Of a DNA stretch of 25,355 nt, positions 1-25,355 are shown one piece after another (positions within the stretch are counted from its first letter, which is position 1; each line of letters begins with the position of its first letter). The stretch is taken from IMG/VR virus record IMGVR_UViG_2563366824_000002, positions 1 through 25,355 of that record, one strand, 5' to 3'. The translations under genes were made by a program, and so were the position numbers. Source of the stretch: a virus. Taxonomy: Duplodnaviria > Heunggongvirae > Uroviricota > Caudoviricetes. The notes below the pieces were generated by a model. That model did not search any database. It was not told the DNA's origin and saw only the letters and a program-made list of their open reading frames with translations.

Positions 1-1164
1 TTACGCCTTCTTTATATCCTCCATAATTCCAGAGTGGGACATATTTGGGACATTATCACCAAAAATGTCGTCTATTTTCCTCGCATGCTCTGTCAAATGA
101 TTAGGCGCAAGGTGAGCATACCTACGAACCATTTCTATGGACTCCCATCCGCCCATTTCCTGAAGCACTGATAATGGGACGCCTGACTGAATCAGCCAGC
201 TTGCCCAGGTGTGTCTGAGGTCATGGAAACGGAAATCTTCAATTCCTGCACGACGACAAGCTGATAGCCATGATGTCTTGCTGTCGATGCGCATCTTCCT
301 GACCGCAGGCGTTGATGTTCCATCTGCTCGCTTAGCCGCCTTGGTATGTACAAACACCCATTTGTGATGCTTGCCTATTTGATCACGCAACACTTTACAG
401 GCGGTATCGTTCAGCGCCACACCAATGGCGCGGTTTGATTTGCTCTCTTCTGGATTCACCCAGGCAACTCGTCGCTGCATGTCGATTTGTTGCCATTCCA
501 GATTTATGATGTTCGACTTTCTCAGACCAGTTGCCAGCGCAAACTTGACGACAGATTTCAGTGGTTCGGGGCACTCATCAATAAGGCGTTTTGCTTCCTC
601 CTTTTCCAGCCATCTGACTCGCTTGTTTCTGACCGCTGGTATCTTGATGACAGGCGCTTTTTCCAGCCACTTCCAGTCGCGTTCTGCAGCACGGAGAATG
701 GCCTTTATCATGGCAAGATGCTTTGCCTTTGTCTGAGTTGATACTGGCTTTGGTTCATAAACAGGCGGTTCTTTACCTTTCCTGATGGCGGCCTGAACTT
801 TCTGTTTCCATATTTCTTTCGTCTTTCTGTTATGCATTCTGCTTACAGCAGAGTAAATCTTTGCCTCCGAGATATCTTTAAGCCTTATACCCTCAAAATG
901 TTCAAGCCAGAACTCAATCCGGCTTTTATCTGAATCGAGAGATTTTTTATCAGCTTTTTCCTCAAGCCATCTTAGGCAGGCCTCTTCAAAAGTGACATCA
1001 GGTAAATCCCCTAGCTTTTCTACTCGCCAGAGTTCTGCTTTTCGCTTGTCGTGCAACTCCTGAGCTTGCCGCTTGTCCTTTGTGCCAAGAGATTCCTTAA
1101 TTCGTTTCCCGCCCGGGAGCGAATACGAGGCATACCATATTTCATTTCTGCGGAAGAGTGACAT
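1..1164 (-). CDS. int: Tyrosine-recombinase phage integrase (DLP12 IntD-like, 387 aa)
   Basis: Full-length 387-aa ORF. C-terminal catalytic region carries the HDLRHTWAS and VRRYAHL motifs expected of the R-H-R-Y tyrosine recombinase fold. Leftmost gene, with its 5' end overlapped by the excisionase-like ORF as in lambdoid int-xis modules. Confidence 0.9.
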
Positions 1165-1391
1165 TTTCTTTCCTCTGTTATGCCATCACCCGCGCTCACC
1201 TGGACAGTATGCAGCGGAGACTGAAGCGCCGCAATGCAGGCTTGCCGTGTTGTGAGGTAAGGAGATTTTGGCTTGGTTGGATCTTTACGTGTTGCCTGTA
1301 GGCGGCCTGTTCGTATCCAGTTGGTGGCGGTTGGTCTGGATATCTTAAGAAACTGACAGGCCTCATCGAGTGTGAGGCTGTATGATTCCAT
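1020..1391 (-). CDS. xis: Excisionase-like HTH DNA-binding protein (Xis/AlpA type)
   Basis: ATG at 1391 is preceded by GAGG about 6 nt upstream on the minus strand. N-terminus [31 protein letters not shown] resembles the winged-helix excisionase fold. It overlaps the int 5' end in another frame. The length (123 aa) is longer than lambda Xis, so the true C-terminal extent is uncertain. Confidence 0.55.
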
Positions 1392-1641
1392 GGTTACCTC
1401 TGCTTTTTGAACGCATGTCACGTAACTTCTTAATGTGTTCTGCCGTTTCGATCTCTTCTGCTATCCGATCTGCATCAGCTTTATTCACAGGTTCAAAGTC
1501 ATGATTAAAGCGGAACATGCTGGCGATACATGTTCTGCCTTTTCGGATGTAGTGAACTTTGTTGTGGGTAGAACGCAGGATTTTGCAGGGAGTGCCGTGG
1601 TGGTCGACGTACCAGGTGTTAGGAAAAATGATTCTGAACAT
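1363..1641 (-). CDS. Hypothetical protein (92 aa) in the int-proximal accessory region
   Basis: ORF with GAGGTG 7 nt upstream of the ATG at 1641 (minus strand); its 3' end overlaps the xis start by about 29 nt. I do not recognise the family. Confidence 0.35.
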   Translation of the reverse strand: MFRIIFPNTWYVDHHGTPCKILRSTHNKVHYIRKGRTCIASMFRFNHDFEPVNKADADRIAEEIETAEHIKKLRDMRSKSRGNHGIIQPHTR

Positions 1642-1688
1642 TTTTACACCTCAGTTGGACGATGTTGAAATTTGCTGCTTTGAGGCCA

Positions 1689-1907
1689 TCACAGTCCCCA
1701 TTGTTTGTTCTTAAGTTCGATCTCCTCCTGGCAACTAGCACAAGTCCGACAACCCTGAACAGCCAGGCGTCTTCGCTCATCTATCGGATCGCCACACTCA
1801 CAACAATGAGTTGCGGATACAGTCTGGTAGTTCAGACGACGCATTTTTATTGCTGTATTGCGCTGTAATTCTTCGATTTCTGATGCTGAATCAATGATGT
1901 CTGCCAT
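1689..1907 (-). CDS. TraR/DksA-family C4-type zinc-finger protein (72 aa)
   Basis: Contains CCECGDPIDERRRLAVQGCRTCASCQ, i.e. a CxxC-(17)-CxxC arrangement typical of TraR/DksA zinc fingers that bind the RNA polymerase secondary channel. Small acidic N-terminus. Confidence 0.7.
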   Translation of the reverse strand: MADIIDSASEIEELQRNTAIKMRRLNYQTVSATHCCECGDPIDERRRLAVQGCRTCASCQEEIELKNKQWGL

Positions 1908-1957
1908 CTTTCATTAATCCCTGAATTGTTGGTTAATACGCTTGAGGATGAATGCGA

Positions 1958-1984
1958 ACAATAAAAAAGGAGCCTGTAGCTCCC
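1958..1984 (-). terminator. Probable intrinsic terminator downstream of the DGQHR gene (minus strand)
   Basis: GGAGC-CTGTA-GCTCC hairpin (1969..1983) followed on the minus strand by TTTTTTATT, lying between the DGQHR ORF stop (2061) and the TraR-like ORF start (1907). Confidence 0.5.
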
Positions 1985-2060
1985 TGATGATTTTGCTTTT
2001 CATGTTCACCGTTCCTTAAAGACGCCGTACAGCATGCTGATATGAGACAATGTTGATTCA

Positions 2061-3125
2061 TTAAGTTGTTTCCAGACTTCCTTTGGTAAAAGCTTGTATC
2101 AGTCTGTTTGCTGCTGCTTTCTGCGCTGCCACATTGGCAATAACAGATAGTTTTTCCTGGCTGGCTTTCGTGCAGATCCCCGCCCAGTTATCCATCAGAA
2201 AAAAATCCTCTCTTTCTGCAGAGCTGGTAGTTGCACATAGTTTTTCGATCATAGAAGTTATTTCTGCGATGGAATGATTAACCATCATCTGTTGAACCGC
2301 AAAACCGAAAGCGTTAATCATTACTCCATGGAACTGAATATAATCGCGCTTGTACGTAGCGTGGTGTACACCATGTCGAATTGAGTCAATCTGAGTTAGT
2401 GTAATCCATGCCTCCCAGACAGATTCTATATATCCCATTTCAAGTTGTTGATTGCCGTTCCTAGCGAACTTTGACGTTGCATCAGTGAGTGCCTTGAAAC
2501 TCACCCACATATTACTTTTTAATGGCACTACGTTGTGTTCAAAATCGGTTATATCGGCAAATACAGTATGTTGGGTCAGGAAGGATATCATTCCCTGAGC
2601 AATATCATCCCGGCCGTTATACGCCATATTGATGGTCGCTGATGGCTTAGAAACGTTGTTATTTATGTCCGAAAAGAACTGCTGCCGGGTTTTTAGCGGC
2701 AGATTCATTGTAAGCATCATGGGAACCATGAGCGTTGATGGGGAACTTCGGCAAAATATCTCAATGCCAGCTGCACGATGTTGACCATCAAAAAGTTTTA
2801 TTTCGGCGTCGAGGGGAATTCTGGCTATACCAACATTTGTGTTGCCAAACGGTACAAATTCTATATTCGAATCACAGTTACCTACGAGAGGGGGAATGAT
2901 AAAAGGCTCATTTCTTGAGTCTGCGTTAGTGAGATAATTTAAAAATTTTCGTACTCGATTTGGATTAATTTCTCGCTGAGAGCGTTCCAGTGTATGGCCG
3001 TAATTATCTGAAGCGAGGAAACGAGCCAGCGATCTTCCTGGTATGGTAAGGAAGAGTGTAACAGTACCACCCTGTACACCTTGCGATGCCGGAAATTCGA
3101 ATGAATGATTACCAACCTGACTCAT
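2061..3125 (-). CDS. DGQHR-domain protein (DndB-like, ParB/sulfiredoxin superfamily), standalone, 354 aa
   Basis: Contains the exact motif FDGQHR (…IKLFDGQHRAAGIE…) about 110 aa from the N-terminus, the signature of DndB/DpdB-type DGQHR domains. Strong RBS (AGGAGG) 7 nt upstream of the ATG at 3125. Bracketed by a 150-bp gap to exo on one side and a hairpin terminator on the other. Visibly more AT-rich than the neighbouring exo/bet. Confidence 0.75.
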   Translation of the reverse strand: MSQVGNHSFEFPASQGVQGGTVTLFLTIPGRSLARFLASDNYGHTLERSQREINPNRVRKFLNYLTNADSRNEPFIIPPLVGNCDSNIEFVPFGNTNVGIARIPLDAEIKLFDGQHRAAGIEIFCRSSPSTLMVPMMLTMNLPLKTRQQFFSDINNNVSKPSATINMAYNGRDDIAQGMISFLTQHTVFADITDFEHNVVPLKSNMWVSFKALTDATSKFARNGNQQLEMGYIESVWEAWITLTQIDSIRHGVHHATYKRDYIQFHGVMINAFGFAVQQMMVNHSIAEITSMIEKLCATTSSAEREDFFLMDNWAGICTKASQEKLSVIANVAAQKAAANRLIQAFTKGSLETT

Positions 3126-3276
3126 ATATCCTCCTGTTTATTATTTATCTTCTCAGCCAGCCGCTGTGCTTTCAGTGGATTTCTGATAACAGAAAGGCCG
3201 GGAAATACCCAGCCTCGCTTTGTAATTGAGTAGACGAAAGTGATCGCGCCTACCCGGATATTATCGTGAGGATGCG

Positions 3277-3957
3277 TCATCGCCATTGCTCCCCAAATAC
3301 AAAACCAATTTCAGCCAGTGCCTCGTCCATTTTTTCGATGAACTCCGGCACCATCTCGTCAAAACTCGCTATGTACTTTTCATCCCGCTCAACCACGACA
3401 TAATGCAGGCCTTCACGCTTCATACGCGGGTCATAGTTGGCAAAGTACCAGGCATCTTTTCGCGTCACCCACATGCTGTACTGCACCTGGGCCATGTAAG
3501 CCGACTTTATGGCCTCGAAACCACCGAGCCGGAACTTCATGAAATCCCGGGAGGTAAACGGGCATTTCAGCTCAAGGCCATTGCCGTCACTGCATAAACC
3601 ATCGGGAGAGCAGGCGGTGCGCATACTTTCGTCGCGATAGATGATCGGGGATTCAATAACATTTACGCCGGAAGTGAACTCAAACAGGGTTCTGGCGTCG
3701 TTCTCGTACTGTTTTCCCCAGGCCAGCGCTTTAGCGTTAACTTCCGGAGCCACACCGGTGCAAACCTCAGCCAGCAGGGTGTGGAAGTAGGACATTTTCA
3801 TGTCAGGCCACTTCTTTCCTGATCGGGGCTTTGCTATCACGTTGTGAACTTCTGAAGCGGTGATGACGCCGAGCCGTAATTTGTGCCATGCATCATCCCC
3901 CTGTTCGACAGCTCTCACGTCGATCCCGGTACGCTGCAGGATAATGTACGGTGTCAT
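3277..3957 (-). CDS. exo: Lambda-type exonuclease (Red-alpha, 226 aa)
   Basis: Translation is near-identical over its whole length to phage lambda Exo as I recall it ([64 protein letters not shown]…FVFGEQWR). Four-nt overlap with bet. Confidence 0.95.
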
Positions 3958-4739
3958 GCTGCCACCTTCTGCTCAGTGGCTTTCTGTTTCAGGAATCCAA
4001 GAGCTTTCACTGCTTCGGCCTGTGTCAGTTCTGACGATGCGCGAATGTCGCGGCGAAATATCTGGGAACAGAGCGGCAATAAGTCGTCATCCCATGTTTT
4101 ATCCAGGGCAATCAGCAGAGTGTTAATCTCCTGCATGGTTTCATCGTTAACCGGAGTGATGTCGCGTTCCGGCTGACGTTCTGCAGTGTATGCGGTATTT
4201 TCGACAATGCGCTCGGCTTCATCCTTGTCATAGATACCAGCAAATCCGAAGGCGAGACGGGCACACTGAATCATGGCTTTATGCCGTAACATCCGTTTGG
4301 GATGCGACTGCCACGGCCCCGTGATTTCTCTGCCTTCGCGGGTTTTGAATGGTTCGCGGCGGCATTCATCCATCCACTCGGTAACGCAGATCGGATGATT
4401 GCGGTCTTTGCGGTAAATCCGGCATGTGCAGGATTCGTTGTCCTGTTCAAAGTCCATGCCGTCAAACTGCTGGTTTTCGTTGATGATGCGGGACCAGCCA
4501 TCAACGCCCACCACCGGAACGATGCCGTTCTGCTTATCGGGGAAGGCGTAAATTTCTTTCGTCCACGGATTAAGGCCGTATTGGTTGGCGACGATCAGCA
4601 ATGCGGTGAACTGCGCATCGCTGGCATCGCCTTTAAATGCTGTCTGGCGAAGAGTGGTGATCAGTTCCTGTGGGTCGACAGAATCCATGCCGACACGTTC
4701 AGCCAGCTTCCCAGCCAGCGTTGCGAGTGCTGTACTCAT
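3954..4739 (-). CDS. bet: Lambda-type single-strand annealing protein Beta (Red-beta, 261 aa)
   Basis: Translation [38 protein letters not shown]… matches lambda Bet essentially throughout. Confidence 0.95.
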
Positions 4740-4744
4740 CCGTT

Positions 4745-5041
4745 TTATACCTCTGAATCAATATCAACCTGGTGGTGAGCAATGGTTTCAACCATGTACC
4801 GGATGTGTTCTGCCATGCGCTCCTGAAACTCAACATCGTCATCAAACGCACGGGTAATGGCTTTTTTGCTGGCCCCGTGGCGTTGCAAATGATCGATGCA
4901 TAGCGATTAAAACAGGTGCTGGGGCAGGCCTTTTTCCATGTCGTCTGCAAGTTCTGCCTCTTTCTCTTCACGGGCGATCTGCTGGTAGTGACGCGCCCAG
5001 CTCTGAGCCTCAAGACGATCCTGAATGTAATAAGCGTTCAT
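4745..5041 (-). pseudogene. gam: gam (RecBCD inhibitor, GamS-length) interrupted by an in-frame TAA
   Basis: Minus-strand reading from the ATG at 5041 gives [44 protein letters not shown], then TAA at 4907..4909, then in frame [15 protein letters not shown]…[10 protein letters not shown] to the stop at 4745..4747. Lambda has GAA (Glu) at this codon; here it is TAA. Both halves are under 60 aa, so the gene is absent from the ORF track. Confidence 0.8.
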
Positions 5042-5179
5042 GGATAAACTCCTGAAATTTTGATGTGCGGATCCAGACAGTGCGTTAACTGCATAGTTGT
5101 TTGAATGAACTCGCTTGATTAATCAAAATGTTGGATCACACTATGTCTTGCTCAAAATCTGATAAATAAGGTGTCTAGA

Positions 5180-5485
5180 ATGCTGATTGATAAGTTAAAG
5201 TCTTCTCCGATGTACCCAACCGCAGAAATGGGTAAGCAGTCGAAAAAGAATCATTGGTATGTAAGGGAAAAGGGGAGTGATCAACCGCAAGACCAGACCT
5301 GGAGAGCTTGGTGGGAATCTCGCTCGCTTGGCAAAGGCCATATCAATTGGAGATCTACATGCGTAGCAGAAAATGTACTCGATCCATTCAATCCGCCATC
5401 TCGGTTTGAGGTTGATTTCAAAGCCCCTGATGGGAGTATCTACAACCTTGAATTTGCTTTGGCTCCACACGGCCCAAACAAGTGA
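5180..5485 (+). CDS. Hypothetical protein (about 101 aa), rightward-oriented in the leftward early operon region
   Basis: ATG at 5180 with AAGG about 9 nt upstream. Product is Trp-rich and charged (MLIDKLKSSPMYPTAEMGKQSKKNHWYVREKG…) with no recognisable family. An alternative minus-strand ORF (5195..5470) covers the same DNA, so the coding strand is ambiguous. Confidence 0.35.
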   Translation: MLIDKLKSSPMYPTAEMGKQSKKNHWYVREKGSDQPQDQTWRAWWESRSLGKGHINWRSTCVAENVLDPFNPPSRFEVDFKAPDGSIYNLEFALAPHGPNK

Positions 5486-5489
5486 GTAG

Positions 5490-5780
5490 TTAGTGGCTCA
5501 GACCACCGCCAGTACCATTCAGGTAAACCTCCACGAGCAAATCTTTTGTGTACGTTCGTTCGATGCCGCGATGCAAGTAAAGCCGACCGCGCAAATTAGC
5601 TGATGCCGTCCAGGTACCATCTTTGTGTTTAACCAGCATACCTGGCCGGACGGCACCGCGATTAACGGTCTGAGTTCCGTAATGTTGATGAACCATAAAA
5701 ACTCCTGCCCGTAAGCTGGGCTGCTGAACATATAGAGACTTCTGCGCGTATTCAGGCGGTGCATGGCCGCCGGTTGTCAT
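5490..5780 (-). CDS. Hypothetical protein (96 aa), first ORF downstream of the putative P_L
   Basis: ATG at 5780 with GAGG about 10 nt upstream. Codon usage looks E. coli-like (CTG, GGT, CGC). It occupies the position taken by N in lambda but has no arginine-rich N-terminal motif. Family not recognised. Confidence 0.35.
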   Translation of the reverse strand: MTTGGHAPPEYAQKSLYVQQPSLRAGVFMVHQHYGTQTVNRGAVRPGMLVKHKDGTWTASANLRGRLYLHRGIERTYTKDLLVEVYLNGTGGGLSH

Positions 5781-5976
5781 AACTAAGCCGCCTCGTTGAA
5801 GCGACTAAGGTATGAAATGTTGAGTTAATTTCAGCTGGTCACACCGACGTTCACGCGTCCGTTTCACCCCTCGCACTCCCCGAAGCCTGCTGAAATTCAA
5901 ACTGTGGATCTAAGCGGTCATCGCAACGGTGAATCAGGTAGTTGCCGTATCGTTGTGTTGTTGCGATGAACTTATT

Positions 5977-6050
5977 TAAAACTATAGTTGTTTTATCGTT
6001 AACAACAAAAGTTGTTTTATTGGTTGTTTTAGATATAACTGGTTGTATTT
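5977..6050. promoter_or_regulatory. Putative O_L operator cluster and P_L
   Basis: Clustered dyad-like repeats built from AACAAC / GTTGTT half-sites (AAAACTATAGTTGTTTT, AACAACAAAAGTTGTTTT, TGGTTGTTTT, ACTGGTTGT). The same half-site family recurs in the cI-cro intergenic region. Confidence 0.5.
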
Positions 6051-6291
6051 AGGATGGATTTATTTTGTGACTTGAATCGCATAGCGATAACTGAAGCGAG
6101 GTTATGGTGGTTTTTTTAACGGTGTGTGTGATGAGGGGAGGGCAAAAGAAAACCCGGCACGGTGACCGGGATTCTTACGCCGTTAGGTAAAGATATTATT
6201 GCGGTGGCTTAATATTACTACCTAGAGCAAAGATAGGAATTAGTTCTTTACTGAATGAGCACAATGCCCAGTTGATAATTTTTAATTGGTA

Positions 6292-6981
6292 CTACCCATG
6301 CTTCCTATATGTCTGCGGCATGCTCCCAATAACCTTACCGAAGATGAACACCCGGTTCATCTCGTCTTTCTCGATCGGGTCCCACGGTGAGTAGCTTTTG
6401 TTATCAGAGATGACCAGCAGCTTATCCTTCATCATTTGCAGGCGCTTTACATGGGCTGTGTCGTCGTACAGAAACGCATAGATACCATCACCGTCGAAAG
6501 ATTTAACTGTGATATCAACGAACAGCAGATCACCTGGTTCGATCGTTCCTGACATGCTGTCACCACGCACGTTAATGATGCGGATATTTTCCGCCTTCCT
6601 ACCATCGAACATGTGACGAGCATCGTCAAACGAGTACTCAACCGAGCGTAGAACTTCTACAAACTCACGGTTGATGACTCCCGGCCCAGCACTGACTTCT
6701 ATATCAAGAACGTCAATCTTGAAGTATTTGGAATGGCTGACAGTTGATTGTATTGGTTGCACTGTACTGTCTGACATATTTCCAACGCCAGAAGATAACC
6801 ATTCTGCGCGCACACCCAAAGCGTTCGCGATCTCCACGATTTTAGTTGTTTGATTAGCTTTCCCTGTTTCGATTTTCTGAATAGCAGCCTGGCTAACCCC
6901 GACCAAATCCCCAAGCGCCTTTTGTGTAAGGCCTCGCGCTAATCTGGCTTCTTTAAGTCTTTCTGAGAGTGTTGTTTTCAT
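6292..6981 (-). CDS. cI: CI-like prophage repressor (N-terminal XRE HTH, C-terminal S24 LexA-like autopeptidase)
   Basis: From MKTTLSERLKEARLARGLTQKALGDLVGVSQAAIQKIETGK (HTH). Ala-Gly cleavage site in EVSAGPG. S24 motifs RGDSMSGTIEPGDLLFVD (Ser) and HVKRL (Lys). The ATG at 6981 sits about 10 bp from the first operator, compatible with a leaderless P_RM-type transcript; the longer ORF-track start at 7047 lies inside the operators and is rejected. Confidence 0.85.
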   Translation of the reverse strand: MKTTLSERLKEARLARGLTQKALGDLVGVSQAAIQKIETGKANQTTKIVEIANALGVRAEWLSSGVGNMSDSTVQPIQSTVSHSKYFKIDVLDIEVSAGPGVINREFVEVLRSVEYSFDDARHMFDGRKAENIRIINVRGDSMSGTIEPGDLLFVDITVKSFDGDGIYAFLYDDTAHVKRLQMMKDKLLVISDNKSYSPWDPIEKDEMNRVFIFGKVIGSMPQTYRKHG

Positions 6982-6987
6982 AGTCCA

Positions 6988-7056
6988 AATGTACAACCAA
7001 GGTTTTATTCCATCAAACGAAAATGGTTGTTGACTAAAAACAACCATAGTTTTAAT
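6988..7056. promoter_or_regulatory. Putative O_R operator cluster with divergent P_RM / P_R
   Basis: GTACAACCAAGGTTTTAT and the inverted repeat ATGGTTGTT-GACTAAA-AACAACCAT (7023..7047) lie between the divergent repressor and Cro-like genes. Confidence 0.55.
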
Positions 7057-7085
7057 CTTGATTCAAATTAACCACGGAGGTTGTT

Positions 7086-7316
7086 ATGAACCCAGCTATC
7101 AAAACAGCGATCAGTATCGTTGGTTCACAAAAGAAACTGGGCGCTGCTTGCAAAGTTTCACAGCAGGCCGTCTATAAGTGGCTTCACAACAAAGCAAAGG
7201 TATCCCCTGAACATGTCGGCAGCATTGTTACGGCTACTGGTGGAGTAGTGAAGGCATACCAGATTCGCCCGGATCTTCCGAAGTTGTTTCCACACACCGA
7301 AAAGAACGCAGCTTAA
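7086..7316 (+). CDS. cro: Cro-like HTH regulator (YdaS-like, 76 aa)
   Basis: Divergent from cI, with GGAGG 6 nt upstream. Small HTH protein (…KKLGAACKVSQQAVYKWLHNKAKVSPEH…) resembling the Cro/YdaS family. Confidence 0.75.
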   Translation: MNPAIKTAISIVGSQKKLGAACKVSQQAVYKWLHNKAKVSPEHVGSIVTATGGVVKAYQIRPDLPKLFPHTEKNAA

Positions 7317-7328
7317 ATTTCCATTTCA

Positions 7329-7341
7329 CGCTCTTTAACAA
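7329..7341 (+). promoter_or_regulatory. boxA-like antitermination element (candidate nutR)
   Basis: CGCTCTTTAACAA immediately downstream of cro matches the boxA consensus (CGCTCTTTA / rrn TGCTCTTTAACAA) and is at the nutR position of lambdoid phages. No convincing boxB hairpin was identified. Confidence 0.4.
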
Positions 7342-7385
7342 TAAGCAATCAACTTAACAGTCAATTCAAACTAAAGGAGTCAATT

Positions 7386-7925
7386 ATGCAACCACTTACA
7401 TACCAACAGACTAGCGGATTTAGCCCGACTGCGGTGATAAATCGTTCTCAAACAAAACAGGTGCCAGGCCACGAAAAAATCCGTGATGCCGTCCGCGCCT
7501 GGTCGGCTGTAGATAATCAGGATGTCGTTGCCACACTCATTGTGAATGAGTATCGGGAGCAGGGCGGCGGCACCATCGATTTCCCTGATGATGTCAGCCG
7601 TGCACGCCAGAAGCTGTTCCGCTTCCTCGATAACAAATTCGATTCTGAAAAATACCGAAATAACGTGCGTGAACTGACCCCGGCAATTCTGGCGGTACTA
7701 CCGCTGGAATATCGCGGTTACCTGGTTGAGCAGGATAGCTTCATGGCTAGGTTGGCTGAAATGGAAAAGGAACTCAGTGAGGCAAAACAGGCTGTCATTC
7801 TCAACGCACCACGCCACCAGAAACTGAAGGAAATTAGTGAAGGTATTGTGTCGATGTTTCGTGTGGACCCAGATCTGGCTGGTCCATTGATGGCGATGGT
7901 TACTACCATGCTGGGGGCGATATGA
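7386..7925 (+). CDS. YdaT-like protein in the cII position (179 aa)
   Basis: AAGGAG RBS. The segment TPAILAVLPLEYRGYL resembles what I recall of Rac YdaT. It sits between the Cro-like gene and O, where lambda encodes CII. Confidence 0.55.
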   Translation: MQPLTYQQTSGFSPTAVINRSQTKQVPGHEKIRDAVRAWSAVDNQDVVATLIVNEYREQGGGTIDFPDDVSRARQKLFRFLDNKFDSEKYRNNVRELTPAILAVLPLEYRGYLVEQDSFMARLAEMEKELSEAKQAVILNAPRHQKLKEISEGIVSMFRVDPDLAGPLMAMVTTMLGAI

Positions 7926-8011
7926 CAGGTTCAGAAATGGCGAAAGCCGGTCTGCTGGAACAGAACCGACTTTCAGGTGCAAATCGTAACACACTCATTG
8001 CGGGAGGAATT

Positions 8012-8941
8012 ATGGCAAACACTGCTGAGATATTCAATTTTCCAGTGCCGGATGCGGCACAAAAGGAGCCGCGCGTGGCAGATCTCGATGATGGTTATAC
8101 GCGCATTGCAAATGAGTTGCTGGAAGCTGTGATGCTGGCCGGATTAACACAGCACCAGCTTCTGGTCTTTCTGGCTGTCATGCGCAAAACATATGGCTTT
8201 AATAAAAAACTGGATTGGGTTAGCAACGAGCAACTTTCCGAATTAACCGGGATATTGCCGCACAAGTGTTCTGCTGCAAAAAGTGTTCTGGTAAAGCGTG
8301 GGATTTTTATTCAGAGCGGGCGGAATACCGGCATTAATAATGTGGTCAGTGAATGGTCAACATTACCCGAATCAGGTAAGAAAAATAAAGTTTACCTGAA
8401 AGAGGTAAATTTACCTGAATCAGGTAAAAAAAGTTTACCCAAATCAGGTAAAGGCGTTTACCCGAATCAGGTAAACACAAAAGACAAACTAACAAAAGAC
8501 AATATAAAACCTTTTTCGTCCGAGAATTCTGGCGAATCCTCTGACCAACCAGAAAACGATCTTCCTGTGGTGAAACCGGATGCTGCAATTCAGAGCGGCA
8601 GCAAGTGGGGGACAGCAGAAGACCTGACCGCCGCAGAGTGGATGTTTGACATGGTGAAGACCATCGCGCCATCAGCCAGAAAACCGAATTTTGCAGGGTG
8701 GGCTAACGATATCCGCCTGATGCGTGAACGTGACGGACGTAACCACCGCGACATGTGCGTGCTGTTCCGCTGGGCATGCCAGGACAACTTCTGGTCCGGT
8801 AACGTGCTGAGTCCGGCCAAACTCCGCGACAAGTGGACCCAGCTCGAAATCAACCGAAACAAGCAACAGGCTGGCGTGACAGCCGGCAAACCAAAACTCG
8901 ACCTGACGAACACTGACTGGATTTACGGGGTGGAGCTATGA
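8012..8941 (+). CDS. O: Replication initiator O (iteron-binding N-terminal domain, P-interacting C-terminus)
   Basis: ATG at 8012 with GGAGG upstream. Iterons are embedded in the coding sequence. Four-nt overlap with P. The ORF-track start at 7922 is probably an upstream extension. Confidence 0.8.
   Translation: MANTAEIFNFPVPDAAQKEPRVADLDDGYTRIANELLEAVMLAGLTQHQLLVFLAVMRKTYGFNKKLDWVSNEQLSELTGILPHKCSAAKSVLVKRGIFIQSGRNTGINNVVSEWSTLPESGKKNKVYLKEVNLPESGKKSLPKSGKGVYPNQVNTKDKLTKDNIKPFSSENSGESSDQPENDLPVVKPDAAIQSGSKWGTAEDLTAAEWMFDMVKTIAPSARKPNFAGWANDIRLMRERDGRNHRDMCVLFRWACQDNFWSGNVLSPAKLRDKWTQLEINRNKQQAGVTAGKPKLDLTNTDWIYGVEL
8366..8475. repeat. Replication origin iterons inside O
   Basis: Four direct copies of CC(C/T)(G/A)AATCAGGTAA(A/G) at about 8366, 8414, 8438 and 8461, plus inverted TTTACCTGA copies, followed by an A-rich tract (8476..8520). 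This is the lambdoid ori-in-O architecture. Confidence 0.75.
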
Positions 8942-9639
8942 AAAACATCGCCGCACAGATGGTTAACTTTGACTGTGAGCAGATGCGCCGGATCGCCAAC
9001 AACATGCCGGAACAGTACGACGAAAAGCCACAGGTACAGCAGGTAGCGCAGATCATCAACGGTGTGTTCAGCCAGTTACTGGCAACTTTCCCGGCAAGCC
9101 TGGCTAACCGTGACCAGAATGAACTGAACGAAATCCGCCGCCAGTGGGTTCTGGCTTTCCGGGAAAACGGGATCACCACAATGGAACAGGTTAACGCTGG
9201 AATGCGCGTAGCCCGTCGGCAGAATCGACCATTCCTGCCATCACCCGGGCAGTTTGTCGCCTGGTGCCGGGAAGAAGCATCTGTTAACGCCGGGCTGCCA
9301 AACGTCAGCGAGCTGGTTGATATGGTTTACGAGTATTGCCGGAAGCGTGGCCTGTATCCGGATGCAGAGTCTTATCCGTGGAAATCGAACGCGCATTACT
9401 GGTTGGTTACCAACTTGTACCAGAACATGCGGGCCAATGCGCTGACTGACGCGGAATTACGGCGCAAGGCTGCCGATGAACTGACCTGTATGACAGCGCG
9501 AATTAACCGTGGTGAGACGATACCTGAACCAGTAAAACAACTTCCTGTTATGGGCGGTAGACCTCTAAATCGTGCACAGGCTCTGGCGAAGATCGCAGAA
9601 ATTAAAGCTAAGTTTGGACTGAAAGGATCGATGAAATAG
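8938..9639 (+). CDS. P: Replication protein P (DnaB helicase loader), lambda-type, 233 aa
   Basis: MKNIAAQMVNFD.EQMRRIANNMPEQYDEKPQVQQVAQIINGVFSQLLATFPASLANRDQNE… matches lambda P nearly throughout. Confidence 0.95.
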   Translation: MKNIAAQMVNFDCEQMRRIANNMPEQYDEKPQVQQVAQIINGVFSQLLATFPASLANRDQNELNEIRRQWVLAFRENGITTMEQVNAGMRVARRQNRPFLPSPGQFVAWCREEASVNAGLPNVSELVDMVYEYCRKRGLYPDAESYPWKSNAHYWLVTNLYQNMRANALTDAELRRKAADELTCMTARINRGETIPEPVKQLPVMGGRPLNRAQALAKIAEIKAKFGLKGSMK

Positions 9640-9878
9640 AGCTAAAATATTAGCTTTAAAATAAAGTATATCTAGCGAATATAATCCAGGACTGGTTGTA
9701 ATGCCCGCAATAATTGATTGCGTGAGTAATAAAATTTTTCTTCCATTGTAATCATTTAACCATAAAGTTTATGTGGATATTTTATTTGTGTGTTGATTTT
9801 TTTGTAACGTTCTGTATATTTCGCACCTCTTGTCATACCAGTTATTTTTTTCATTATATTCATAACGTTGATTGAACT

Positions 9879-12800
9879 ATGACCACTGTGAATAAAAAGT
9901 TAAAAAAAACTGCATCTGGCGCGATTACATGGTCAGTAATTGTTACCCAGATATTATCTCCAGTTTCTCTTTCTTTGATTCCGGCAAACAGTTTTGCATC
10001 GTCTGATAATAAAGATGTTACGCAAATTTATGCTAGCGATGAGCGTGCAAATAAAGTGGCCTCATTTGCAGTAAGTGCAGGTCAGAGTCTGGCGAATAAT
10101 AATGCAAGTAGTTTTGCTGTAAATACTTTATCAACTCAGGCGACAAAAGAGGTCGTCGATTGGTTGCAACAATATGGCAATGCGCGCATCAAGCTTAATG
10201 TCGATGATTCTTTTTCCTTGAAGGATTCATCATTCGACTTTTTATATCCATGGCTGGATACTCAGGATTATGTGCTATTCAGTCAAACATCACTACATCG
10301 TACTGATGACCGTAATCAGACCAATATTGGTTTGGGGATTCGTCATTTCACTCCTGATAATGCAATGTTGGGTGCGAATGTTTTCTACGATTATGATTTA
10401 AGTCGCAGCCACTCTCGCGCAGGTTTTGGGGTTGAGTACTGGAGAGATTATTTCAGGCTTGGTGTAAATACCTATTTTGGTTTATCTGACTGGAAGGACA
10501 GTCGGGATATTGATGATTATCTGGAAAGACCCGCAAATGGCTGGGATTTTTCTGCTGAAGGATGGCTACCTGCTTATCCGCAATTAGGGGCATCTATTCA
10601 GTTTGAAAAATATTATGGTAAAAATGTCGGATTATTTGGAAGCGATAATCTGCAGGAAAACCCTTACGCAGTTACTGGGGGAATTTCTTATACACCAGTT
10701 CCTCTGATTAAGTTTTCTGCACAGCATAAGCAAGGACAGAGCAACGTTCACGATACAACCTTTGGTGTTGAGTTTAATTACCGCCCAGGCGTTTCCCTTG
10801 CTGAACAGCTTAGCAGTGACAATGTTGCAGTTATGCGAGAAGTCCAGAACCGGCGTTATGATTTTGTTGAACGAAATAACAACATTGTTCTGGAGTACAA
10901 GAAGAAGCATGCACTGAAAATCAGCTTACCAGAGTCTGTTCAGGGGGATGGCGAATCAATCATCCCTGTAACACTGACAATCAACAATGCCAGTGGTGGT
11001 ATCAAGTCTGTACAGTGGAATGATAGTGTATTCACTGCGGCTGGCGGTAAGATCAGTGGAAATGGCACATCATGGCAGGTCACTTTACCGGCTTATAAAA
11101 GCGAAGGTGTAAATTCGTGGAATGTTGGAGCCACGGTCCAGGATAATAGAGGCAACGTTTCCAACTATGCGGTGATGAATATTAGCGTTATTAATAGTGG
11201 TGTCTCGACAGCGGATTCTTCTTTTACGTTGGATGGTGATTCGTCTCCGACGATCTCTGCTGATGGTCAATCCACTCATCCAATAGTATTAAGCCTGAAA
11301 GACAGTAACGGTAAGGCATTAACCGGACTGGCTGATGACATTGAAATGTCAGTGGAATTTACTGCGGATAGCAATAGTGCTCGACAGCGTGAAACGGTAA
11401 CTGCCCCGTCATTAGGCGCGGTAGAGGAAATCTCTGCTGGTGTATATCGCTCTGTTCTGACTGCTGGTTCGCAGGCTGGTACGGTACGTGTAACTGCAAA
11501 AGTAATGGATAAAACATTTACTCTCAGTATTAAGCAAACAGCAGCAACAGAACCTGATTCTGAGGTCAGTGCTGTTTTAACCGCTGCACCAGCAGAACAG
11601 GTAGTTGGTTACAATATCAATCTACAACTGGCAGTGAAGGATTCACAAGGAAATGCAATCACTGGTGATAACACTCTGAGCTTTTATGCTCTTAACCAGG
11701 CAGAAGGAGTCGAGTTTGGGGCTGTAACGGAAAAAGACGGTGTCTATAGCGCGACAGTAACTTCAAAACGAGCTGGTAAGATTCGGATCGGTGTTAAATC
11801 GGGTAGTCACAATTTCTCAGGTATTGAGAAAGAAATCTCCTTTATTGAAGATCGAACACAGTTCGCATTCTCTCGTATTGAAGCCAGTAAAAATAATGCA
11901 TTGGCTGACGGCAAACAACAGAATACGGTGACTGTAAGCCTTGCAGATCGTTTCGGCAATGTTGTGCCCGGTTATGCTGTTACGCTGTCCTTACCTGCGG
12001 GGGTAACTCAAGTTGGTGGTGAACATGCTGTGTCAACTGACGAAAACGGTAATGCTGTTTTTGCGTTAATAAGCTCCACTCCGGGTTCTTACGTGATTAA
12101 AGCTCATGCTGGTTCTCAGATGTCTACTGAGTTAACAGTAACCTTTGCATCAAATATGATCGGAGCTTCACTGTCACTGACGCCTGGAAACAGTAGCTTA
12201 ATTTCCAATATTCCTGCTAATGGTAAGGATGCTGCGGTATTGAATGTGCAACTGACAAATACGAATGCGTCGGTCAATGGACAGAAGATTCAGCTCATCA
12301 CCTCATCTGAAGGATTGTCTGTACCGACAAATATCGTGACTGATTCAACAGGGCATGTTTCCGTACCACTTACAACGGTGAGAGCTGGTGAGTATACGGT
12401 GGCTGCACGAGTGACTGACGGTTCCCATAGTGTGGAGTCTGGCAGCGTTAAGTTAACTTTTGTACCAGATGCTGCTTCCGCAGAACTTACTATGAGTACA
12501 TCAAAACAGCAGATTGTGGCCGATGGTAGTGAAAGTGCAACAGTGGACATTCAGTTGGTTGATGCCAATAACAATGCGTTTACAGGCGATGTGGATTTAA
12601 CGGTTACACCATCGACGGGAGCATCATTGACCAGTAGTAAACTGCAGTTGGATGCTCATGGACAGGCAACAACGCAGTTCACAGCATCGAAATCAGGCCA
12701 GTACACAATTCAGGCTGAGTATGTTCTAGATGGGAAACGTATAACCGCAAGCAAAAATATTGATGCCGTGACGGATGTGAAGGAGGCTGTGTTGGAGATC

Positions 12801-13430
12801 ACATCATCTGCATCTTCGGCTGTAGTGAGCGATACCAACAATCTGATATTTACGTTACTGTTGAAAAGTACGTCAGGCGAAGTATTAAGTGGTCGAGTAT
12901 TGAATATCAAGGCATCTGGGCCGTCCAAATATGGTGCGTTGGTGGTTGATAAAACCACTGTAACGACTGATGAGTATGGTCTGGCTACGGTAAGCGTACA
13001 TGGTCGAACGGCTGGTTCGTATAAATTAACGGCGACCTTAGATGAACTTGGCAGTGATGTTAGTGAGGTGAAGTCATTCTCTCTGTATGCTGATGAGGCA
13101 AATGGAGTATTGACACTGCATAAAGATGGAGGCTATGACACAGATGATGGTACTCCAGTGGGGGTTTATGCCCGATTTGTTGACCATTTCGGCAATCCGT
13201 TATCTGGTACGGTTGAGTTTTCTGCTGGTAGTGAAGATAGTCCAAACTCTCAACGGGTTAAAATGGAGCCTGCTACAGTAACGTTACACTGGACAGGTAA
13301 TGCAGCCTCGGAGTTCAGCACCTATGAAAGCGGTTATCACTGGATTAAGGCCAAAATAACGAACAGCAAAAATACATATGAGAAAACAATAAGGACTTAT
13401 GTTGTAAAGCTCCCTGAAAAGGATAGTTAA
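9879..13430 (+). CDS. Invasin/intimin-family inverse autotransporter adhesin (1183 aa) with a long array of Ig-like (Big) repeats
   Basis: N-terminal signal peptide. Beta-domain strongly resembles invasin (…EGWLPAYPQLGASIQFEKYYGKNVGLFGSDNLQENPYAVTGGISYTPVPLIKFSAQHKQGQSNVHDTTFGVEFNYRPG…RRYDFVERNNNIVLEYKKK). Followed by about 800 aa of repeated roughly 100-aa modules. Preceded by a 240-bp AT-rich intergenic region. Confidence 0.85.
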   Translation: MTTVNKKLKKTASGAITWSVIVTQILSPVSLSLIPANSFASSDNKDVTQIYASDERANKVASFAVSAGQSLANNNASSFAVNTLSTQATKEVVDWLQQYGNARIKLNVDDSFSLKDSSFDFLYPWLDTQDYVLFSQTSLHRTDDRNQTNIGLGIRHFTPDNAMLGANVFYDYDLSRSHSRAGFGVEYWRDYFRLGVNTYFGLSDWKDSRDIDDYLERPANGWDFSAEGWLPAYPQLGASIQFEKYYGKNVGLFGSDNLQENPYAVTGGISYTPVPLIKFSAQHKQGQSNVHDTTFGVEFNYRPGVSLAEQLSSDNVAVMREVQNRRYDFVERNNNIVLEYKKKHALKISLPESVQGDGESIIPVTLTINNASGGIKSVQWNDSVFTAAGGKISGNGTSWQVTLPAYKSEGVNSWNVGATVQDNRGNVSNYAVMNISVINSGVSTADSSFTLDGDSSPTISADGQSTHPIVLSLKDSNGKALTGLADDIEMSVEFTADSNSARQRETVTAPSLGAVEEISAGVYRSVLTAGSQAGTVRVTAKVMDKTFTLSIKQTAATEPDSEVSAVLTAAPAEQVVGYNINLQLAVKDSQGNAITGDNTLSFYALNQAEGVEFGAVTEKDGVYSATVTSKRAGKIRIGVKSGSHNFSGIEKEISFIEDRTQFAFSRIEASKNNALADGKQQNTVTVSLADRFGNVVPGYAVTLSLPAGVTQVGGEHAVSTDENGNAVFALISSTPGSYVIKAHAGSQMSTELTVTFASNMIGASLSLTPGNSSLISNIPANGKDAAVLNVQLTNTNASVNGQKIQLITSSEGLSVPTNIVTDSTGHVSVPLTTVRAGEYTVAARVTDGSHSVESGSVKLTFVPDAASAELTMSTSKQQIVADGSESATVDIQLVDANNNAFTGDVDLTVTPSTGASLTSSKLQLDAHGQATTQFTASKSGQYTIQAEYVLDGKRITASKNIDAVTDVKEAVLEITSSASSAVVSDTNNLIFTLLLKSTSGEVLSGRVLNIKASGPSKYGALVVDKTTVTTDEYGLATVSVHGRTAGSYKLTATLDELGSDVSEVKSFSLYADEANGVLTLHKDGGYDTDDGTPVGVYARFVDHFGNPLSGTVEFSAGSEDSPNSQRVKMEPATVTLHWTGNAASEFSTYESGYHWIKAKITNSKNTYEKTIRTYVVKLPEKDS

Positions 13431-13442
13431 CAAAACAGAATA

Positions 13443-13469
13443 GGGAGGGCTAAGCCCTCCCACTTTTTA
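13443..13469 (+). terminator. Intrinsic terminator after the adhesin gene
   Basis: GGGAGGGC-TAA-GCCCTCCC hairpin followed by ACTTTTT, 13 nt after the stop codon. Confidence 0.7.
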
Positions 13470-13728
13470 ATTGAGACGGACTGTTTCTTAAATTCACTTA
13501 CGTTAGATATGAACTGATTATTTTTTATAACAATAAAAGACTTTTGATTTTTGAATATCAGTAAGTAATAATGATTTACGTCGACAGACTGAACATCTGT
13601 TGGTGACTTCTGCGCTAAACGGGGACGTTTATGCGCACATACAATCTAAACTCTCTTCTCTCTTCACAGATGCAGAAATGCACCTGCGATTCTTTGCATC
13701 CAACGTTTGACCTCTGCGGAGGTGAAGC

Positions 13729-14184
13729 GTGAACCTCCCACAAGATGGCATCAAATTACATCGCGGTAACTTCACCGCTATCGGTCGGCAGATCCAGCCT
13801 TATCTGGAGGACGGCAAATGCTTTCGCATGGTGCTTAAACCGTGGCGCGAGAGACGCAGTCTTTCCCAGAATGCACTCAGCCACATGTGGTACAGCGAAA
13901 TCAGTGAATACCTCATCAGCAGGGGTAAAACGTTCGCCACTCCAGCTTGGGTAAAAGATGCTCTCAAACACACATATCTCGGTTATGAAACCAAAGACCT
14001 GGTTGATGTCGTAACCGGTGATATCACCACTATCCAGTCGTTACGCCATACCTCCGACCTTGATACCGGAGAGATGTATGTCTTCCTGTGTAAGGTTGAA
14101 GCCTGGGCGATGAATATTGGCTGCCACCTGACTATTCCGCAGAGCTGCGAGTTCCAGCTGCTGCGTGATAAGCAGGAGGCGTAA
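13729..14184 (+). CDS. ybcN: YbcN-like nin-region protein (151 aa)
   Basis: GTG start with GGAGG 5 nt upstream. Translation matches what I recall of DLP12 YbcN. First gene of the nin-like block. Confidence 0.75.
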
Positions 14185-14354
14185 TGGCTACACCGCTTAT
14201 TCGTGTCATGAACGGACACATCTACAAAGTACCAAATCGTCGTAAGCGTAGGCCTGAGCTGAAACCATCCGAAATACCAACACTGCTCGGATATACCGCC
14301 AGCCTGGTTGATAAAAAATGGTTGCGACTGGCAGCAAGGAGGAATCATGGCTGA
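14184..14354 (+). CDS. ninE: NinE-like small protein (56 aa)
   Basis: Hand-translated: [56 protein letters not shown]. Basic protein in the DLP12 ninE position, start overlapping the ybcN stop. Below the ORF-track length cut-off. Confidence 0.7.
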   Translation: MATPLIRVMNGHIYKVPNRRKRRPELKPSEIPTLLGYTASLVDKKWLRLAARRNHG

Positions 14355-14637
14355 TTTGAGAAAAGCAGCGCGTGGTCGGGAATGCCAGGTAAGAATCCCT
14401 GGCGTATGTAATGGCAATCCTGAAACGTCTGTACTGGCACATATCCGGCTGGCTGGATTGTGCGGTACCGGTATCAAACCGCCAGACCTGATTGCCACCA
14501 TTGCATGTTCTGCCTGTCACGACGAGATCGACCGTCGCACGCATTTTGTTGACGCTGGATATGCAAAAGAATGCGCGCTGGAAGGTATGGCGAGAACGCA
14601 GGTTATCTGGCTGAAAGAGGGGGTAATTAAGGCGTGA
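14347..14637 (+). CDS. ybcO: YbcO-like protein (96 aa)
   Basis: From [35 protein letters not shown]…; Cys/His-rich. Overlaps ninE and rusA by 8 and 4 nt. Matches DLP12 gene order. Confidence 0.7.
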
Positions 14638-14996
14638 ATACCTACAATATCACATTACCCTGGCCGCCGAGCAATAATCGCTATTACCGCCATAATCGCG
14701 GGCGCACGCACATCAGCGCAGAGGGGCAGGCATACCGCGAAAACGTCGCCCGAATCATTAAAAACGCAATGCTGGATATCGGCCTGGCTATGCCTGTGAA
14801 AATCCGCATTGAGTGTCACATGCCGGATCGCCGTCGCCGTGACCTGGATAATCTACAAAAGGCCGCTTTTGACGCACTCACCAAAGCAGGTTTCTGGTTG
14901 GATGATGCTCAGGTCGTTGATTACCGCGTTGTGAAGATGCCGGTTGTCAAAGGTGGAAAGCTGGAACTGACCATCACTGAACAGGGAGATGAATGA
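14634..14996 (+). CDS. rusA: RusA Holliday-junction resolvase (120 aa)
   Basis: [36 protein letters not shown]… matches E. coli DLP12 RusA. Confidence 0.9.
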
Positions 14997-15133
14997 TGTT
15001 TGAGTTTTATATGGCAGAACTTCTTCGCCACCGCTGGATGCGCCTGCGCTTATATCGTTTCCCCAGTTCTGTTTTGACCGATTACCGAATACTGAGGAAT
15101 TACGCCAAAACCCTGACAGGAGCAGGAGTATGA
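14993..15133 (+). CDS. ylcG: YlcG-like small protein (46 aa)
   Basis: Hand-translated [46 protein letters not shown]. Start overlaps the rusA stop. Below the ORF-track cut-off. Confidence 0.6.
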
Positions 15134-15218
15134 AGTCAGAGATAACAATCAACTAATACTGTTTTGTTGATTTTTGCTTGTAATTGGCGTTCTGGTCTGA
15201 TTTTTGTGGAGTAAGTTG

Positions 15219-15602
15219 ATGCGTGATATTCAGATGGTTCTTGAGCGTTGGGGAGCGTGGGCGGCTAATAATCATGAAGATGTGACCTGGTCGTCCATTG
15301 CCGCCGGTTTTAAGGGATTAATTCCTTCAAAAGTAAAATCTCGCCCGCAATGTTGTGACGATGACGCGATGATCATTTGCGGGTGCATGGCCCGTCTGAA
15401 AAAGAACAACAGCGATTTGCACGATTTATTAGTAGATTATTATGTAGTCGGTATGACATTCATGTCACTGGCAGGTAAGCATTGCTGCTCTGATGGTTAT
15501 ATCGGGAAAAGGTTACAGAAGGCTGAGGGCATAATTGAAGGGATGTTAATGGCATTAGATATCCGGTTAGAGATGGATATCGTTGTTAATAACTCTAATT
15601 AA
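15219..15602 (+). CDS. quuD: Late-gene antiterminator Q (QuuD-like, 127 aa)
   Basis: From [26 protein letters not shown]… with Cys-rich zinc-binding region ([12 protein letters not shown]…CC). Matches DLP12 QuuD as recalled. The ORF-track start at 15204 is a TTG extension. Confidence 0.85.
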
Positions 15603-15740
15603 TATGCCAATTGTTTACTAAAAATTATTAAAAATGGGGCGTTGAGACGCCCCCAAAAATAAAGGGTAATATATAACAGAAGGTTTATATAGTTAGAAGC
15701 AAGGTTGTGCTCCTAAAGGAAGTGGCTTGAGGGAGCCACT

Positions 15741-15782
15741 TATATGTTGGGGAGGCAAAGCCTCCCGCAACATATCTTTTTC
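15741..15782. terminator. Hairpin terminator region between convergent quuD and nmpC
   Basis: Long inverted repeat ATATGTTGGGGAGG-CAAAG-CCTCCCGCAACATAT followed by CTTTTTC. A second hairpin GGGGCG-TTGAGA-CGCCCC lies at 15646..15663. Confidence 0.5.
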
Positions 15783-15791
15783 GTAATCAGA

Positions 15792-16874
15792 TTAGAACTG
15801 ATACACCAGACCTACAGCGACGATGTCGTCGGTATCAATACCAGCTGTTTTGGTAAACTTACTATCGTCAATTAAGTTGATTTTGTAATCAACAAAAGTG
15901 GACATGTTTTTATTAAAGTAGTAAGTAGCACCGACATCGACATACTTGACTAAGTCTCGGTCACCATGAACACCAAGGTCTTTACCTTTTGACTGAAGGT
16001 AAGCAACAGATGGTCGCAGACCGAAGTCAAACTGATATTGTGCTACTGCTTCAAAGTTTTGTGCTTTGTTTGCAATATGGTTATTACCAAAAACGGTCAT
16101 ATTCTGAGTTTCAGAATATGTGGTAGCCAGATAGATATTGTTCGCATCATATTTCAGGCCTGCAGCCCATACTTCCGCATTTTTGCCGGAGGCATTGAAT
16201 TTGCTCTTACCATAGGCGACCTGACCGTCAGTGCGATCTGATTTAGCATAGGTTGCACCCACGCCGAATCCTTCATACTCATAAGTAGTGGAGAAACCGA
16301 AACCATCACCATTGGCTTCAGTTACGTCAGTGCGGTCATTTTTACCCTGATACTGAGCAGCAAAGTTCAGGCCATCGACCAGACCAAAGAAGTCGTTGTT
16401 ACGATAGGTTGCAACACCAGTGGTGCGACCAGTCATGAACACATCTGTTTGGGTCCAGGTATCGCCACCGAATTCTGGCAGAACGTCAGTCCACGCACCG
16501 ATGTCGTATGCTACACCGTAGTTACGGCCGTAATCGATTGAGCCGTAGTCACCGAATTTCAGGCCTGCAAATGCAAGACGGGTTTTGTCTTTGGAGGAAC
16601 CTTGAGATTCAGCGCGGTTGCCTTTGAATTCATATTCCCACTGACCGAAACCAGTCAGTTGATCGTTGATTTGGGTTTCACCTTTGAAGCCAAGACGGGC
16701 ATAAGTAGTATCACCATCATCTGCATCGTTAGAGGAAAAGTAGTGCTTGGCATTAACTTTCCCGTACAGATCCAGCTTGTTACTGTCTTTATTATAAATT
16801 TCAGCTGCCTGAGCAGACATCGCCATCAGTACTGATGCAGCTACAGCAGAAATTGCCACTGTTAATTTTTTCAT
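15792..16874 (-). CDS. nmpC: OmpC-family general porin (NmpC-like, 360 aa), apparently intact
   Basis: Signal peptide [23 protein letters not shown], porin beta-barrel sequence and the C-terminal …VAVGLVYQF typical of OmpC/OmpF/NmpC porins. Encoded antisense between Q and the holin. Confidence 0.9.
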
Positions 16875-17462
16875 CGTGAGCCCTTTTTTTTGAACTATTA
16901 TTAAAAAATGATGTCACTGCGCGATAAATATTCATCTAATCAATGTGATTATTTCAAGATGTAAGTTTTAGTTTCTCATTTAATTTGTGAAGTAGATCTC
17001 TATTTTTATCTGAACTTTTTCTATCGAAACCTATTTATGGCTCTTATTTGAACAAAAATAAACCTATTAGCTAATTTATATTAATGGCTGTTATTTATGG
17101 GGATTCTATAATTCGGTGGTTTAATTTAAATCAACTAAAAATAACGCCGGAAATTATTTATTGGTTATTTGTTGAGGTTTTCTTATATATTTGTGGTGGT
17201 GTTTTGAACACTCGGTAGCATTCTCATAAATATCATTCAGTGGTTTACGTACGTAAAAAATTGGTTATGCTGTTAAGAGTGGTTACTTCGTCACACAGCT
17301 TAAACCCGCCGTCGAGCTGGTTTTTCCATTTTTTGAGTCTCGATATTAGCTGATAACTCAATACCTGAGTTATTCACTGACTCCGAGTCTGTTACGTTTC
17401 TGCTTTTTTGCGATACGTTGTATTCCCTCAATTTACACCCGCTTTGTCTGCGAGGTGGGGTT

Positions 17463-19572
<2,110 letters not shown>

Positions 19573-19639
19573 ATTTTATAACCCCAATACGGGCGTCAGA
19601 AATGACGCCTTTTTTATTGCAGAAAAGCGAGAGGTAATT

Positions 19640-20239
19640 ATGCGTAAATTATGTGCTGTTATTCTGTCCGCAGTAGTCTGGCTGGTTGCCGCTGGTACGC
19701 CAGCGAGCGCAGCAGAGCATCAGTCCACACTAAGCGCCGGGTATCTTCAGACCCATACTGATATGCCAGGCAGTGATGACCTGAAGGGCATTAACGTGAA
19801 ATACCGTTATGAATTTACGGACACGCTGGGGCTGGTGACGTCATTCAGTTATGCCAATGCCAAAGATGAGCAAAAAACGCATTACAGCGATACCCGCTGG
19901 CATGAAGATTCAGTGCGTAACCGCTGGTTCAGCATGATGGCGGGGCCGTCTGTACGCGTGAATGAATGGTTCAGTGCTTATGCGATGACGGGTGTGGCTT
20001 ACAGCCGTGTTTCGACGTTCTCCGGGGATTATCTCCGCGTAACTGACAGCAAGGGGAAAACGCACGATGTGCTGACCGGAAGTGATGGCGGTCGCCACAG
20101 CAACACGTCTCTGGCGTGGGGGGCTGGCGTGCAGTTTAACCCGACCGAATCCGTGGCCATTGACCTTGCTTATGAAGGTTCCGGCAGTGGCGACTGGCGC
20201 ACTGACGGTTTCATCGTGGGTGTCGGTTATAAATTCTGA
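19640..20239 (+). CDS. lom: Lom-like outer-membrane protein (Ail/Lom family, 199 aa)
   Basis: Signal peptide; the C-terminus …AIDLAYEGSGSGDWRTDGFIVGVGYKF is identical to lambda Lom, and GINVKYRYE is shared. Confidence 0.9.
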   Translation: MRKLCAVILSAVVWLVAAGTPASAAEHQSTLSAGYLQTHTDMPGSDDLKGINVKYRYEFTDTLGLVTSFSYANAKDEQKTHYSDTRWHEDSVRNRWFSMMAGPSVRVNEWFSAYAMTGVAYSRVSTFSGDYLRVTDSKGKTHDVLTGSDGGRHSNTSLAWGAGVQFNPTESVAIDLAYEGSGSGDWRTDGFIVGVGYKF

Positions 20240-20264
20240 TTAGCCAGGTAACACAGTGTTATGA

Positions 20265-20292
20265 CAGCCCGTCGGTTCAGGCGGGCTTTTTT
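20265..20292 (+). terminator. Intrinsic terminator after lom
   Basis: GCCCG-(9-nt loop)-CGGGC hairpin followed by TTTTTT. Confidence 0.6.
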
Positions 20293-20303
20293 GTGGAGTG
20301 GAT

Positions 20304-22661
20304 ATGGCAGCAGTAAAAATCTCAGGTGTGCTGAAAGATGGTGCGGGAAAACCAATACAGAACTGCACTATTCAACTGAAGGCAAAGCGTAACAGCACCA
20401 CGGTACTGGTGAACACGGTGGCCTCTGAAAATCCGGATGAAGCCGGGCGTTACAGCATGGATGTTGAGTATGGCCAGTACAGCGTCACCCTGCTGGTTGA
20501 AGGTTTTCCGCCTTCACATGCCGGAACCATTACCGTCTATGAAGGTTCCAGACCAGGTACGCTGAATGATTTTCTCGGTGCCATGACGGAAGATGATGTC
20601 ATGCCGGAGGCATTGCGTCGTTTTGAGGCAATGGTGGAAGAAGCGGCACGCAACGCCGAAGCCGCCTCTCAGAGCGCAGCGGTGGCAAAGAAATCCGAAA
20701 CTGCAGCGGCATCATCGAAGAACGCGGCGAAAACCTCAGAAACGAATGCAGCTAACAGCGCACAGGCGGCAGCGACCTCACAGACTGCATCGGCAAACTC
20801 CGCGACAGCAGCCAAAAAATCAGAAACCAACGCGAAAAACAGCGAGACAGCCGCAAAGACGAGCGAAACCAACGCAAAGTCCAGCCAGACGGCAGCGAAA
20901 ACCAGCGAAACGAATGCCAAAGCCAGTGAAACTGCGGCGAAAAACAGCCAGGCTGCAGCAGCTGAAAGCGAGAGCGCGGCGGCCGGTTCTGCGACTTCAG
21001 CAGCCGGATCAGCAACTGCTGCGGCTAACAGTCAGAAAGCAGCGAAGACGAGTGAAACTAACGCAAAGTCCAGCCAGACGGCAGCGAAGACCAGCGAAAC
21101 GAATGCCAAAGCCAGCGAAACTGCAGCGAAAAGCAGTCAGGATGCAGCAGCCGAAAGCGAGAGTGCTGCAGCTGGTTCTGCAACAGCGGCAGCTAATAGC
21201 CAAAAAGCTGCAAAAGCCAGTGAAACTAACGCAAAGACGAGTGAAACAAAAGCAGCAGCTAGCGAGACAGAAGCAACGTCAGCCGCAACAAGAGCAGAGA
21301 ATGCAGCCCGGATTGCAGAAGATGCCGCTGATCCTGCTTCTGTCCCTCCGCTTCCTGATATCTGGCTACCCTTGAATGATTCTCTGGAAGCGATAACAGG
21401 GTATGCCCCGGGCTATAAAACAATAACCATCGGCAGTGATGAAATAACAATGCCTGTTAATGGCATATGCCAATTTAGCCGGGCTTCATCTGCAACGTAT
21501 ATTGATAAGTCCGGGCATATTACCGTGGCAGGGAATAACGTTCCTCGTTTTGAAAAATATGGTTTTCTGATAGAGAATCAGCGAACAAACATGTTCGTAA
21601 ATAGTTTTAATCCTGATGCCTGGAATAAAAGCGGTGGTATATCTGTAACATCATCAACAGATGAATTTGAGTTTAAATATGGACGTTTCACAGTAGGAAG
21701 CGACATAGCAGGAACGACAACAGGGAGAAATATATGCACAGTTGCTGGTAATAAAGGCATAGATGTGACTGGCGATGATCAGTACAGTAAAGGTCCGTAT
21801 GTTACCGCGTCGTTCAGGGTAAGAAGTGATCTCAATGTTCGCGCACGTATCCGTTTTGAACGGTATAACTCGGAAGGATACACTTTCCTTTGTGACGCCT
21901 ATTTGTCATTACAGACCCATGAACTACAAATTACGGGTGGTAATGCCCAGCTATTAACAGCAAACTTTGAAATCGATCCAGGTAGTGGATGGATATATTT
22001 TCAGGCAACCCTGAAATGTCTGCCAGAATGGGGAATGGTTGGTACGCAGTTGCAAATTGCAGCCGACAGAGCTGTGGGGTCTTTTGCAACAGGTGACTGG
22101 ATAGAAGTAACCACCCCGCAATTTGAGTATGGTGCTTGTGCAACATCCTTTATCATAACGACAACAGAGCCAGCTACTCGTGCATCAGATTTATGTAAAT
22201 TTCCGCTGATGAAAAATATGTATACCATGCCTTTTACGTTCATGGTGGAAGTCCATAAAAACTGGTTTATTTCTCATAATGCTGCACCGCGTGTCATTGA
22301 TTCAGAAAATCACCAGTCCGGGGGCCCATTTATTATGGGGTTTGGTTCTTCTGGAACTATTAGTCAGGACGGTTATTCGTATTGCGATATAGGCGGGGCT
22401 AACCGACGTGTATATGAGTCATGCGGAGTAAGAGATCTCGTTATGGGATTCAGGGTTAAGGCTGACGGCATGACATGCTCATTTGCAAATAAGCATATAA
22501 GCACAGAAACAAAAACAGTATGGAAATATATTCGTGAAGCTGCCGTGATTCGTATCGGGGGGCAAACGACGACAGGATTACGACACCTTAATGGTCATAT
22601 AAAAAACCTCCGTTTCTGGAACAGAGCATTGTCAGATACGCAGCTTAAGGAATACGTATAA
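20304..22661 (+). CDS. stf: Side tail fibre protein Stf with alanine/serine-rich repeat shaft and a divergent C-terminal lectin-like (LamG/ConA-type) domain
   Basis: N-terminus MAAVKISGVLKDGAGKPIQNCTIQLKA matches lambda Stf. Central repeats K(T/S)SETNAK(S/A)S(E/Q)TAAK. The C-terminal …HLNGHIKNLRFWNRALSDTQLKEYV is typical of LamG-type domain ends. The ORF-track start at 20298 is a GTG extension. Confidence 0.85.
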   Translation: MAAVKISGVLKDGAGKPIQNCTIQLKAKRNSTTVLVNTVASENPDEAGRYSMDVEYGQYSVTLLVEGFPPSHAGTITVYEGSRPGTLNDFLGAMTEDDVMPEALRRFEAMVEEAARNAEAASQSAAVAKKSETAAASSKNAAKTSETNAANSAQAAATSQTASANSATAAKKSETNAKNSETAAKTSETNAKSSQTAAKTSETNAKASETAAKNSQAAAAESESAAAGSATSAAGSATAAANSQKAAKTSETNAKSSQTAAKTSETNAKASETAAKSSQDAAAESESAAAGSATAAANSQKAAKASETNAKTSETKAAASETEATSAATRAENAARIAEDAADPASVPPLPDIWLPLNDSLEAITGYAPGYKTITIGSDEITMPVNGICQFSRASSATYIDKSGHITVAGNNVPRFEKYGFLIENQRTNMFVNSFNPDAWNKSGGISVTSSTDEFEFKYGRFTVGSDIAGTTTGRNICTVAGNKGIDVTGDDQYSKGPYVTASFRVRSDLNVRARIRFERYNSEGYTFLCDAYLSLQTHELQITGGNAQLLTANFEIDPGSGWIYFQATLKCLPEWGMVGTQLQIAADRAVGSFATGDWIEVTTPQFEYGACATSFIITTTEPATRASDLCKFPLMKNMYTMPFTFMVEVHKNWFISHNAAPRVIDSENHQSGGPFIMGFGSSGTISQDGYSYCDIGGANRRVYESCGVRDLVMGFRVKADGMTCSFANKHISTETKTVWKYIREAAVIRIGGQTTTGLRHLNGHIKNLRFWNRALSDTQLKEYV
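20690..21250 (+). repeat. Intragenic tandem and direct DNA repeats encoding the Stf shaft
   Basis: Repeated units such as AAGACGAGTGAAACTAACGCAAAGTCCAGCCAGACGGCAGCGAAGACCAGCGAAACGAATGCCAAAGCCAG occur at least twice (about 20860..20930 and 21040..21110), with shorter ACCAGCGAAACGAATGC-type units throughout. Confidence 0.65.
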
Positions 22662-22930
22662 TGCGGGATATAACATTACGATTCGATAACAGAGAACAGT
22701 TTAACGCAATTGTATATGACAGTGGCCTGTTCAGTCTTGAAGAAGAAAATGGGGTTCTTGTTGATGTTATTGGCTGCATTATCGATTACGAGGAGCCAGA
22801 AAACGAAAGATGTACAGGCATTGATCGCGGTGGTTTTTTCGTAAACATGAGGATTGTTGATGGCAGTAAAAACATATCTTCTTTAATGCCTTTCATTACG
22901 ACAGATCAGCATGTAAGGACATGGGCTTAA
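22661..22930 (+). CDS. Small protein translationally coupled to stf (89 aa), possible fibre assembly factor
   Basis: ATG overlaps the stf stop (TAATG at 22659..22663). It occupies the tfa position but does not resemble lambda Tfa as I recall it. Acidic. Confidence 0.45.
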   Translation: MRDITLRFDNREQFNAIVYDSGLFSLEEENGVLVDVIGCIIDYEEPENERCTGIDRGGFFVNMRIVDGSKNISSLMPFITTDQHVRTWA

Positions 22931-22942
22931 TGGAGTAAGACA

Positions 22943-23626
22943 ATGGTTACAAAAACAGTAATTCCGGGAGACATCACCACGCTAAAGGGAGATATTTCCT
23001 CAATTAACGGAAAAGTATCAACGCTTCAGACTGAGATGACCAGTGCAAAGCAGGATATCAGCTCCAGATACACAAAAACTGAAGTTGATAATAAGCTGAA
23101 AAACAAACTGGAAGTGAATGCTCTCGAAAGCGGTAATTATGGTGGAGATTTTTACCCGCTGACTGGCCGCGAAGCGTTTTATTTATGGGGGTTGGGCACG
23201 ACTACTGCGGCGGCAAACCTTTATCTTAATCCTGACCCTGCAATTTCGTCTGTACTGCGGTCAACATCGTCTATCCGCTATAAACATTCAGTAGAGACGA
23301 TAGATTCAGAGCACGCCGATGTCATTTTCAGGATGCGCCCTGTGTGGTACAGGTCGCAATGCGAAAATGACAGGCGTGACTGGGGGTTCTACGGATTGAT
23401 TGCCGAGGAAGTAGGAGAAATTGCCCCTCAGTTTGTACACTGGCGACCAGCTAACGAAGATGATGCTCCTGAAGCTATTTCCAGCAATGGCCTTGTTGCC
23501 GAAGGTGTAATGTACGAACGTCTGGTTGTTCCACTGATTCACCATATCCAGAAGCTGACAGAAAGAGTTGATGAACTTGAGTCAGAATTAAAGTTGTTAT
23601 TAACTTCCCGAAGCGATATCGGATAA
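22943..23626 (+). CDS. Coiled-coil protein with C-terminal domain resembling the intramolecular chaperone / peptidase S74 domain of phage tail fibres (227 aa)
   Basis: N-terminal heptad-like region (TLKGDISSINGKVSTLQTEMTSAKQDISS). Segment S-I-R-Y-K fits the SxRxK autocleavage motif, followed by …WGFYGLIAEEVGEIAPQFV…GLVAEGVMYERLVVPLIHHIQKLTERVDELESELK, similar to endosialidase-type C-terminal chaperone domains. GGAG RBS. Confidence 0.55.
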   Translation: MVTKTVIPGDITTLKGDISSINGKVSTLQTEMTSAKQDISSRYTKTEVDNKLKNKLEVNALESGNYGGDFYPLTGREAFYLWGLGTTTAAANLYLNPDPAISSVLRSTSSIRYKHSVETIDSEHADVIFRMRPVWYRSQCENDRRDWGFYGLIAEEVGEIAPQFVHWRPANEDDAPEAISSNGLVAEGVMYERLVVPLIHHIQKLTERVDELESELKLLLTSRSDIG

Positions 23627-23636
23627 AGGAGGAATA

Positions 23637-23930
23637 ATGGATATAACACCTTTCCTTCATGCACTTTGTGCTGTGGCTGCGCAGGTACTGGTTGGTCTTT
23701 TTACCGGAAACTGGGCTTACGGGGCGATAGCCGGTTGTACGTTCTTCATTGCGCGTGAACACACCCAGGCAGAATATCGCTGGATCGAAATGTTCGGGCA
23801 TGGCAAGCGAATGAATATGCCGTGGTGGGGCGGTTTTGATCCGCGCGCGTGGGATGTGGCAAGCCTGATGGATTTTGCTGTGCCGGTGGTGGCGTGTCTG
23901 CTGGTCTGGCTGTTGGTTAATCGTGGGTGA
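23637..23930 (+). CDS. Small predicted membrane protein (97 aa)
   Basis: Strong RBS AAGGAGG. Two to three hydrophobic segments (LHALCAVAAQVLVGLFTGNWAYGAIAGCTFFIA; FAVPVVACLLVWLLV). Family not recognised. Confidence 0.45.
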   Translation: MDITPFLHALCAVAAQVLVGLFTGNWAYGAIAGCTFFIAREHTQAEYRWIEMFGHGKRMNMPWWGGFDPRAWDVASLMDFAVPVVACLLVWLLVNRG

Positions 23931-24605
23931 AAAAAGGTGAGCTGTATATGCAACGGAGGAAGAAAACTCGTTGCTGGAAGCCTGGAAAAAGTATCGGGTG
24001 CTGCTAAACCGTGTGGACACTTCCGTAGCACCAGATATCGAGTGGCTTATTCAACCATAATAAACAGTATGTATATCATAGGTTATTAATTGTGAGTTTT
24101 TTCGGTGTGTTATTTGTTTGTTTGATGTTATGCTTTTGCGCCCCAAAAGGTTGTTTAGATGTATTTTATCAATTGATTTTCAATGTCGTTTAATAAAGAA
24201 AAATTAAGCAAGCTGGATGTTGGTTTTTTGTTAATTGAATGGTTCTAATAATGTTTTTTTACTGTTGTTGAATGTGACTTGATAAGAAATGCAAGTAAAA
24301 ATGATACTCTTTTTATTTTAAATTCAAACGGTTGACATATATATAGCAAGAGGTTTCAGGTGCGTTGTAGTGAGTTTATGTTAATAAAAAGTATAGTAAG
24401 CGTTGAAAAATGTAACTTTGAAATACGTTAGAATAAAAAACAATATACATATAATAATTTAATCTTAAATGAAATTTATTAAAATTTGCAAACTATAATT
24501 TTGTGTATAAAAATATAAATGCACATCATCCTGATTATGATTGTGTATTTAATTGGTTGTTATTTGACTGCTATCAACTTGTTTTAATTTTATGATAGGT
24601 GCAAG

Positions 24606-25355
24606 ATGGATTATGTTTGCTCCGTAGTTTTCATCTGTCAATCATTTGATTTAATTATAAACAGGAGAGTTATCTCGTTCAAAAAAAATTCATTGTTTAT
24701 TGTAAGCGACAAAATTAGAAGGGAGTTACCAGTATGCCCCTCTAAACTAAGAATTGTTGATATAGATAAGAAAACATGTTTATCCTTTTTTATCGACGTG
24801 AATAATGAGCTGCCTGGCAAATTTACTCTTGATAAGAATGGCTATATTGCTGAAGAGGAACCTCCATTATCGCTTGTTTTTTCTCTGTTTGAAGGGATTA
24901 AAATAGCAGACTCACACTCCCTTTGGTTAAAAGAAAGACTATGTATATCCTTACTTGCCATGTTCAAAAAACGCGAAAGTGTAAATTCATTTATACTAAC
25001 AAATATAAATACATTTACCTGTAAAATTACTGGAATAATCAGTTTTAATATTGAGCGGCAATGGCATTTAAAAGATATTGCGGAATTGATTTATACGAGT
25101 GAAAGTTTAATAAAAAAAAGATTAAGGGATGAAGGAACGTCATTTACTGAAATATTGAGAGATACTAGGATGAGGTATGCAAAAAAACTCATAACTTCAA
25201 ACTCTTATTCTATCAATGTCGTAGCCCAGAAATGTGGCTATAACAGTACTTCATATTTCATATGTGCATTTAAAGATTATTATGGTGTCACGCCATCTCA
25301 TTATTTTGAGAAAATAATCGGCGTCACAGATGGAATAAACAAAACAATTGACTGA
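24606..25355 (+). CDS. appY: AraC-family transcriptional activator AppY (249 aa)
   Basis: Translation matches E. coli AppY as recalled ([25 protein letters not shown]…); C-terminal AraC-type HTH (…[28 protein letters not shown]…). Very AT-rich gene and upstream region. Confidence 0.9.

Follow-up and report, generated by a model that had tools for sequence, protein, structure and literature searches.

Until now, work on proteins of the DGQHR/DndB fold has been confined to multi-gene systems of the host (Dnd, Dpd, Ssp, GmrSD). In the window analysed here (the whole stretch of 25,355 nucleotides) the fold is encoded by a lone, well-conserved gene of a mobile element, and the question that this locus raises is what such a protein does there. 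Its relatives were found in lambdoid prophages across Enterobacterales and in more than 1000 plasmids, mostly conjugative and including IncL/M replicons, and in the contexts examined the gene sits where such elements keep what they require within minutes of entering a cell or of being induced in one. The original prediction for this DNA knew of no characterised example, and the literature likewise gave no characterised stand-alone DGQHR protein in a phage or plasmid context; two papers considered as a link between phages and dndB (PMC8569181, PMC6408774) were rejected, as both deal only with host dnd clusters.

Gene and family membership

The 25-kb window corresponds to a single cryptic prophage in its entirety (intD to appY). 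It is a decayed lambda-like prophage with several pseudogenes, in which gam is broken and an N gene could not be recognised; the DGQHR gene may therefore not be expressed in this particular element. No dnd or dpd partner is present across the 25 kb, as had been claimed, and no methyltransferase gene was found anywhere in the prophage.

The predicted 354-aa reading frame at 2061..3125 (354 aa plus stop) was recovered as described and lies on the minus strand, which had been left unstated. It does encode the exact FDGQHR motif, within K-L-F-D-G-Q-H-R; the codons for the signature D113-G-Q-H-R117 occupy 2775..2789 (minus strand), as placed by the sequence, the predicted secondary structure and two alignments, A1 (37 close relatives) and A2 (12 distant ones), in both of which the pentapeptide is invariant. 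A1 shows no variation at Q50-R51, D113-R117 or F151..N155, which are also conserved in A2, and QR, the near-invariant DGQHR and FxxxN are the three hallmark motifs of the family (Machnicka et al. 2015, PMC4619093). The protein scored above the curated cutoffs of Pfam DndB PF14072 (E = 3.8e-46, 158.2 bits vs. 29.1) and of the NCBIfam DGQHR domain TIGR03187 (188.8 bits vs. 58.85), matched the PADLOC DndB model (4e-37) and no other PADLOC model, and aligned full length with PHROG 7901, a phage family of unknown function (residues 1-353 matched to positions 1-353 of the 355 in the profile; E = 7e-216). This family match is far beyond chance, against the concern that the motif might be spurious; the protein is a genuine member of the DGQHR/DndB superfamily. 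It is not DndB proper, as the DndB equivalog TIGR03233 reached 106.9 bits, below its 328-bit cutoff, and identity to E. coli DndB is 23%. Around 100 positions are invariant along the full length across relatives of 52-73% identity. The gene is a real, conserved one for a stand-alone DndB-like protein with a predicted ParB fold, which probably binds nucleotides.

Predicted fold and C-terminal half

The ParB-like fold that had been expected is indeed predicted: an N-terminal ParB/Srx (sulfiredoxin) fold domain spans approximately aa 8-170 and is followed by an all-helical C-terminal domain (approximately aa 172-354), with DGQHR placed by the predicted secondary structure at a strand-to-helix junction, like ParB box II and the Srx FGGCHR motif. 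The full-length structure model is of moderate quality (pLDDT 79, pTM 0.52), and its two most conserved loops have low confidence. Sequence similarity to the CTP switches ParB, PadC and KorB or to sulfiredoxin is undetectable, and the phage protein differs from these in having neither an HTH/parS-binding domain nor ParA as a partner: Pfam gave no match to HTH or ParB, no parA occurs in the window, and no HTH or other recognisable DNA-reading domain was found in the C-terminal half.

The domain search also recognised no nuclease or other effector domain in the protein. SspE, BrxU and GmrSD, which carry DUF262/GmrS NTPase domains, are host defence effectors with a C-terminal DUF1524/HNH nuclease, whereas the phage protein has no such domain with (E/D)HxxP and its gene belongs to the early operon of a mobile element. 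Two nuclease candidates in the C-terminal half, an invariant DFEHNVVP stretch with a superficial resemblance to the SspE EHxxP and a D...SxK...D pattern that could be read as a PD-(D/E)xK variant, were considered and rejected; the nuclease reading was dropped because of a different spacing, variation at H197 and a K in E. coli DndB at that position. The region is noted here as a conserved patch.

Cassette boundaries within the lambda backbone

Blastn against lambda and base-level inspection of the junctions delimited a non-lambda cassette at 2042..3135 (minus strand), made up of the reading frame, 19 bp of 3' sequence and the ribosome binding site. This cassette of approximately 1.1 kb stands in place of lambda 30748..~31206 (orf63, orf61 and about 90 bp), and is a non-homologous, single-gene replacement of orf63/orf61. 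Its Shine-Dalgarno sequence AGGAGG (3130..3135, minus strand) lies 4 nt upstream of the ATG and is as strong as had been predicted; because lambda has GAGGGG, not AGGAGG, at the same position, it arrived with the cassette. The greater AT-richness relative to the flanks was equally evident (cassette GC 0.426 and GC3 0.389, vs. 0.524 and 0.621 for exo and 0.532 and 0.595 for bet).

The idea of a self-contained module with its own hairpin terminator did not survive this comparison. The terminator-like hairpin and T-run detected by the terminator scan downstream of the gene (1967..1985, minus strand) is base-for-base the same in lambda and therefore belongs to the backbone, not to the cassette; moreover, the ATG overlaps the stop codon of orf60a and no promoter of its own was predicted. 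As for the slot, the gene does lie in the accessory part of the early-left region, yet in the exo-xis segment, at the position of orf63/orf61, and not in the b region. The lambda genes share with it this position, the position of the orf63 ATG, the operon and the flanking orf60a and orf73, whereas their products are unrelated small proteins of 63 and 61 aa. Because the displaced orf63/orf61 are reported to modulate the lysis-lysogeny decision (PMC8614690), the slot is not purely one for anti-defence.

Operon position and expression

Upstream in the same leftward operon lie the lambda Red genes bet (3954..4739; Pfam RecT) and exo (3277..3957; Pfam YqaJ), both on the minus strand and both so annotated in an identical prophage, followed by an orf60a homologue (DUF1317; 3122..3286, minus strand) whose TGA overlaps the ATG of the DGQHR gene (ATGA, 3122..3125). 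The overlap suggests that the DGQHR gene is translationally coupled to orf60a, which is the usual upstream neighbour of DGQHR family genes (37 of 87 loci). A specific functional coupling between the two was rejected, since orf60a belongs to the backbone and a wide variety of genes can follow it. Downstream, after a gap of 153 bp, comes an orf73 homologue with a TraR/DksA-type zinc finger (1689..1907, minus strand; Pfam and NCBIfam), which matches an unannotated lambda frame; orf73 has been described as TraR-like (PMC8614690).

Within orf60a, the terminator scan found a hairpin (3194..3216, minus strand) that matches the lambda rho-independent terminator tL3, annotated inside orf60a of phage O276; the hairpin region here is 96.6% identical to lambda, and the DGQHR gene is located just downstream of it. 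A simple consensus scan predicted no sigma-70-like promoter on the coding strand upstream of the gene. Exo-xis genes are transcribed early from pL (PMC8614690), and the position in the pL operon beyond tL3 gives the gene the location and orientation of an early-expressed region.

Distribution and selection

The same cassette gene (at least 99% identity) was present in 282 of 5426 complete E. coli genomes, about 5%, at two or more attachment sites (argU and icd). Its E. coli copies segregate for 18 synonymous, 6 nonsynonymous and 1 nonsense change (17 haplotypes), and the resulting pN/pS of approximately 0.10 indicates that the E. coli lineage of the gene is under purifying selection, though without a partner gene. 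Nonsense alleles occur in 2 of 34 E. coli copies, at codon 47, and the gene is intact in heavily decayed remnants, namely this window and the e14-site remnant of strain 98-3133.

The homologue survey bore out the expectation that relatives recur at the same slot, in lambdoid prophages across Enterobacterales, and without dnd/dpd neighbours, in 8 fully annotated loci from Serratia, Tatumella, Klebsiella, Salmonella phage SPN1S and E. coli; in around 200 additional loci the screen was chiefly one for methyltransferases, and the Pfam scan covered selected representatives of the neighbour clusters. dndC, dndD and dndE were absent from the window and from these 8 loci, as were TGT-like or dpd genes from the window and the annotated homologous contexts. 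Membership in, or origin as a fragment of, a dnd/dpd operon was therefore rejected: the protein fails the equivalog cutoff, its annotated contexts hold no dnd/dpd neighbours, and it is full length and conserved.

Genomic neighbourhood and the methyltransferase control

In many phages and conjugative plasmids, relatives of the gene lie in hotspots for DNA modification and anti-restriction that are expressed early, and in sister phages the same slot holds MT-A70, Dam, N6_N4, D12 or C5 methyltransferases or PAPS-reductase (DndC-like) proteins. Approximately 41 of approximately 58 loci of the non-E. coli type have a methyltransferase within about 0.5 kb downstream of the DGQHR gene, on the same strand and often with 4-bp overlaps, and these enzymes belong to five unrelated families (MT-A70, Dam, N6_N4, C5, D12). 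All 6 loci of the nearest clade have one just downstream, the adjacency extends to Rheinheimera and Vibrio loci and to Vibrio and Pseudoalteromonas phages, and an Arsukibacterium locus has a sub-threshold Dam-like match beside the DGQHR gene. No methyltransferase adjoins the gene in its E. coli, Klebsiella, Serratia and Tatumella versions.

A control anchored on orf60a led to the rejection of a dedicated methyltransferase partner. DGQHR was found in 1 of 74 such loci, and 65 of 73 sister phages without it (89%) carry a methyltransferase in that position, so the adjacency reflects the neighbourhood. The orphan methyltransferases of leading regions and phage early regions, and ParB-fold/methyltransferase fusions, have their neighbourhood and presumed expression timing in common with the DGQHR gene, whose product has no methyltransferase domain and, judging by this control, neither needs an adjacent methyltransferase nor is needed by it. 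TraR-like orf73, RdgC, exonucleases and DUF550 proteins were also seen in DGQHR neighbourhoods.

Plasmid homologues

Homologues of approximately 42% identity were found in 1071 plasmids, 885 of them conjugative. The one IncL/M plasmid examined, pENT-d0d, has a same-strand array of RadC, DGQHR, a methyltransferase/DUF4942 protein, KlcA (an ArdB-type anti-restriction protein) and SSB, directed toward the mobC/nikA oriT junction, with the DGQHR gene in the leading region. [quoted passage not shown] Copies in Buttiauxella and Dryocola adjoin psiA, and in many IncL/M plasmids the plasmid-type gene is split by IS1, which together with the nonsense alleles shows that the gene is dispensable in some hosts. 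Published work reports an enrichment of anti-defence genes and orphan methyltransferases in leading regions (PMC11541004) and the presence there of ParB homologues (PMC7736820).

Proposed function and alternative readings

We tentatively favour a reading in which the protein would be an early-expressed, NTP-gated DNA-binding anti-restriction or anti-defence accessory that protects or conditions the element's own DNA. The cassette would have entered the lambda-type backbone as a single gene in place of orf63/orf61, and would be expressed within the leftward early (pL) operon, coupled to orf60a, only on transcripts reading through tL3; since these must pass tL3, expression would be expected when a prophage is induced or a phage infects, and not while the lysogen is repressed. 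The product would join a ParB/sulfiredoxin-fold nucleotide-binding domain (QR, DGQHR, FxxxN) to a family-specific helical domain without an effector and, by analogy with characterised relatives, may act as an NTP-gated, probably dimeric, DNA-binding switch, which would protect or condition the DNA of the element at the onset of the element's activity in a cell and would do so with no dedicated partner gene. Among these relatives, DndB binds DNA as a homodimer (PMC4507180), ATP and GTP are ligands of a DndB-like protein (PMC12704722), and DpdB is a DNA-stimulated ATPase needed for DNA base exchange (PMC10164549); the NTPase domains of SspE, BrxU and GmrSD and the ParB/KorB clamps are the others. 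ParB-fold/methyltransferase fusions are enriched in prophages (PMC12704722). The context speaks for a role on induction or entry, in anti-defence or DNA protection, rather than for an exclusion factor expressed in the lysogen: the gene is placed past tL3 within the pL operon and has no predicted promoter of its own, it has plasmid relatives in a leading region, and the slot otherwise holds DNA-modification enzymes. The anti-defence role would follow through guilt by association with this neighbourhood. An anti-Dnd role is ecologically possible, as dndCD is present in 207 of 5426 E. coli genomes; no evidence points to Dnd specifically.

The likeness to DpdB, a ParB-fold NTPase with a helical C-terminal domain and no nuclease motif that acts without a stable complex with its enzyme partner (PMC10164549), raises the alternative of a helper ATPase that, by remodelling DNA or loading onto it, would let a modifying enzyme work efficiently on replicating phage DNA; this enzyme could be the adjacent phage methyltransferase or else host Dam/Dcm or that of another prophage. 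We regard this as unlikely. The requirement of ATP hydrolysis for preQ0 insertion by DpdA provides the precedent (PMC10164549), prophages commonly carry ParB-fold/methyltransferase fusions (PMC12704722), and the closely spaced, same-strand methyltransferases of five families, including those of the Rheinheimera and Vibrio loci and of the Vibrio and Pseudoalteromonas phages, point the same way. However, DpdB carries DGQQR, adjoins dpdA/dpdC and has an enzyme partner, whereas the phage gene has DGQHR and no TGT-like neighbour, and no dedicated partner survived the synteny control; the E. coli, Klebsiella, Serratia and Tatumella versions do without an adjacent methyltransferase, and the E. coli lineage is under purifying selection all the same, with no such gene in this prophage. 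A prophage defence or superinfection exclusion factor, a DGQHR NTPase that would sense foreign or modified DNA and block infection, perhaps via a host effector, seems improbable given the place in the pL operon past tL3, the lack of a predicted promoter and the orf60a coupling, which argue against expression in a repressed lysogen. The protein also has no nuclease or effector domain and matches PADLOC only through DndB, and its plasmid homologues occupy a leading region, the kind of place where anti-defence genes, not defence genes, accumulate; what speaks for such a factor is the low pN/pS (about 0.1) and the intact gene in decayed remnants (this window and the 98-3133 e14 site), which could mean domestication by the host.

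A similarly improbable reading makes the protein a DndB-like transcriptional regulator or decoy acting on phage development, as orf63/orf61 do on the lysis-lysogeny decision, or on host DGQHR/DUF262-type systems; in the latter case, which is the anti-phosphorothioation idea of the original prediction, it could repress Dnd, Ssp, Dpd or BrxU/GmrSD genes or form dead-end heterodimers via the dimer interface of the ParB fold. DndB (DptB), the regulator of dndBCDE and a homodimeric repressor of that operon (PMC4507180), has the PF14072/TIGR03187 domain and the QR/DGQHR/FxxxN motifs in common with the phage protein, with a similar length and approximately 290 alignable residues; the gene also stands in place of lambda genes that influence a developmental decision (PMC8614690), and the dndCD-positive E. 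coli genomes would offer a target in the host species. Against this, the 23% identity makes a shared operator specificity or heterodimerisation unlikely without specific adaptation, the equivalog score is below its cutoff, and the C-terminal half has no recognisable HTH or DNA-reading domain. Further, dndB heads a chromosomal modification operon, whereas the gene here lies in a phage early operon without dndCDE neighbours, and plasmids and phages carry the DGQHR family far more widely than hosts carry Dnd. The DndB operator TACGN10CGTA is absent from the window, where 0.13 occurrences are expected by chance, so its absence carries little information. That the gene is neutral cargo, a decaying passenger without current function in E. 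coli, we hold to be very improbable: it does reside here in a defective prophage with several pseudogenes, and nonsense alleles at codon 47 and IS1-split IncL/M genes exist, but the pN/pS across 17 haplotypes, the invariant positions along the full length and the recurrence in 282 E. coli genomes at two attachment sites all oppose it.

Extending the favoured anti-restriction/anti-defence reading, stand-alone DGQHR proteins could be a widespread, unrecognised anti-defence class of mobile elements, common to the early operons of lambdoid phages and the leading regions of conjugative plasmids, including IncL/M resistance plasmids, in which an NTP-gated ParB-fold clamp would shield incoming or replicating DNA or jam the same-fold host defence proteins (Dnd, Ssp, Dpd, BrxU/GmrSD); we consider this generalisation doubtful. 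If the anti-restriction/anti-defence role is true, it would be a new mechanism class, relevant to which hosts phages and resistance plasmids can enter; if the protein instead tunes DNA modification or a developmental decision, it would give a function to the exo-xis region, among the last uncharted parts of lambda-type phages. Natural variants, with and without a methyltransferase, with nonsense alleles or split by IS1, offer ready controls.

Family assignment and predicted structure

The 354-aa ORF at 2061..3125 (-), which reads ...AEIKLFDGQHRAAGIE... and carries its DGQHR codons at 2775..2789 (-), has unambiguous database matches: Pfam DndB PF14072 over residues 11-286 (E = 3.8e-46), the NCBIfam model TIGR03187 'DGQHR domain' (188.8 bits vs. 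a cutoff of 58.85), the PADLOC DndB model (4e-37), and PHROGs phrog_7901 ('unknown function'), which covers the protein end to end (E = 7e-216). As it stays below the cutoff of the DndB equivalog TIGR03233 (106.9 vs. 328 bits) and is 23% identical to DndB from the dndBCDE-dptFGH island of E. coli NADC 6564, it is a member of the DGQHR superfamily and not a DndB orthologue. Since it is covered by the generic RefSeq annotation 'DGQHR domain-containing protein' and by a PHROG, the existence of the gene is not new; what is new is the architecture in which a known fold appears (alone, without an effector or operon partners) and its biological setting. The hallmark motifs of the domain (QR pair, DGQHR, and FxxxN; PMC4619093) are all invariant in alignments of its relatives. 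An additional invariant polar patch (D194, E196, K203, K211, D215, Y258, K259, Q264, H266, and E306) lies within aa 172-354 (2061..2612); it is mostly retained in relatives at 27-40% identity and matched no known catalytic motif. DGQHR genes are sometimes found in tandem: in the Rheinheimera pacifica locus (L129) a second DndB-family paralogue comes after the first, and the dnd island of E. coli NADC 6564 (L259, 6608..7768) carries, between dndE and dptH, two further ORFs annotated as DGQHR/DndB.

A full-length AlphaFold2 model was obtained from 37 homologues (pLDDT 79.1, pTM 0.52), with the DGQHR motif at a strand-to-helix junction and low-confidence loops that coincide with the invariant RSQRE and SDINNNVSKPS motifs. 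Structure comparison gave values of 8.1 for PadC, 6.2 and 5.9 for sulfiredoxins, 5.9 and 5.7 for SbnI and SerK, 5.6 for pNOB8 ParB-N, 5.3 for KorB, 4.9 for BrxU, and 4.4 for SspE. The model thus supports a ParB/Srx fold; the original prediction had made its DGQHR match depend on a ParB-like fold, and such a fold is indeed predicted.

Position in the early-left operon

Window 1712..2041 corresponds to lambda 30418..30747 at 92.7%, and 3123..3500 to lambda 31194..31571 at 96.6%. At base level, the upstream homology stops ~10 nt before the DGQHR start codon, where the window reads AGGAGGATAT-ATG and lambda GAGGGGCTGT-ATG, with both ATGs at the identical position. These homology ends and coincident ATGs show that a ~1.1-kb cassette (~2042..3135), in which the ORF is accompanied by its own RBS and 19 bp of 3' sequence, substitutes for lambda orf63, orf61, and ~90 bp. 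Its GC content is 0.426 (GC3 0.389) vs. 0.52-0.53 (GC3 0.60-0.62) in exo and bet. The core of the original prediction holds, including the strong RBS, which is part of the cassette, and the higher AT content relative to the flanking recombination genes. The terminator ascribed to the gene does not belong to it, as the hairpin at 1985..1967, 3' of the gene, is identical in lambda and therefore part of the backbone, and the description as a self-contained module has to be abandoned.

The stop codon TGA of the orf60a (DUF1317) homologue and the DGQHR ATG overlap in the sequence ATGA. A hairpin inside orf60a (3216..3194, -) corresponds to tL3, a rho-independent terminator annotated in phage O276; the DGQHR gene, present in the pL operon as a clean single-gene cassette, therefore lies beyond tL3. 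With this hairpin directly upstream, only antiterminated transcripts should reach the gene; no sigma-70-like promoter was predicted on the coding strand from bet to the DGQHR gene. The next gene downstream is the TraR-like orf73 (1689..1907). [quoted passage not shown]

The window (1..25355) is one complete decayed (cryptic) lambdoid prophage at the argU/DLP12 site, extending from intD to appY. A stop codon splits its gam (4745..5041), and neither head genes nor a recognisable N gene were found in it, so the early-left operon may be transcriptionally dead in this copy. The cargo comprises lom, an OmpC/NmpC-type porin (15792..16874, -), and, in the nin region, an inverse autotransporter of 1183 aa with IAT_beta and Big_1 repeats (9879..13430, +), while an IS3-family element adjoins the truncated tail-J gene (transposase and C-terminal fragment of the tail-tip J at 17685..18898 and 18895..19572, both +).

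Distribution and selection

The cassette with its flanks was present at an identity of at least 99% in 282 of 5426 complete E. coli genomes. It is also found in prophages at the icd/e14 site; the copy in a fuller prophage is a pseudogene, and that in a heavily decayed remnant is intact. The remnant, in E. coli O157:H16 98-3133 (L016), consists of int, xis, orf73, DGQHR, orf60a, and a truncated exo, and adjoins an McrBC-like AAA ATPase/McrC pair.

In 34 E. coli-type copies, which represent 17 haplotypes, the segregating changes are 18 synonymous, 6 nonsynonymous, and 1 nonsense, and the resulting pN/pS of ~0.10 indicates purifying selection on the orphan gene. Codon 47 (2985..2987), directly preceding the invariant RSQRE motif, was changed in three ways in these copies (E47A, E47D, and E47stop), which may reflect a mutational hotspot or diversifying/inactivating pressure.

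Proteins of ~355 aa with 52-73% identity form a tight clade in Salmonella, Klebsiella, Enterobacter, Citrobacter, Serratia, Hafnia, Tatumella, and others. In all annotated cases the gene is located in the lambdoid early-left arm, on the same strand as int and between the repressor/recombination genes and xis/int, with variable neighbours. Relatives are encoded by 183 IMG/VR contigs and by isolated phages (Salmonella SPN1S, SPC32H, and SPN9TCW, and several Klebsiella phages); none was found in isolated E. coli phage records.

Methyltransferase neighbourhood

Gene neighbourhoods were analyzed in 87 loci (57 distinct proteins). A DNA methyltransferase lies just downstream on the same strand in 6/6 sequences of the nearest (73%) clade and in ~41 of ~58 non-E. 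coli-type loci, often overlapping by 4 bp or coming after a small protein (C5 or C16). These enzymes belong to five unrelated Pfam families (MT-A70, Dam PF05869, N6_N4, C5, and D12), and the pattern reaches Rheinheimera, Vibrio, and distant phage homologues; the Arsukibacterium neighbour has a sub-threshold Dam-like match, and a related Shewanella protein has no Pfam hit. The small proteins, located between the DGQHR gene and the methyltransferase in ~26 loci (L053-L083 and L097-L098, gene +1), are C5 (154 aa, Cys-rich C-terminus, no Pfam hit) and C16 (179 aa, repeated HTH units, sub-threshold GcrA-like match). GcrA is a methylation-responsive regulator, and a link to adenine methylation is thus conceivable.

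The arrangement initially resembled non-orthologous displacement around a functional partner, but a control in which 79 loci were collected by their upstream backbone gene orf60a, regardless of DGQHR, gave another picture: a methyltransferase still occupied that position in 65 of the 73 loci without DGQHR (89%), often directly after orf60a, and the DGQHR gene was present in only 1/74. The methyltransferase is thus almost always present in this neighbourhood, and DGQHR is an occasional insert between it and orf60a. A dedicated partnership finds no support in synteny, and the E. coli, Klebsiella, Serratia, and Tatumella versions, which have no methyltransferase, speak further against it.

The control does reveal the slot after orf60a as a hotspot of enzymes that modify DNA. 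In IMG/VR lambdoid loci (L178-L256) the first gene after orf60a encodes MT-A70, Dam, N6_N4, D12, or C5 methyltransferases; the slot also holds a C5-Dam fusion (605 aa), a PAPS-reductase (DndC-like)-Dam fusion (L228), and stand-alone PAPS reductases (L236 and L248). A 250-aa protein with no Pfam hit recurs there as well (L179, 8 loci).

Relatives on conjugative plasmids

By tblastn, homologues of 427-438 aa (~42% identity, ~88% coverage) were detected in 1071 plasmid records; 885 of these plasmids are conjugative. In the IncL/M plasmid pENT-d0d, a same-strand array encodes RadC, an HTH protein, DGQHR, a methyltransferase-domain/DUF4942 protein, KlcA (ArdB-type anti-restriction), and SSB. It stops ~10 kb short of the mobC | nikA-mobA junction and is oriented toward it, as would be expected for leading-region genes, which are transcribed from the incoming T-strand. 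In Buttiauxella and Dryocola, psiA comes after the DGQHR homologue. Anti-defence genes and orphan methyltransferases are over-represented in leading regions (PMC11541004), which also contain ParB homologues (PMC7736820); DGQHR proteins appear in the supplementary tables of PMC11541004 only as an unremarked 7-member family.

Proposed role and alternatives

The product of the gene is a full-length protein with a DGQHR domain and a predicted ParB/Srx fold; it is maintained by selection and has no effector domain. On two kinds of mobile element the gene resides in accessory regions that are expressed early, with no dedicated methyltransferase partner and, in the window and eight fully annotated homologous loci, no dnd or dpd partner. 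Literature searches covering DGQHR, DndB with prophages, DpdB, the exo-xis region, and anti-defence in leading regions found no functional study of this stand-alone subfamily on mobile elements. We tentatively favour a reading in which the gene would be expressed at induction or entry only, its product would, like DndB (PMC4507180), a DndB-like ATP/GTP binder (PMC12704722), DpdB (PMC10164549), and ParB/KorB, on whose analogy this rests, bind DNA in an NTP-gated manner as a dimer, and it would protect or condition the DNA of the element against host restriction or defence.

A trans-acting helper of DNA modification seems unlikely. Somewhat less likely again is a defence factor that benefits the lysogen. 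A DndB-like regulator or decoy, which includes the anti-PT role raised by the original prediction, is about as improbable: dndCD occurs in 207 of the 5426 E. coli genomes, which makes an anti-Dnd role ecologically possible, but nothing specific speaks in its support. The window itself holds no dnd, dpd, or methyltransferase genes, confirming that the predicted absence of dnd and dpd partners was correct. Neutral cargo is very improbable for a gene under purifying selection. The plasmid-type gene is dispensable in many 63.6-kb IncL/M conjugative plasmids of clinical Klebsiella, E. coli, Enterobacter, and Citrobacter, where it is split by IS1 (L257, NZ_CP068907.1 30185..32244, and ~15 similar plasmids); with the intact copies of other IncL/M plasmids, these form a natural knockout/wild-type pair.

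Follow-up and report, generated by a model that had tools for sequence, protein, structure and literature searches.

Laboratory mutants of phage lambda with a nonsense codon in gam exist, the amber allele gam210 being one of them. The short form of the Gam protein, GamS, acts on RecBCD as a dimer; the body of the dimer lies over the duplex-binding arm of RecB, the channel for the 3′ tail is plugged by one N-terminal helix, and the interface on RecBCD amounts to about 2,500 square angstroms (PMC5218532). Natural lambdoid phages and prophages can do without such an inhibitor: among those with recombination modules, 43 of 246 had no anti-RecBCD gene at all, and of the 275 (pro)phages of Bobay, as summarised in the same source, 180 were without an inhibitor and 134 without an annealase (PMC12315714). 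A recombinase without a RecBCD inhibitor is a common state among lambdoids.

The DNA analysed here is a stretch of 25,355 nucleotides, referred to as the window (IMG/VR record IMGVR_UViG_2563366824_000002, positions 1 to 25,355), which carries lambda-like exo and bet genes next to a gam gene that is interrupted by a stop codon.

Location and gene content of the prophage

Apart from indels, the window was 99.9-100% identical to positions 605416-629962 of the chromosome of Escherichia coli AST217 (NZ_AP043630.1). In this strain the prophage adjoins a tRNA-Arg gene and intD, with appY, ompT and envY downstream. We take this tRNA-Arg/intD site to be the DLP12/argU site of E. coli K-12, and hence the prophage to occupy the same attachment site as the cryptic prophage DLP12. 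An IS21 in the DUF4222 gene was present only in AST217, while positions 18907-21846 were present only in the window.

The left part of the window contains, in this order, int and the genes for DUF4222, TraR, a DndB/DGQHR protein and DUF1317, followed by exo, bet, gam, orf101 and kilR. The middle part comprises the leader/operator region, a CI-type repressor gene, a Cro/YdaS-like gene, ydaT, O, P and an inverse autotransporter gene, and the right part ybcN-ninE-ybcO-rusA-ylcG, Q, a porin gene, a holin gene, IS3, a remnant of J, lom and tail-fibre genes. The following features bear on the state of the prophage:

6292 to 7047, minus strand: CI-type repressor with HTH and S24 self-cleaving peptidase domain, intact
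17685 to 18898, plus strand: IS3-family element ISEc31, directly after the holin gene (17463-17678)
18895 to 19572, plus strand: remnant of the tail-tip protein J, last 225 aa, abutting the IS3 (positions 679-901 of 901 in phrog_2148)

Lysozyme, Rz, terminase, portal, capsid/head and tail-shaft genes were absent from the window, whereas intact relatives showed the order holin-lysozyme-Rz-bor-nu1-terminase-portal. The prophage is lambdoid and defective (cryptic). It is integrated in the chromosome, with its integrase gene next to the tRNA gene, and has been deprived of genes, since the holin gene is followed by IS3, only a remnant of J is left, and the lysis, packaging and structural genes are gone. 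The arrangement is that of a deletion adjacent to the IS element, by which the genes for lysis, packaging, head and tail were lost. When the porin protein was used to reach the late region of the sister assemblies described below, only unrelated prophages were retrieved.

Two further genes of the window were recorded. An intimin/invasin-like inverse autotransporter with IAT_beta and Big_1/Invasin_D3 repeats is encoded at positions 9879-13430 (plus strand), after the replication gene P. It comprised 1183 aa in the window and 1302 aa in AST217 and other members, indicating that the number of repeats varies within the clone. A 354-aa DndB/DGQHR-domain protein (positions 2061-3125, minus strand; PF14072, E=3.8e-46) is encoded between the DUF1317 and TraR genes, in a slot that holds DUF1382 and a small hypothetical gene in relatives; it may represent a defence-type accessory gene.

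The gam gene is interrupted by an ochre codon

Three features describe the gam locus:

4745 to 5041, minus strand: gam pseudogene of the GamS type, 98 codons, recognised by reading the frame and by a match to the family profile
4907 to 4909, minus strand: premature stop, ochre codon TAA in place of the ancestral GAA (Glu) of gam codon 45, next base T
4910 to 5041, minus strand: residual N-terminal gam ORF of 44 codons, without the C-terminal 53 residues

Translated from its ATG (position 5041, minus strand), gam consists of 44 codons, the TAA at 4909-4907, 53 further codons in the same frame and the normal stop codon at 4745-4747. An AGGAG ribosome-binding site is located 7 nt 5′ of the ATG. 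When Glu45 was restored, the product matched PF06064 over positions 1-98 of 98 (E=3.4e-65) and 5MBV_A over positions 1-98 (E=2.5e-61); the solved GamS chain 2UUZ was also matched. The gene differed from lambda GamS at four nucleotides, three of which altered the amino acid sequence (I22L, E45 to stop and A61S). In comparison with the closest intact haplotype (contigs L011, L013 and L015), the sole change in gam was a G-to-T exchange in codon 45, corresponding to C-to-A at position 4909 of the plus strand. A preliminary description of this DNA had reported the likeness to GamS, the TAA in place of GAA, the in-frame remainder and a single exchanged base; translation, the alignment with lambda and the one-base difference from the sister haplotype confirmed all of this, and its coordinates were exact.

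A chance stop codon in an unrelated ORF was ruled out. By descent, gam is a member of the Gam family; the uninterrupted frame of about 98 aa that characterises this family is broken by the TAA at codon 45, and the gene is now a pseudogene. The identical gene of AST217 carries the PGAP label 'host-nuclease inhibitor Gam family protein, internal stop'. The stop is thus already recorded in RefSeq as a pseudogene and is nothing new as a kind of feature.

Homology to lambda extends only about 18 nt beyond the GamS ATG on its 5′ side. With unrelated sequence in this upstream position, a GamL form is impossible. The 44-aa peptide is expected to be non-functional and Gam function to be lost, because GamS acts as a dimer and the peptide is without the C-terminal 53 residues; judged against the structure, it should lack most of the interface with RecBCD.

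The stop may also affect the genes downstream. About 160 nt remain untranslated between the gam stop and bet, and the stretch from the repressor gene to kilR showed no gene for an N-type antiterminator; such a gene does occur in a related prophage whose immunity region is a different one (L014). On account of the untranslated stretch and the missing N gene, some Rho-dependent polarity is plausible, by which the expression of bet and exo would be reduced. Chi sites were not found in the window, where 0.68 were expected, which is consistent with a recent loss of the inhibitor; an enrichment of Chi, looked for as a mark of a long existence without Gam, was not observed.

The neighbouring leftward genes

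The genes and the leader on either side of gam are as follows:

3277 to 3957, minus strand: exo, lambda exonuclease, YqaJ domain (PF09588), 226 aa, full length
3954 to 4739, minus strand: bet, annealase of the Red-beta/RecT family (RecT, PF03837), 261 aa, full length, with the lineage-private exchange I45T
5180 to 5485, plus strand: orf101, conserved phage ORF between kilR and gam (phrog_16212, unknown function, E=9e-70)
5490 to 5696, minus strand: kilR-type cell-division inhibitor, intact, 68-aa form with an AGGAG site (PF27398, KilR; phrog_294)
5697 to 6291, minus strand: leader of the leftward operon with putative pL/oL (repeats shared with 7023-7047)

As in the lambda Red module, exo and bet are adjacent, co-oriented, full-length frames, which overlap by 4 nt. 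Their products differed from those of lambda by six amino acids (Exo) and two amino acids (Bet), and exo was identical to that of the sister haplotype. The exchange in Bet results from ATC to ACC in codon 45 (positions 4605-4607; plus-strand base 4606). Ile45, encoded by ATC, was invariant in 125 other copies, which represent 96 distinct alleles of 94-99.9% identity. A 61-mer containing the Thr45 codon was unique among 419 genomes, and Thr45 was always linked with the TAA in gam. The statement in the preliminary description that exo and bet are intact and lambda-like is accordingly right as to their full length and the few differences from lambda, but bet is not simply intact, as it carries I45T. 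By virtue of this exchange, the recombinase itself may be impaired. Residue 45 was also sought in the paper on the Red-beta structure and was not found there. That codon 45 is altered in both bet and gam is a coincidence.

The kilR product matched phrog_294 ('Kil protein for bacterial septation inhibition') with E=1.4e-36; a longer form of the gene is given by a 96-aa ORF extending to position 5780. For orf101 no Pfam match was obtained, and the gene was absent from the prophage of strain 6EVA, which otherwise shares the region.

Derived changes on the branch with the stop

Substitutions were polarised with 88-3493, AST216 and lambda as outgroups. Four changes proved to be derived on the branch carrying the TAA: Bet I45T (position 4606), Gam E45 to stop (4909), position 5762 in the kilR leader, which would be codon 7 of the 96-aa kilR ORF if the longer form is real, and position 5905 in the leader. 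The allele at 5762 was private to AST217 in a 31-mer test of complete genomes. The allele at 5905 could also be observed in strain 6EVA. The prophage of this strain is a different one, located at ybhC; it shares the repressor, its gam is intact, and 24 bp are deleted from its operator cluster (5986-6009). At position 6000, inside the putative oL/pL repeat cluster, the outgroups had A, the sisters and GCA_032373365.1, a member with the TAA, had G, and the window had A again. Since 5905 is shared with 6EVA and 6000 has gone back and forth, both are polymorphisms of an exchangeable immunity module. An initial set of five clustered lineage-derived differences was cut to three private ones (Bet I45T, Gam E45 to stop and 5762) after polarisation and the comparison with 6EVA.

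The location of the four polarised changes within 1.3 kb of 14 kb gave a simulated p of about 0.003, and that of the three private changes within 1.16 kb a p of about 0.02 by an analytic scan formula, both values being post hoc and based on very few events. Clustering of the private changes in the promoter-proximal 1.2 kb is recorded here as unexplained and not as evidence of selection. Either selection or a focus of mutation in this stretch of the leftward operon, close to the promoter, could lie behind it.

The putative oL/pL consists of AACAAC/GTTGTT half-sites at about 5975-6050 and a TATAGT at 5986-5981; we infer the assignment as promoter and operator from repeats that resemble the palindrome at 7023-7047. 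In contig L013 the TATAGT was changed to TATAAT at position 5982. The leader and the putative oL/pL repeat cluster were unusually variable among near-identical prophages.

Distribution and ancestry of the allele

Assemblies with TAA or GAA at gam codon 45 were retrieved by exact-protein look-ups with Bet and Exo of the window. The TAA, together with Thr45 (ACC) in bet, was identical in ten distinct assemblies, one complete genome among them: AST217, GCA_019583835.1, GCA_032373365.1, GCA_958336895.1, GCA_025909855.1, GCA_013023645.1, GCA_025297335.1, GCA_050541685.1, GCA_000352625.1 and GCA_048035215.1. GCA_025909855.1, with its numerous single-base indels, looks like an assembly of low quality. 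Three assemblies with the same prophage backbone formed a sister set with GAA in gam and Ile45 (ATC) in bet (GCA_000352665.1, GCA_021194385.1 and GCA_029848175.1); they differed from the window by a single base each in gam and bet, and their exo was identical. In public assemblies the 44-aa Gam product was called on 207 contigs and Bet with Thr45 on 127.

A 61-bp stretch of gam was present in 2,254 complete genomes and identical to the window only in AST217. With a 31-mer requiring T at codon 45, AST217 alone was detected among 5,426 complete E. coli genomes, by which a widespread allele was ruled out. No exact match of the TAA allele was obtained in metagenome or IMG/VR collections, the GAA control giving more than 120 matches in IMG/VR. 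Gam fragments of 40-45 aa, which had been considered as parallel truncations, were labelled 'partial', had scattered ends and were probably cut by the ends of contigs.

In the TAA carriers that were checked, the host flank showed 0-1 differences over 6.7 kb. This near-identity indicates that the TAA arose once, in one clone. The GAA sister GCA_000352665.1 (L018), in contrast, differed from the TAA clone at 36 of 6,724 bases in the flank and at 6 of 13,957 bases in the prophage. With the flank far more diverged than the prophage, nearly the same prophage is found in different E. coli backgrounds at the same site; it has entered different hosts or was recombined into them. Between L017 and L018 the prophage was about 12 times less diverged than the host flank beyond int, the fimZ/sfm region (0.04% vs 0.54%).

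Order of decay

The sequences with and without the TAA differed in the region behind the holin gene. The GAA sister GCA_000352665.1 showed holin-lysozyme-Rz-bor in normal order. GCA_032373365.1, which has the TAA, showed holin-IS3-lysozyme and thus an intermediate state. In the window and in GCA_000352625.1 the holin gene was followed by IS3 and the J remnant, and in AST217 and GCA_019583835.1 still further loss was observed. Because GCA_032373365.1 has the TAA and keeps lysozyme beside IS3, the stop must have been there before the large deletion took place. Parsimony puts the TAA, Bet I45T and IS3 together on one early branch, with the large deletion following afterwards. As its stop arose no later than IS3, gam belongs to the earliest losses of the prophage. 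Further hits in sublineages included an IS1 in the DndB-like gene of GCA_032373365.1, the IS21 in the DUF4222 gene of AST217, and the substitutions Int L51P and Exo A70T (L007). The ancestral haplotype being public, this prophage is a clean, datable case in which the early order of decay can be read.

Decay of gam, bet and exo in related prophages

To relate the stop in gam to chance, all single substitutions creating a stop codon were counted per gene as its nonsense target. Within the three Red genes (gam, bet, exo), gam made up 18% of this target; within all leftward ORFs, kilR through DUF4222, its share was 9%. From one event with a chance share of 9-18%, selectivity is not demonstrable.

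Among 120 related IMG/VR contigs, lesions were found in gam only (one contig), in gam and bet (two), in bet only (three) and in exo only (one). As these contigs had been chosen for an intact gam codon-45 region, gam lesions are undercounted, and the sample is too small for a statistical test. The gam-only lesion, in an unrelated prophage on contig L148 (3555-3851), was Q7 to stop (CAG to TAG) beside full-length bet and exo. The lesions affecting both genes were a deletion that joined nt 187 of gam to nt 590 of bet (L143) and frameshifts (L127); the bet-only lesions occurred in L115, L068 and L156, and the exo-only lesion in L078. All three genes, gam, bet and exo, decay in related contigs. The notion that exo decays more often than gam, which had been based on eight internal stops in IMG/VR, was dropped, since all eight were at the last codon. 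They represent a common exo variant with TAA replacing the final Arg226 (225 aa), which is harmless (L051, L064, L075, L084, L085, L111, L131 and L159).

Explanations for the stop

We consider the TAA to be probably a near-neutral lesion, which belongs to the ordinary decay of the prophage and was fixed by descent in one E. coli clone. A single G-to-T transversion in the lambdoid prophage of this clone turned GAA at gam codon 45 into TAA. The stop is one of several lesions in a prophage that is unable to make virions, its companions being the IS3 after the holin gene, the deletion from lysozyme to J, the missense change in bet, and IS1 and IS21 in sublineages. The base change, its ancestry, its limitation to one clone and the accompanying lesions are plain from the assemblies; that no selective cause was involved, we infer.

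The preliminary description had proposed that the inhibitor was lost selectively, as a step of domestication, because Gam would be harmful to the host. Of this proposal, the single nonsense change beside full-length exo and bet frames stood, but a selective cause was not established. The harm proved to depend on conditions: Wilkinson et al. reported that Gam expression without drug left the viability of E. coli unaffected, whereas the MIC of ciprofloxacin was four-fold lower (PMC5218532). The cost of Gam is thus conditional on double-strand-break stress. Under such stress, an SOS-derepressed prophage that does not lyse its host would make Gam at the time when RecBCD repair is needed, and cells with a dead gam would survive better, so that the TAA would have been selected; in a variant of this explanation, Gam would trigger an abortive-infection system of the host that guards RecBCD, and some published defence systems are reported to monitor the integrity of RecBCD. 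The repressor has the S24 peptidase domain that goes with this explanation; it is also intact and should therefore keep gam silent in the lysogen. The TAA is at least as old as the IS3 that blocks lysis, and it preceded the large deletion, but it is a single event in the lineage, with the chance expectation given above. The private substitutions are clustered in the promoter-proximal part of the operon, although 5905 and 6000, two further sites in the cluster, are polymorphic and move together with the immunity module. L148 provides a second, independent gam-only nonsense allele; yet in the survey of 120 contigs, chosen as they were for an intact gam codon-45 region, lesions were no more frequent in gam than in bet. 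Selective loss is weakly favoured by the clustered private changes and by the Q7-to-stop allele, and the early timing of the TAA and the moderate success of the clone also leave it open. The clone is human-associated and fairly common, and its moderate success, to judge by the 207 and 127 contigs, indicates that the TAA allele is at least not costly. Two neighbouring genes point the other way. The intact kilR speaks against toxicity of the operon as the driver, as kilR would also be harmful to an induced, non-lysing cell and would have been an equally obvious target. The Bet exchange, at an invariant residue and on the same branch, looks like relaxed constraint; the recombinase pair is not evidently being preserved. 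Taken together, we consider an adaptive disarming of the prophage unlikely. Rather improbable is its extended form, according to which the gam knockout would be the adaptive first step in taming an SOS-inducible, non-lysing prophage and the cluster of private substitutions a footprint of selection; without Gam, neither would RecBCD repair be blocked nor a RecBCD-guarding system be set off during DNA damage, for instance by fluoroquinolones.

The remaining explanations concern the origin, the effect and the reality of the TAA. Given the mosaic nature of lambdoid prophages and the presence of several gam copies, at up to four places per genome, in many E. coli, the clustered derived sites including the TAA might have been imported by recombination or gene conversion from a lambdoid prophage with a dead gam, much as the 5905 allele is also found in the unrelated 6EVA prophage with the same immunity module. 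No donor was found, however: the TAA and 5762 alleles occurred only in AST217, one of 5,426 complete genomes, and the 61-mer of Bet Thr45 likewise only in AST217, in each case once per genome, and the sequence around these sites shows no other difference from the sister haplotype. Such an import is very unlikely. It is hardly credible that gam still works, be it because the ochre codon is read through, because a suppressor tRNA acts on it, or because the 44-aa peptide complements a re-initiated C-terminal fragment. The frame of the window copy is indeed open past the stop and free of secondary lesions, but the mutation is young, as seen from the 6 of 13,957 prophage bases at which the sister differs, so no secondary lesions are expected. 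TAA followed by T is the most efficient termination context in E. coli, and a search for a suppressor found no tRNA gene in the window. Of the in-frame start codons downstream, TTG at codon 52 has no ribosome-binding site, and ATG at codon 76, although preceded by AGGAG, would give a product of only 23 aa; GamS, by comparison, is a dimer with an extensive interface on RecBCD (PMC5218532). An error of sequencing or assembly has a negligible chance of explaining the stop, given that the same base was present in 10 assemblies, that the truncated product was called on 207 contigs, and that linkage with Bet Thr45 was perfect.

If ordinary decay is the right explanation, as we think probable, the stop in gam matters little, as one more pseudogene in a decaying prophage with a resulting gene content that is common. 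If instead the adaptive explanation were true, the decay of a prophage gene would be tied to survival of the host under quinolone-type DNA damage.

Comparison with known systems

The locus resembles the lambda gam nonsense mutants in that one nonsense codon removes the RecBCD inhibitor while exo and bet remain. It differs from them in that its ochre codon, number 45 of a gene that encodes GamS only, is of natural origin, and in being fixed in a chromosomal, defective prophage of one clone. With the natural lambdoids that have a recombinase and no inhibitor (Bobay et al. 2013, as summarised in PMC12315714; Zheng et al. 2025), it shares an annealase and an exonuclease without a working anti-RecBCD function. 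Those lambdoids, however, usually lack the inhibitor gene and tend to be rich in Chi sites (PMC12315714), whereas here gam is present and freshly broken, and Chi is missing.

The Rac prophage, with kilR and recET in its early-left region, is also defective and likewise combines an inhibitor of the KilR family and immunity of the YdaS/YdaT type with an adjoining recombination module; this module is of the lambda exo/bet/gam type in the window and consists of recE/recT in Rac. Similarity to DLP12 extends from the tRNA-Arg gene and intD to ybcN, ninE, ybcO, rusA, ylcG, quuD and an nmpC/ompC-like porin gene, and appY and ompT are situated downstream of both. Both have also lost structural genes and acquired IS insertions. 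In contrast to DLP12, the prophage of the window keeps the broken gam, bet, exo, kilR, the repressor/cro/ydaT genes, O, P, the inverse autotransporter and tail-fibre remnants. With more genes kept than in DLP12, it is at a much earlier stage of decay.

Follow-up and report, generated by a model that had tools for sequence, protein, structure and literature searches.

The window analysed here (the whole stretch of 25,355 nucleotides) is a lambdoid prophage that occupies the DLP12 position of E. coli and is defective; E. coli AST217 matches its positions 4900-6300 at 100% identity. On the left side, the gene order is intD, a gene with a DGQHR domain, exo, bet and gam, followed by the interval under investigation, in which a rightward gene, referred to here as X, converges with a leftward gene, kil (Table 1). 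To the right of the interval lie an S24-type cI repressor gene (6292-7047, minus strand), a cro-like gene, a YdaT-like gene and the replication genes O and P; farther right are an inverse autotransporter gene, the ybcN-ninE-rusA-quuD genes, a porin gene, a lysis region disrupted by IS3, tail-fibre remnants and appY. The prophage shows several defects: gam is a pseudogene, IS elements have been inserted and the late region is truncated. X is still intact in this defective prophage, beside the gam pseudogene. All three open reading frames listed for the interval in the original prediction, one on the plus strand and two on the minus strand, are present, and the stops of the two convergent frames are separated by exactly 4 nt (GTAG, 5486-5489), as had been described.

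Table 1 Features of the X/kil interval and its flanks (window coordinates).
Feature	Position	Strand	Remarks
gam pseudogene	4745..5041	-	Flanks the cassette on the left; frame split by a TAA (4907-4909); flagged 'internal stop' by PGAP
Inserted cassette (moron) with X, 432 bp	5058..5489	.	Missing in PhiR34_1 and PhiR47_2
Candidate sigma-70 promoter of X	5115..5144	+	Deduced from a conserved block
Shine-Dalgarno-like AAGGTG	5168..5173	+	6 nt upstream of the X ATG; read from the sequence
X, 101 aa, phrog_16212, WP_000904075.1 'hypothetical protein'	5180..5485	+	ORF list and homologues
Mirrored 91-aa ORF antisense to X	5195..5470	-	Artefact of X, not a gene
kil, 68-aa KilR-family cell-division inhibitor (WP_000233584.1)	5490..5696	-	Probable start at ATG 5696; no recognisable gene precedes it in this P_L operon
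Leftward ORF as listed, 96 aa	5490..5780	-	ORF list
In-frame upstream extension, 28 codons	5697..5780	-	Most likely the non-coding 5' leader of kil
Probable O_L/P_L region	5975..6050	-	Operator-like repeats and promoter motif

Positions 5976-5994 contain a 19-nt operator-like sequence that has an inverted counterpart, matching at 95%, at 7037-7055 beside cro/cI, and it is this pair that places a probable O_L/P_L at about 5975-6050. Related 22-nt direct repeats occupy 5975-5996 and 5999-6020, and TTGTTG-16-TATAGT can be read from the bases of the minus strand in the same region. With O_L/P_L to the right of the interval, leftward early transcription would enter the interval from the right, and would probably run through kil in the sense direction and through X in the antisense direction. 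No RNA structure stood out in these analyses: the fold of the P_L leader (5781-5960) was no better than that of shuffled sequence, and an Rfam search of 4700-7200 returned a chance miRNA hit only.

We then characterized the leftward frame, which had been regarded as one member of an unrecognised pair and as a 96-aa product resembling neither N, Kil, CIII, Ral nor SieB. The phrog_294 family ('Kil protein for bacterial septation inhibition') matched it with an E value of 1.4e-36, and NCBIfam NF008465 (FtsZ inhibitor protein) matched it with an E value of 2e-16 and 59.6 bits, under the trusted cutoff of 92, a score that puts kil in a diverged subfamily, as a relative of NF008465 rather than an NF008465-level member. 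Similarly, BLASTP aligned it with the Rac KilR of K-12 at 34% identity over 65 aa (E 2e-12), Met1 to Met1, the latter holding if kil starts at ATG 5696. A database search gave 155 KilR relatives or clusters, most of them 67-68 aa long and nearly all carrying PF27398 (KilR; a precomputed assignment, on homologues of kil at 98% identity), and the sources name close homologues 'cell division inhibitor protein'. Against the lambda proteins, namely the 47-aa Kil, CIII, Ea10, Ral, SieB, N and RexAB, no similarity was observed. These results indicate, by homology, that the leftward frame is a cell-division inhibitor gene of the KilR/Kil family and an ordinary phage early gene. The statement that it resembles no Kil holds for the lambda proteins and fails for the KilR family, and the search for known lambdoid early genes, proposed as a means of refutation, found a match for the leftward frame and none for the rightward one.

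The length of the leftward product also had to be revised. ATG 5696 is preceded, at a distance of 5 nt, by AGGAG (5702-5706), PGAP places the start of the gene at this ATG while calling this allele 'hypothetical protein', and Rac KilR and most homologues begin at the equivalent methionine; the true kil is most likely 68 aa long (5490-5696), not 96 aa. The upstream extension shows one substitution among relatives, too few for a codon-position test, whereas within 5493-5696 the comparison with phage PhiR34_1 gave 17 of 22 substitutions at third codon positions. With its many homologues, kil is a real gene under purifying selection, situated in the leftward early operon between the P_L/O_L region and gam-bet-exo. 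This assignment removes a false lead and mends the annotation, with respect to both the length of the product and its name.

For the rightward frame, the strand that is translated had been considered ambiguous, as a minus-strand frame mirrors it on the same DNA. The ORF list gives X as a GTG-extended frame of 104 aa from 5171, and the ATG at 5180 gives 101 aa; phrog_16212 (unknown function) matched the product end to end with an E value of 1e-69, starting at this ATG. The 17 homologues retrieved (62-99% identity) share the methionine start, differ by an in-frame indel of 3 residues and preserve 34 invariant residues, among them five Trp, one His and one Cys. Codon periodicity, one of the checks proposed with the original prediction, was evaluated against four diverged genes, in which 54-57 substitutions fell at codon position 3, compared with 9-26 at positions 1 and 2. 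Synonymous sites were saturated (pS 0.46-1.0) whereas pN was 0.05-0.27, and dN/dS was 0.07-0.10 where it could be measured. The mirrored frame does exist in the window, where it is open; its equivalent carries 4-5 stops in the diverged homologues, which rules it out as a gene, and no reverse frame of X has fewer than three stops in any of three diverged homologues. The mirrored frame had no family hits either (Pfam, phrog, NCBIfam, PADLOC). The third-position bias in X, together with the stops in the mirror frame, settles the coding strand as plus, and X is a real gene under strong purifying selection. Its predicted product is soluble, mildly basic (pI 8.8) and Trp-rich, with a GRAVY value of -0.94 and a maximum 19-residue hydropathy value of 0.19, and has no hydrophobic segment.

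The other proposed check, remote homology, which yielded KilR for the leftward frame, gave no relatives outside the family for X. Pfam returned no hit, whether queried with X singly or with all 17 family members, and neither did NCBIfam or PADLOC. When 1.84 billion representative proteins were searched with a profile HMM, only the X family itself, frameshifted fragments and one repeat protein were recovered; the latter shares a short SW..WW...GHI.W motif, and we judged this resemblance coincidental. The sequence profile search of the PDB gave a best E value of 0.14, and no informative fold match was obtained. X was not similar to the lambda proteins Kil, CIII, Ea10, Ral, SieB, N and RexAB, nor homologous to any known family of anti-defence or regulatory proteins, and an antitoxin-like DNA-binding domain was not detected in it. 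All database sources label the family 'hypothetical', and literature searches on the protein accession and on GevA/GevT found nothing usable; one paper considered, PMC12315714, was not relevant here. By these sequence and structure comparisons X belongs to an orphan family, and the description of the rightward frame as a gene of unknown function remains valid.

We compared the interval with that of closely related phages. PhiR34_1 and PhiR47_2 align to window positions 4700-5057 and 5525-6400 at 93-98% identity, and 5058-5524 is left unaligned; since the 3' end of kil is homologous in those phages, though diverged, the true insert is 5058-5489, which is replaced there by about 94 bp. The GC content of this cassette is 43.8%, compared with 52.4% in exo-bet-gam. 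Of 5426 complete E. coli genomes, 28 contain the cassette, with 99.4% identity or more in each case, and not one of 50,697 deposited phage genomes encodes X. Members of the family occur in Escherichia, Shigella, Klebsiella, Enterobacter, Citrobacter, Lelliottia, Cronobacter, Raoultella and Huaxiibacter. Furthermore, the block comprising X and kil (5042-5696) is 100% identical among E. coli prophages whose exo and bet genes are 2.3-3.2% apart and whose immunity regions also differ; at the divergence of the flanks the block should contain some 15-20 mismatches, yet it has none, indicating recent spread by recombination. These observations support the proposal that the interval is a variable cargo slot, and show X to be a horizontally mobile gene present in at least nine enterobacterial genera.

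Considering the condition of the prophage, with its pseudogene, inserted IS elements and truncated late region, X might be taken for a decaying or selfish remnant that has no function and merely hitch-hikes beside kil, all the more so as no member of the family has a known function. The selection analysis contradicts this: synonymous sites are saturated and dN/dS comes to about 0.07-0.10, and 63 loci from nine or more genera have kept the frame, the start codon and the Shine-Dalgarno motif. We consider a functionless X very improbable.

The relationship between X and kil was investigated in these 63 loci, which were gathered from genomes, metagenomes and IMG/VR, a scan of species-representative genomes having added only two. 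X is rightward inside a leftward early operon in every one of them (63/63). In 50, distributed over several genera, it converges with kilR across the exact 4-nt gap, and it does so also next to KilR alleles of no more than 34-40% identity. The nearest leftward partner in ten others is an N-like antiterminator gene whose product has an arginine-rich N-terminus, with gaps of 0, 12, 71-73 or 447-665 nt (0-12 nt in four loci), and three loci have neither partner. X sequences diverge most (55-63% identity) in the loci associated with N. The left neighbour of X also varies, being Gam, GamL or a 131-aa protein. KilR, for its part, is found without X in Rac, PhiR34_1 and PhiR47_2, and its clusters number 155 compared with 19 for X. 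Pairwise divergences of X and KilR were uncorrelated (r = -0.02; 15 pairs from only 6 loci); between the window and the Cronobacter locus, for example, X is 80% and KilR 40% identical. Because X lacks a KilR neighbour in 13 of the 63 loci and KilR is common without X, the two genes are linked but do not form an obligate module, and the two-gene module of the original prediction was not upheld.

Linkage of this kind could nevertheless be functional, and X and kil might form a pair in which X keeps the toxic kil silent in the lysogen, either through an X protein that binds or antagonises KilR in the way of an antitoxin, or through an X transcript, antisense to kil, that base-pairs with leaky mRNA of kil and causes its decay, or that blocks leaky transcription in the leftward direction. 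The junction frozen in most loci could reflect such a tie to kil. The two genes also move within E. coli as one identical block. In addition, KilR is a strongly toxic protein, and control of its expression by the host has a precedent in Rac (PMC12482147; PMC5793797). No terminator-like site was found downstream of X on the plus strand, and the RNA fold of the X-kil junction (5440-5720) was no better than shuffled sequence (z = +0.76); with neither a terminator nor a stable hairpin there, a rightward transcript would enter kil in the antisense direction or be ended by Rho. Against a pair stand the loci without a KilR neighbour, which include the most divergent and presumably oldest X lineages, and the abundance of KilR without X, while the absence of correlated divergence speaks against an interface at which the two proteins co-evolve. 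A purely antisense role would not call for the strong constraint seen on the X protein. A single ancestral insertion, passed on through recombination inside kil, accounts for the frozen junction just as well, and this is what the junction looks like to us. A functional X-kil pair is therefore, in our assessment, unlikely.

The signals that might express X were examined upstream of its start. Purine-rich Shine-Dalgarno-like motifs are present at the same position in most of the diverged X loci, those of the Enterobacter type having a weak GAGA only. About 60 nt upstream of X, eight of ten diverged loci share the block CTTGATTAAnCA followed 16 nt on by CAGAAT, whereas the intergenic DNA around this block is not conserved. 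In the window, the candidate -35 element is TTGATT (5115-5120), within the palindrome TTGATTAATCAA at 5115-5126, and the candidate -10 element is weak (CACACT or CACTAT, 5137-5144). A consensus promoter scan of the window made no call at this site, and, considering this and the weaker -10 element, we infer a promoter of X at 5115-5144 as a candidate only. X does point against P_L, as originally predicted; having its own signals in this orientation, it would be made in the repressed prophage.

The same features allow a different proposal, in which X is a lytic-cycle or regulatory gene, encoding a nucleic-acid-binding regulator or an anti-defence protein, and is transcribed during infection from another rightward promoter. 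The product is small, basic and Trp-rich with an invariant His and Cys, it is strongly conserved across genera, and the palindrome in the promoter-like block could be the binding site of a regulator. X is, however, dispensable, since PhiR34_1 and PhiR47_2 are functional phages without it and the deposited phage genomes do not encode it; its direction is opposite to that of the single strong early promoter there, an arrangement that would antagonise its expression in lytic growth; and the searches of known anti-defence and regulatory families revealed no homology. A lytic or regulatory role seems improbable to us on these grounds.

The reading we prefer, and hold to be probable, is that the interval contains two independent things: kil, an ordinary early gene, and X, an autonomous accessory gene that is expressed in the lysogen and antagonised by P_L. 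According to this reading, kil would be made from the P_L transcript after induction, and its product would block host cell division via FtsZ (and MreB), by homology to Rac KilR. X would be a 'moron' carried on the low-GC insert between kil and gam, presumably expressed from its own promoter-like element and Shine-Dalgarno motif while the prophage is repressed, and strong antisense transcription from P_L after induction would switch it off or override it. Its product would be a lysogen-expressed function that helps the host or the prophage, with phage exclusion as the leading candidate. Since X shows neither similarity to SieB nor a PADLOC hit nor an informative fold match, the argument for exclusion of superinfecting phages is one of position, and we put this role forward tentatively, as a possibility that may well prove wrong. 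Specified further, X might be a single-protein exclusion or anti-phage determinant, silenced by P_L, that occupies the sieB slot and has a fold unseen in PDB/BFVD, or, more rarely, a dedicated KilR antagonist; we regard this extended proposal as doubtful. The KilR-antagonist alternative, if true, would define a new convergent pair similar to toxin and antitoxin.

X is a clean experimental candidate: small, constrained, mobile and orphan, and located at the site of an exclusion gene in lambda, P22 and Rac. Should it exclude phages or modulate the division block, a new single-gene function would be added to the cargo repertoire of the lambdoid early-left region; if it does neither, it would be one more conserved hypothetical moron.

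Of the known systems, the closest counterpart of kil is KilR of Rac, a toxic inhibitor of FtsZ and MreB (PMC12482147). The two are alike in size (73 aa for Rac KilR, 68 aa for kil), in sequence at the identity given above and in their place in a leftward early operon, and the immunity region of the window prophage is likewise Rac-like, with an S24 repressor, a cro-like gene and a YdaT-like gene. They differ in that kil belongs to a diverged subfamily, its toxicity and its inhibition of FtsZ and MreB being predictions by homology; the 47-aa Kil of lambda is unrelated to it in sequence. When X and kil are compared with type II and type I toxin-antitoxin systems, the likeness is that a small toxic protein (KilR) adjoins a small gene with a transcript predicted to be antisense, whereas X and kil are convergent rather than organised as an operon, neither gene requires the other, their divergences do not run together, and no antitoxin-like DNA-binding domain was detected.

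In position, X is most comparable to sieB. The original prediction held that the lambda genes of this interval are all leftward; the sieB gene of lambda (34482-35036) in fact lies on the plus strand, with no nucleotide between its end and the stop of N, and the sieB gene of Rac is rightward between racR and kilR. Like these, X is a rightward gene in a leftward P_L operon, convergent with the preceding early gene and nearly touching it. The proteins differ, with no sequence similarity (BLASTP E 0.3 for Rac SieB, and no hit at E<=10 for lambda SieB). The SieB proteins of lambda and Rac are membrane proteins of 184 and 162 aa, respectively, whereas X, at 101 aa, is predicted to be soluble and lacks a membrane segment. 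A sieB of the lambda or Rac type was absent from the window and from the 3-5 kb around X in all loci, which is weak evidence because the two control phages without X lack sieB too. X can thus be said to hold a sieB-like slot by positional analogy only.

Finally, X can be compared with prophage morons such as rexAB, bor and lom of lambda and STMMW_20121 of ST64B. The classic morons carry a promoter and a terminator, whereas X has a promoter candidate only and no flanking terminator. The likenesses are a discrete insert between conserved genes, a lower GC content, presence or absence among near-identical phages, an antisense orientation to the lytic operon, and translation signals of its own together with a promoter-like element. 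Genes that lie antisense to lytic operons and have their own promoter are typically accessory prophage loci expressed in lysogeny (PMC7067206).

The slot between P_L, the leftward early promoter, and the repressor gene cI lies at the position of lambda rexAB and is empty in the window (6171-6291). Comparison with the equivalent slot in four loci (L003, L020, L021 and L022) revealed that its cargo differs among close relatives of the window prophage: PhiR47_2 carries the GevA/GevT toxin-antitoxin and UMB200201_11 a 287-aa protein, SW07099 has two proteins of 147 and 87 aa, and JNE23-001 encodes a 310-aa protein together with a DUF6932 protein. As a cargo hotspot in these phages, this slot is the stronger one.

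Operator-like repeats are common to the P_L side (5975-6050) and the P_R side (6990-7060) in the window; a 19-mer at 5976-5994 recurs, inverted and with 95% identity, at 7037-7055, and 22-nt direct repeats occupy 5975-5996 and 5999-6020. The minus-strand TTGTTG-16-TATAGT motif is the probable P_L, judged by sequence, and the hairpin downstream of cI presumably terminates the P_RM/cI transcript ahead of O_L. We observed no unusual RNA structure in the P_L leader (5781-5960), and no N-like antiterminator gene between P_L and kil in the window.

We also inspected the DNA upstream of X, the rightward orphan-family gene convergent with kil. A perfect 12-bp palindrome, TTGATTAATCAA (5115-5126, plus strand), overlaps a -35-like hexamer, occurs once in the window and is largely kept across genera; it could be a binding site for a regulator. 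In Cronobacter, Enterobacter and metagenome relatives (L004, L006, L009, L010, L015, L016), a GC-rich hairpin lies approximately 70-100 nt upstream of X, immediately upstream of the promoter-like block. The L009 copy is followed by a minus-strand T-run and resembles a terminator of leftward transcription, whereas the window's E. coli cassette is without this hairpin. The only match outside the X family was P0021, a 1110-aa metagenomic repeat protein with 10 copies of SWSLWW..ILGTSGHIIW.S, a motif similar to QSWRAWWESRSLGKGHIKWRST, where conservation of X is highest; this likeness is probably coincidental.

Elsewhere in the early-left region, comparison with lambda Gam placed the stop of the window gam at a Glu codon, and gam is intact in other X-bearing E. 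coli prophages. At the position of the DGQHR gene, relatives carry DndB and MT-A70 methyltransferase genes (L004, a Cronobacter locus). Gene content here possibly represents a DNA-modification or anti-restriction module. The inverse autotransporter, the porin, the IS3 insertion and the reduced late region are further cargo and decay in this prophage. In the late region, tail-fibre fragments alone remain, ahead of appY.

Features of the window prophage
Feature	Position	Strand	Description
DGQHR-domain (DndB-like) protein gene	2061-3125	-	early-left operon, between exo/DUF1317 and TraR-like gene
gam pseudogene	4745-5041	-	TAA stop at 4907-4909; PGAP 'internal stop' flag
P_L candidate, TTGTTG-16-TATAGT	5975-6050 region	-	sequence motif
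Intrinsic-terminator-like hairpin CCCGGTCACCGTGCCGGG, then T-run	6153-6170	-	directly downstream of cI
Inverse-autotransporter (intimin/invasin-like) gene	9879-13430	+	after replication gene P
OmpC-like porin gene	15792-16874	-	after quuD
IS3-family element	17852-19572	+	insertion directly after holin gene

The original prediction held that the lambda genes of the corresponding interval are all leftward. This premise is incorrect, because sieB is rightward both in lambda (NC_001416, 34482-35036, plus strand), where 0 nt separate its end from the N stop, and in K-12 Rac.

Follow-up and report, generated by a model that had tools for sequence, protein, structure and literature searches.

The N/nut system of phage lambda comprises an N protein, which has an arginine-rich motif at its N-terminus and is the product of the first P_L gene, a boxA on each of the two early transcripts, from P_L and from P_R, and a boxB hairpin a few nucleotides 3' of boxA. 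The put RNAs of phages HK022 and HK639 are cis-acting, protein-independent antiterminators of two stem-loops (about 70 nt in total) that bind the beta' zinc-binding domain, mutations in which block their read-through of terminators, and to our knowledge no other phage RNA able to reprogram bacterial RNA polymerase unaided is well characterised. Some ten put sequences had been reported by 2022 (PMC9378689), and another cis-acting antiterminator RNA, the Bacillus EAR, is of non-phage origin (PMC8191782). On rRNA and CRISPR transcripts, a boxA is sufficient to load the host NusB/E-NusA-NusG-SuhB complex, and for rRNA and CRISPR arrays it likewise suffices to drive antitermination of Rho by Nus factors (PMC7665894). 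The literature on Rac/CP-933P-type immunity modules (repressor, YdaS, YdaT) is about proteins.

The window, the whole 25,355-nt stretch of DNA analysed here, holds a lambda-like prophage inserted at the DLP12 site. It shares with lambda the lambdoid immunity layout, a boxA at the nutR position and an exo-bet-gam module with its terminators, and with the Rac/CP-933P-type modules a YdaS-type Cro and a YdaT-type CII equivalent, to which it adds an RNA element in the P_L leader. The 229-aa cI-type repressor (6292-6981, minus strand), termed LexA-like in a first-pass annotation, contains HTH_3 (PF01381) and Peptidase_S24 (PF00717) domains, and its counterpart in the identical AST217 locus carries the RefSeq label 'S24 family peptidase'. 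An intrinsic terminator identified 3' of cI by a terminator scan (CCCGGTCACCGTGCCGGG and TTTTCTTTT; 6153-6170, minus strand) separates the cI transcript from O_L/P_L, and in relatives this area is an insertion place for defence or toxin-antitoxin genes (GevAT, HipA-like, SIR2 and ASCH genes). On the other side of the repressor gene, the O_R/P_R region (6982-7085, plus strand) presents an operator palindrome at 7023-7047 and, as read from the sequence, a -35 element TTGACT (7030-7035) and a -10 element TAATCT (7053-7058). It is followed by cro (7086-7316, plus strand; YdaS-type HTH, PF15943, E 4.7e-17) and by the gene for a YdaT-domain CII-like regulator (7386-7925, plus strand; PF06254, E 8.5e-30; phrog_163, 'CII-like transcriptional activator'). 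The terminator scan also detected two intrinsic terminators in the leftward operon, both on the minus strand: one directly 3' of exo (3194-3216), the counterpart of lambda tL3 by position, and a second one before the xis/int end (1967-1985). No Rfam covariance model scored better than E 1 in 5000-8000, and the sole family exceeding its gathering score in the window was isrC (17717-17839).

On the right arm, an rrn-type boxA, CGCTCTTTAACAA (CGCUCUUUAACAA), is located at 7329-7341 on the plus strand, 13 nt 3' of the cro stop codon and 45 nt 5' of the next gene (7386). As had been observed earlier, this is the nutR position. The sequence is an exact match to YGCTCTTTAACAA, the single perfect one in the whole window, where about 0.002 exact matches are expected from base composition, and it agrees at 12 of 13 positions with the rrn boxA, UGCUCUUUAACAA, the first base alone differing. 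No boxB follows it: the 69-nt spacer between cro and the next gene has a minimum free energy of -5.6 kcal/mol (z +0.48) and is unstructured, the stretch 3' of boxA (7342-7385) included, so that a boxB hairpin is absent. Hairpins 3' of boxA are carried by the relatives L090, L093 and L102, and the motif is embedded in different flanks in Leclercia L090 and Escherichia sp. L093. It is invariant in about 110 loci of the window's junction type, but the junction is 100% identical across carriers and its conservation is hence uninformative on selection there.

The first-pass annotation had taken this boxA to imply N-type processive antitermination, an implication that a boxA does not carry by itself, since boxA suffices to load the Nus complex (PMC7665894). 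By analogy with rrn-type BoxA-only antitermination, the window boxA, likewise a consensus sequence and putatively independent of any phage protein, may be used as such a signal, even though it lies within a phage operon that is translated and has a protein-coding gene on either side. Alternatively, the motif might not be an antitermination signal. It could be the relic of a nutR that has lost its boxB and N, or it could work as in suhB, with the Nus complex bound to the 5' leader repressing translation of the next gene, here that of the CII-like YdaT, and promoting termination by Rho. Its location 45 nt from the ydaT-like start is in keeping with this alternative. As Baniulyte et al. reportedly found in 2017, suhB is repressed through a boxA in its own leader. 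Autoregulation of suhB by the Nus complex has been described (PMC7665894). Furthermore, L090, one of the relatives with boxA and hairpin, also has a P22-like N, which suggests that boxA-boxB-N is likely the ancestral state, and the motif is absent from the examined cro-ydaT junctions of heteroimmune phages carrying the same left arm. Against this alternative, boxA has been kept in six viable phages, and a 13/13 match to consensus, better than lambda's own boxA, argues against decay. We consider such a relic or repressor possible and, on balance, unlikely; the reading adopted here for the right arm is loading of Nus factors through boxA alone.

The earlier statement that the locus has no recognisable N gene was borne out. 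A tblastn search of the window with four queries (lambda N, the P22-like N of L090, the phi80 'N' and HK022 Nun) returned nothing better than E 0.4, and the annotation of the identical RefSeq locus likewise contains no N gene. The P_L operon begins with the 96-aa ORF at 5490-5780 on the minus strand, which occupies the position of lambda N and encodes instead a member of the Kil family of FtsZ/septation inhibitors (phrog_294), with residues 20-95 matching profile positions 4-79 of 83 in PHROG 294, 'Kil protein for bacterial septation inhibition' (E 1.4e-36). Its true start is likely the ATG at 5697, as in RefSeq, where the CDS maps to 5491-5697; the in-frame upstream ATG at 5780 opens a short leader ORF in relatives, of 21 codons in phi80. 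Both this ORF and the alternative 81-aa frame had been put forward for comparison with the N/Nun families. The identity of the former as Kil and its N-terminus, devoid of an arginine-rich motif as previously remarked, rule it out as a disguised N, and the 81-aa frame, for which no family match was found, is discarded too. An arginine-rich 31-aa ORF (5900-5805, TTG start, ..VKRTRERR..) was rejected as an ARM peptide: it is not preceded by a Shine-Dalgarno sequence, and in divergent copies of the RNA element that it spans it is interrupted by an in-frame TGA at codon 6.

The complete and viable phage PhiR34_1 has no annotated N either, its sole annotated antiterminator being Q, and only kil is found between P_L and gam in this phage; in the window, kil is accompanied there by one oppositely oriented ORF. 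The same N-less layout is present in six isolated plaque-forming phages, PhiR34_1 among them, indicating that it is functional and not the outcome of decay. This makes unlikely the previously contemplated loss of the left-arm antitermination module. Intrinsic terminators are also present in the leftward operon of PhiR34_1, the exo-proximal site being the same, and their occurrence in the leftward operons of both the window and this phage points to a need for antitermination.

The O_L/P_L region (5973-6060, minus strand) contains operator-like AACAAC/GTTGTT repeats and a predicted promoter with -35 TTAACG (6002-5997) and -10 TAAATA (5978-5973). P_L is predicted from its homology to P_R and to the promoter that the HK639 annotation gives as putative pL; a 19-nt stretch (5976-5994) matches the P_R region (7037-7055) in inverted orientation at 95% identity. 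The predicted transcription start, at about 5967, coincides with a mosaic boundary with heteroimmune phages, which align only from query position 94-95, equivalent to 5967-5966 in the window. The 9-bp inverted repeats noted in the first-pass annotation, CATCGCAAC (5919-5927) and GTTGCGATG (5960-5968), are indeed present and fold into a 5'-terminal hairpin of the P_L transcript (5919-5968, minus strand), but they are not the conserved core of the leader and the 5' arm of the hairpin varies between heteroimmune lineages. The search for boxA in the leader (minus strand, 5700-5975) yielded no match at three or fewer mismatches, in agreement with its reported absence, and ACCGCUUAGA was ruled out as a degenerate boxA because it has more than three mismatches to the consensus. 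Folding of the leader and its comparison with put and nut elements identified the 5' hairpin, no canonical nutL and no put match. Further downstream, a Kil-leader hairpin (5777-5815, minus strand) sequesters the AUG at 5780 and is followed by a small GGCGG/CCGCC hairpin (5771-5755). By blastn, its region is homologous to the stretch from 'N'/tL1 to kil in phi80 and HK225, and alignment A5 presents compensatory changes at four of its pairs.

The comparative analysis of the leader (alignments A2 and A4, RNAalifold) outlined a conserved non-coding RNA element of about 100 nt at 5825-5922 on the minus strand, corresponding to approximately +46 to +143 relative to the predicted P_L start and located immediately 3' of the 9-bp inverted repeat hairpin. 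It fits a model of two adjacent stem-loops, SL-I (5916-5872), with loop AAUUUCAG at 5897-5890, and SL-II (5868-5837), both on the minus strand. The SL-I loop has its complement in the 3' tail CUGAAAUU (5834-5827), with which it could possibly pair as a pseudoknot. The two-hairpin consensus spans 80 nt (A4 columns 6-85), and 96.9% of cells are paired under this model, versus 28-41% when the partners are slid. Four pairs have changed on both sides (19-38, AU/CG; 20-37, GC/AU; 60-79, AU/GU/GC; 64-75, AU/GC), but these compensatory changes are drawn from two or three lineages only, representing few independent events, and relatedness alone can beat the shuffle control. Several G.U pairs fit the P_L-sense strand only, and the internal loops and linkers (ACCGCUUAGA, GGGGAGUGCGAGGGGUGAA, GUGACC) are highly conserved while the stems vary. 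The folding z-scores are weak, the predicted folding energy of the element being not better than that of shuffled sequences (z -0.05, -0.62 and -1.40), and the minimum-energy fold of the window copy is a different, extended long-range helix. A covariance model of the element, R1, identified a single copy in the window, with 124.9 bits.

The element resembles the put RNAs of HK022 and HK639 in that it belongs to a lambdoid phage without N and is located within the first 150 nt or so of the RNA made from P_L. Two adjacent stem-loops with conserved unpaired nucleotides over some 80-100 nt, which the element fits, would be a further point in common, at the weak folding energies and with the alternative long-range fold given above. 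It is longer (about 100 nt, against 70-84 nt in put), where put has its stem-I triplex it may have a pseudoknot between loop and tail, and it lacks the NANNAT -10-like pause motif. A covariance model built from seven put sequences, R2, recovered putL and putR of HK022 and the put elements of HK639, Lelliottia L107 and Pseudescherichia L092, and returned no match in 5700-6000, its best score in the window being 14 bits, elsewhere; conversely, R1 did not match the put regions of HK022 and HK639. Membership of the put family is hence rejected. Of the three alternatives raised earlier, a cis-acting, put-like RNA on the left arm is the one favoured by the comparative evidence. In the searched loci of HK639, L107 and L092 the put model detected single left-arm copies and no putR, a precedent for an arrangement confined to the left arm. 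The same holds for the element, with no second, putR-like copy detected by R1 in the P_R operon of the window or of the complete PhiR34_1; a 27-bit R1 match inside the PhiR34_1 stf gene was dismissed as a generic SL-II-like hairpin alone.

The element was found in 2185 of 5426 complete E. coli genomes (~40%), where its copies are 92-100% identical, and in an O157:H7 prophage with a YdaS/YdaT module; it is unannotated in every record examined. Copies that are 81% identical are present in Trabulsiella, Enterobacter and IMG/VR contigs, with different downstream genes, and the distinct variants number 25-29. In E. coli the element is followed by kil, in L179 by an HNH-like ORF, and in L086 and L103 by small ORFs, so that it is associated with the promoter rather than with any one gene downstream. 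In four divergent loci (L086, where the element spans 104 nt at 1305-1202, L103, L179 and L217) it has the 5' flank of the HK639 put core (..GCCAGCGGCGAAGTGGAG), and in all of these except L217 it is followed by the 3' flank TTTACCAGCAGCTCTTTGCGAGGGGCTGACGG.., the two flanks that in HK639 enclose an 84-nt put-like core annotated as 'putL-like antiterminator RNA'. The sharing of these flanks makes the element resemble a cassette swap. Pattern scans of viral and metagenome collections identified only the three known SL-II types, the metagenome scan contributing two further loci, so that the family is a narrow one with little sequence diversity. The P_L leader of phi80, whose homology was plausible by eye (ATGACCTGTTAAGACCCCTAC..GTTGGCGCTGACC), is unsupported as a relative, with a null R1 result even with filters off. 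Searches of the literature on N-less lambdoid phages and new antiterminator RNAs, King et al. 2011 on HK639 apart, turned up no description of the element.

On the basis of its position, the element may function in antitermination. By analogy with the systems outlined above, our main reading is that the left arm uses a put-analogous, protein-independent antiterminator RNA and the right arm boxA-only loading of Nus factors, to which we assign a probability of roughly 45%. Under this model, P_L transcription would start at about 5967, and the nascent RNA would fold into the 5' hairpin and then into the two-stem-loop element (5922-5825), possibly locked by pairing of the SL-I loop with the 3' tail. 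Like the put RNAs of HK022 and HK639, the element would act in cis on the polymerase that transcribes it, and the modified enzyme would pass the terminators at 3216-3194 and 1985-1967, allowing expression of kil-gam-bet-exo and of the xis/int end. On the right arm, the boxA 13 nt after cro would recruit NusB/NusE and other host Nus factors without N or boxB, and the resulting complex would confer an rrn-type resistance to Rho-dependent termination, so that the early operons of the prophage would run without a phage-encoded N protein. A broader formulation, in which the element represents a second family of protein-independent, polymerase-binding antiterminator RNAs, structurally unrelated to put and swappable with it as a P_L cassette, and in which, together with the boxA-only right arm, both early operons run without any phage-encoded antiterminator, is more tentative and in our view doubtful.

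A different role for the element would be that of a leader RNA that controls how stable the early left transcript is, or how it is processed or translated, leaving the polymerase unmodified, for instance as a site for RNase III or RNase E, or as a timing device for the toxic Kil. The lambda P_L leader, in which an RNase III-sensitive hairpin controls N translation, provides a precedent, and the covarying hairpin that sequesters the AUG at 5780 just downstream of the element makes it clear that signals for translation or processing are present in the P_L leader. The extended long-range helix predicted as the minimum-energy fold of the window copy would also be compatible with such a role. Nevertheless, the element stays beside P_L while the downstream gene varies, the next start codon in the divergent copies is set off by the 3' flank of the HK639 put core, and a leader RNA of this kind would leave an N-less phage without means of passing its left-arm terminators. 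We regard this explanation as rather unlikely.

The high conservation of internal loops and linkers over varying stems is typical of an RNA bound by either a protein or polymerase, and the element might accordingly be conceived as a nut-like loading site for an unrecognised protein antiterminator, either a non-N phage product or a non-Nus host factor. The several small early ORFs of unknown function present in relatives could accommodate the former. However, no candidate protein co-occurs with the element in L086, L103, L179 and L217, the carriers whose downstream ORFs were listed, each with different downstream genes, little besides kil lies between P_L and gam in the window and in PhiR34_1, and homologs of N, Nun and the phi80 'N' are absent, which renders a loading site of this type improbable. 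Least probable of all is that the left arm lacks processive antitermination, with leaky or irrelevant terminators, int transcribed from its own promoter and the element hitch-hiking with P_L and kil: the weak z-scores and an identity within E. coli explicable by recent spread would fit, but in the 81%-identity copies of other genera compensatory changes preserve both hairpins, with the immediate flanks replaced, and a put-like element that is annotated as antiterminator RNA occupies the same slot.

The antiterminator reading has several implications. The prophage group with the element includes members in O157:H7, O104:H4 and ST131 genomes, and, if the reading is true, it would explain how recombination, kil and excision genes are expressed without N in very common E. 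coli prophages. The element is short and portable, and viable carrier phages exist, making the idea directly testable; it would also furnish a new natural ligand to probe the RNA exit channel and the zinc-binding domain. A boxA-only nutR would extend host Nus-factor antitermination to an N-less phage operon, and the presence of a second, unrelated RNA in the put slot would mean that the protein-independent solution arose more than once.

The 5000-7500 region is 100% identical by sequence comparison to E. coli AST217, where it lies within a lambdoid prophage that occupies argU/DLP12, in the order intD ... exo-bet-gam ... repressor, cro, ydaT-like gene, O, P ... quuD, ompC-like porin. This immunity region recurs at 95-99% identity in six isolated phages (PhiR34_1, PhiR47_2, PhiR5_1, PhiR26_1, IdasGreatGrand and Turner), whose annotation runs Gam, Kil, (P_L), in some cases toxin-antitoxin or defence genes, then cI, Cro, 'cII', O and P. 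None of the six has an annotated N gene, and the sole antiterminator annotated in the complete 44.6-kb genome of PhiR34_1 is Q. Elsewhere in the window, a large inverse-autotransporter (intimin/invasin-like) gene is inserted between P and the nin region (9879-13430), followed by a strong bidirectional terminator (13443-13461) that stands between P_R and the Q gene. Among Rfam families, only the Hfq-binding sRNA isrC exceeds its threshold in the window, with a full-length match at 17717-17839 (+) that scores 150 bits (gathering score 39).

The repressor, encoded by a cI gene ending at 6292, combines an HTH domain with an S24 peptidase domain, Cro belongs to the YdaS type, and the next gene encodes a CII-like, YdaT-domain protein. 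The first-pass annotation had reported no recognisable N gene and had proposed homology searches of a 96-aa ORF and an alternative 81-aa frame. The former was identified as Kil (phrog_294, E 1.4e-36) and the latter yielded no family match in profile searches, while tblastn searches with lambda N, HK022 Nun, the P22-like N of Leclercia L090 and the phi80 'N' returned nothing below E 0.4. The prophage hence lacks an N system. The sequence features listed in that annotation are all present: a boxA-like sequence just downstream of cro, found as a perfect copy; 9-bp inverted repeats in the P_L leader, with arms at 5919-5927 and 5960-5968; and a leader devoid of boxA, with no boxA-like match on the minus strand of 5700-5975 even at three mismatches.

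An intrinsic terminator follows cI (6170-6153, minus strand). The gap between this terminator and P_L (6060-6170), empty in the window, is an insertion hot spot that in relatives (L004, L005, L123 and L319) harbors GevT/GevA, HipA-like toxin-antitoxin, ASCH or SIR2 genes. P_L was placed on the minus strand based on an inverted copy of the P_R stretch 7037-7055 at 5976-5994 (19 nt, 95%), with predicted -35 (TTAACG, 6002-5997) and -10 (TAAATA, 5978-5973) elements and a start at ~5967. The heteroimmune phages 4A7, 1W, D2, PhiR68_2 and Perceval align with the window solely from 5967 leftwards (96-97% identity), so that a mosaic joint coincides with the predicted start and provides independent support for it. 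The P_L transcript runs through a 5'-terminal hairpin (5968-5919), whose 5' arm differs among lineages, a conserved non-coding RNA element (5922-5825) and a further hairpin (5815-5777) before reaching kil.

In this last hairpin (minus strand), UCAUA pairs with UAUGA and buries the AUG at 5780, which in relatives starts a short leader ORF ('MTTGGH..', 21 codons in phi80) and in the window is joined in frame to kil. The hairpin is homologous to the part of phi80 located past 'N' and its terminator, and to the HK225 stretch preceding kil, and covariation of its upper stem spans E. coli, Enterobacter, Citrobacter, phi80 and HK225. It probably exerts translational or processing control over kil, and its homology with phi80 implies that the place of N is held here only by the 5' hairpin and the element. 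A small GGCGG/CCGCC hairpin (5755-5771, minus strand) lies 3' of it. A 104-aa ORF of the function-unassigned family phrog_16212 (5171-5485, +; E 1e-69), running opposite to the P_L operon, stands in for the usual kil-gam spacer and trims ~12 codons from the 3' end of kil relative to its usual form. In phi80 (L122), the first ~60 transcribed nt are common to the HK639, Enterobacter and Trabulsiella leaders, the P_L leader contains a boxA-like CTGCTTTTTAACAAC (1826-1845), and the gene historically named 'N' (2186-2482, 98 aa) maps to PHROG 25091, of unknown function, and is devoid of an arginine-rich motif.

Searches of the fetched loci and pattern scans gathered 25-29 distinct variants of the element, most of them E. 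coli-type (92-100% identity), with ~81%-identity copies in Trabulsiella guamensis (L086), Enterobacter intestinihominis (L103) and several IMG/VR and metagenome contigs (L179, L217, L261, L320 and others). Its existence and conservation are solidly supported, and it is non-coding, with a stop in each sense frame in every row of the 98-nt alignment. A 31-aa ORF overlapping the element (5805-5900, minus strand), which begins at TTG and includes the arginine-rich stretch VKRTRERR, was rejected as a mini-N, since it has no ribosome-binding site and presents an in-frame TGA at codon 6 in divergent copies.

RNAalifold predicted two adjacent hairpins joined by invariant G-rich linkers: SL-I (5916-5872), with a CGC/GCG clamp, a 9-bp stem and the invariant loop AAUUUCAG, and SL-II (5868-5837), with an interrupted 10-bp stem. 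Across 22 distinct sequences, 96.9% of cells are paired under this model, versus 28-41% with partners shifted by 1-3 columns; the alternative long-range helix of the single-sequence minimum-energy fold pairs 89.2% of cells, and only 77% in its middle helix. Both-sided changes occur at four pairs (19-38 AU to CG, 20-37 GC to AU, 60-79 AU/GU/GC and 64-75 AU to GC), these double changes deriving from two or three lineages, and folding energies are no better than those of shuffles (z -0.05 to -1.40). Several G.U pairs, invariant or derived, are compatible with the P_L-sense strand only, favoring an RNA signal over a DNA palindrome. The SL-I loop (5897-5890) is complementary to the 3' tail of the element (5834-5827) through six base pairs kept in every sequence, the sole changes being to G.U, which makes a pseudoknot possible. 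The window copy has a unique A at 5905, G in all other variants, that breaks SL-I pair 17-40; this fits a decaying prophage, as RefSeq annotates the identical AST217 locus with an IS21-family insertion and a gam gene carrying an internal stop. A weak 27-bit match of the element model within the side-tail-fibre gene of PhiR34_1 (L322 39578-39660, +) involved an SL-II-like hairpin alone and was judged a chance match rather than a second copy.

A leader-plus-element query (5817-5967) matched 2185 of 5426 complete E. coli genomes, mostly as a single copy and in every case at a site bearing no annotated feature, and Rfam 15 holds no family for the element. For O157:H7, the single record inspected places it between kil and a SIR2 gene, adjoining a YdaS/YdaT module; it is also present in O104:H4 and ST131 genomes.

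The record of HK639 (NC_016158) annotates a 'putL-like antiterminator RNA' directly after its putative pL. King and colleagues are said to have characterised this RNA experimentally in 2011. The aligned leaders of HK639, L086, L103, L179 and L217 share their first ~60 nt (CCATCGAAACGAAACATCGACAGCTGAG..GCCAGCGGCGAAGTGGAG), and all but L217 also share the 3' flank TTTACCAGCAGCTCTTTGCGAGGGGCTGACGGTAAACAA. Between these flanks, HK639 contains an 84-nt put-like core (L305 10328-10245) and the others the 104-nt new element (L086 1305-1202), an arrangement indicative of cassette replacement at the slot annotated as putL-like in HK639. A put covariance model built from HK022 putL and putR, HK639, CobraSix, S9-5, phiEt88 and UPF_BP1 recovered put in HK022, HK639, Lelliottia L107 and Pseudescherichia L092, with no match in the window or PhiR34_1, and the element model found no match at the HK022 or HK639 put sites or in phi80. 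The two cassettes are hence not homologous. The put-like cis-acting RNA that the first-pass annotation had entertained is supported by position, although no put homolog is involved, and the repeat it had singled out is present, but the relevant RNA is the adjoining element. The element model detected no right-arm copy in the window or PhiR34_1; since the YdaT-module put loci searched also carry a left-arm copy only, this is no argument against a put-like role.

On the right arm, boxA CGCTCTTTAACAA (7329-7341, +) lies 13 nt past the cro stop and is the single perfect copy in the window (~0.002 expected by chance). It matches the rrn boxA consensus, UGCUCUUUAACAA, at 12 of 13 positions, differing in the first base, and is closer to it than lambda's own boxA. 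The 69-nt spacer between cro and the next gene shows no fold, and hence no boxB. The six phages and the about 110 loci with this junction show 100% identity across it, so its conservation is uninformative within carriers; the same motif occupies the same position amid unrelated flanks in Leclercia L090 and Escherichia sp. L093. BoxA alone nucleates a NusB/E-NusA-NusG-SuhB complex that shields rRNA and CRISPR transcripts from Rho (PMC7665894). The simplest reading is an rrn-type boxA that would load the host Nus complex without N; alternatively, it may be a relic nutR, or it may mediate repression, as in suhB, of the ydaT-like gene that begins 45 nt further on. In heteroimmune E. coli phages that share the left element, the cro-ydaT junctions examined lack boxA and contain instead a hairpin, GCCGCCTAAACTGCGGC, related to one in HK639 and many Enterobacter prophages. 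More broadly, a GCCGC(C)-loop-(G)GCGGC hairpin (GCCGCTTAACGGCGGC or GCCGCCTAAACTGCGGC), lacking a U-run, directly precedes the ydaT-like cII genes of many genera, at the expected nutR or putR position (HK639, L305 13310-13330; L088, L089, L091, L092, L105; E. coli type-B loci such as L210).

Intrinsic terminators in the left operon, downstream of exo (3216-3194) and before the xis/int end (1985-1967), both on the minus strand, are also present in the viable phage PhiR34_1. Lambda passes the equivalent terminators by means of N-modified polymerase; a phage that retains them but has no N requires some other means of expressing the distal part of the left operon from P_L. Together with slot equivalence and promoter association, this need suggests that the element may be a cis-acting antiterminator RNA, a reading to which we assign a probability of about 0.45. 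Its main rival is that the element serves instead as a processing or translation leader. Loss of the left-arm antitermination module, also contemplated in the first-pass annotation, is unlikely, given that viable phages have the same layout. As a cis-acting antiterminator on the P_L transcript, the element would let the distal left operon be expressed. Prophages carrying YdaT-type modules thus show at least three different solutions behind P_L: N together with boxA-boxB (L090, with a P22-like N, and L102, with lambda's boxB), put (HK639, L107 and L092) and the new element (the window, L086 and L103).

Follow-up and report, generated by a model that had tools for sequence, protein, structure and literature searches.

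FdeC is an adhesin that is required for mouse kidney colonisation and is a vaccine candidate (PMC8541385). IatB, IatC and IatD are other inverse autotransporters that are located at the surface and promote biofilms when expressed in K-12; in the wild-type strain, their expression is below detection (PMC6714894). A 2019 survey of Escherichia coli inverse autotransporters does not list the gene that we describe here (PMC6714894). We analysed a stretch of viral DNA of 25,355 nucleotides (IMG/VR record IMGVR_UViG_2563366824_000002; hereafter, the window). The product of one gene in it is, with a probability of roughly 0.75, an outer-membrane adhesin of the inverse autotransporter class (type Ve) that a lambdoid prophage carries as cargo. 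The gene is already in databases and is not new there, and it is uncharacterised. PGAP names its product "inverse autotransporter beta domain-containing protein", the copy in strain EC958 is EC958_1349, "prophage-associated invasin-like protein", and the PHROGs entry for the family reads "unknown function" only. Our literature search found no reports on expression, localisation or binding for this protein, and a search for a named prophage inverse autotransporter returned EC958_1349, mentioned once in passing, and nothing else.

The adhesin open reading frame (ORF; Table 1) is the sole long ORF of its interval, has no upstream extension and overlaps opposite-strand ORFs of at most 92 aa. The Pfam IAT_beta match reached E 1.1e-100 and 337 bits, where the cutoff is 22.3, and the whole protein also matched Big_1 (E 2e-52) and Invasin_D3 (E 1e-44). 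The barrel is placed N-terminal to the Ig-like passenger, which is the arrangement of type Ve. An initial annotation, made from the sequence without database searches, had called a large inverse autotransporter with an invasin-like barrel and a long array of Ig-like repeats. Both parts of that call held, the array amounting to eight Ig-like domains in total. The same annotation had stated that domain searches without an inverse autotransporter beta-domain would count against it; the IAT_beta match was overwhelmingly significant.

Table 1. Features of the adhesin module and its flanks (window coordinates).
Feature	Coordinates	Strand	Remarks
AT-rich upstream region travelling with the gene	9640..9878	+	GC 0.28; conservation
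Candidate sigma-70 promoter	9830..9857	+	-35 TTGTCA, 16-nt spacer, -10 CATTAT
Gene of the probable inverse autotransporter (type Ve)	9879..13430	+	1183 aa, without cysteine
Predicted extended Sec signal peptide (aa 1-40)	9879..9998	+	Read directly off the sequence
Beta-barrel translocator (aa 69-334) and pore-spanning linker RYDFVERNNNIVLEY	10083..10880	+	Pfam IAT_beta
D00-type first Ig-like domain (aa 335-440)	10881..11198	+	Matches intimin D00-D0 6tqd, E 4.5e-9
119-aa Ig-like domain, copy-number-variable unit, one copy here	11199..11555	+	Invasin_D3, E 1.2e-10
Five more Big_1-type Ig-like domains (aa 560-1072)	11556..13094	+	Big_1
C-terminal tip domain (aa 1073-1183), divergent Ig-like beta-sandwich	13095..13427	+	Predicted structure
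Intrinsic-terminator-like hairpin and T run, 3' edge of the conserved module	13443..13469	+	Fold, conservation
Lineage-specific AT-rich spacer, module to ylcH-ybcN backbone	13470..13585	.	GC of 13470-13601 is 0.273

All sequence parts of a translocation unit were present, namely a signal-peptide-like segment, the barrel with its pore linker, and D00. The N terminus reads as a basic n-region (KKLKK) and a hydrophobic core, with SFA/SS at aa 38-42. The barrel is of the 12-strand type and could be aligned over the full length with two barrels of known crystal structure, those of invasin (4e1t; 48.2% identity) and intimin (4e1s; 45.3% identity). The linker aligned with the C-terminal segment of both of these barrels and agrees with the family linker RYDLVxRNNNIVLEY. 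In the passenger, six Ig-like domains matched Big_1 or Invasin_D3 when scanned singly, and each domain between aa 560 and 1072 matched Big_1 with an E value of 3e-7 to 2e-21. The D00-type domain, which was assigned through 6tqd, is 42.5% identical to the corresponding part of FdeC. Since the full-length single-sequence AlphaFold model had a pLDDT of 34.5, we took the domain boundaries from sequence matches to Pfam and the PDB. A Pfam scan of aa 1-100 did not find LysM and gave a chance-level SusF_N match only.

The tip was assigned through its predicted structure. The initial annotation had recognised no family in this part of the protein, and Pfam agreed, giving Big_1 for the last domain only at E 0.079. 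Its further suggestion of a lectin-like tip was not borne out. The last 111 aa modelled as an all-beta, Ig-like sandwich, with invasin and intimin Ig domains as nearest structural matches; the predicted structure is not that of the C-type lectin-like receptor-binding domain of intimin and invasin. On this model, the tip is a divergent Ig-like domain and not a C-type lectin. An exhaustive representative search with the tip found no informative relatives, and when the C-terminal 228 aa served as query in a word-indexed protein search, the matches were two family fragments and nothing else.

Among complete E. coli genomes, 561 out of 5426 (about 10%), including genomes of the pandemic ST131 clone, carry the gene, and all matches are at least 90% identical. 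In ST131, some copies carry an IS1 or ISEc52 insertion and a few are truncated; 27 of the 28 complete copies that we fetched are intact, and one is frameshifted. The compared alleles differ at 18.6% of synonymous sites, with 138 synonymous against 74 non-synonymous differences (dN/dS 0.15 overall, 0.01 for the barrel and 0.11 for the tip). These ratios indicate that the gene is under purifying selection. The initial annotation had also named a pseudogene state in related strains as an outcome that would speak against it; in most such strains, the gene is intact.

Depending on the strain, the 119-aa Ig unit is present once or in up to 4 tandem copies, corresponding to alleles of 1183, 1302, 1421 and 1540 aa. 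EC958 has 3.0 copies of the 357-bp unit at 98% identity, AST217 (the genome closest to the window) has two, and the complete TUM14771 genome has one. No tandem copy of the unit was found within the window, the single-copy state of which could be an assembly collapse. Escherichia albertii has an 80%-identical homologue next to patD, at an apparently non-phage chromosomal locus, and the gene thus seems to have a life outside phages. Apart from this one locus, the family seems to be confined to Escherichia prophages. No sequenced phage in INPHARED carried the gene; the two matches there (30-32% identity) were unrelated or misfiled records.

The gene has its own AT-rich upstream region, as the initial annotation had noted, with a GC content of 0.28; the gene has 0.438, and the flanking genes P and ninB have 0.528 and 0.509. 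Conservation of this region between the two allelic lineages in E. coli amounts to about 90-95%, and its last 95 nt or so are near-invariant. The candidate promoter scored 9/12 in a consensus scan, and its sigma-70-like hexamers fall within a block, TGTATATTTCnCnCCnCTTGTCnTACCAGTTnnTTTTTTnATTAT, that is kept in the E. albertii chromosomal homologue, whereas the sequence flanking the block is not. No Shine-Dalgarno sequence was recognisable before the ATG (AACGTTGATTGAACTATG).

Past the 3' end of the gene, the hairpin (13443..13461) has 8 bp, seven of them G-C pairs, and a loop of 3, and is followed by ACTTTTTAAT. Its RNA fold of -17.4 kcal/mol (z = -3.5 against shuffles) and its position where the conserved module ends on the 3' side bear out in silico the strong terminator of the initial annotation. 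Promoter-like sites in the region (11, against 9.7 expected) and terminator-like sites (4, against 3.5 expected) were not above chance, so both elements rest on conservation rather than on the scan. Homology between the lineage of the window and that of EC958 stops at 13469, the hairpin being the last conserved element. In EC958, the same hairpin separates the gene from an alpha/beta hydrolase gene in convergent orientation. We rejected the hairpin as an equivalent of the backbone tR2, since its position is within the variable segment. Rfam gave no match in 9300-14300.

The gene is flanked by lambda-type O (7922..8941) and P (8938..9639) on one side and by ybcN/ninB (13729..14184) on the other, in line with the earlier placement between P and the nin region; no ren homologue was found anywhere in the window. 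We measured the edges of this slot against three gene-free prophages (NJS001, O157 and K-12 DLP12). Homology to them breaks off at 9627 and starts again at 13534-13602, the exact point varying with the comparator. K-12 DLP12, which occupies the same chromosomal site, has renD-emrE-ybcKLM between the same breakpoints (9627 and about 13542). At the position of the spacer, the EC958 lineage has instead about 1.35 kb with the alpha/beta hydrolase gene. By its breakpoints, the segment from about 9628 to 13469 forms a self-contained module of cargo, placed in a variable slot that lambdoid prophages have between P and ylcH-ninB. The breakpoints common to other prophages, the hairpin inside the cargo and the deviant base composition support the view of the gene as a moron. 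In all 29 fetched loci with DNA on both sides, the gene lies directly between P and ninB. P is 88-100% identical across these loci (96-100% in all but one), and O, one gene further upstream, is 66-100% identical. The prophage in the window is a defective remnant at the argU/DLP12 site that has no head or tail genes; in this strain, "lysogenic conversion" thus belongs to the past.

From the architecture, we infer that the protein functions as an adhesin. In members of this family, Sec would export the protein, BAM would insert the barrel, and the passenger would be threaded out as a hairpin, folding one domain after another. The resulting rod would present the distal domains to a ligand, whether of the host or abiotic, or for contact between cells, and adhesion or biofilm formation would be the outcome, by analogy with FdeC, YeeJ, IatB, IatC and IatD. 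Repeat number may set the reach of the tip beyond O-antigen or capsule. The layout suggests that, in the lysogen, the gene is transcribed from its own promoter near 9830-9857, which is probably silenced in laboratory conditions like those of other E. coli inverse autotransporters, and that the hairpin would halt the transcript ahead of the nin genes and Q. The module may spread together with its neighbour P through homologous recombination among lambdoid prophages.

The gene might instead be a silent relic: carried along by a dead prophage, it would be decaying in this strain, with neither expression nor selection. An IS-associated deletion has indeed removed the lysis, head and tail genes of the window prophage, IS elements disrupt some ST131 copies, a frameshift affects one of the fetched copies, no clear ribosome-binding site was seen, and inverse autotransporters of E. 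coli typically escape detection in laboratory culture. Decay is nevertheless unlikely given the dN/dS values for the whole gene and its barrel among alleles so far apart at synonymous sites, the full length of 27 out of 28 complete copies, the retention of the gene at high identity in a tenth of complete genomes, and a promoter block conserved across species. A role as a secretion platform for a partner protein, similar to ZirT or SinH, rather than as an adhesin itself, has been raised by Goh et al. for IatB/SinH (PMC6714894), and the barrel scored 319 bits with the SinH model. That score falls short of the SinH cutoff of 999 bits, however, and no co-oriented partner gene was found downstream in the window, where the terminator, the spacer and ylcH-ybcN follow. 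With the EC958 neighbour gene being convergent, and with a long passenger of at least eight Ig domains against the short passengers of ZirT and SinH, we consider a platform extremely improbable.

A surface array of this kind could also serve the phage by shielding outer-membrane receptors, excluding superinfecting phages or clumping lysogens. Outer-membrane cargo is common in lambdoid prophages, and the window further encodes Lom and an NmpC-type porin. The P-ninB slot carries defence-like genes elsewhere, such as that for a HEPN-domain protein in an O157 prophage, and the apparent confinement of the family to Escherichia prophages, save for one locus, would also fit. By contrast, PADLOC defence models gave no match, the protein is built like FdeC, YeeJ and invasin, all of them adhesins, the E. 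albertii homologue resides at an apparently non-phage locus, and the literature that we searched held no exclusion phenotype for any inverse autotransporter. We therefore regard a benefit to the phage as very unlikely. The same low probability attaches to a scenario in which lambdoid phages captured a chromosomal Escherichia adhesin together with its native promoter and retained it for the sake of a dense layer at the surface, adjustable in length through its 1-4 repeats, which would limit superinfection by masking outer-membrane receptors or clumping lysogens. If the phage did benefit in this way, such an anti-phage role would be the first for an inverse autotransporter.

Read as a prophage-borne adhesin, the gene is present in about one in ten complete E. 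coli genomes, including that of the reference ST131 strain EC958, yet has neither a name nor a phenotype. As FdeC is a vaccine candidate, a mobile paralogue that has been overlooked matters for inventories of adhesins, for surveys of vaccine antigens and for virulence-gene typing. The locus offers a clear case of an adhesin spreading together with a prophage replication module. It also documents copy-number change of a whole domain, in repeats of a kind that short-read assemblies break or collapse. To a specialist, nothing here is conceptually surprising: the protein appears to be a real, ordinary inverse autotransporter.

Among known systems, FdeC/EaeH (structure 4e9l) is the closest named relative, with 58.6% identity in the barrel and 41% over the first 684 aa. 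The distal passenger of FdeC is at most 29% identical to that of the protein described here, and FdeC has 1415 aa, against 1183 aa here and up to 1540 aa in other alleles. Unlike fdeC, the gene is prophage-borne and has a copy-number-variable domain. EC958 holds both genes, chromosomal fdeC at 346514-350761 and the prophage gene at 1266117-1270382. We rejected orthology on this separate locus and the low full-length identity; by the same comparison, the gene is a paralogue of FdeC/EaeH.

The barrel shares 48.2% identity with that of Yersinia invasin (barrel 4e1t, passenger 1cwv). Unlike invasin, the protein has no cysteine and, on the predicted structure, no C-type lectin-like C terminus, and would therefore lack the invasin-type D4-D5 integrin-binding superdomain. 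Intimin (Eae) has a barrel 45.3% identical to the one here and a D00 matched through 6tqd; unlike intimin, the protein has no LysM, no lectin-like Tir-binding domain and no LEE context. An identification as intimin was rejected at 338 bits with NF033627 (cutoff 1400).

YeeJ, IatA, IatB, IatC and IatD belong to the same secretion class and share the modular build, the barrel of YeeJ being 54.3% identical. In the strain table of Goh et al. (2019), EC958 is scored as fdeC+, iatA+, iatB+, yeeJ-, iatC- and iatD- (PMC6714894). EC958 carries the gene and yet is scored in this way, so the gene is none of the six genes named in that paper. The top NCBIfam score came from the IatC N-terminal model (409 bits). 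Readings as an orthologue of IatC, SinH, YchO or invasin were rejected, as the scores lay below all curated cutoffs (2400 for IatC, 999 for SinH and 508 for YchO).

As cargo, the module resembles the lambdoid morons and the DLP12 cargo (lom, bor/iss and emrE-ybcK-ybcL-ybcM), which are likewise extra genes in a phage backbone; the module has candidate signals of its own and a base composition unlike that of its flanks. Lom and Bor are small proteins, and at 3.8 kb the module is larger than most single-gene morons. Unlike morons of the late region, it breaks up the delayed-early operon at a point between P and Q.

The initial annotation had called a large invasin/intimin-type adhesin, and this proved correct at the positions given, and far beyond chance: the flagged interval holds a single long open reading frame (ORF), which encodes an inverse autotransporter, and the longest ORF on the opposite strand reaches at most 92 aa. 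No upstream extension of the ORF is possible. A Pfam search identified the inverse-autotransporter beta-domain at aa 69-334 (E 1.1e-100) together with several Big_1 and Invasin_D3 repeats and otherwise no notable match; no LysM domain was detected. The barrel aligned over its full length with the crystal structures of two translocators, that of Yersinia invasin (4e1t) at 48.2% identity and that of intimin (4e1s) at 45.3%, including the pore-running linker motif RYDFVERNNNIVLEY, and the ~100 aa after it matched the D00 domain of intimin. The N-terminus (KKLKK, a hydrophobic core and then SFA|SS) reads as a predicted extended signal peptide. Scanning the passenger in pieces revealed six domains recognisable as Big_1 or Invasin_D3, all located after D00 and before the final 111 aa, and the window allele has eight Ig-like domains in total. 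The adhesin was thereby shown to hold what reads as a complete type Ve translocation unit and an Ig-domain rod.

Features of the adhesin module and its prophage, with positions in the window
Feature	Position	Strand	Remark
DndB-like (DGQHR) protein	2061-3125	-	Pfam DndB E 4e-46; early-left operon, adjoins exo-bet-gam
YdaT-domain protein	7386-7925	+	cII position, between cro and O
Candidate promoter	9830-9857		TTGTCA, 16 nt, CATTAT; inside ~50-nt block kept in E. albertii homologue
Inverse autotransporter ORF	9879..13430	+	1183 aa
GC-rich hairpin and T run	13443-13469		Folds at -17.4 kcal/mol, z = -3.5
AT-rich spacer	13470-13585		116 nt; window lineage
ylcH-like ORF	13631-13732	+	33 aa; 4-nt overlap with ybcN GTG start
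NmpC/OmpC-type porin	15792-16874	-	Intact; just past Q
Holin-like ORF	17418-17678		Cut short by IS3-family element
IS3-family element orfA	17685-18032
IS3-family element orfB	17852-18898
Truncated gpJ C-terminal domain	18895-19572		Directly adjoins IS3-family element
Lom/Ail-family protein	19640-20239	+

We compared the window with three prophages lacking the adhesin gene: DLP12 of K-12, which occupies the same chromosomal site, and one prophage each from the pig strain NJS001 and an O157:H7 strain. The backbone was common to all three up to 9627, which falls 12 nt short of the stop codon of P, and again from 13534-13602. Between these points, NJS001 carries a small reverse-strand ORF, the O157:H7 prophage this same ORF together with a HEPN-domain gene and one resembling an antirepressor, and DLP12 renD-IS3-emrE-ylcJ-ybcK-ybcL-ybcM. 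The O157:H7 content (locus L004, 4205-5909: a P22AR C-terminal gene, and the HEPN-domain gene and its small partner ORF) indicates that the P-ninB slot carries varied accessory or defence cargo. Because these prophages hold other cargo and no ren homologue is present anywhere in the window, the adhesin gene sits in a recognised variable slot, in agreement with the earlier placement where lambda has ren. At the right slot edge, the ylcH-like ORF was kept in every prophage compared.

In 29 fetched loci with both flanks, the adhesin gene lay directly between P and ninB. Identity across these loci was 88-100% for P (96-100% in all but one) and ranged from 66 to 100% for O. The adhesin gene is therefore spread by recombination as part of the P-ninB segment, and we rejected the idea that it is an independent mobile element.

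The module is set apart from P by base composition: as the initial annotation had noted, the upstream region is AT-rich, with a GC content of 0.28, compared with 0.438 for the adhesin gene and 0.528 for P. Homology between the two E. coli allelic lineages begins at the P junction and extends as far as 13469, a point just beyond the hairpin and its T run, after which they diverge, so that the hairpin lies near the 3' edge of the common segment. In the window lineage, the AT-rich spacer follows; in the EC958 lineage, a convergent alpha/beta hydrolase gene (L005, 8637-9680) uses the same hairpin, which would thus act as a two-way terminator there. Promoter-like hexamers near the adhesin gene were no commoner than chance. 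A homologue in E. albertii NBRC 107761 (L045, 6001-6711) shows 80% identity over aa 1-237, where the contig ends. Its setting, downstream of ydcSTUV-patD, is chromosomal rather than phage, and it retains the ~50-nt promoter-proximal block, the sequence on both sides not being conserved. This suggests that the gene and its putative promoter moved together between chromosome and phage. The variable slot, the distinct GC content and the position of the hairpin inside the module support the moron reading, showing the adhesin gene to be a unit of cargo accompanied by candidate signals of its own.

The domain at aa 441-559 corresponds to a 357-bp unit, present once in the window, twice in the 1302-aa allele, which is the commonest, at 3.0 copies (98% identity) in EC958 and four times in 1540-aa proteins. 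Because one- and two-copy forms were found in both lineages, repeat number has changed repeatedly. AST217, the genome closest to the window, has two copies, so the single copy reflects recent loss or assembly collapse; the one-copy form does exist, in the complete genome of TUM14771. Five contigs of the viral collection terminate within the repeat. Two rare alleles could be either real or assembly artefacts: a 1064-aa protein (P0121) in which an out-of-register 119-aa deletion leaves D00 fused to the middle part of the repeat domain, and a 1423-aa protein (P0003) in which part of D00 is duplicated together with the repeat.

The prophage in the window occupies the argU/DLP12 site, with intD at its start and its end just short of appY, which is followed by ompT in matched genomes. 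Its order is exo-bet-gam, a cI-type repressor, cro, the YdaT-domain gene, lambda-type O and P, the adhesin gene, ylcH-ybcN(ninB)-ninE-ybcO-rusA-ylcG-Q, the porin, the holin-like ORF and the IS3-family element, against which the truncated gpJ abuts, followed by Lom and tail-fibre genes. It is defective, since the window holds no head or tail-shaft genes and lacks lysis genes other than the cut holin-like ORF. Elsewhere, the adhesin gene occurs in prophages at other sites that keep terminase, portal and head protease (for example, in TUM14771), and on 40-58 kb IMG/VR prophage contigs. Three outer-membrane cargo proteins are present in the window prophage: the adhesin, the Lom/Ail-family protein and the porin, the K-12 copy of which is broken by IS5. 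The YdaT-domain gene occupied the same position in all related prophages fetched. The DndB-like gene is solitary, without other dnd genes nearby, and may serve defence or anti-defence.

Comparing the window allele with the colinear, 94%-identical allele of strain EC8, we counted 138 synonymous and 74 non-synonymous differences. We estimated dN/dS at 0.15 for the gene as a whole; the barrel gave 0.01 and the tip (the last 111 aa) 0.11, showing a signature of purifying selection. The ORF was full-length in 27 of the 28 complete copies among fetched loci, one being frameshifted, and of 5426 complete E. coli genomes, 561 carried the gene with an identity of at least 90%. These results rule out general pseudogenisation; in ST131, a minority of copies are truncated or disrupted by IS1 or ISEc52. 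A silent relic is thus a less likely reading. Three records filed as plasmids (NZ_AP026904.1, CP088398.1 and CP054248.1; 238-542 kb) also encode the adhesin at 90-94% protein identity; these may be either phage-plasmids or parts of chromosomes assigned wrongly.

Judging from the layout, transcription in the lysogen would start at the candidate promoter and terminate at the hairpin, so that it would not run on into the nin genes and Q. By analogy with intimin, invasin and the wider family, the protein would be exported by Sec and inserted by BAM, with hairpin secretion of the passenger. The family and IatB, IatC and IatD (PMC6714894) point to adhesion or biofilm formation as the probable phenotype, and to probable silence under laboratory conditions. 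A shield serving the phage and a ZirT-like secretion platform are less likely than such an adhesin.

Every NCBIfam model that the adhesin matched scored under its curated cutoff, which excludes IatC (N-terminal model, 409 vs 2400), intimin (338 vs 1400), SinH (319 vs 999) and YchO (272 vs 508). Nor is it FdeC itself: EC958 carries both, with fdeC at 346.5 kb and the adhesin gene at 1266 kb, and the adhesin is a paralogue of FdeC. A survey of inverse autotransporters in E. coli, published in 2019, defined seven groups and scored EC958 as positive for fdeC, iatA and iatB only (PMC6714894); because EC958 is a carrier, the survey does not cover the adhesin. The sole mention found in our literature search was a phage-therapy case report listing EC958_1349, a 'prophage-associated invasin-like protein', among loci differing between two isolates (PMC8541385), differences that quite possibly reflect noisy mapping of reads to the repeat. 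The PHROGs entry for the family reads 'unknown function'. Thus, the adhesin gene is a real, intact and widespread, uncharacterised and unnamed gene for an FdeC-like inverse autotransporter, which lambdoid prophages carry in their P-ninB cargo slot. Databases already give it a generic annotation; it is worth flagging, though not surprising.

Among named proteins, direct sequence comparison shows FdeC/EaeH to be the closest relative, with 58.6% identity in the barrel, 42.5% in D00 and 41% over the first 684 aa, and at most 29% in the distal passenger; the YeeJ barrel is 54.3% identical. Pfam, like the initial annotation of the final ~150 aa, recognised no significant family in the tip (Big_1 at no better than E 0.079). 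When 1.84 billion representative proteins were searched exhaustively, the tip matched its own family, one 135-aa fragment (54% identical) and otherwise weak partial matches to Ig repeats in other large proteins. The tip is best modelled as a divergent Ig-like domain, and the lectin-like tip suggested earlier did not hold. In intimin and invasin, by contrast, the receptor-binding end is defined by a lectin-like cap, which the adhesin lacks.

Follow-up and report, generated by a model that had tools for sequence, protein, structure and literature searches.

Organization of the locus

The window analysed here, the whole stretch of 25,355 nucleotides, carries a lambdoid prophage at the E. coli DLP12/appY site, in which orfA, orfB and orfC are tightly packed 3′ of the side tail fibre gene stf. 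The initial annotation had placed three ORFs after stf, and their coordinates proved to be exact. The features of the region are the following:

20298–22661, + strand: stf, side tail fibre gene, 787 aa from the GTG at 20298 (Pfam, NCBIfam and PHROG matches)
22661–22930, + strand: orfA, 89 aa (ATG on the stf stop; phrog_1361)
22943–23266, + strand: passenger part of orfB, residues 1–108 (AlphaFold helices, homologue alignment)
23267–23626, + strand: Peptidase_S74 domain of orfB, residues 109–227, and stop codon (PF13884, PDB and Foldseek matches)
23637–23930, + strand: orfC, 97-aa three-helix membrane protein (strong Shine-Dalgarno; strongly conserved family)
23941–24060, + strand: 3′ remnant of tfa, the lambda-type tail fibre assembly gene, K-12 tfaX region (translation; RefSeq annotation)

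The tfa remnant, which RefSeq annotates as 'tail fiber assembly protein, missing N-terminus', is 98% identical to K-12 MG1655 and marks an older stf-tfa module replaced by the present cassette. Its presence at 23941–24060 shows that the module does occupy the position that tfa has in lambda, as had been claimed. The host-range cassette stf-orfA-orfB-orfC would thus have taken the place of an older stf-tfa pair. On the + strand, the interval from the 3′ part of stf to the end of orfC contained nothing resembling a promoter or a terminator. The four genes, which follow each other closely, may be transcribed together as a single late unit.

The same gene order recurs in the plaque-forming phages PhiR55_1, PhiR49_1 and IdasGreatGrand, and is also found in other E. 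coli prophages, a phage-plasmid and Drexlerviridae; the trio of fibre gene, orfA and orfB is present in four Drexlerviridae, which are virulent. This recurrence and the low dN/dS values indicate, at the level of sequence, that the ORFs trailing stf are more than chance reading frames. The three genes are a common, uncharacterised accessory set of the side tail fibre.

The side tail fibre and orfA

The probable true start of stf is the ATG at 20304, rather than the GTG at 20298. Stf is composed of a lambda-type N-terminal domain (Pfam phage_tail_N at 5–134, E = 3e-66), a shaft of Ala/Ser/Thr-rich repeats and a distal domain (about residues 349–787) of the GTA head-spike-fibre type, within which residues 424–629 match NCBIfam GTA_spike_fiber; phrog_1419 covers the full length of the protein. 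Stf is 99% identical to the Stf of PhiR55_1 (785 aa), and its distal domain is 39–46% identical to the lateral tail fibres of the Drexlerviridae KarlJaspers and PeterMerian.

The ATG of orfA does overlap the stf stop, sharing one base with the TAA (TAATG), and the protein would be made by translational coupling with Stf. It belongs to phrog_1361, of unknown function, and presented no Pfam, NCBIfam or PDB match and no detectable fold or family. Pairwise dN/dS values for orfA range from 0.14 to 0.39. Where the Stf tip is 99% identical, orfA is 99–100% identical; where the tip is 36–46% identical, orfA falls to ~31%. Moreover, orfA accompanies Stf even in contexts lacking orfB.

In its location directly after stf, its translational coupling and its co-variation with the fibre tip, orfA resembles lambda Tfa and the assembly proteins of the Mu/P2 type. 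On the other hand, it is half the size of Tfa and, in sequence and profile comparisons, resembles no Tfa family and no solved structure. From position, coupling and co-variation, orfA is probably a small partner allele-matched to the distal domain of Stf and a Tfa-like functional replacement, filling the role of Tfa without homology to it. It could act on the distal domain as an assembly helper or as a small component of the tip.

The Peptidase_S74 domain of orfB

ORF orfB, preceded by a GGAG Shine-Dalgarno 7 nt upstream of its start, had been suspected of ending in an S74-type domain, and the Pfam search was positive (PF13884, 26.8 bits, for a cut-off of 22 bits). The motifs on which the suspicion was based are all present: SIRYK at residues 110–114, GLIAEEV at 151–157, LVAEG at 184–188 and ERLVVPLIHHIQKL at 192–205. 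A phmmer search matched orfB to the C-terminus of the T5-like L-shaped tail fibre LtfA (8hqz_d, E = 1.6e-5) and also to MyRF (7dc3), and a profile match was found to S16 gp37 (6f45). In the AlphaFold model, the domain has a pLDDT of about 90+ over most of its length and ends in a long C-terminal helix (191–226). The top ten PDB-chain matches of this model in Foldseek correspond to three entries, all of this domain family: the ICA of MyRF (7dc3, probability 1.00), GA-1 (3gud) and endoNF (3gw6).

Alignment to LtfA, MyRF and pb1 assigns the nucleophile to Ser109 (codon 23267–23269), with Thr108 before it and Lys114 (codon 23282–23284) at +5, and not to Ser110, the first residue of SIRYK. The three residues T108, S109 and K114 do not vary among 31 homologues. 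They correspond to the scissile and catalytic residues of T5 pb1, Thr1263-Ser1264 and Lys1269 (PMC4690869). Sequence and structural model agree that orfB carries a genuine Peptidase_S74 intramolecular-chaperone domain, with its Ser/Lys dyad.

The passenger of orfB

The passenger begins with a conserved peptide, MVTKTVIPGDITTLK, which is common to the Drexlerviridae homologues and to a 346-aa protein of phage PhiR11_1. It is followed at about residues 12–53 by a helix with coiled-coil-like sequence repeats (AlphaFold helices 12–40 and 45–53) and a weak match to the coiled coil of the P22 tail-needle gp26, which agrees with the N-terminal coiled coil of the initial annotation. The 227-aa and 234-aa alleles of orfB differ by exactly one heptad in this coiled coil. 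A small tip segment then runs from about residue 58 to residue 108, where cleavage of the Thr108|Ser109 bond is predicted.

In long fibres of Stf-like and P2 H-like type, the stretch just before the cleavage point is homologous to this tip segment (P0034, P0035 and P0044, which carry either repeats of the Stf type or, N-terminally, a P2 H-type domain). Tip and chaperone together (about residues 45–227) are 57–64% identical, over the matched part, to the C-termini of longer fibres (P0033, P0035, P0039 and P0044), and in many tail-fibre families of PHROG the match to orfB is C-terminal.

Distribution, selection and exchange of orfB

A separate S74 gene with its own short stalk had been regarded as unusual. 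Of 5426 complete E. coli genomes, 740 have the gene. Matches spanning at least 80% of orfB come from 47 phage records, and it occurs also in a phage-plasmid and in virulent Drexlerviridae. Metagenomes contain many S74 proteins of about 130–400 aa, and those of 220–350 aa with the layout of orfB are common, so the supposed rarity does not hold. The S74 domain also keeps a passenger of ~108 residues, to which it remains fused in cis.

Over its whole length, orfB aligns to the last 240 of the 1385 positions in the phrog_3299 profile, and tip and chaperone are fused to longer fibres elsewhere. For this reason, orfB could be viewed as a leftover without function, in which the 3′ part of a long fibre gene with an S74 end survived a cassette swap and begins at an accidental ATG; remnants do occur at the locus, as the 3′ end of tfa. 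However, the pairwise dN/dS of orfB is 0.15–0.34, with low values in both halves (about 0.15–0.39 for the passenger). The start codon, the Shine-Dalgarno and the length (221–234 aa) are conserved among lambdoid phages, the phage-plasmid and Drexlerviridae, and the ORF, its start and 57–61% amino-acid identity persist to the Drexlerviridae, where synonymous sites are saturated. Because the catalytic residues are also invariant and indels come in whole heptads, the leftover explanation is largely refuted and we give it hardly any credence. As judged from its substitution pattern, orfB is a real gene under purifying selection.

Database names differ: RefSeq calls orfB 'tail fiber domain-containing protein', while 'chaperone of endosialidase' and, in the BASEL records, 'putative lateral tail fiber chaperone' are also used. 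In the sense of the BASEL name, orfB would be a trans-acting chaperone that folds the separately encoded distal domain of Stf and is absent from the virion. The two chaperone names favour this reading. Its location just 3′ of the fibre gene is the usual one for a tail-fibre chaperone, and in the ten contexts examined it always follows a GTA-spike-type fibre and orfA. The pattern of exchange argues otherwise. In HR12-1 and IdasGreatGrand, an orfB 91% identical is located behind Stf tips of 36–45% identity. Conversely, PhiR11_1, whose DNA equals that of the window up to about codon 8 of orfB and then diverges, has a 99% identical Stf tip and a 100% identical orfA, but pairs them with the 346-aa S74 protein, which shares only the N-terminal peptide with orfB. 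The plaque-forming phage 21 and ev207 carry related modules in the order stf-orfA-orfC, without orfB. In sequence terms, orfB is modular and independent of Stf.

In addition, the domain of T5 pb1 acts on its own fused chain, and cleavage needs a correctly folded preceding trimer (PMC4690869). The passenger of orfB is itself conserved under purifying selection, and no match to Tfa-type chaperone families was found in Pfam or NCBIfam. The initial annotation had offered a trans-acting chaperone and a short fibre as alternatives. The first is disfavoured because orfB does not co-vary with Stf and Stf/orfA modules exist without it, and we regard it as improbable; the second is favoured.

Proposed function of orfB

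The best reading is that orfB is a short trimeric fibre, an optional and exchangeable second fibre component. Three orfB chains would associate through the C-terminal S74 domain (residues 109–227), which would template in cis the folding of the passenger with its N-terminal peptide, its coiled coil, trimeric in this model, and its ~50-residue tip. Cleavage of the Thr108-Ser109 bond by the Ser109/Lys114 dyad would release the chaperone, and the mature trimer (~108 residues per chain) would dock on the Stf/orfA fibre by the conserved N-terminal peptide. Separate distal fibre proteins that bear such a chaperone domain and attach to a proximal fibre are known, as are secondary receptor-binding proteins docking through a conserved peptide at the N-terminus (PMC11990801; PMC13352976). 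We consider it reasonably probable that orfB is a self-contained mini-fibre of a host-range cassette, with orfA as the tip partner and orfC separate. No virion proteomics for any orfB homologue were found in the literature.

Some observations weigh against a mini-fibre. The conservation of the N-terminal peptide could simply reflect a recombination joint, as the divergence of PhiR11_1 after about codon 8 suggests; at ~108 residues, the mature product would be tiny as receptor-binding fibres go; and residues 56–101, the proposed tip, have a pLDDT < 50 in the monomer model.

The protein might also mature as proposed and yet yield a fibre-end cap or spacer, an intermediate of Stf/orfA assembly or a released factor. 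The tiny passenger, with a tip of ~50 residues, and the optional nature of orfB are compatible with such a product, as is a tip that differs comparatively little from allele to allele (with TTxxxAN…LRSTS almost invariant), unlike the typical hypervariable receptor-binding tips. However, homologous tip-plus-chaperone modules end fibre-type proteins, such as P0044 with its P2 H-type domain, and the position-equivalent 346-aa protein of PhiR11_1 matches phage tail fibres, T5-like ones among others, in their distal parts and at their C-termini. We therefore see a non-receptor product as unlikely, though less so than a chaperone acting in trans.

The proposed mini-fibre can be compared with two groups of known systems. 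By Pfam, sequence and fold, orfB belongs to the same domain family as T5 pb1, the T5-like L-shaped fibre, the K1F endosialidase, the GA-1 neck appendage and the MyRF ICA. It shares with T5 pb1 the Thr-Ser…Lys(+5) scissile/catalytic arrangement and with the whole group a C-terminal S74 domain placed directly after the passenger that it is expected to fold. The passenger of orfB, coiled coil plus small tip, has ~108 residues, whereas the fibres and spikes of that group range from hundreds of residues to over a thousand. In orfB, neither a β-helix nor a tip domain of the bullet type was recognised, and its cleavage and trimerisation are predicted.

The second group comprises multi-component or branched lateral tail fibres, such as the T-shaped fibres of BASEL phages with their chaperone-bearing distal proteins, and the KP32 system with its docking secondary receptor-binding proteins. 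The proposed mini-fibre resembles these components in being a short fibre protein from a separate downstream gene, with a conserved N-terminus and a variable body, and in being exchanged independently of the primary fibre. It differs in that attachment to Stf/orfA is suggested by N-terminal conservation and constant synteny, and in that the component is altogether missing in phage 21 and ev207.

The membrane protein orfC

ORF orfC has an AAGGAGG Shine-Dalgarno at 23626–23632, 4 nt upstream of its start, and three predicted helices, which confirms both the very strong ribosome-binding site and the membrane location that had been assigned to it. The family is strongly conserved and located directly after the last receptor-binding gene in temperate elements of sipho-, myo- and podovirus type. 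Pairwise dN/dS ranges from 0.08 to 0.48, and polar residues are unusually conserved (D2, H8, R40, E41, Q44, E46, Y47, R48, D68 and D79, with H42 in at least 90%). We propose that orfC resides in the inner membrane and is expressed together with the fibre genes, in a role that would be independent of fibre specificity.

It was also suggested that orfC could be a superinfection-exclusion factor. In this case, orfC would be expressed from the prophage as an exclusion or lysogenic-conversion factor at the inner membrane, for example blocking DNA entry or changing how envelope glycans are made. All full-length copies seen come from temperate phages, prophages or a phage-plasmid, and orfC is missing from the virulent Drexlerviridae that carry the fibre-orfA-orfB trio. 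In the P22-like JEP4, orfC is situated between the tailspike gene and int, where P22-like phages have their conversion genes. A small inner-membrane protein beside receptor-binding genes also recalls Cor and Llp, which adjoin such genes in T1- and T5-like phages (PMC13164509).

On the other hand, orfC has no homology to known exclusion or defence proteins, and both large Aeromonas phages (~235 kb) and coliphages of roughly 48 kb gave partial matches. In most contexts it lies 0–16 nt from the upstream late gene or overlaps it, and within the window no promoter-like site precedes it, which suggests late rather than lysogenic expression. Since orfC does not co-vary with the fibre allele, it cannot be receptor-specific. 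An exclusion or conversion role is possible, though less likely than not. Like Cor and Llp, orfC is a small envelope protein next to host-recognition genes; unlike them, to which it is not homologous, it lacks a lipobox, has three helices, stays the same whatever the fibre allele and is found behind the receptor-binding proteins of all three tail morphotypes.

Genomic setting and gene organization

The module downstream of stf, which encodes the side tail fibre (Stf, 787 aa), is a host-range accessory set of an ordinary kind, widely distributed and uncharacterised. The window belongs to a lambdoid prophage of E. coli located at the DLP12/appY locus, a placement based on the occurrence of appY downstream and of lom upstream of stf. 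The three ORFs that the initial annotation had recognised after stf, here named orfA, orfB and orfC, were confirmed with exactly the same limits.

Features of the module and its surroundings
19640–20239: lom, upstream of stf
22661–22930: orfA, 89 aa; start codon (ATG) overlapping the stop codon (TAA) of stf
22943–23626: orfB, 227 aa; GGAG 7 nt upstream
23637–23930: orfC, 97 aa; AAGGAGG 4 nt upstream
23941–24060: 3′ remnant of tfa (tail fibre assembly gene), last ~36 codons of a lambda-type Tfa, directly after orfC
24606–25355: appY, AraC-type regulator, downstream of the module and reaching the last base of the window

The region 22600–24100 is 100% identical to strain T-HYM1, in which the gene order is J, lom, stf, the three ORFs, the tfa remnant, appY, ompT and envY. 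In a simple scan, a terminator-like hairpin was seen immediately ahead of stf, and from the 3′ part of stf through orfC the + strand had no promoter-like or terminator-like site; thus, judged from the sequence, the four genes look like a single late transcription unit.

The tfa remnant shares 98% identity with the tfaX region of K-12 MG1655. The presence of a lambda-type tfa 3′ end right behind orfC shows that an older stf-tfa pair was replaced by the present cassette, and the remnant is the scar of that replacement. Within stf, 42-bp and 189-bp tandem repeats at 20804–21254 encode the Ala/Ser/Thr/Lys-rich shaft (…AAKTSETNAKSSQT…). In the window, stf is one intact 787-aa ORF, 99% identical to the Stf of phage PhiR55_1; in RefSeq, the T-HYM1 stf is annotated as a pseudogene plus a separate 'head spike fiber' CDS.

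The S74 chaperone domain of orfB

orfB carries a genuine intramolecular-chaperone domain of the Peptidase_S74 family, for which trimerisation-dependent autoproteolysis is predicted. The protein scored 26.8 bits against Pfam PF13884 (cut-off 22; residues 109–165), and the cut-off was also passed by the homologues of element HR12-1 (27.5), the Drexlerviridae phage PeterMerian (22.6) and phage PhiR11_1 (50.4). In PHROG, the matches of orfB were to numerous tail-fibre families, at their C-terminal ends. The phmmer search against PDB sequences recovered a T5-like L-shaped fibre at its C-terminus (8hqz_d, E = 1.6e-5) and also the MyRF ICA domain, while a profile of 31 orfB homologues matched S16 gp37 (6f45).

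Residues T108, S109 and K114 are invariant in the alignment of the 31 homologues, and they align with the equivalent residues of T5-like LtfA and MyRF. They correspond to the scissile bond Thr1263–Ser1264 and to Lys1269 of T5 pb1 (PMC4690869), that is, the orfB sequence has the Thr/x–Ser bond with a Lys at +5 of S74 proteins.

The AlphaFold model, obtained with an alignment of 64 sequences, reached a pLDDT of ~90+ across most of residues 120–226, with helices at 12–40 and 45–53 and low confidence at residues 56–101. The model shows the expected fold, in which a long C-terminal helix comes after a mixed α/β part. The top ten PDB-chain matches in Foldseek comprised 7dc3 (MyRF ICA; E = 1e-4, probability 1.00), 3gud (GA-1 appendage chaperone) and 3gw6 (endoNF chaperone); matches beyond these ten were noise. 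The domain occupies residues 109–227 of 227, after a coiled-coil-like helix and a tip segment under purifying selection, and is C-terminal to its passenger (residues 1–108), as in the S74 family. Since an S74-like fold is detected, the domain call of the initial annotation stands, with the Pfam score, the PDB sequence matches, the invariant residues and Foldseek in its favour.

Co-variation of the Stf tip, orfA and orfB

The Stf tip (distal domain, residues 349–787), orfA and orfB of the comparison phages and element were compared with the window alleles.

Identity of the Stf tip, orfA and orfB to the window alleles
PhiR55_1: Stf tip 99.8%; orfA 98.9%; orfB 100%, 227 aa
PhiR11_1: Stf tip 99.1%; orfA 100%; in the orfB slot, a different 346-aa protein with S74 from residue 227
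HR12-1: Stf tip 36%; orfA 31%; orfB 91%, 234 aa
IdasGreatGrand: Stf tip 45%; orfA 32%; orfB 91%, 234 aa
ev207: Stf tip 42%; orfA 32%; orfB absent
Phage 21: stf-orfA present, without orfB
KarlJaspers (Drexlerviridae): Stf tip 39%; orfA 31%; orfB 61%
PeterMerian (Drexlerviridae): Stf tip 46%; orfA 31%; orfB 57%

The identity of orfA follows that of the Stf tip, and the identity of orfB does not. orfA is 99–100% identical when it accompanies a near-identical tip, against ~31% with divergent tips. Like Tfa, it is encoded directly behind the fibre gene and is matched to the distal domain. Because of this position, coupling and co-variation, orfA is likely the counterpart of Tfa for this Stf tip, by analogy rather than by family membership, as neither sequence nor profile placed it in any known Tfa family. 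There were no matches to orfA in Pfam, NCBIfam, PADLOC or PDB, and its only PHROG match was phrog_1361, annotated as function unknown. Across 1.8 billion representatives, the exhaustive search matched orfA only six times and to no annotated family; a word-indexed search gave fragments only. A cadherin/Ig-like domain, considered from weak matches to proteins with cadherin-like or Ig-like repeats (E ~4e-6), was ruled out by a profile–profile probability of 0.4% and a PDB profile search with nothing significant.

In these comparisons, orfB behaves as an exchangeable, optional cassette, with the DNA joint inside its first 8–15 codons. The initial annotation had left two roles for it, a trans-acting chaperone or a short fibre, and the co-variation favours the latter. 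A chaperone dedicated to Stf is the role suggested by the database labels of the Drexlerviridae homologues ('putative lateral tail fiber chaperone' or 'chaperone of endosialidase'). Such a protein should be specifically paired with, and required by, its client fibre, which orfB does not show: a 91%-identical orfB is paired with Stf tips only 36–45% identical, the window Stf tip occurs in PhiR11_1 with the different 346-aa protein, and phage 21 and ev207 carry stf-orfA without it. Being exchangeable and optional, orfB thus argues against this role, and the label of fibre chaperone is corrected by these data.

The 346-aa gene of PhiR11_1 (locus L005, 5344–6384) occupies the position equivalent to orfB and represents a natural allele swap behind identical Stf and orfA. 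Its product has only the first residues in common with orfB (MVTKTVIP…; ~37–50 residues in BLAST, 47% identity), and its C-terminal part resembles the distal/C-terminal ends of T5-like, rV5-like, 9g-like and other phage tail fibres.

Distribution and selection of orfB

orfB DNA, at an identity of at least 90%, was found in 740 of 5426 complete E. coli genomes, in up to three places per genome, and all copies among the matches listed bear the label 'tail fiber domain-containing protein'. Free-standing homologues (221–234 aa) are present in the plaque-forming temperate phages PhiR55_1, PhiR49_1 and IdasGreatGrand, as well as in a pLF82-like phage-plasmid and in virulent Drexlerviridae (Tempevirinae). 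A free-standing S74 gene, initially taken as unusual, is therefore not so. No literature on free-standing S74 proteins and no virion proteomics of the homologues were found in our searches; the BASEL papers annotate the homologues without discussing them.

Pairwise dN/dS ranged from 0.15 to 0.34 for the whole protein, from ~0.15 to 0.39 for residues 1–109 and from ~0.1 to 0.27 for the chaperone part. The ORF is kept as far as Drexlerviridae, at 57–61% amino acid identity, despite saturated synonymous sites. A decaying remnant is excluded in practice by this wide spread, purifying dN/dS and persistence of the ORF.

orfB as a proposed mini-fibre

The orfB passenger resembles a fibre terminus. 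From residue ~45 to 227, orfB shares 57–64% identity, in the matched part only, with the C-terminal end of longer fibre proteins, two of which (P0034 and P0035) carry lambda/T4-type 'ATKLQTAR…FDGS' repeats, and a third (P0044) a P2 H-type N-terminal domain. At its N-terminus, orfB is similar to the P22 tail needle in its trimeric coiled coil. The length difference between the 227-aa and 234-aa alleles is a single heptad, a 21-nt indel in the coiled coil. This indel lies at 22985–23005 in the window and at 5980–6021 in locus L002. Other homologues present larger indels of a repeated coiled-coil segment, and the stalk length varies in repeat-sized steps.

Separate distal fibre proteins with an S74-type chaperone domain, attached to a proximal fibre, have been described (PMC11990801), and another report describes secondary receptor-binding proteins docking via a conserved N-terminal peptide (PMC13352976). 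The best reading of orfB is a self-folding, self-cutting mini-fibre on the Stf/orfA fibre. It would fold with its own cis chaperone and be cleaved by itself at Thr108|Ser109, the mature form would be a trimer of ~108 residues per chain, and this trimer may join the Stf/orfA fibre through its N-terminal peptide.

Implications for fibre exchange

Side tail fibres make the first phage–host contact in lambdoid phages and are being engineered for retargeting, so that it is useful to know which downstream genes have to accompany a fibre allele. The alleles compared here indicate that orfA has to accompany its Stf tip and that orfB, the proposed S74 mini-fibre, is exchanged independently; orfC stays constant across alleles. 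Practical cassette boundaries are the N-terminal part of stf, the joint at about codon 8–15 of orfB, and orfC.

The orfC family

Within the module, the loose end of greatest interest is the family to which orfC belongs. This family has 583 homologues of ~95–102 aa, with an identity still at 57–69% in Aeromonas, Comamonas, Leclercia and Salmonella, and orfC is ~96% identical regardless of the stf, orfA or orfB allele. In an alignment of 35 sequences, 26 columns were invariant, many being polar (D2, H8, Q16, R40, E41, Q44, E46, Y47, R48, D68 and D79), and AlphaFold predicted three helices (pLDDT 93.9). The family has no Pfam entry, fold searches and defence profiles were uninformative, and the PADLOC defence-system profiles gave nothing for orfA, orfB or orfC. 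A holin or a colicin immunity protein had no profile support, and holins do not typically have polar residues conserved this strongly.

In very different elements, orfC starts 0–65 nt past, or overlapping, the last receptor-binding gene.

Genes adjacent to orfC homologues
Phage 21 and ev207 (lambdoid): orfA homologue upstream
pLF82-like phage-plasmid: orfB homologue upstream
P22-like JEP4: tailspike upstream
P2-like prophages of Leclercia and Aeromonas: S74-ended fibres of 939 aa and 964 aa upstream
Citrobacter prophage: pectate-lyase-type tailspike upstream
Salmonella element: orfC between two tailspike genes
Comamonas prophage: 72-aa ORF following a GpJ-like gene upstream

This placement is independent of the fold of the upstream receptor-binding protein. 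Our literature search found nothing on membrane proteins encoded downstream of tailspike genes. Because it is placed after receptor-binding genes in all three tail types, the family is a cheap and well-defined functional target.

The superinfection-exclusion factor proposed in the initial annotation is a guess, and orfC showed no homology to any described family of exclusion or defence proteins. The gene is missing from those virulent Drexlerviridae in which the fibre, orfA and orfB occur together, as fits an accessory function of temperate phages; a late-cycle role fits equally well, given that orfC is tightly coupled to late genes and lacks an obvious promoter. We consider it possible, at a rather low probability, that the family is a new accessory of receptor-binding modules and, separately, that orfB is the smallest known S74-matured fibre, giving with Stf/orfA a branched side fibre. 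Under the first of these, orfC, a three-helix inner-membrane protein with an invariant polar set (Asp, His, Arg, Glu, Gln, Tyr) and a translational link to whichever tailspike or tail-fibre gene comes last in lambdoid, P22-like and P2-like temperate phages and in phage-plasmids, would act on a conserved envelope/glycan-assembly step or on DNA entry, independently of receptor specificity.

Two orfC copies are not adjacent to a receptor-binding gene. A lone homologue on the Aeromonas rivipollensis chromosome (locus L011, 5001–5309), with no phage genes within 5 kb, has ordinary chromosomal genes as neighbours: a pirin, a RIO1 kinase and two lipid A acyltransferases.
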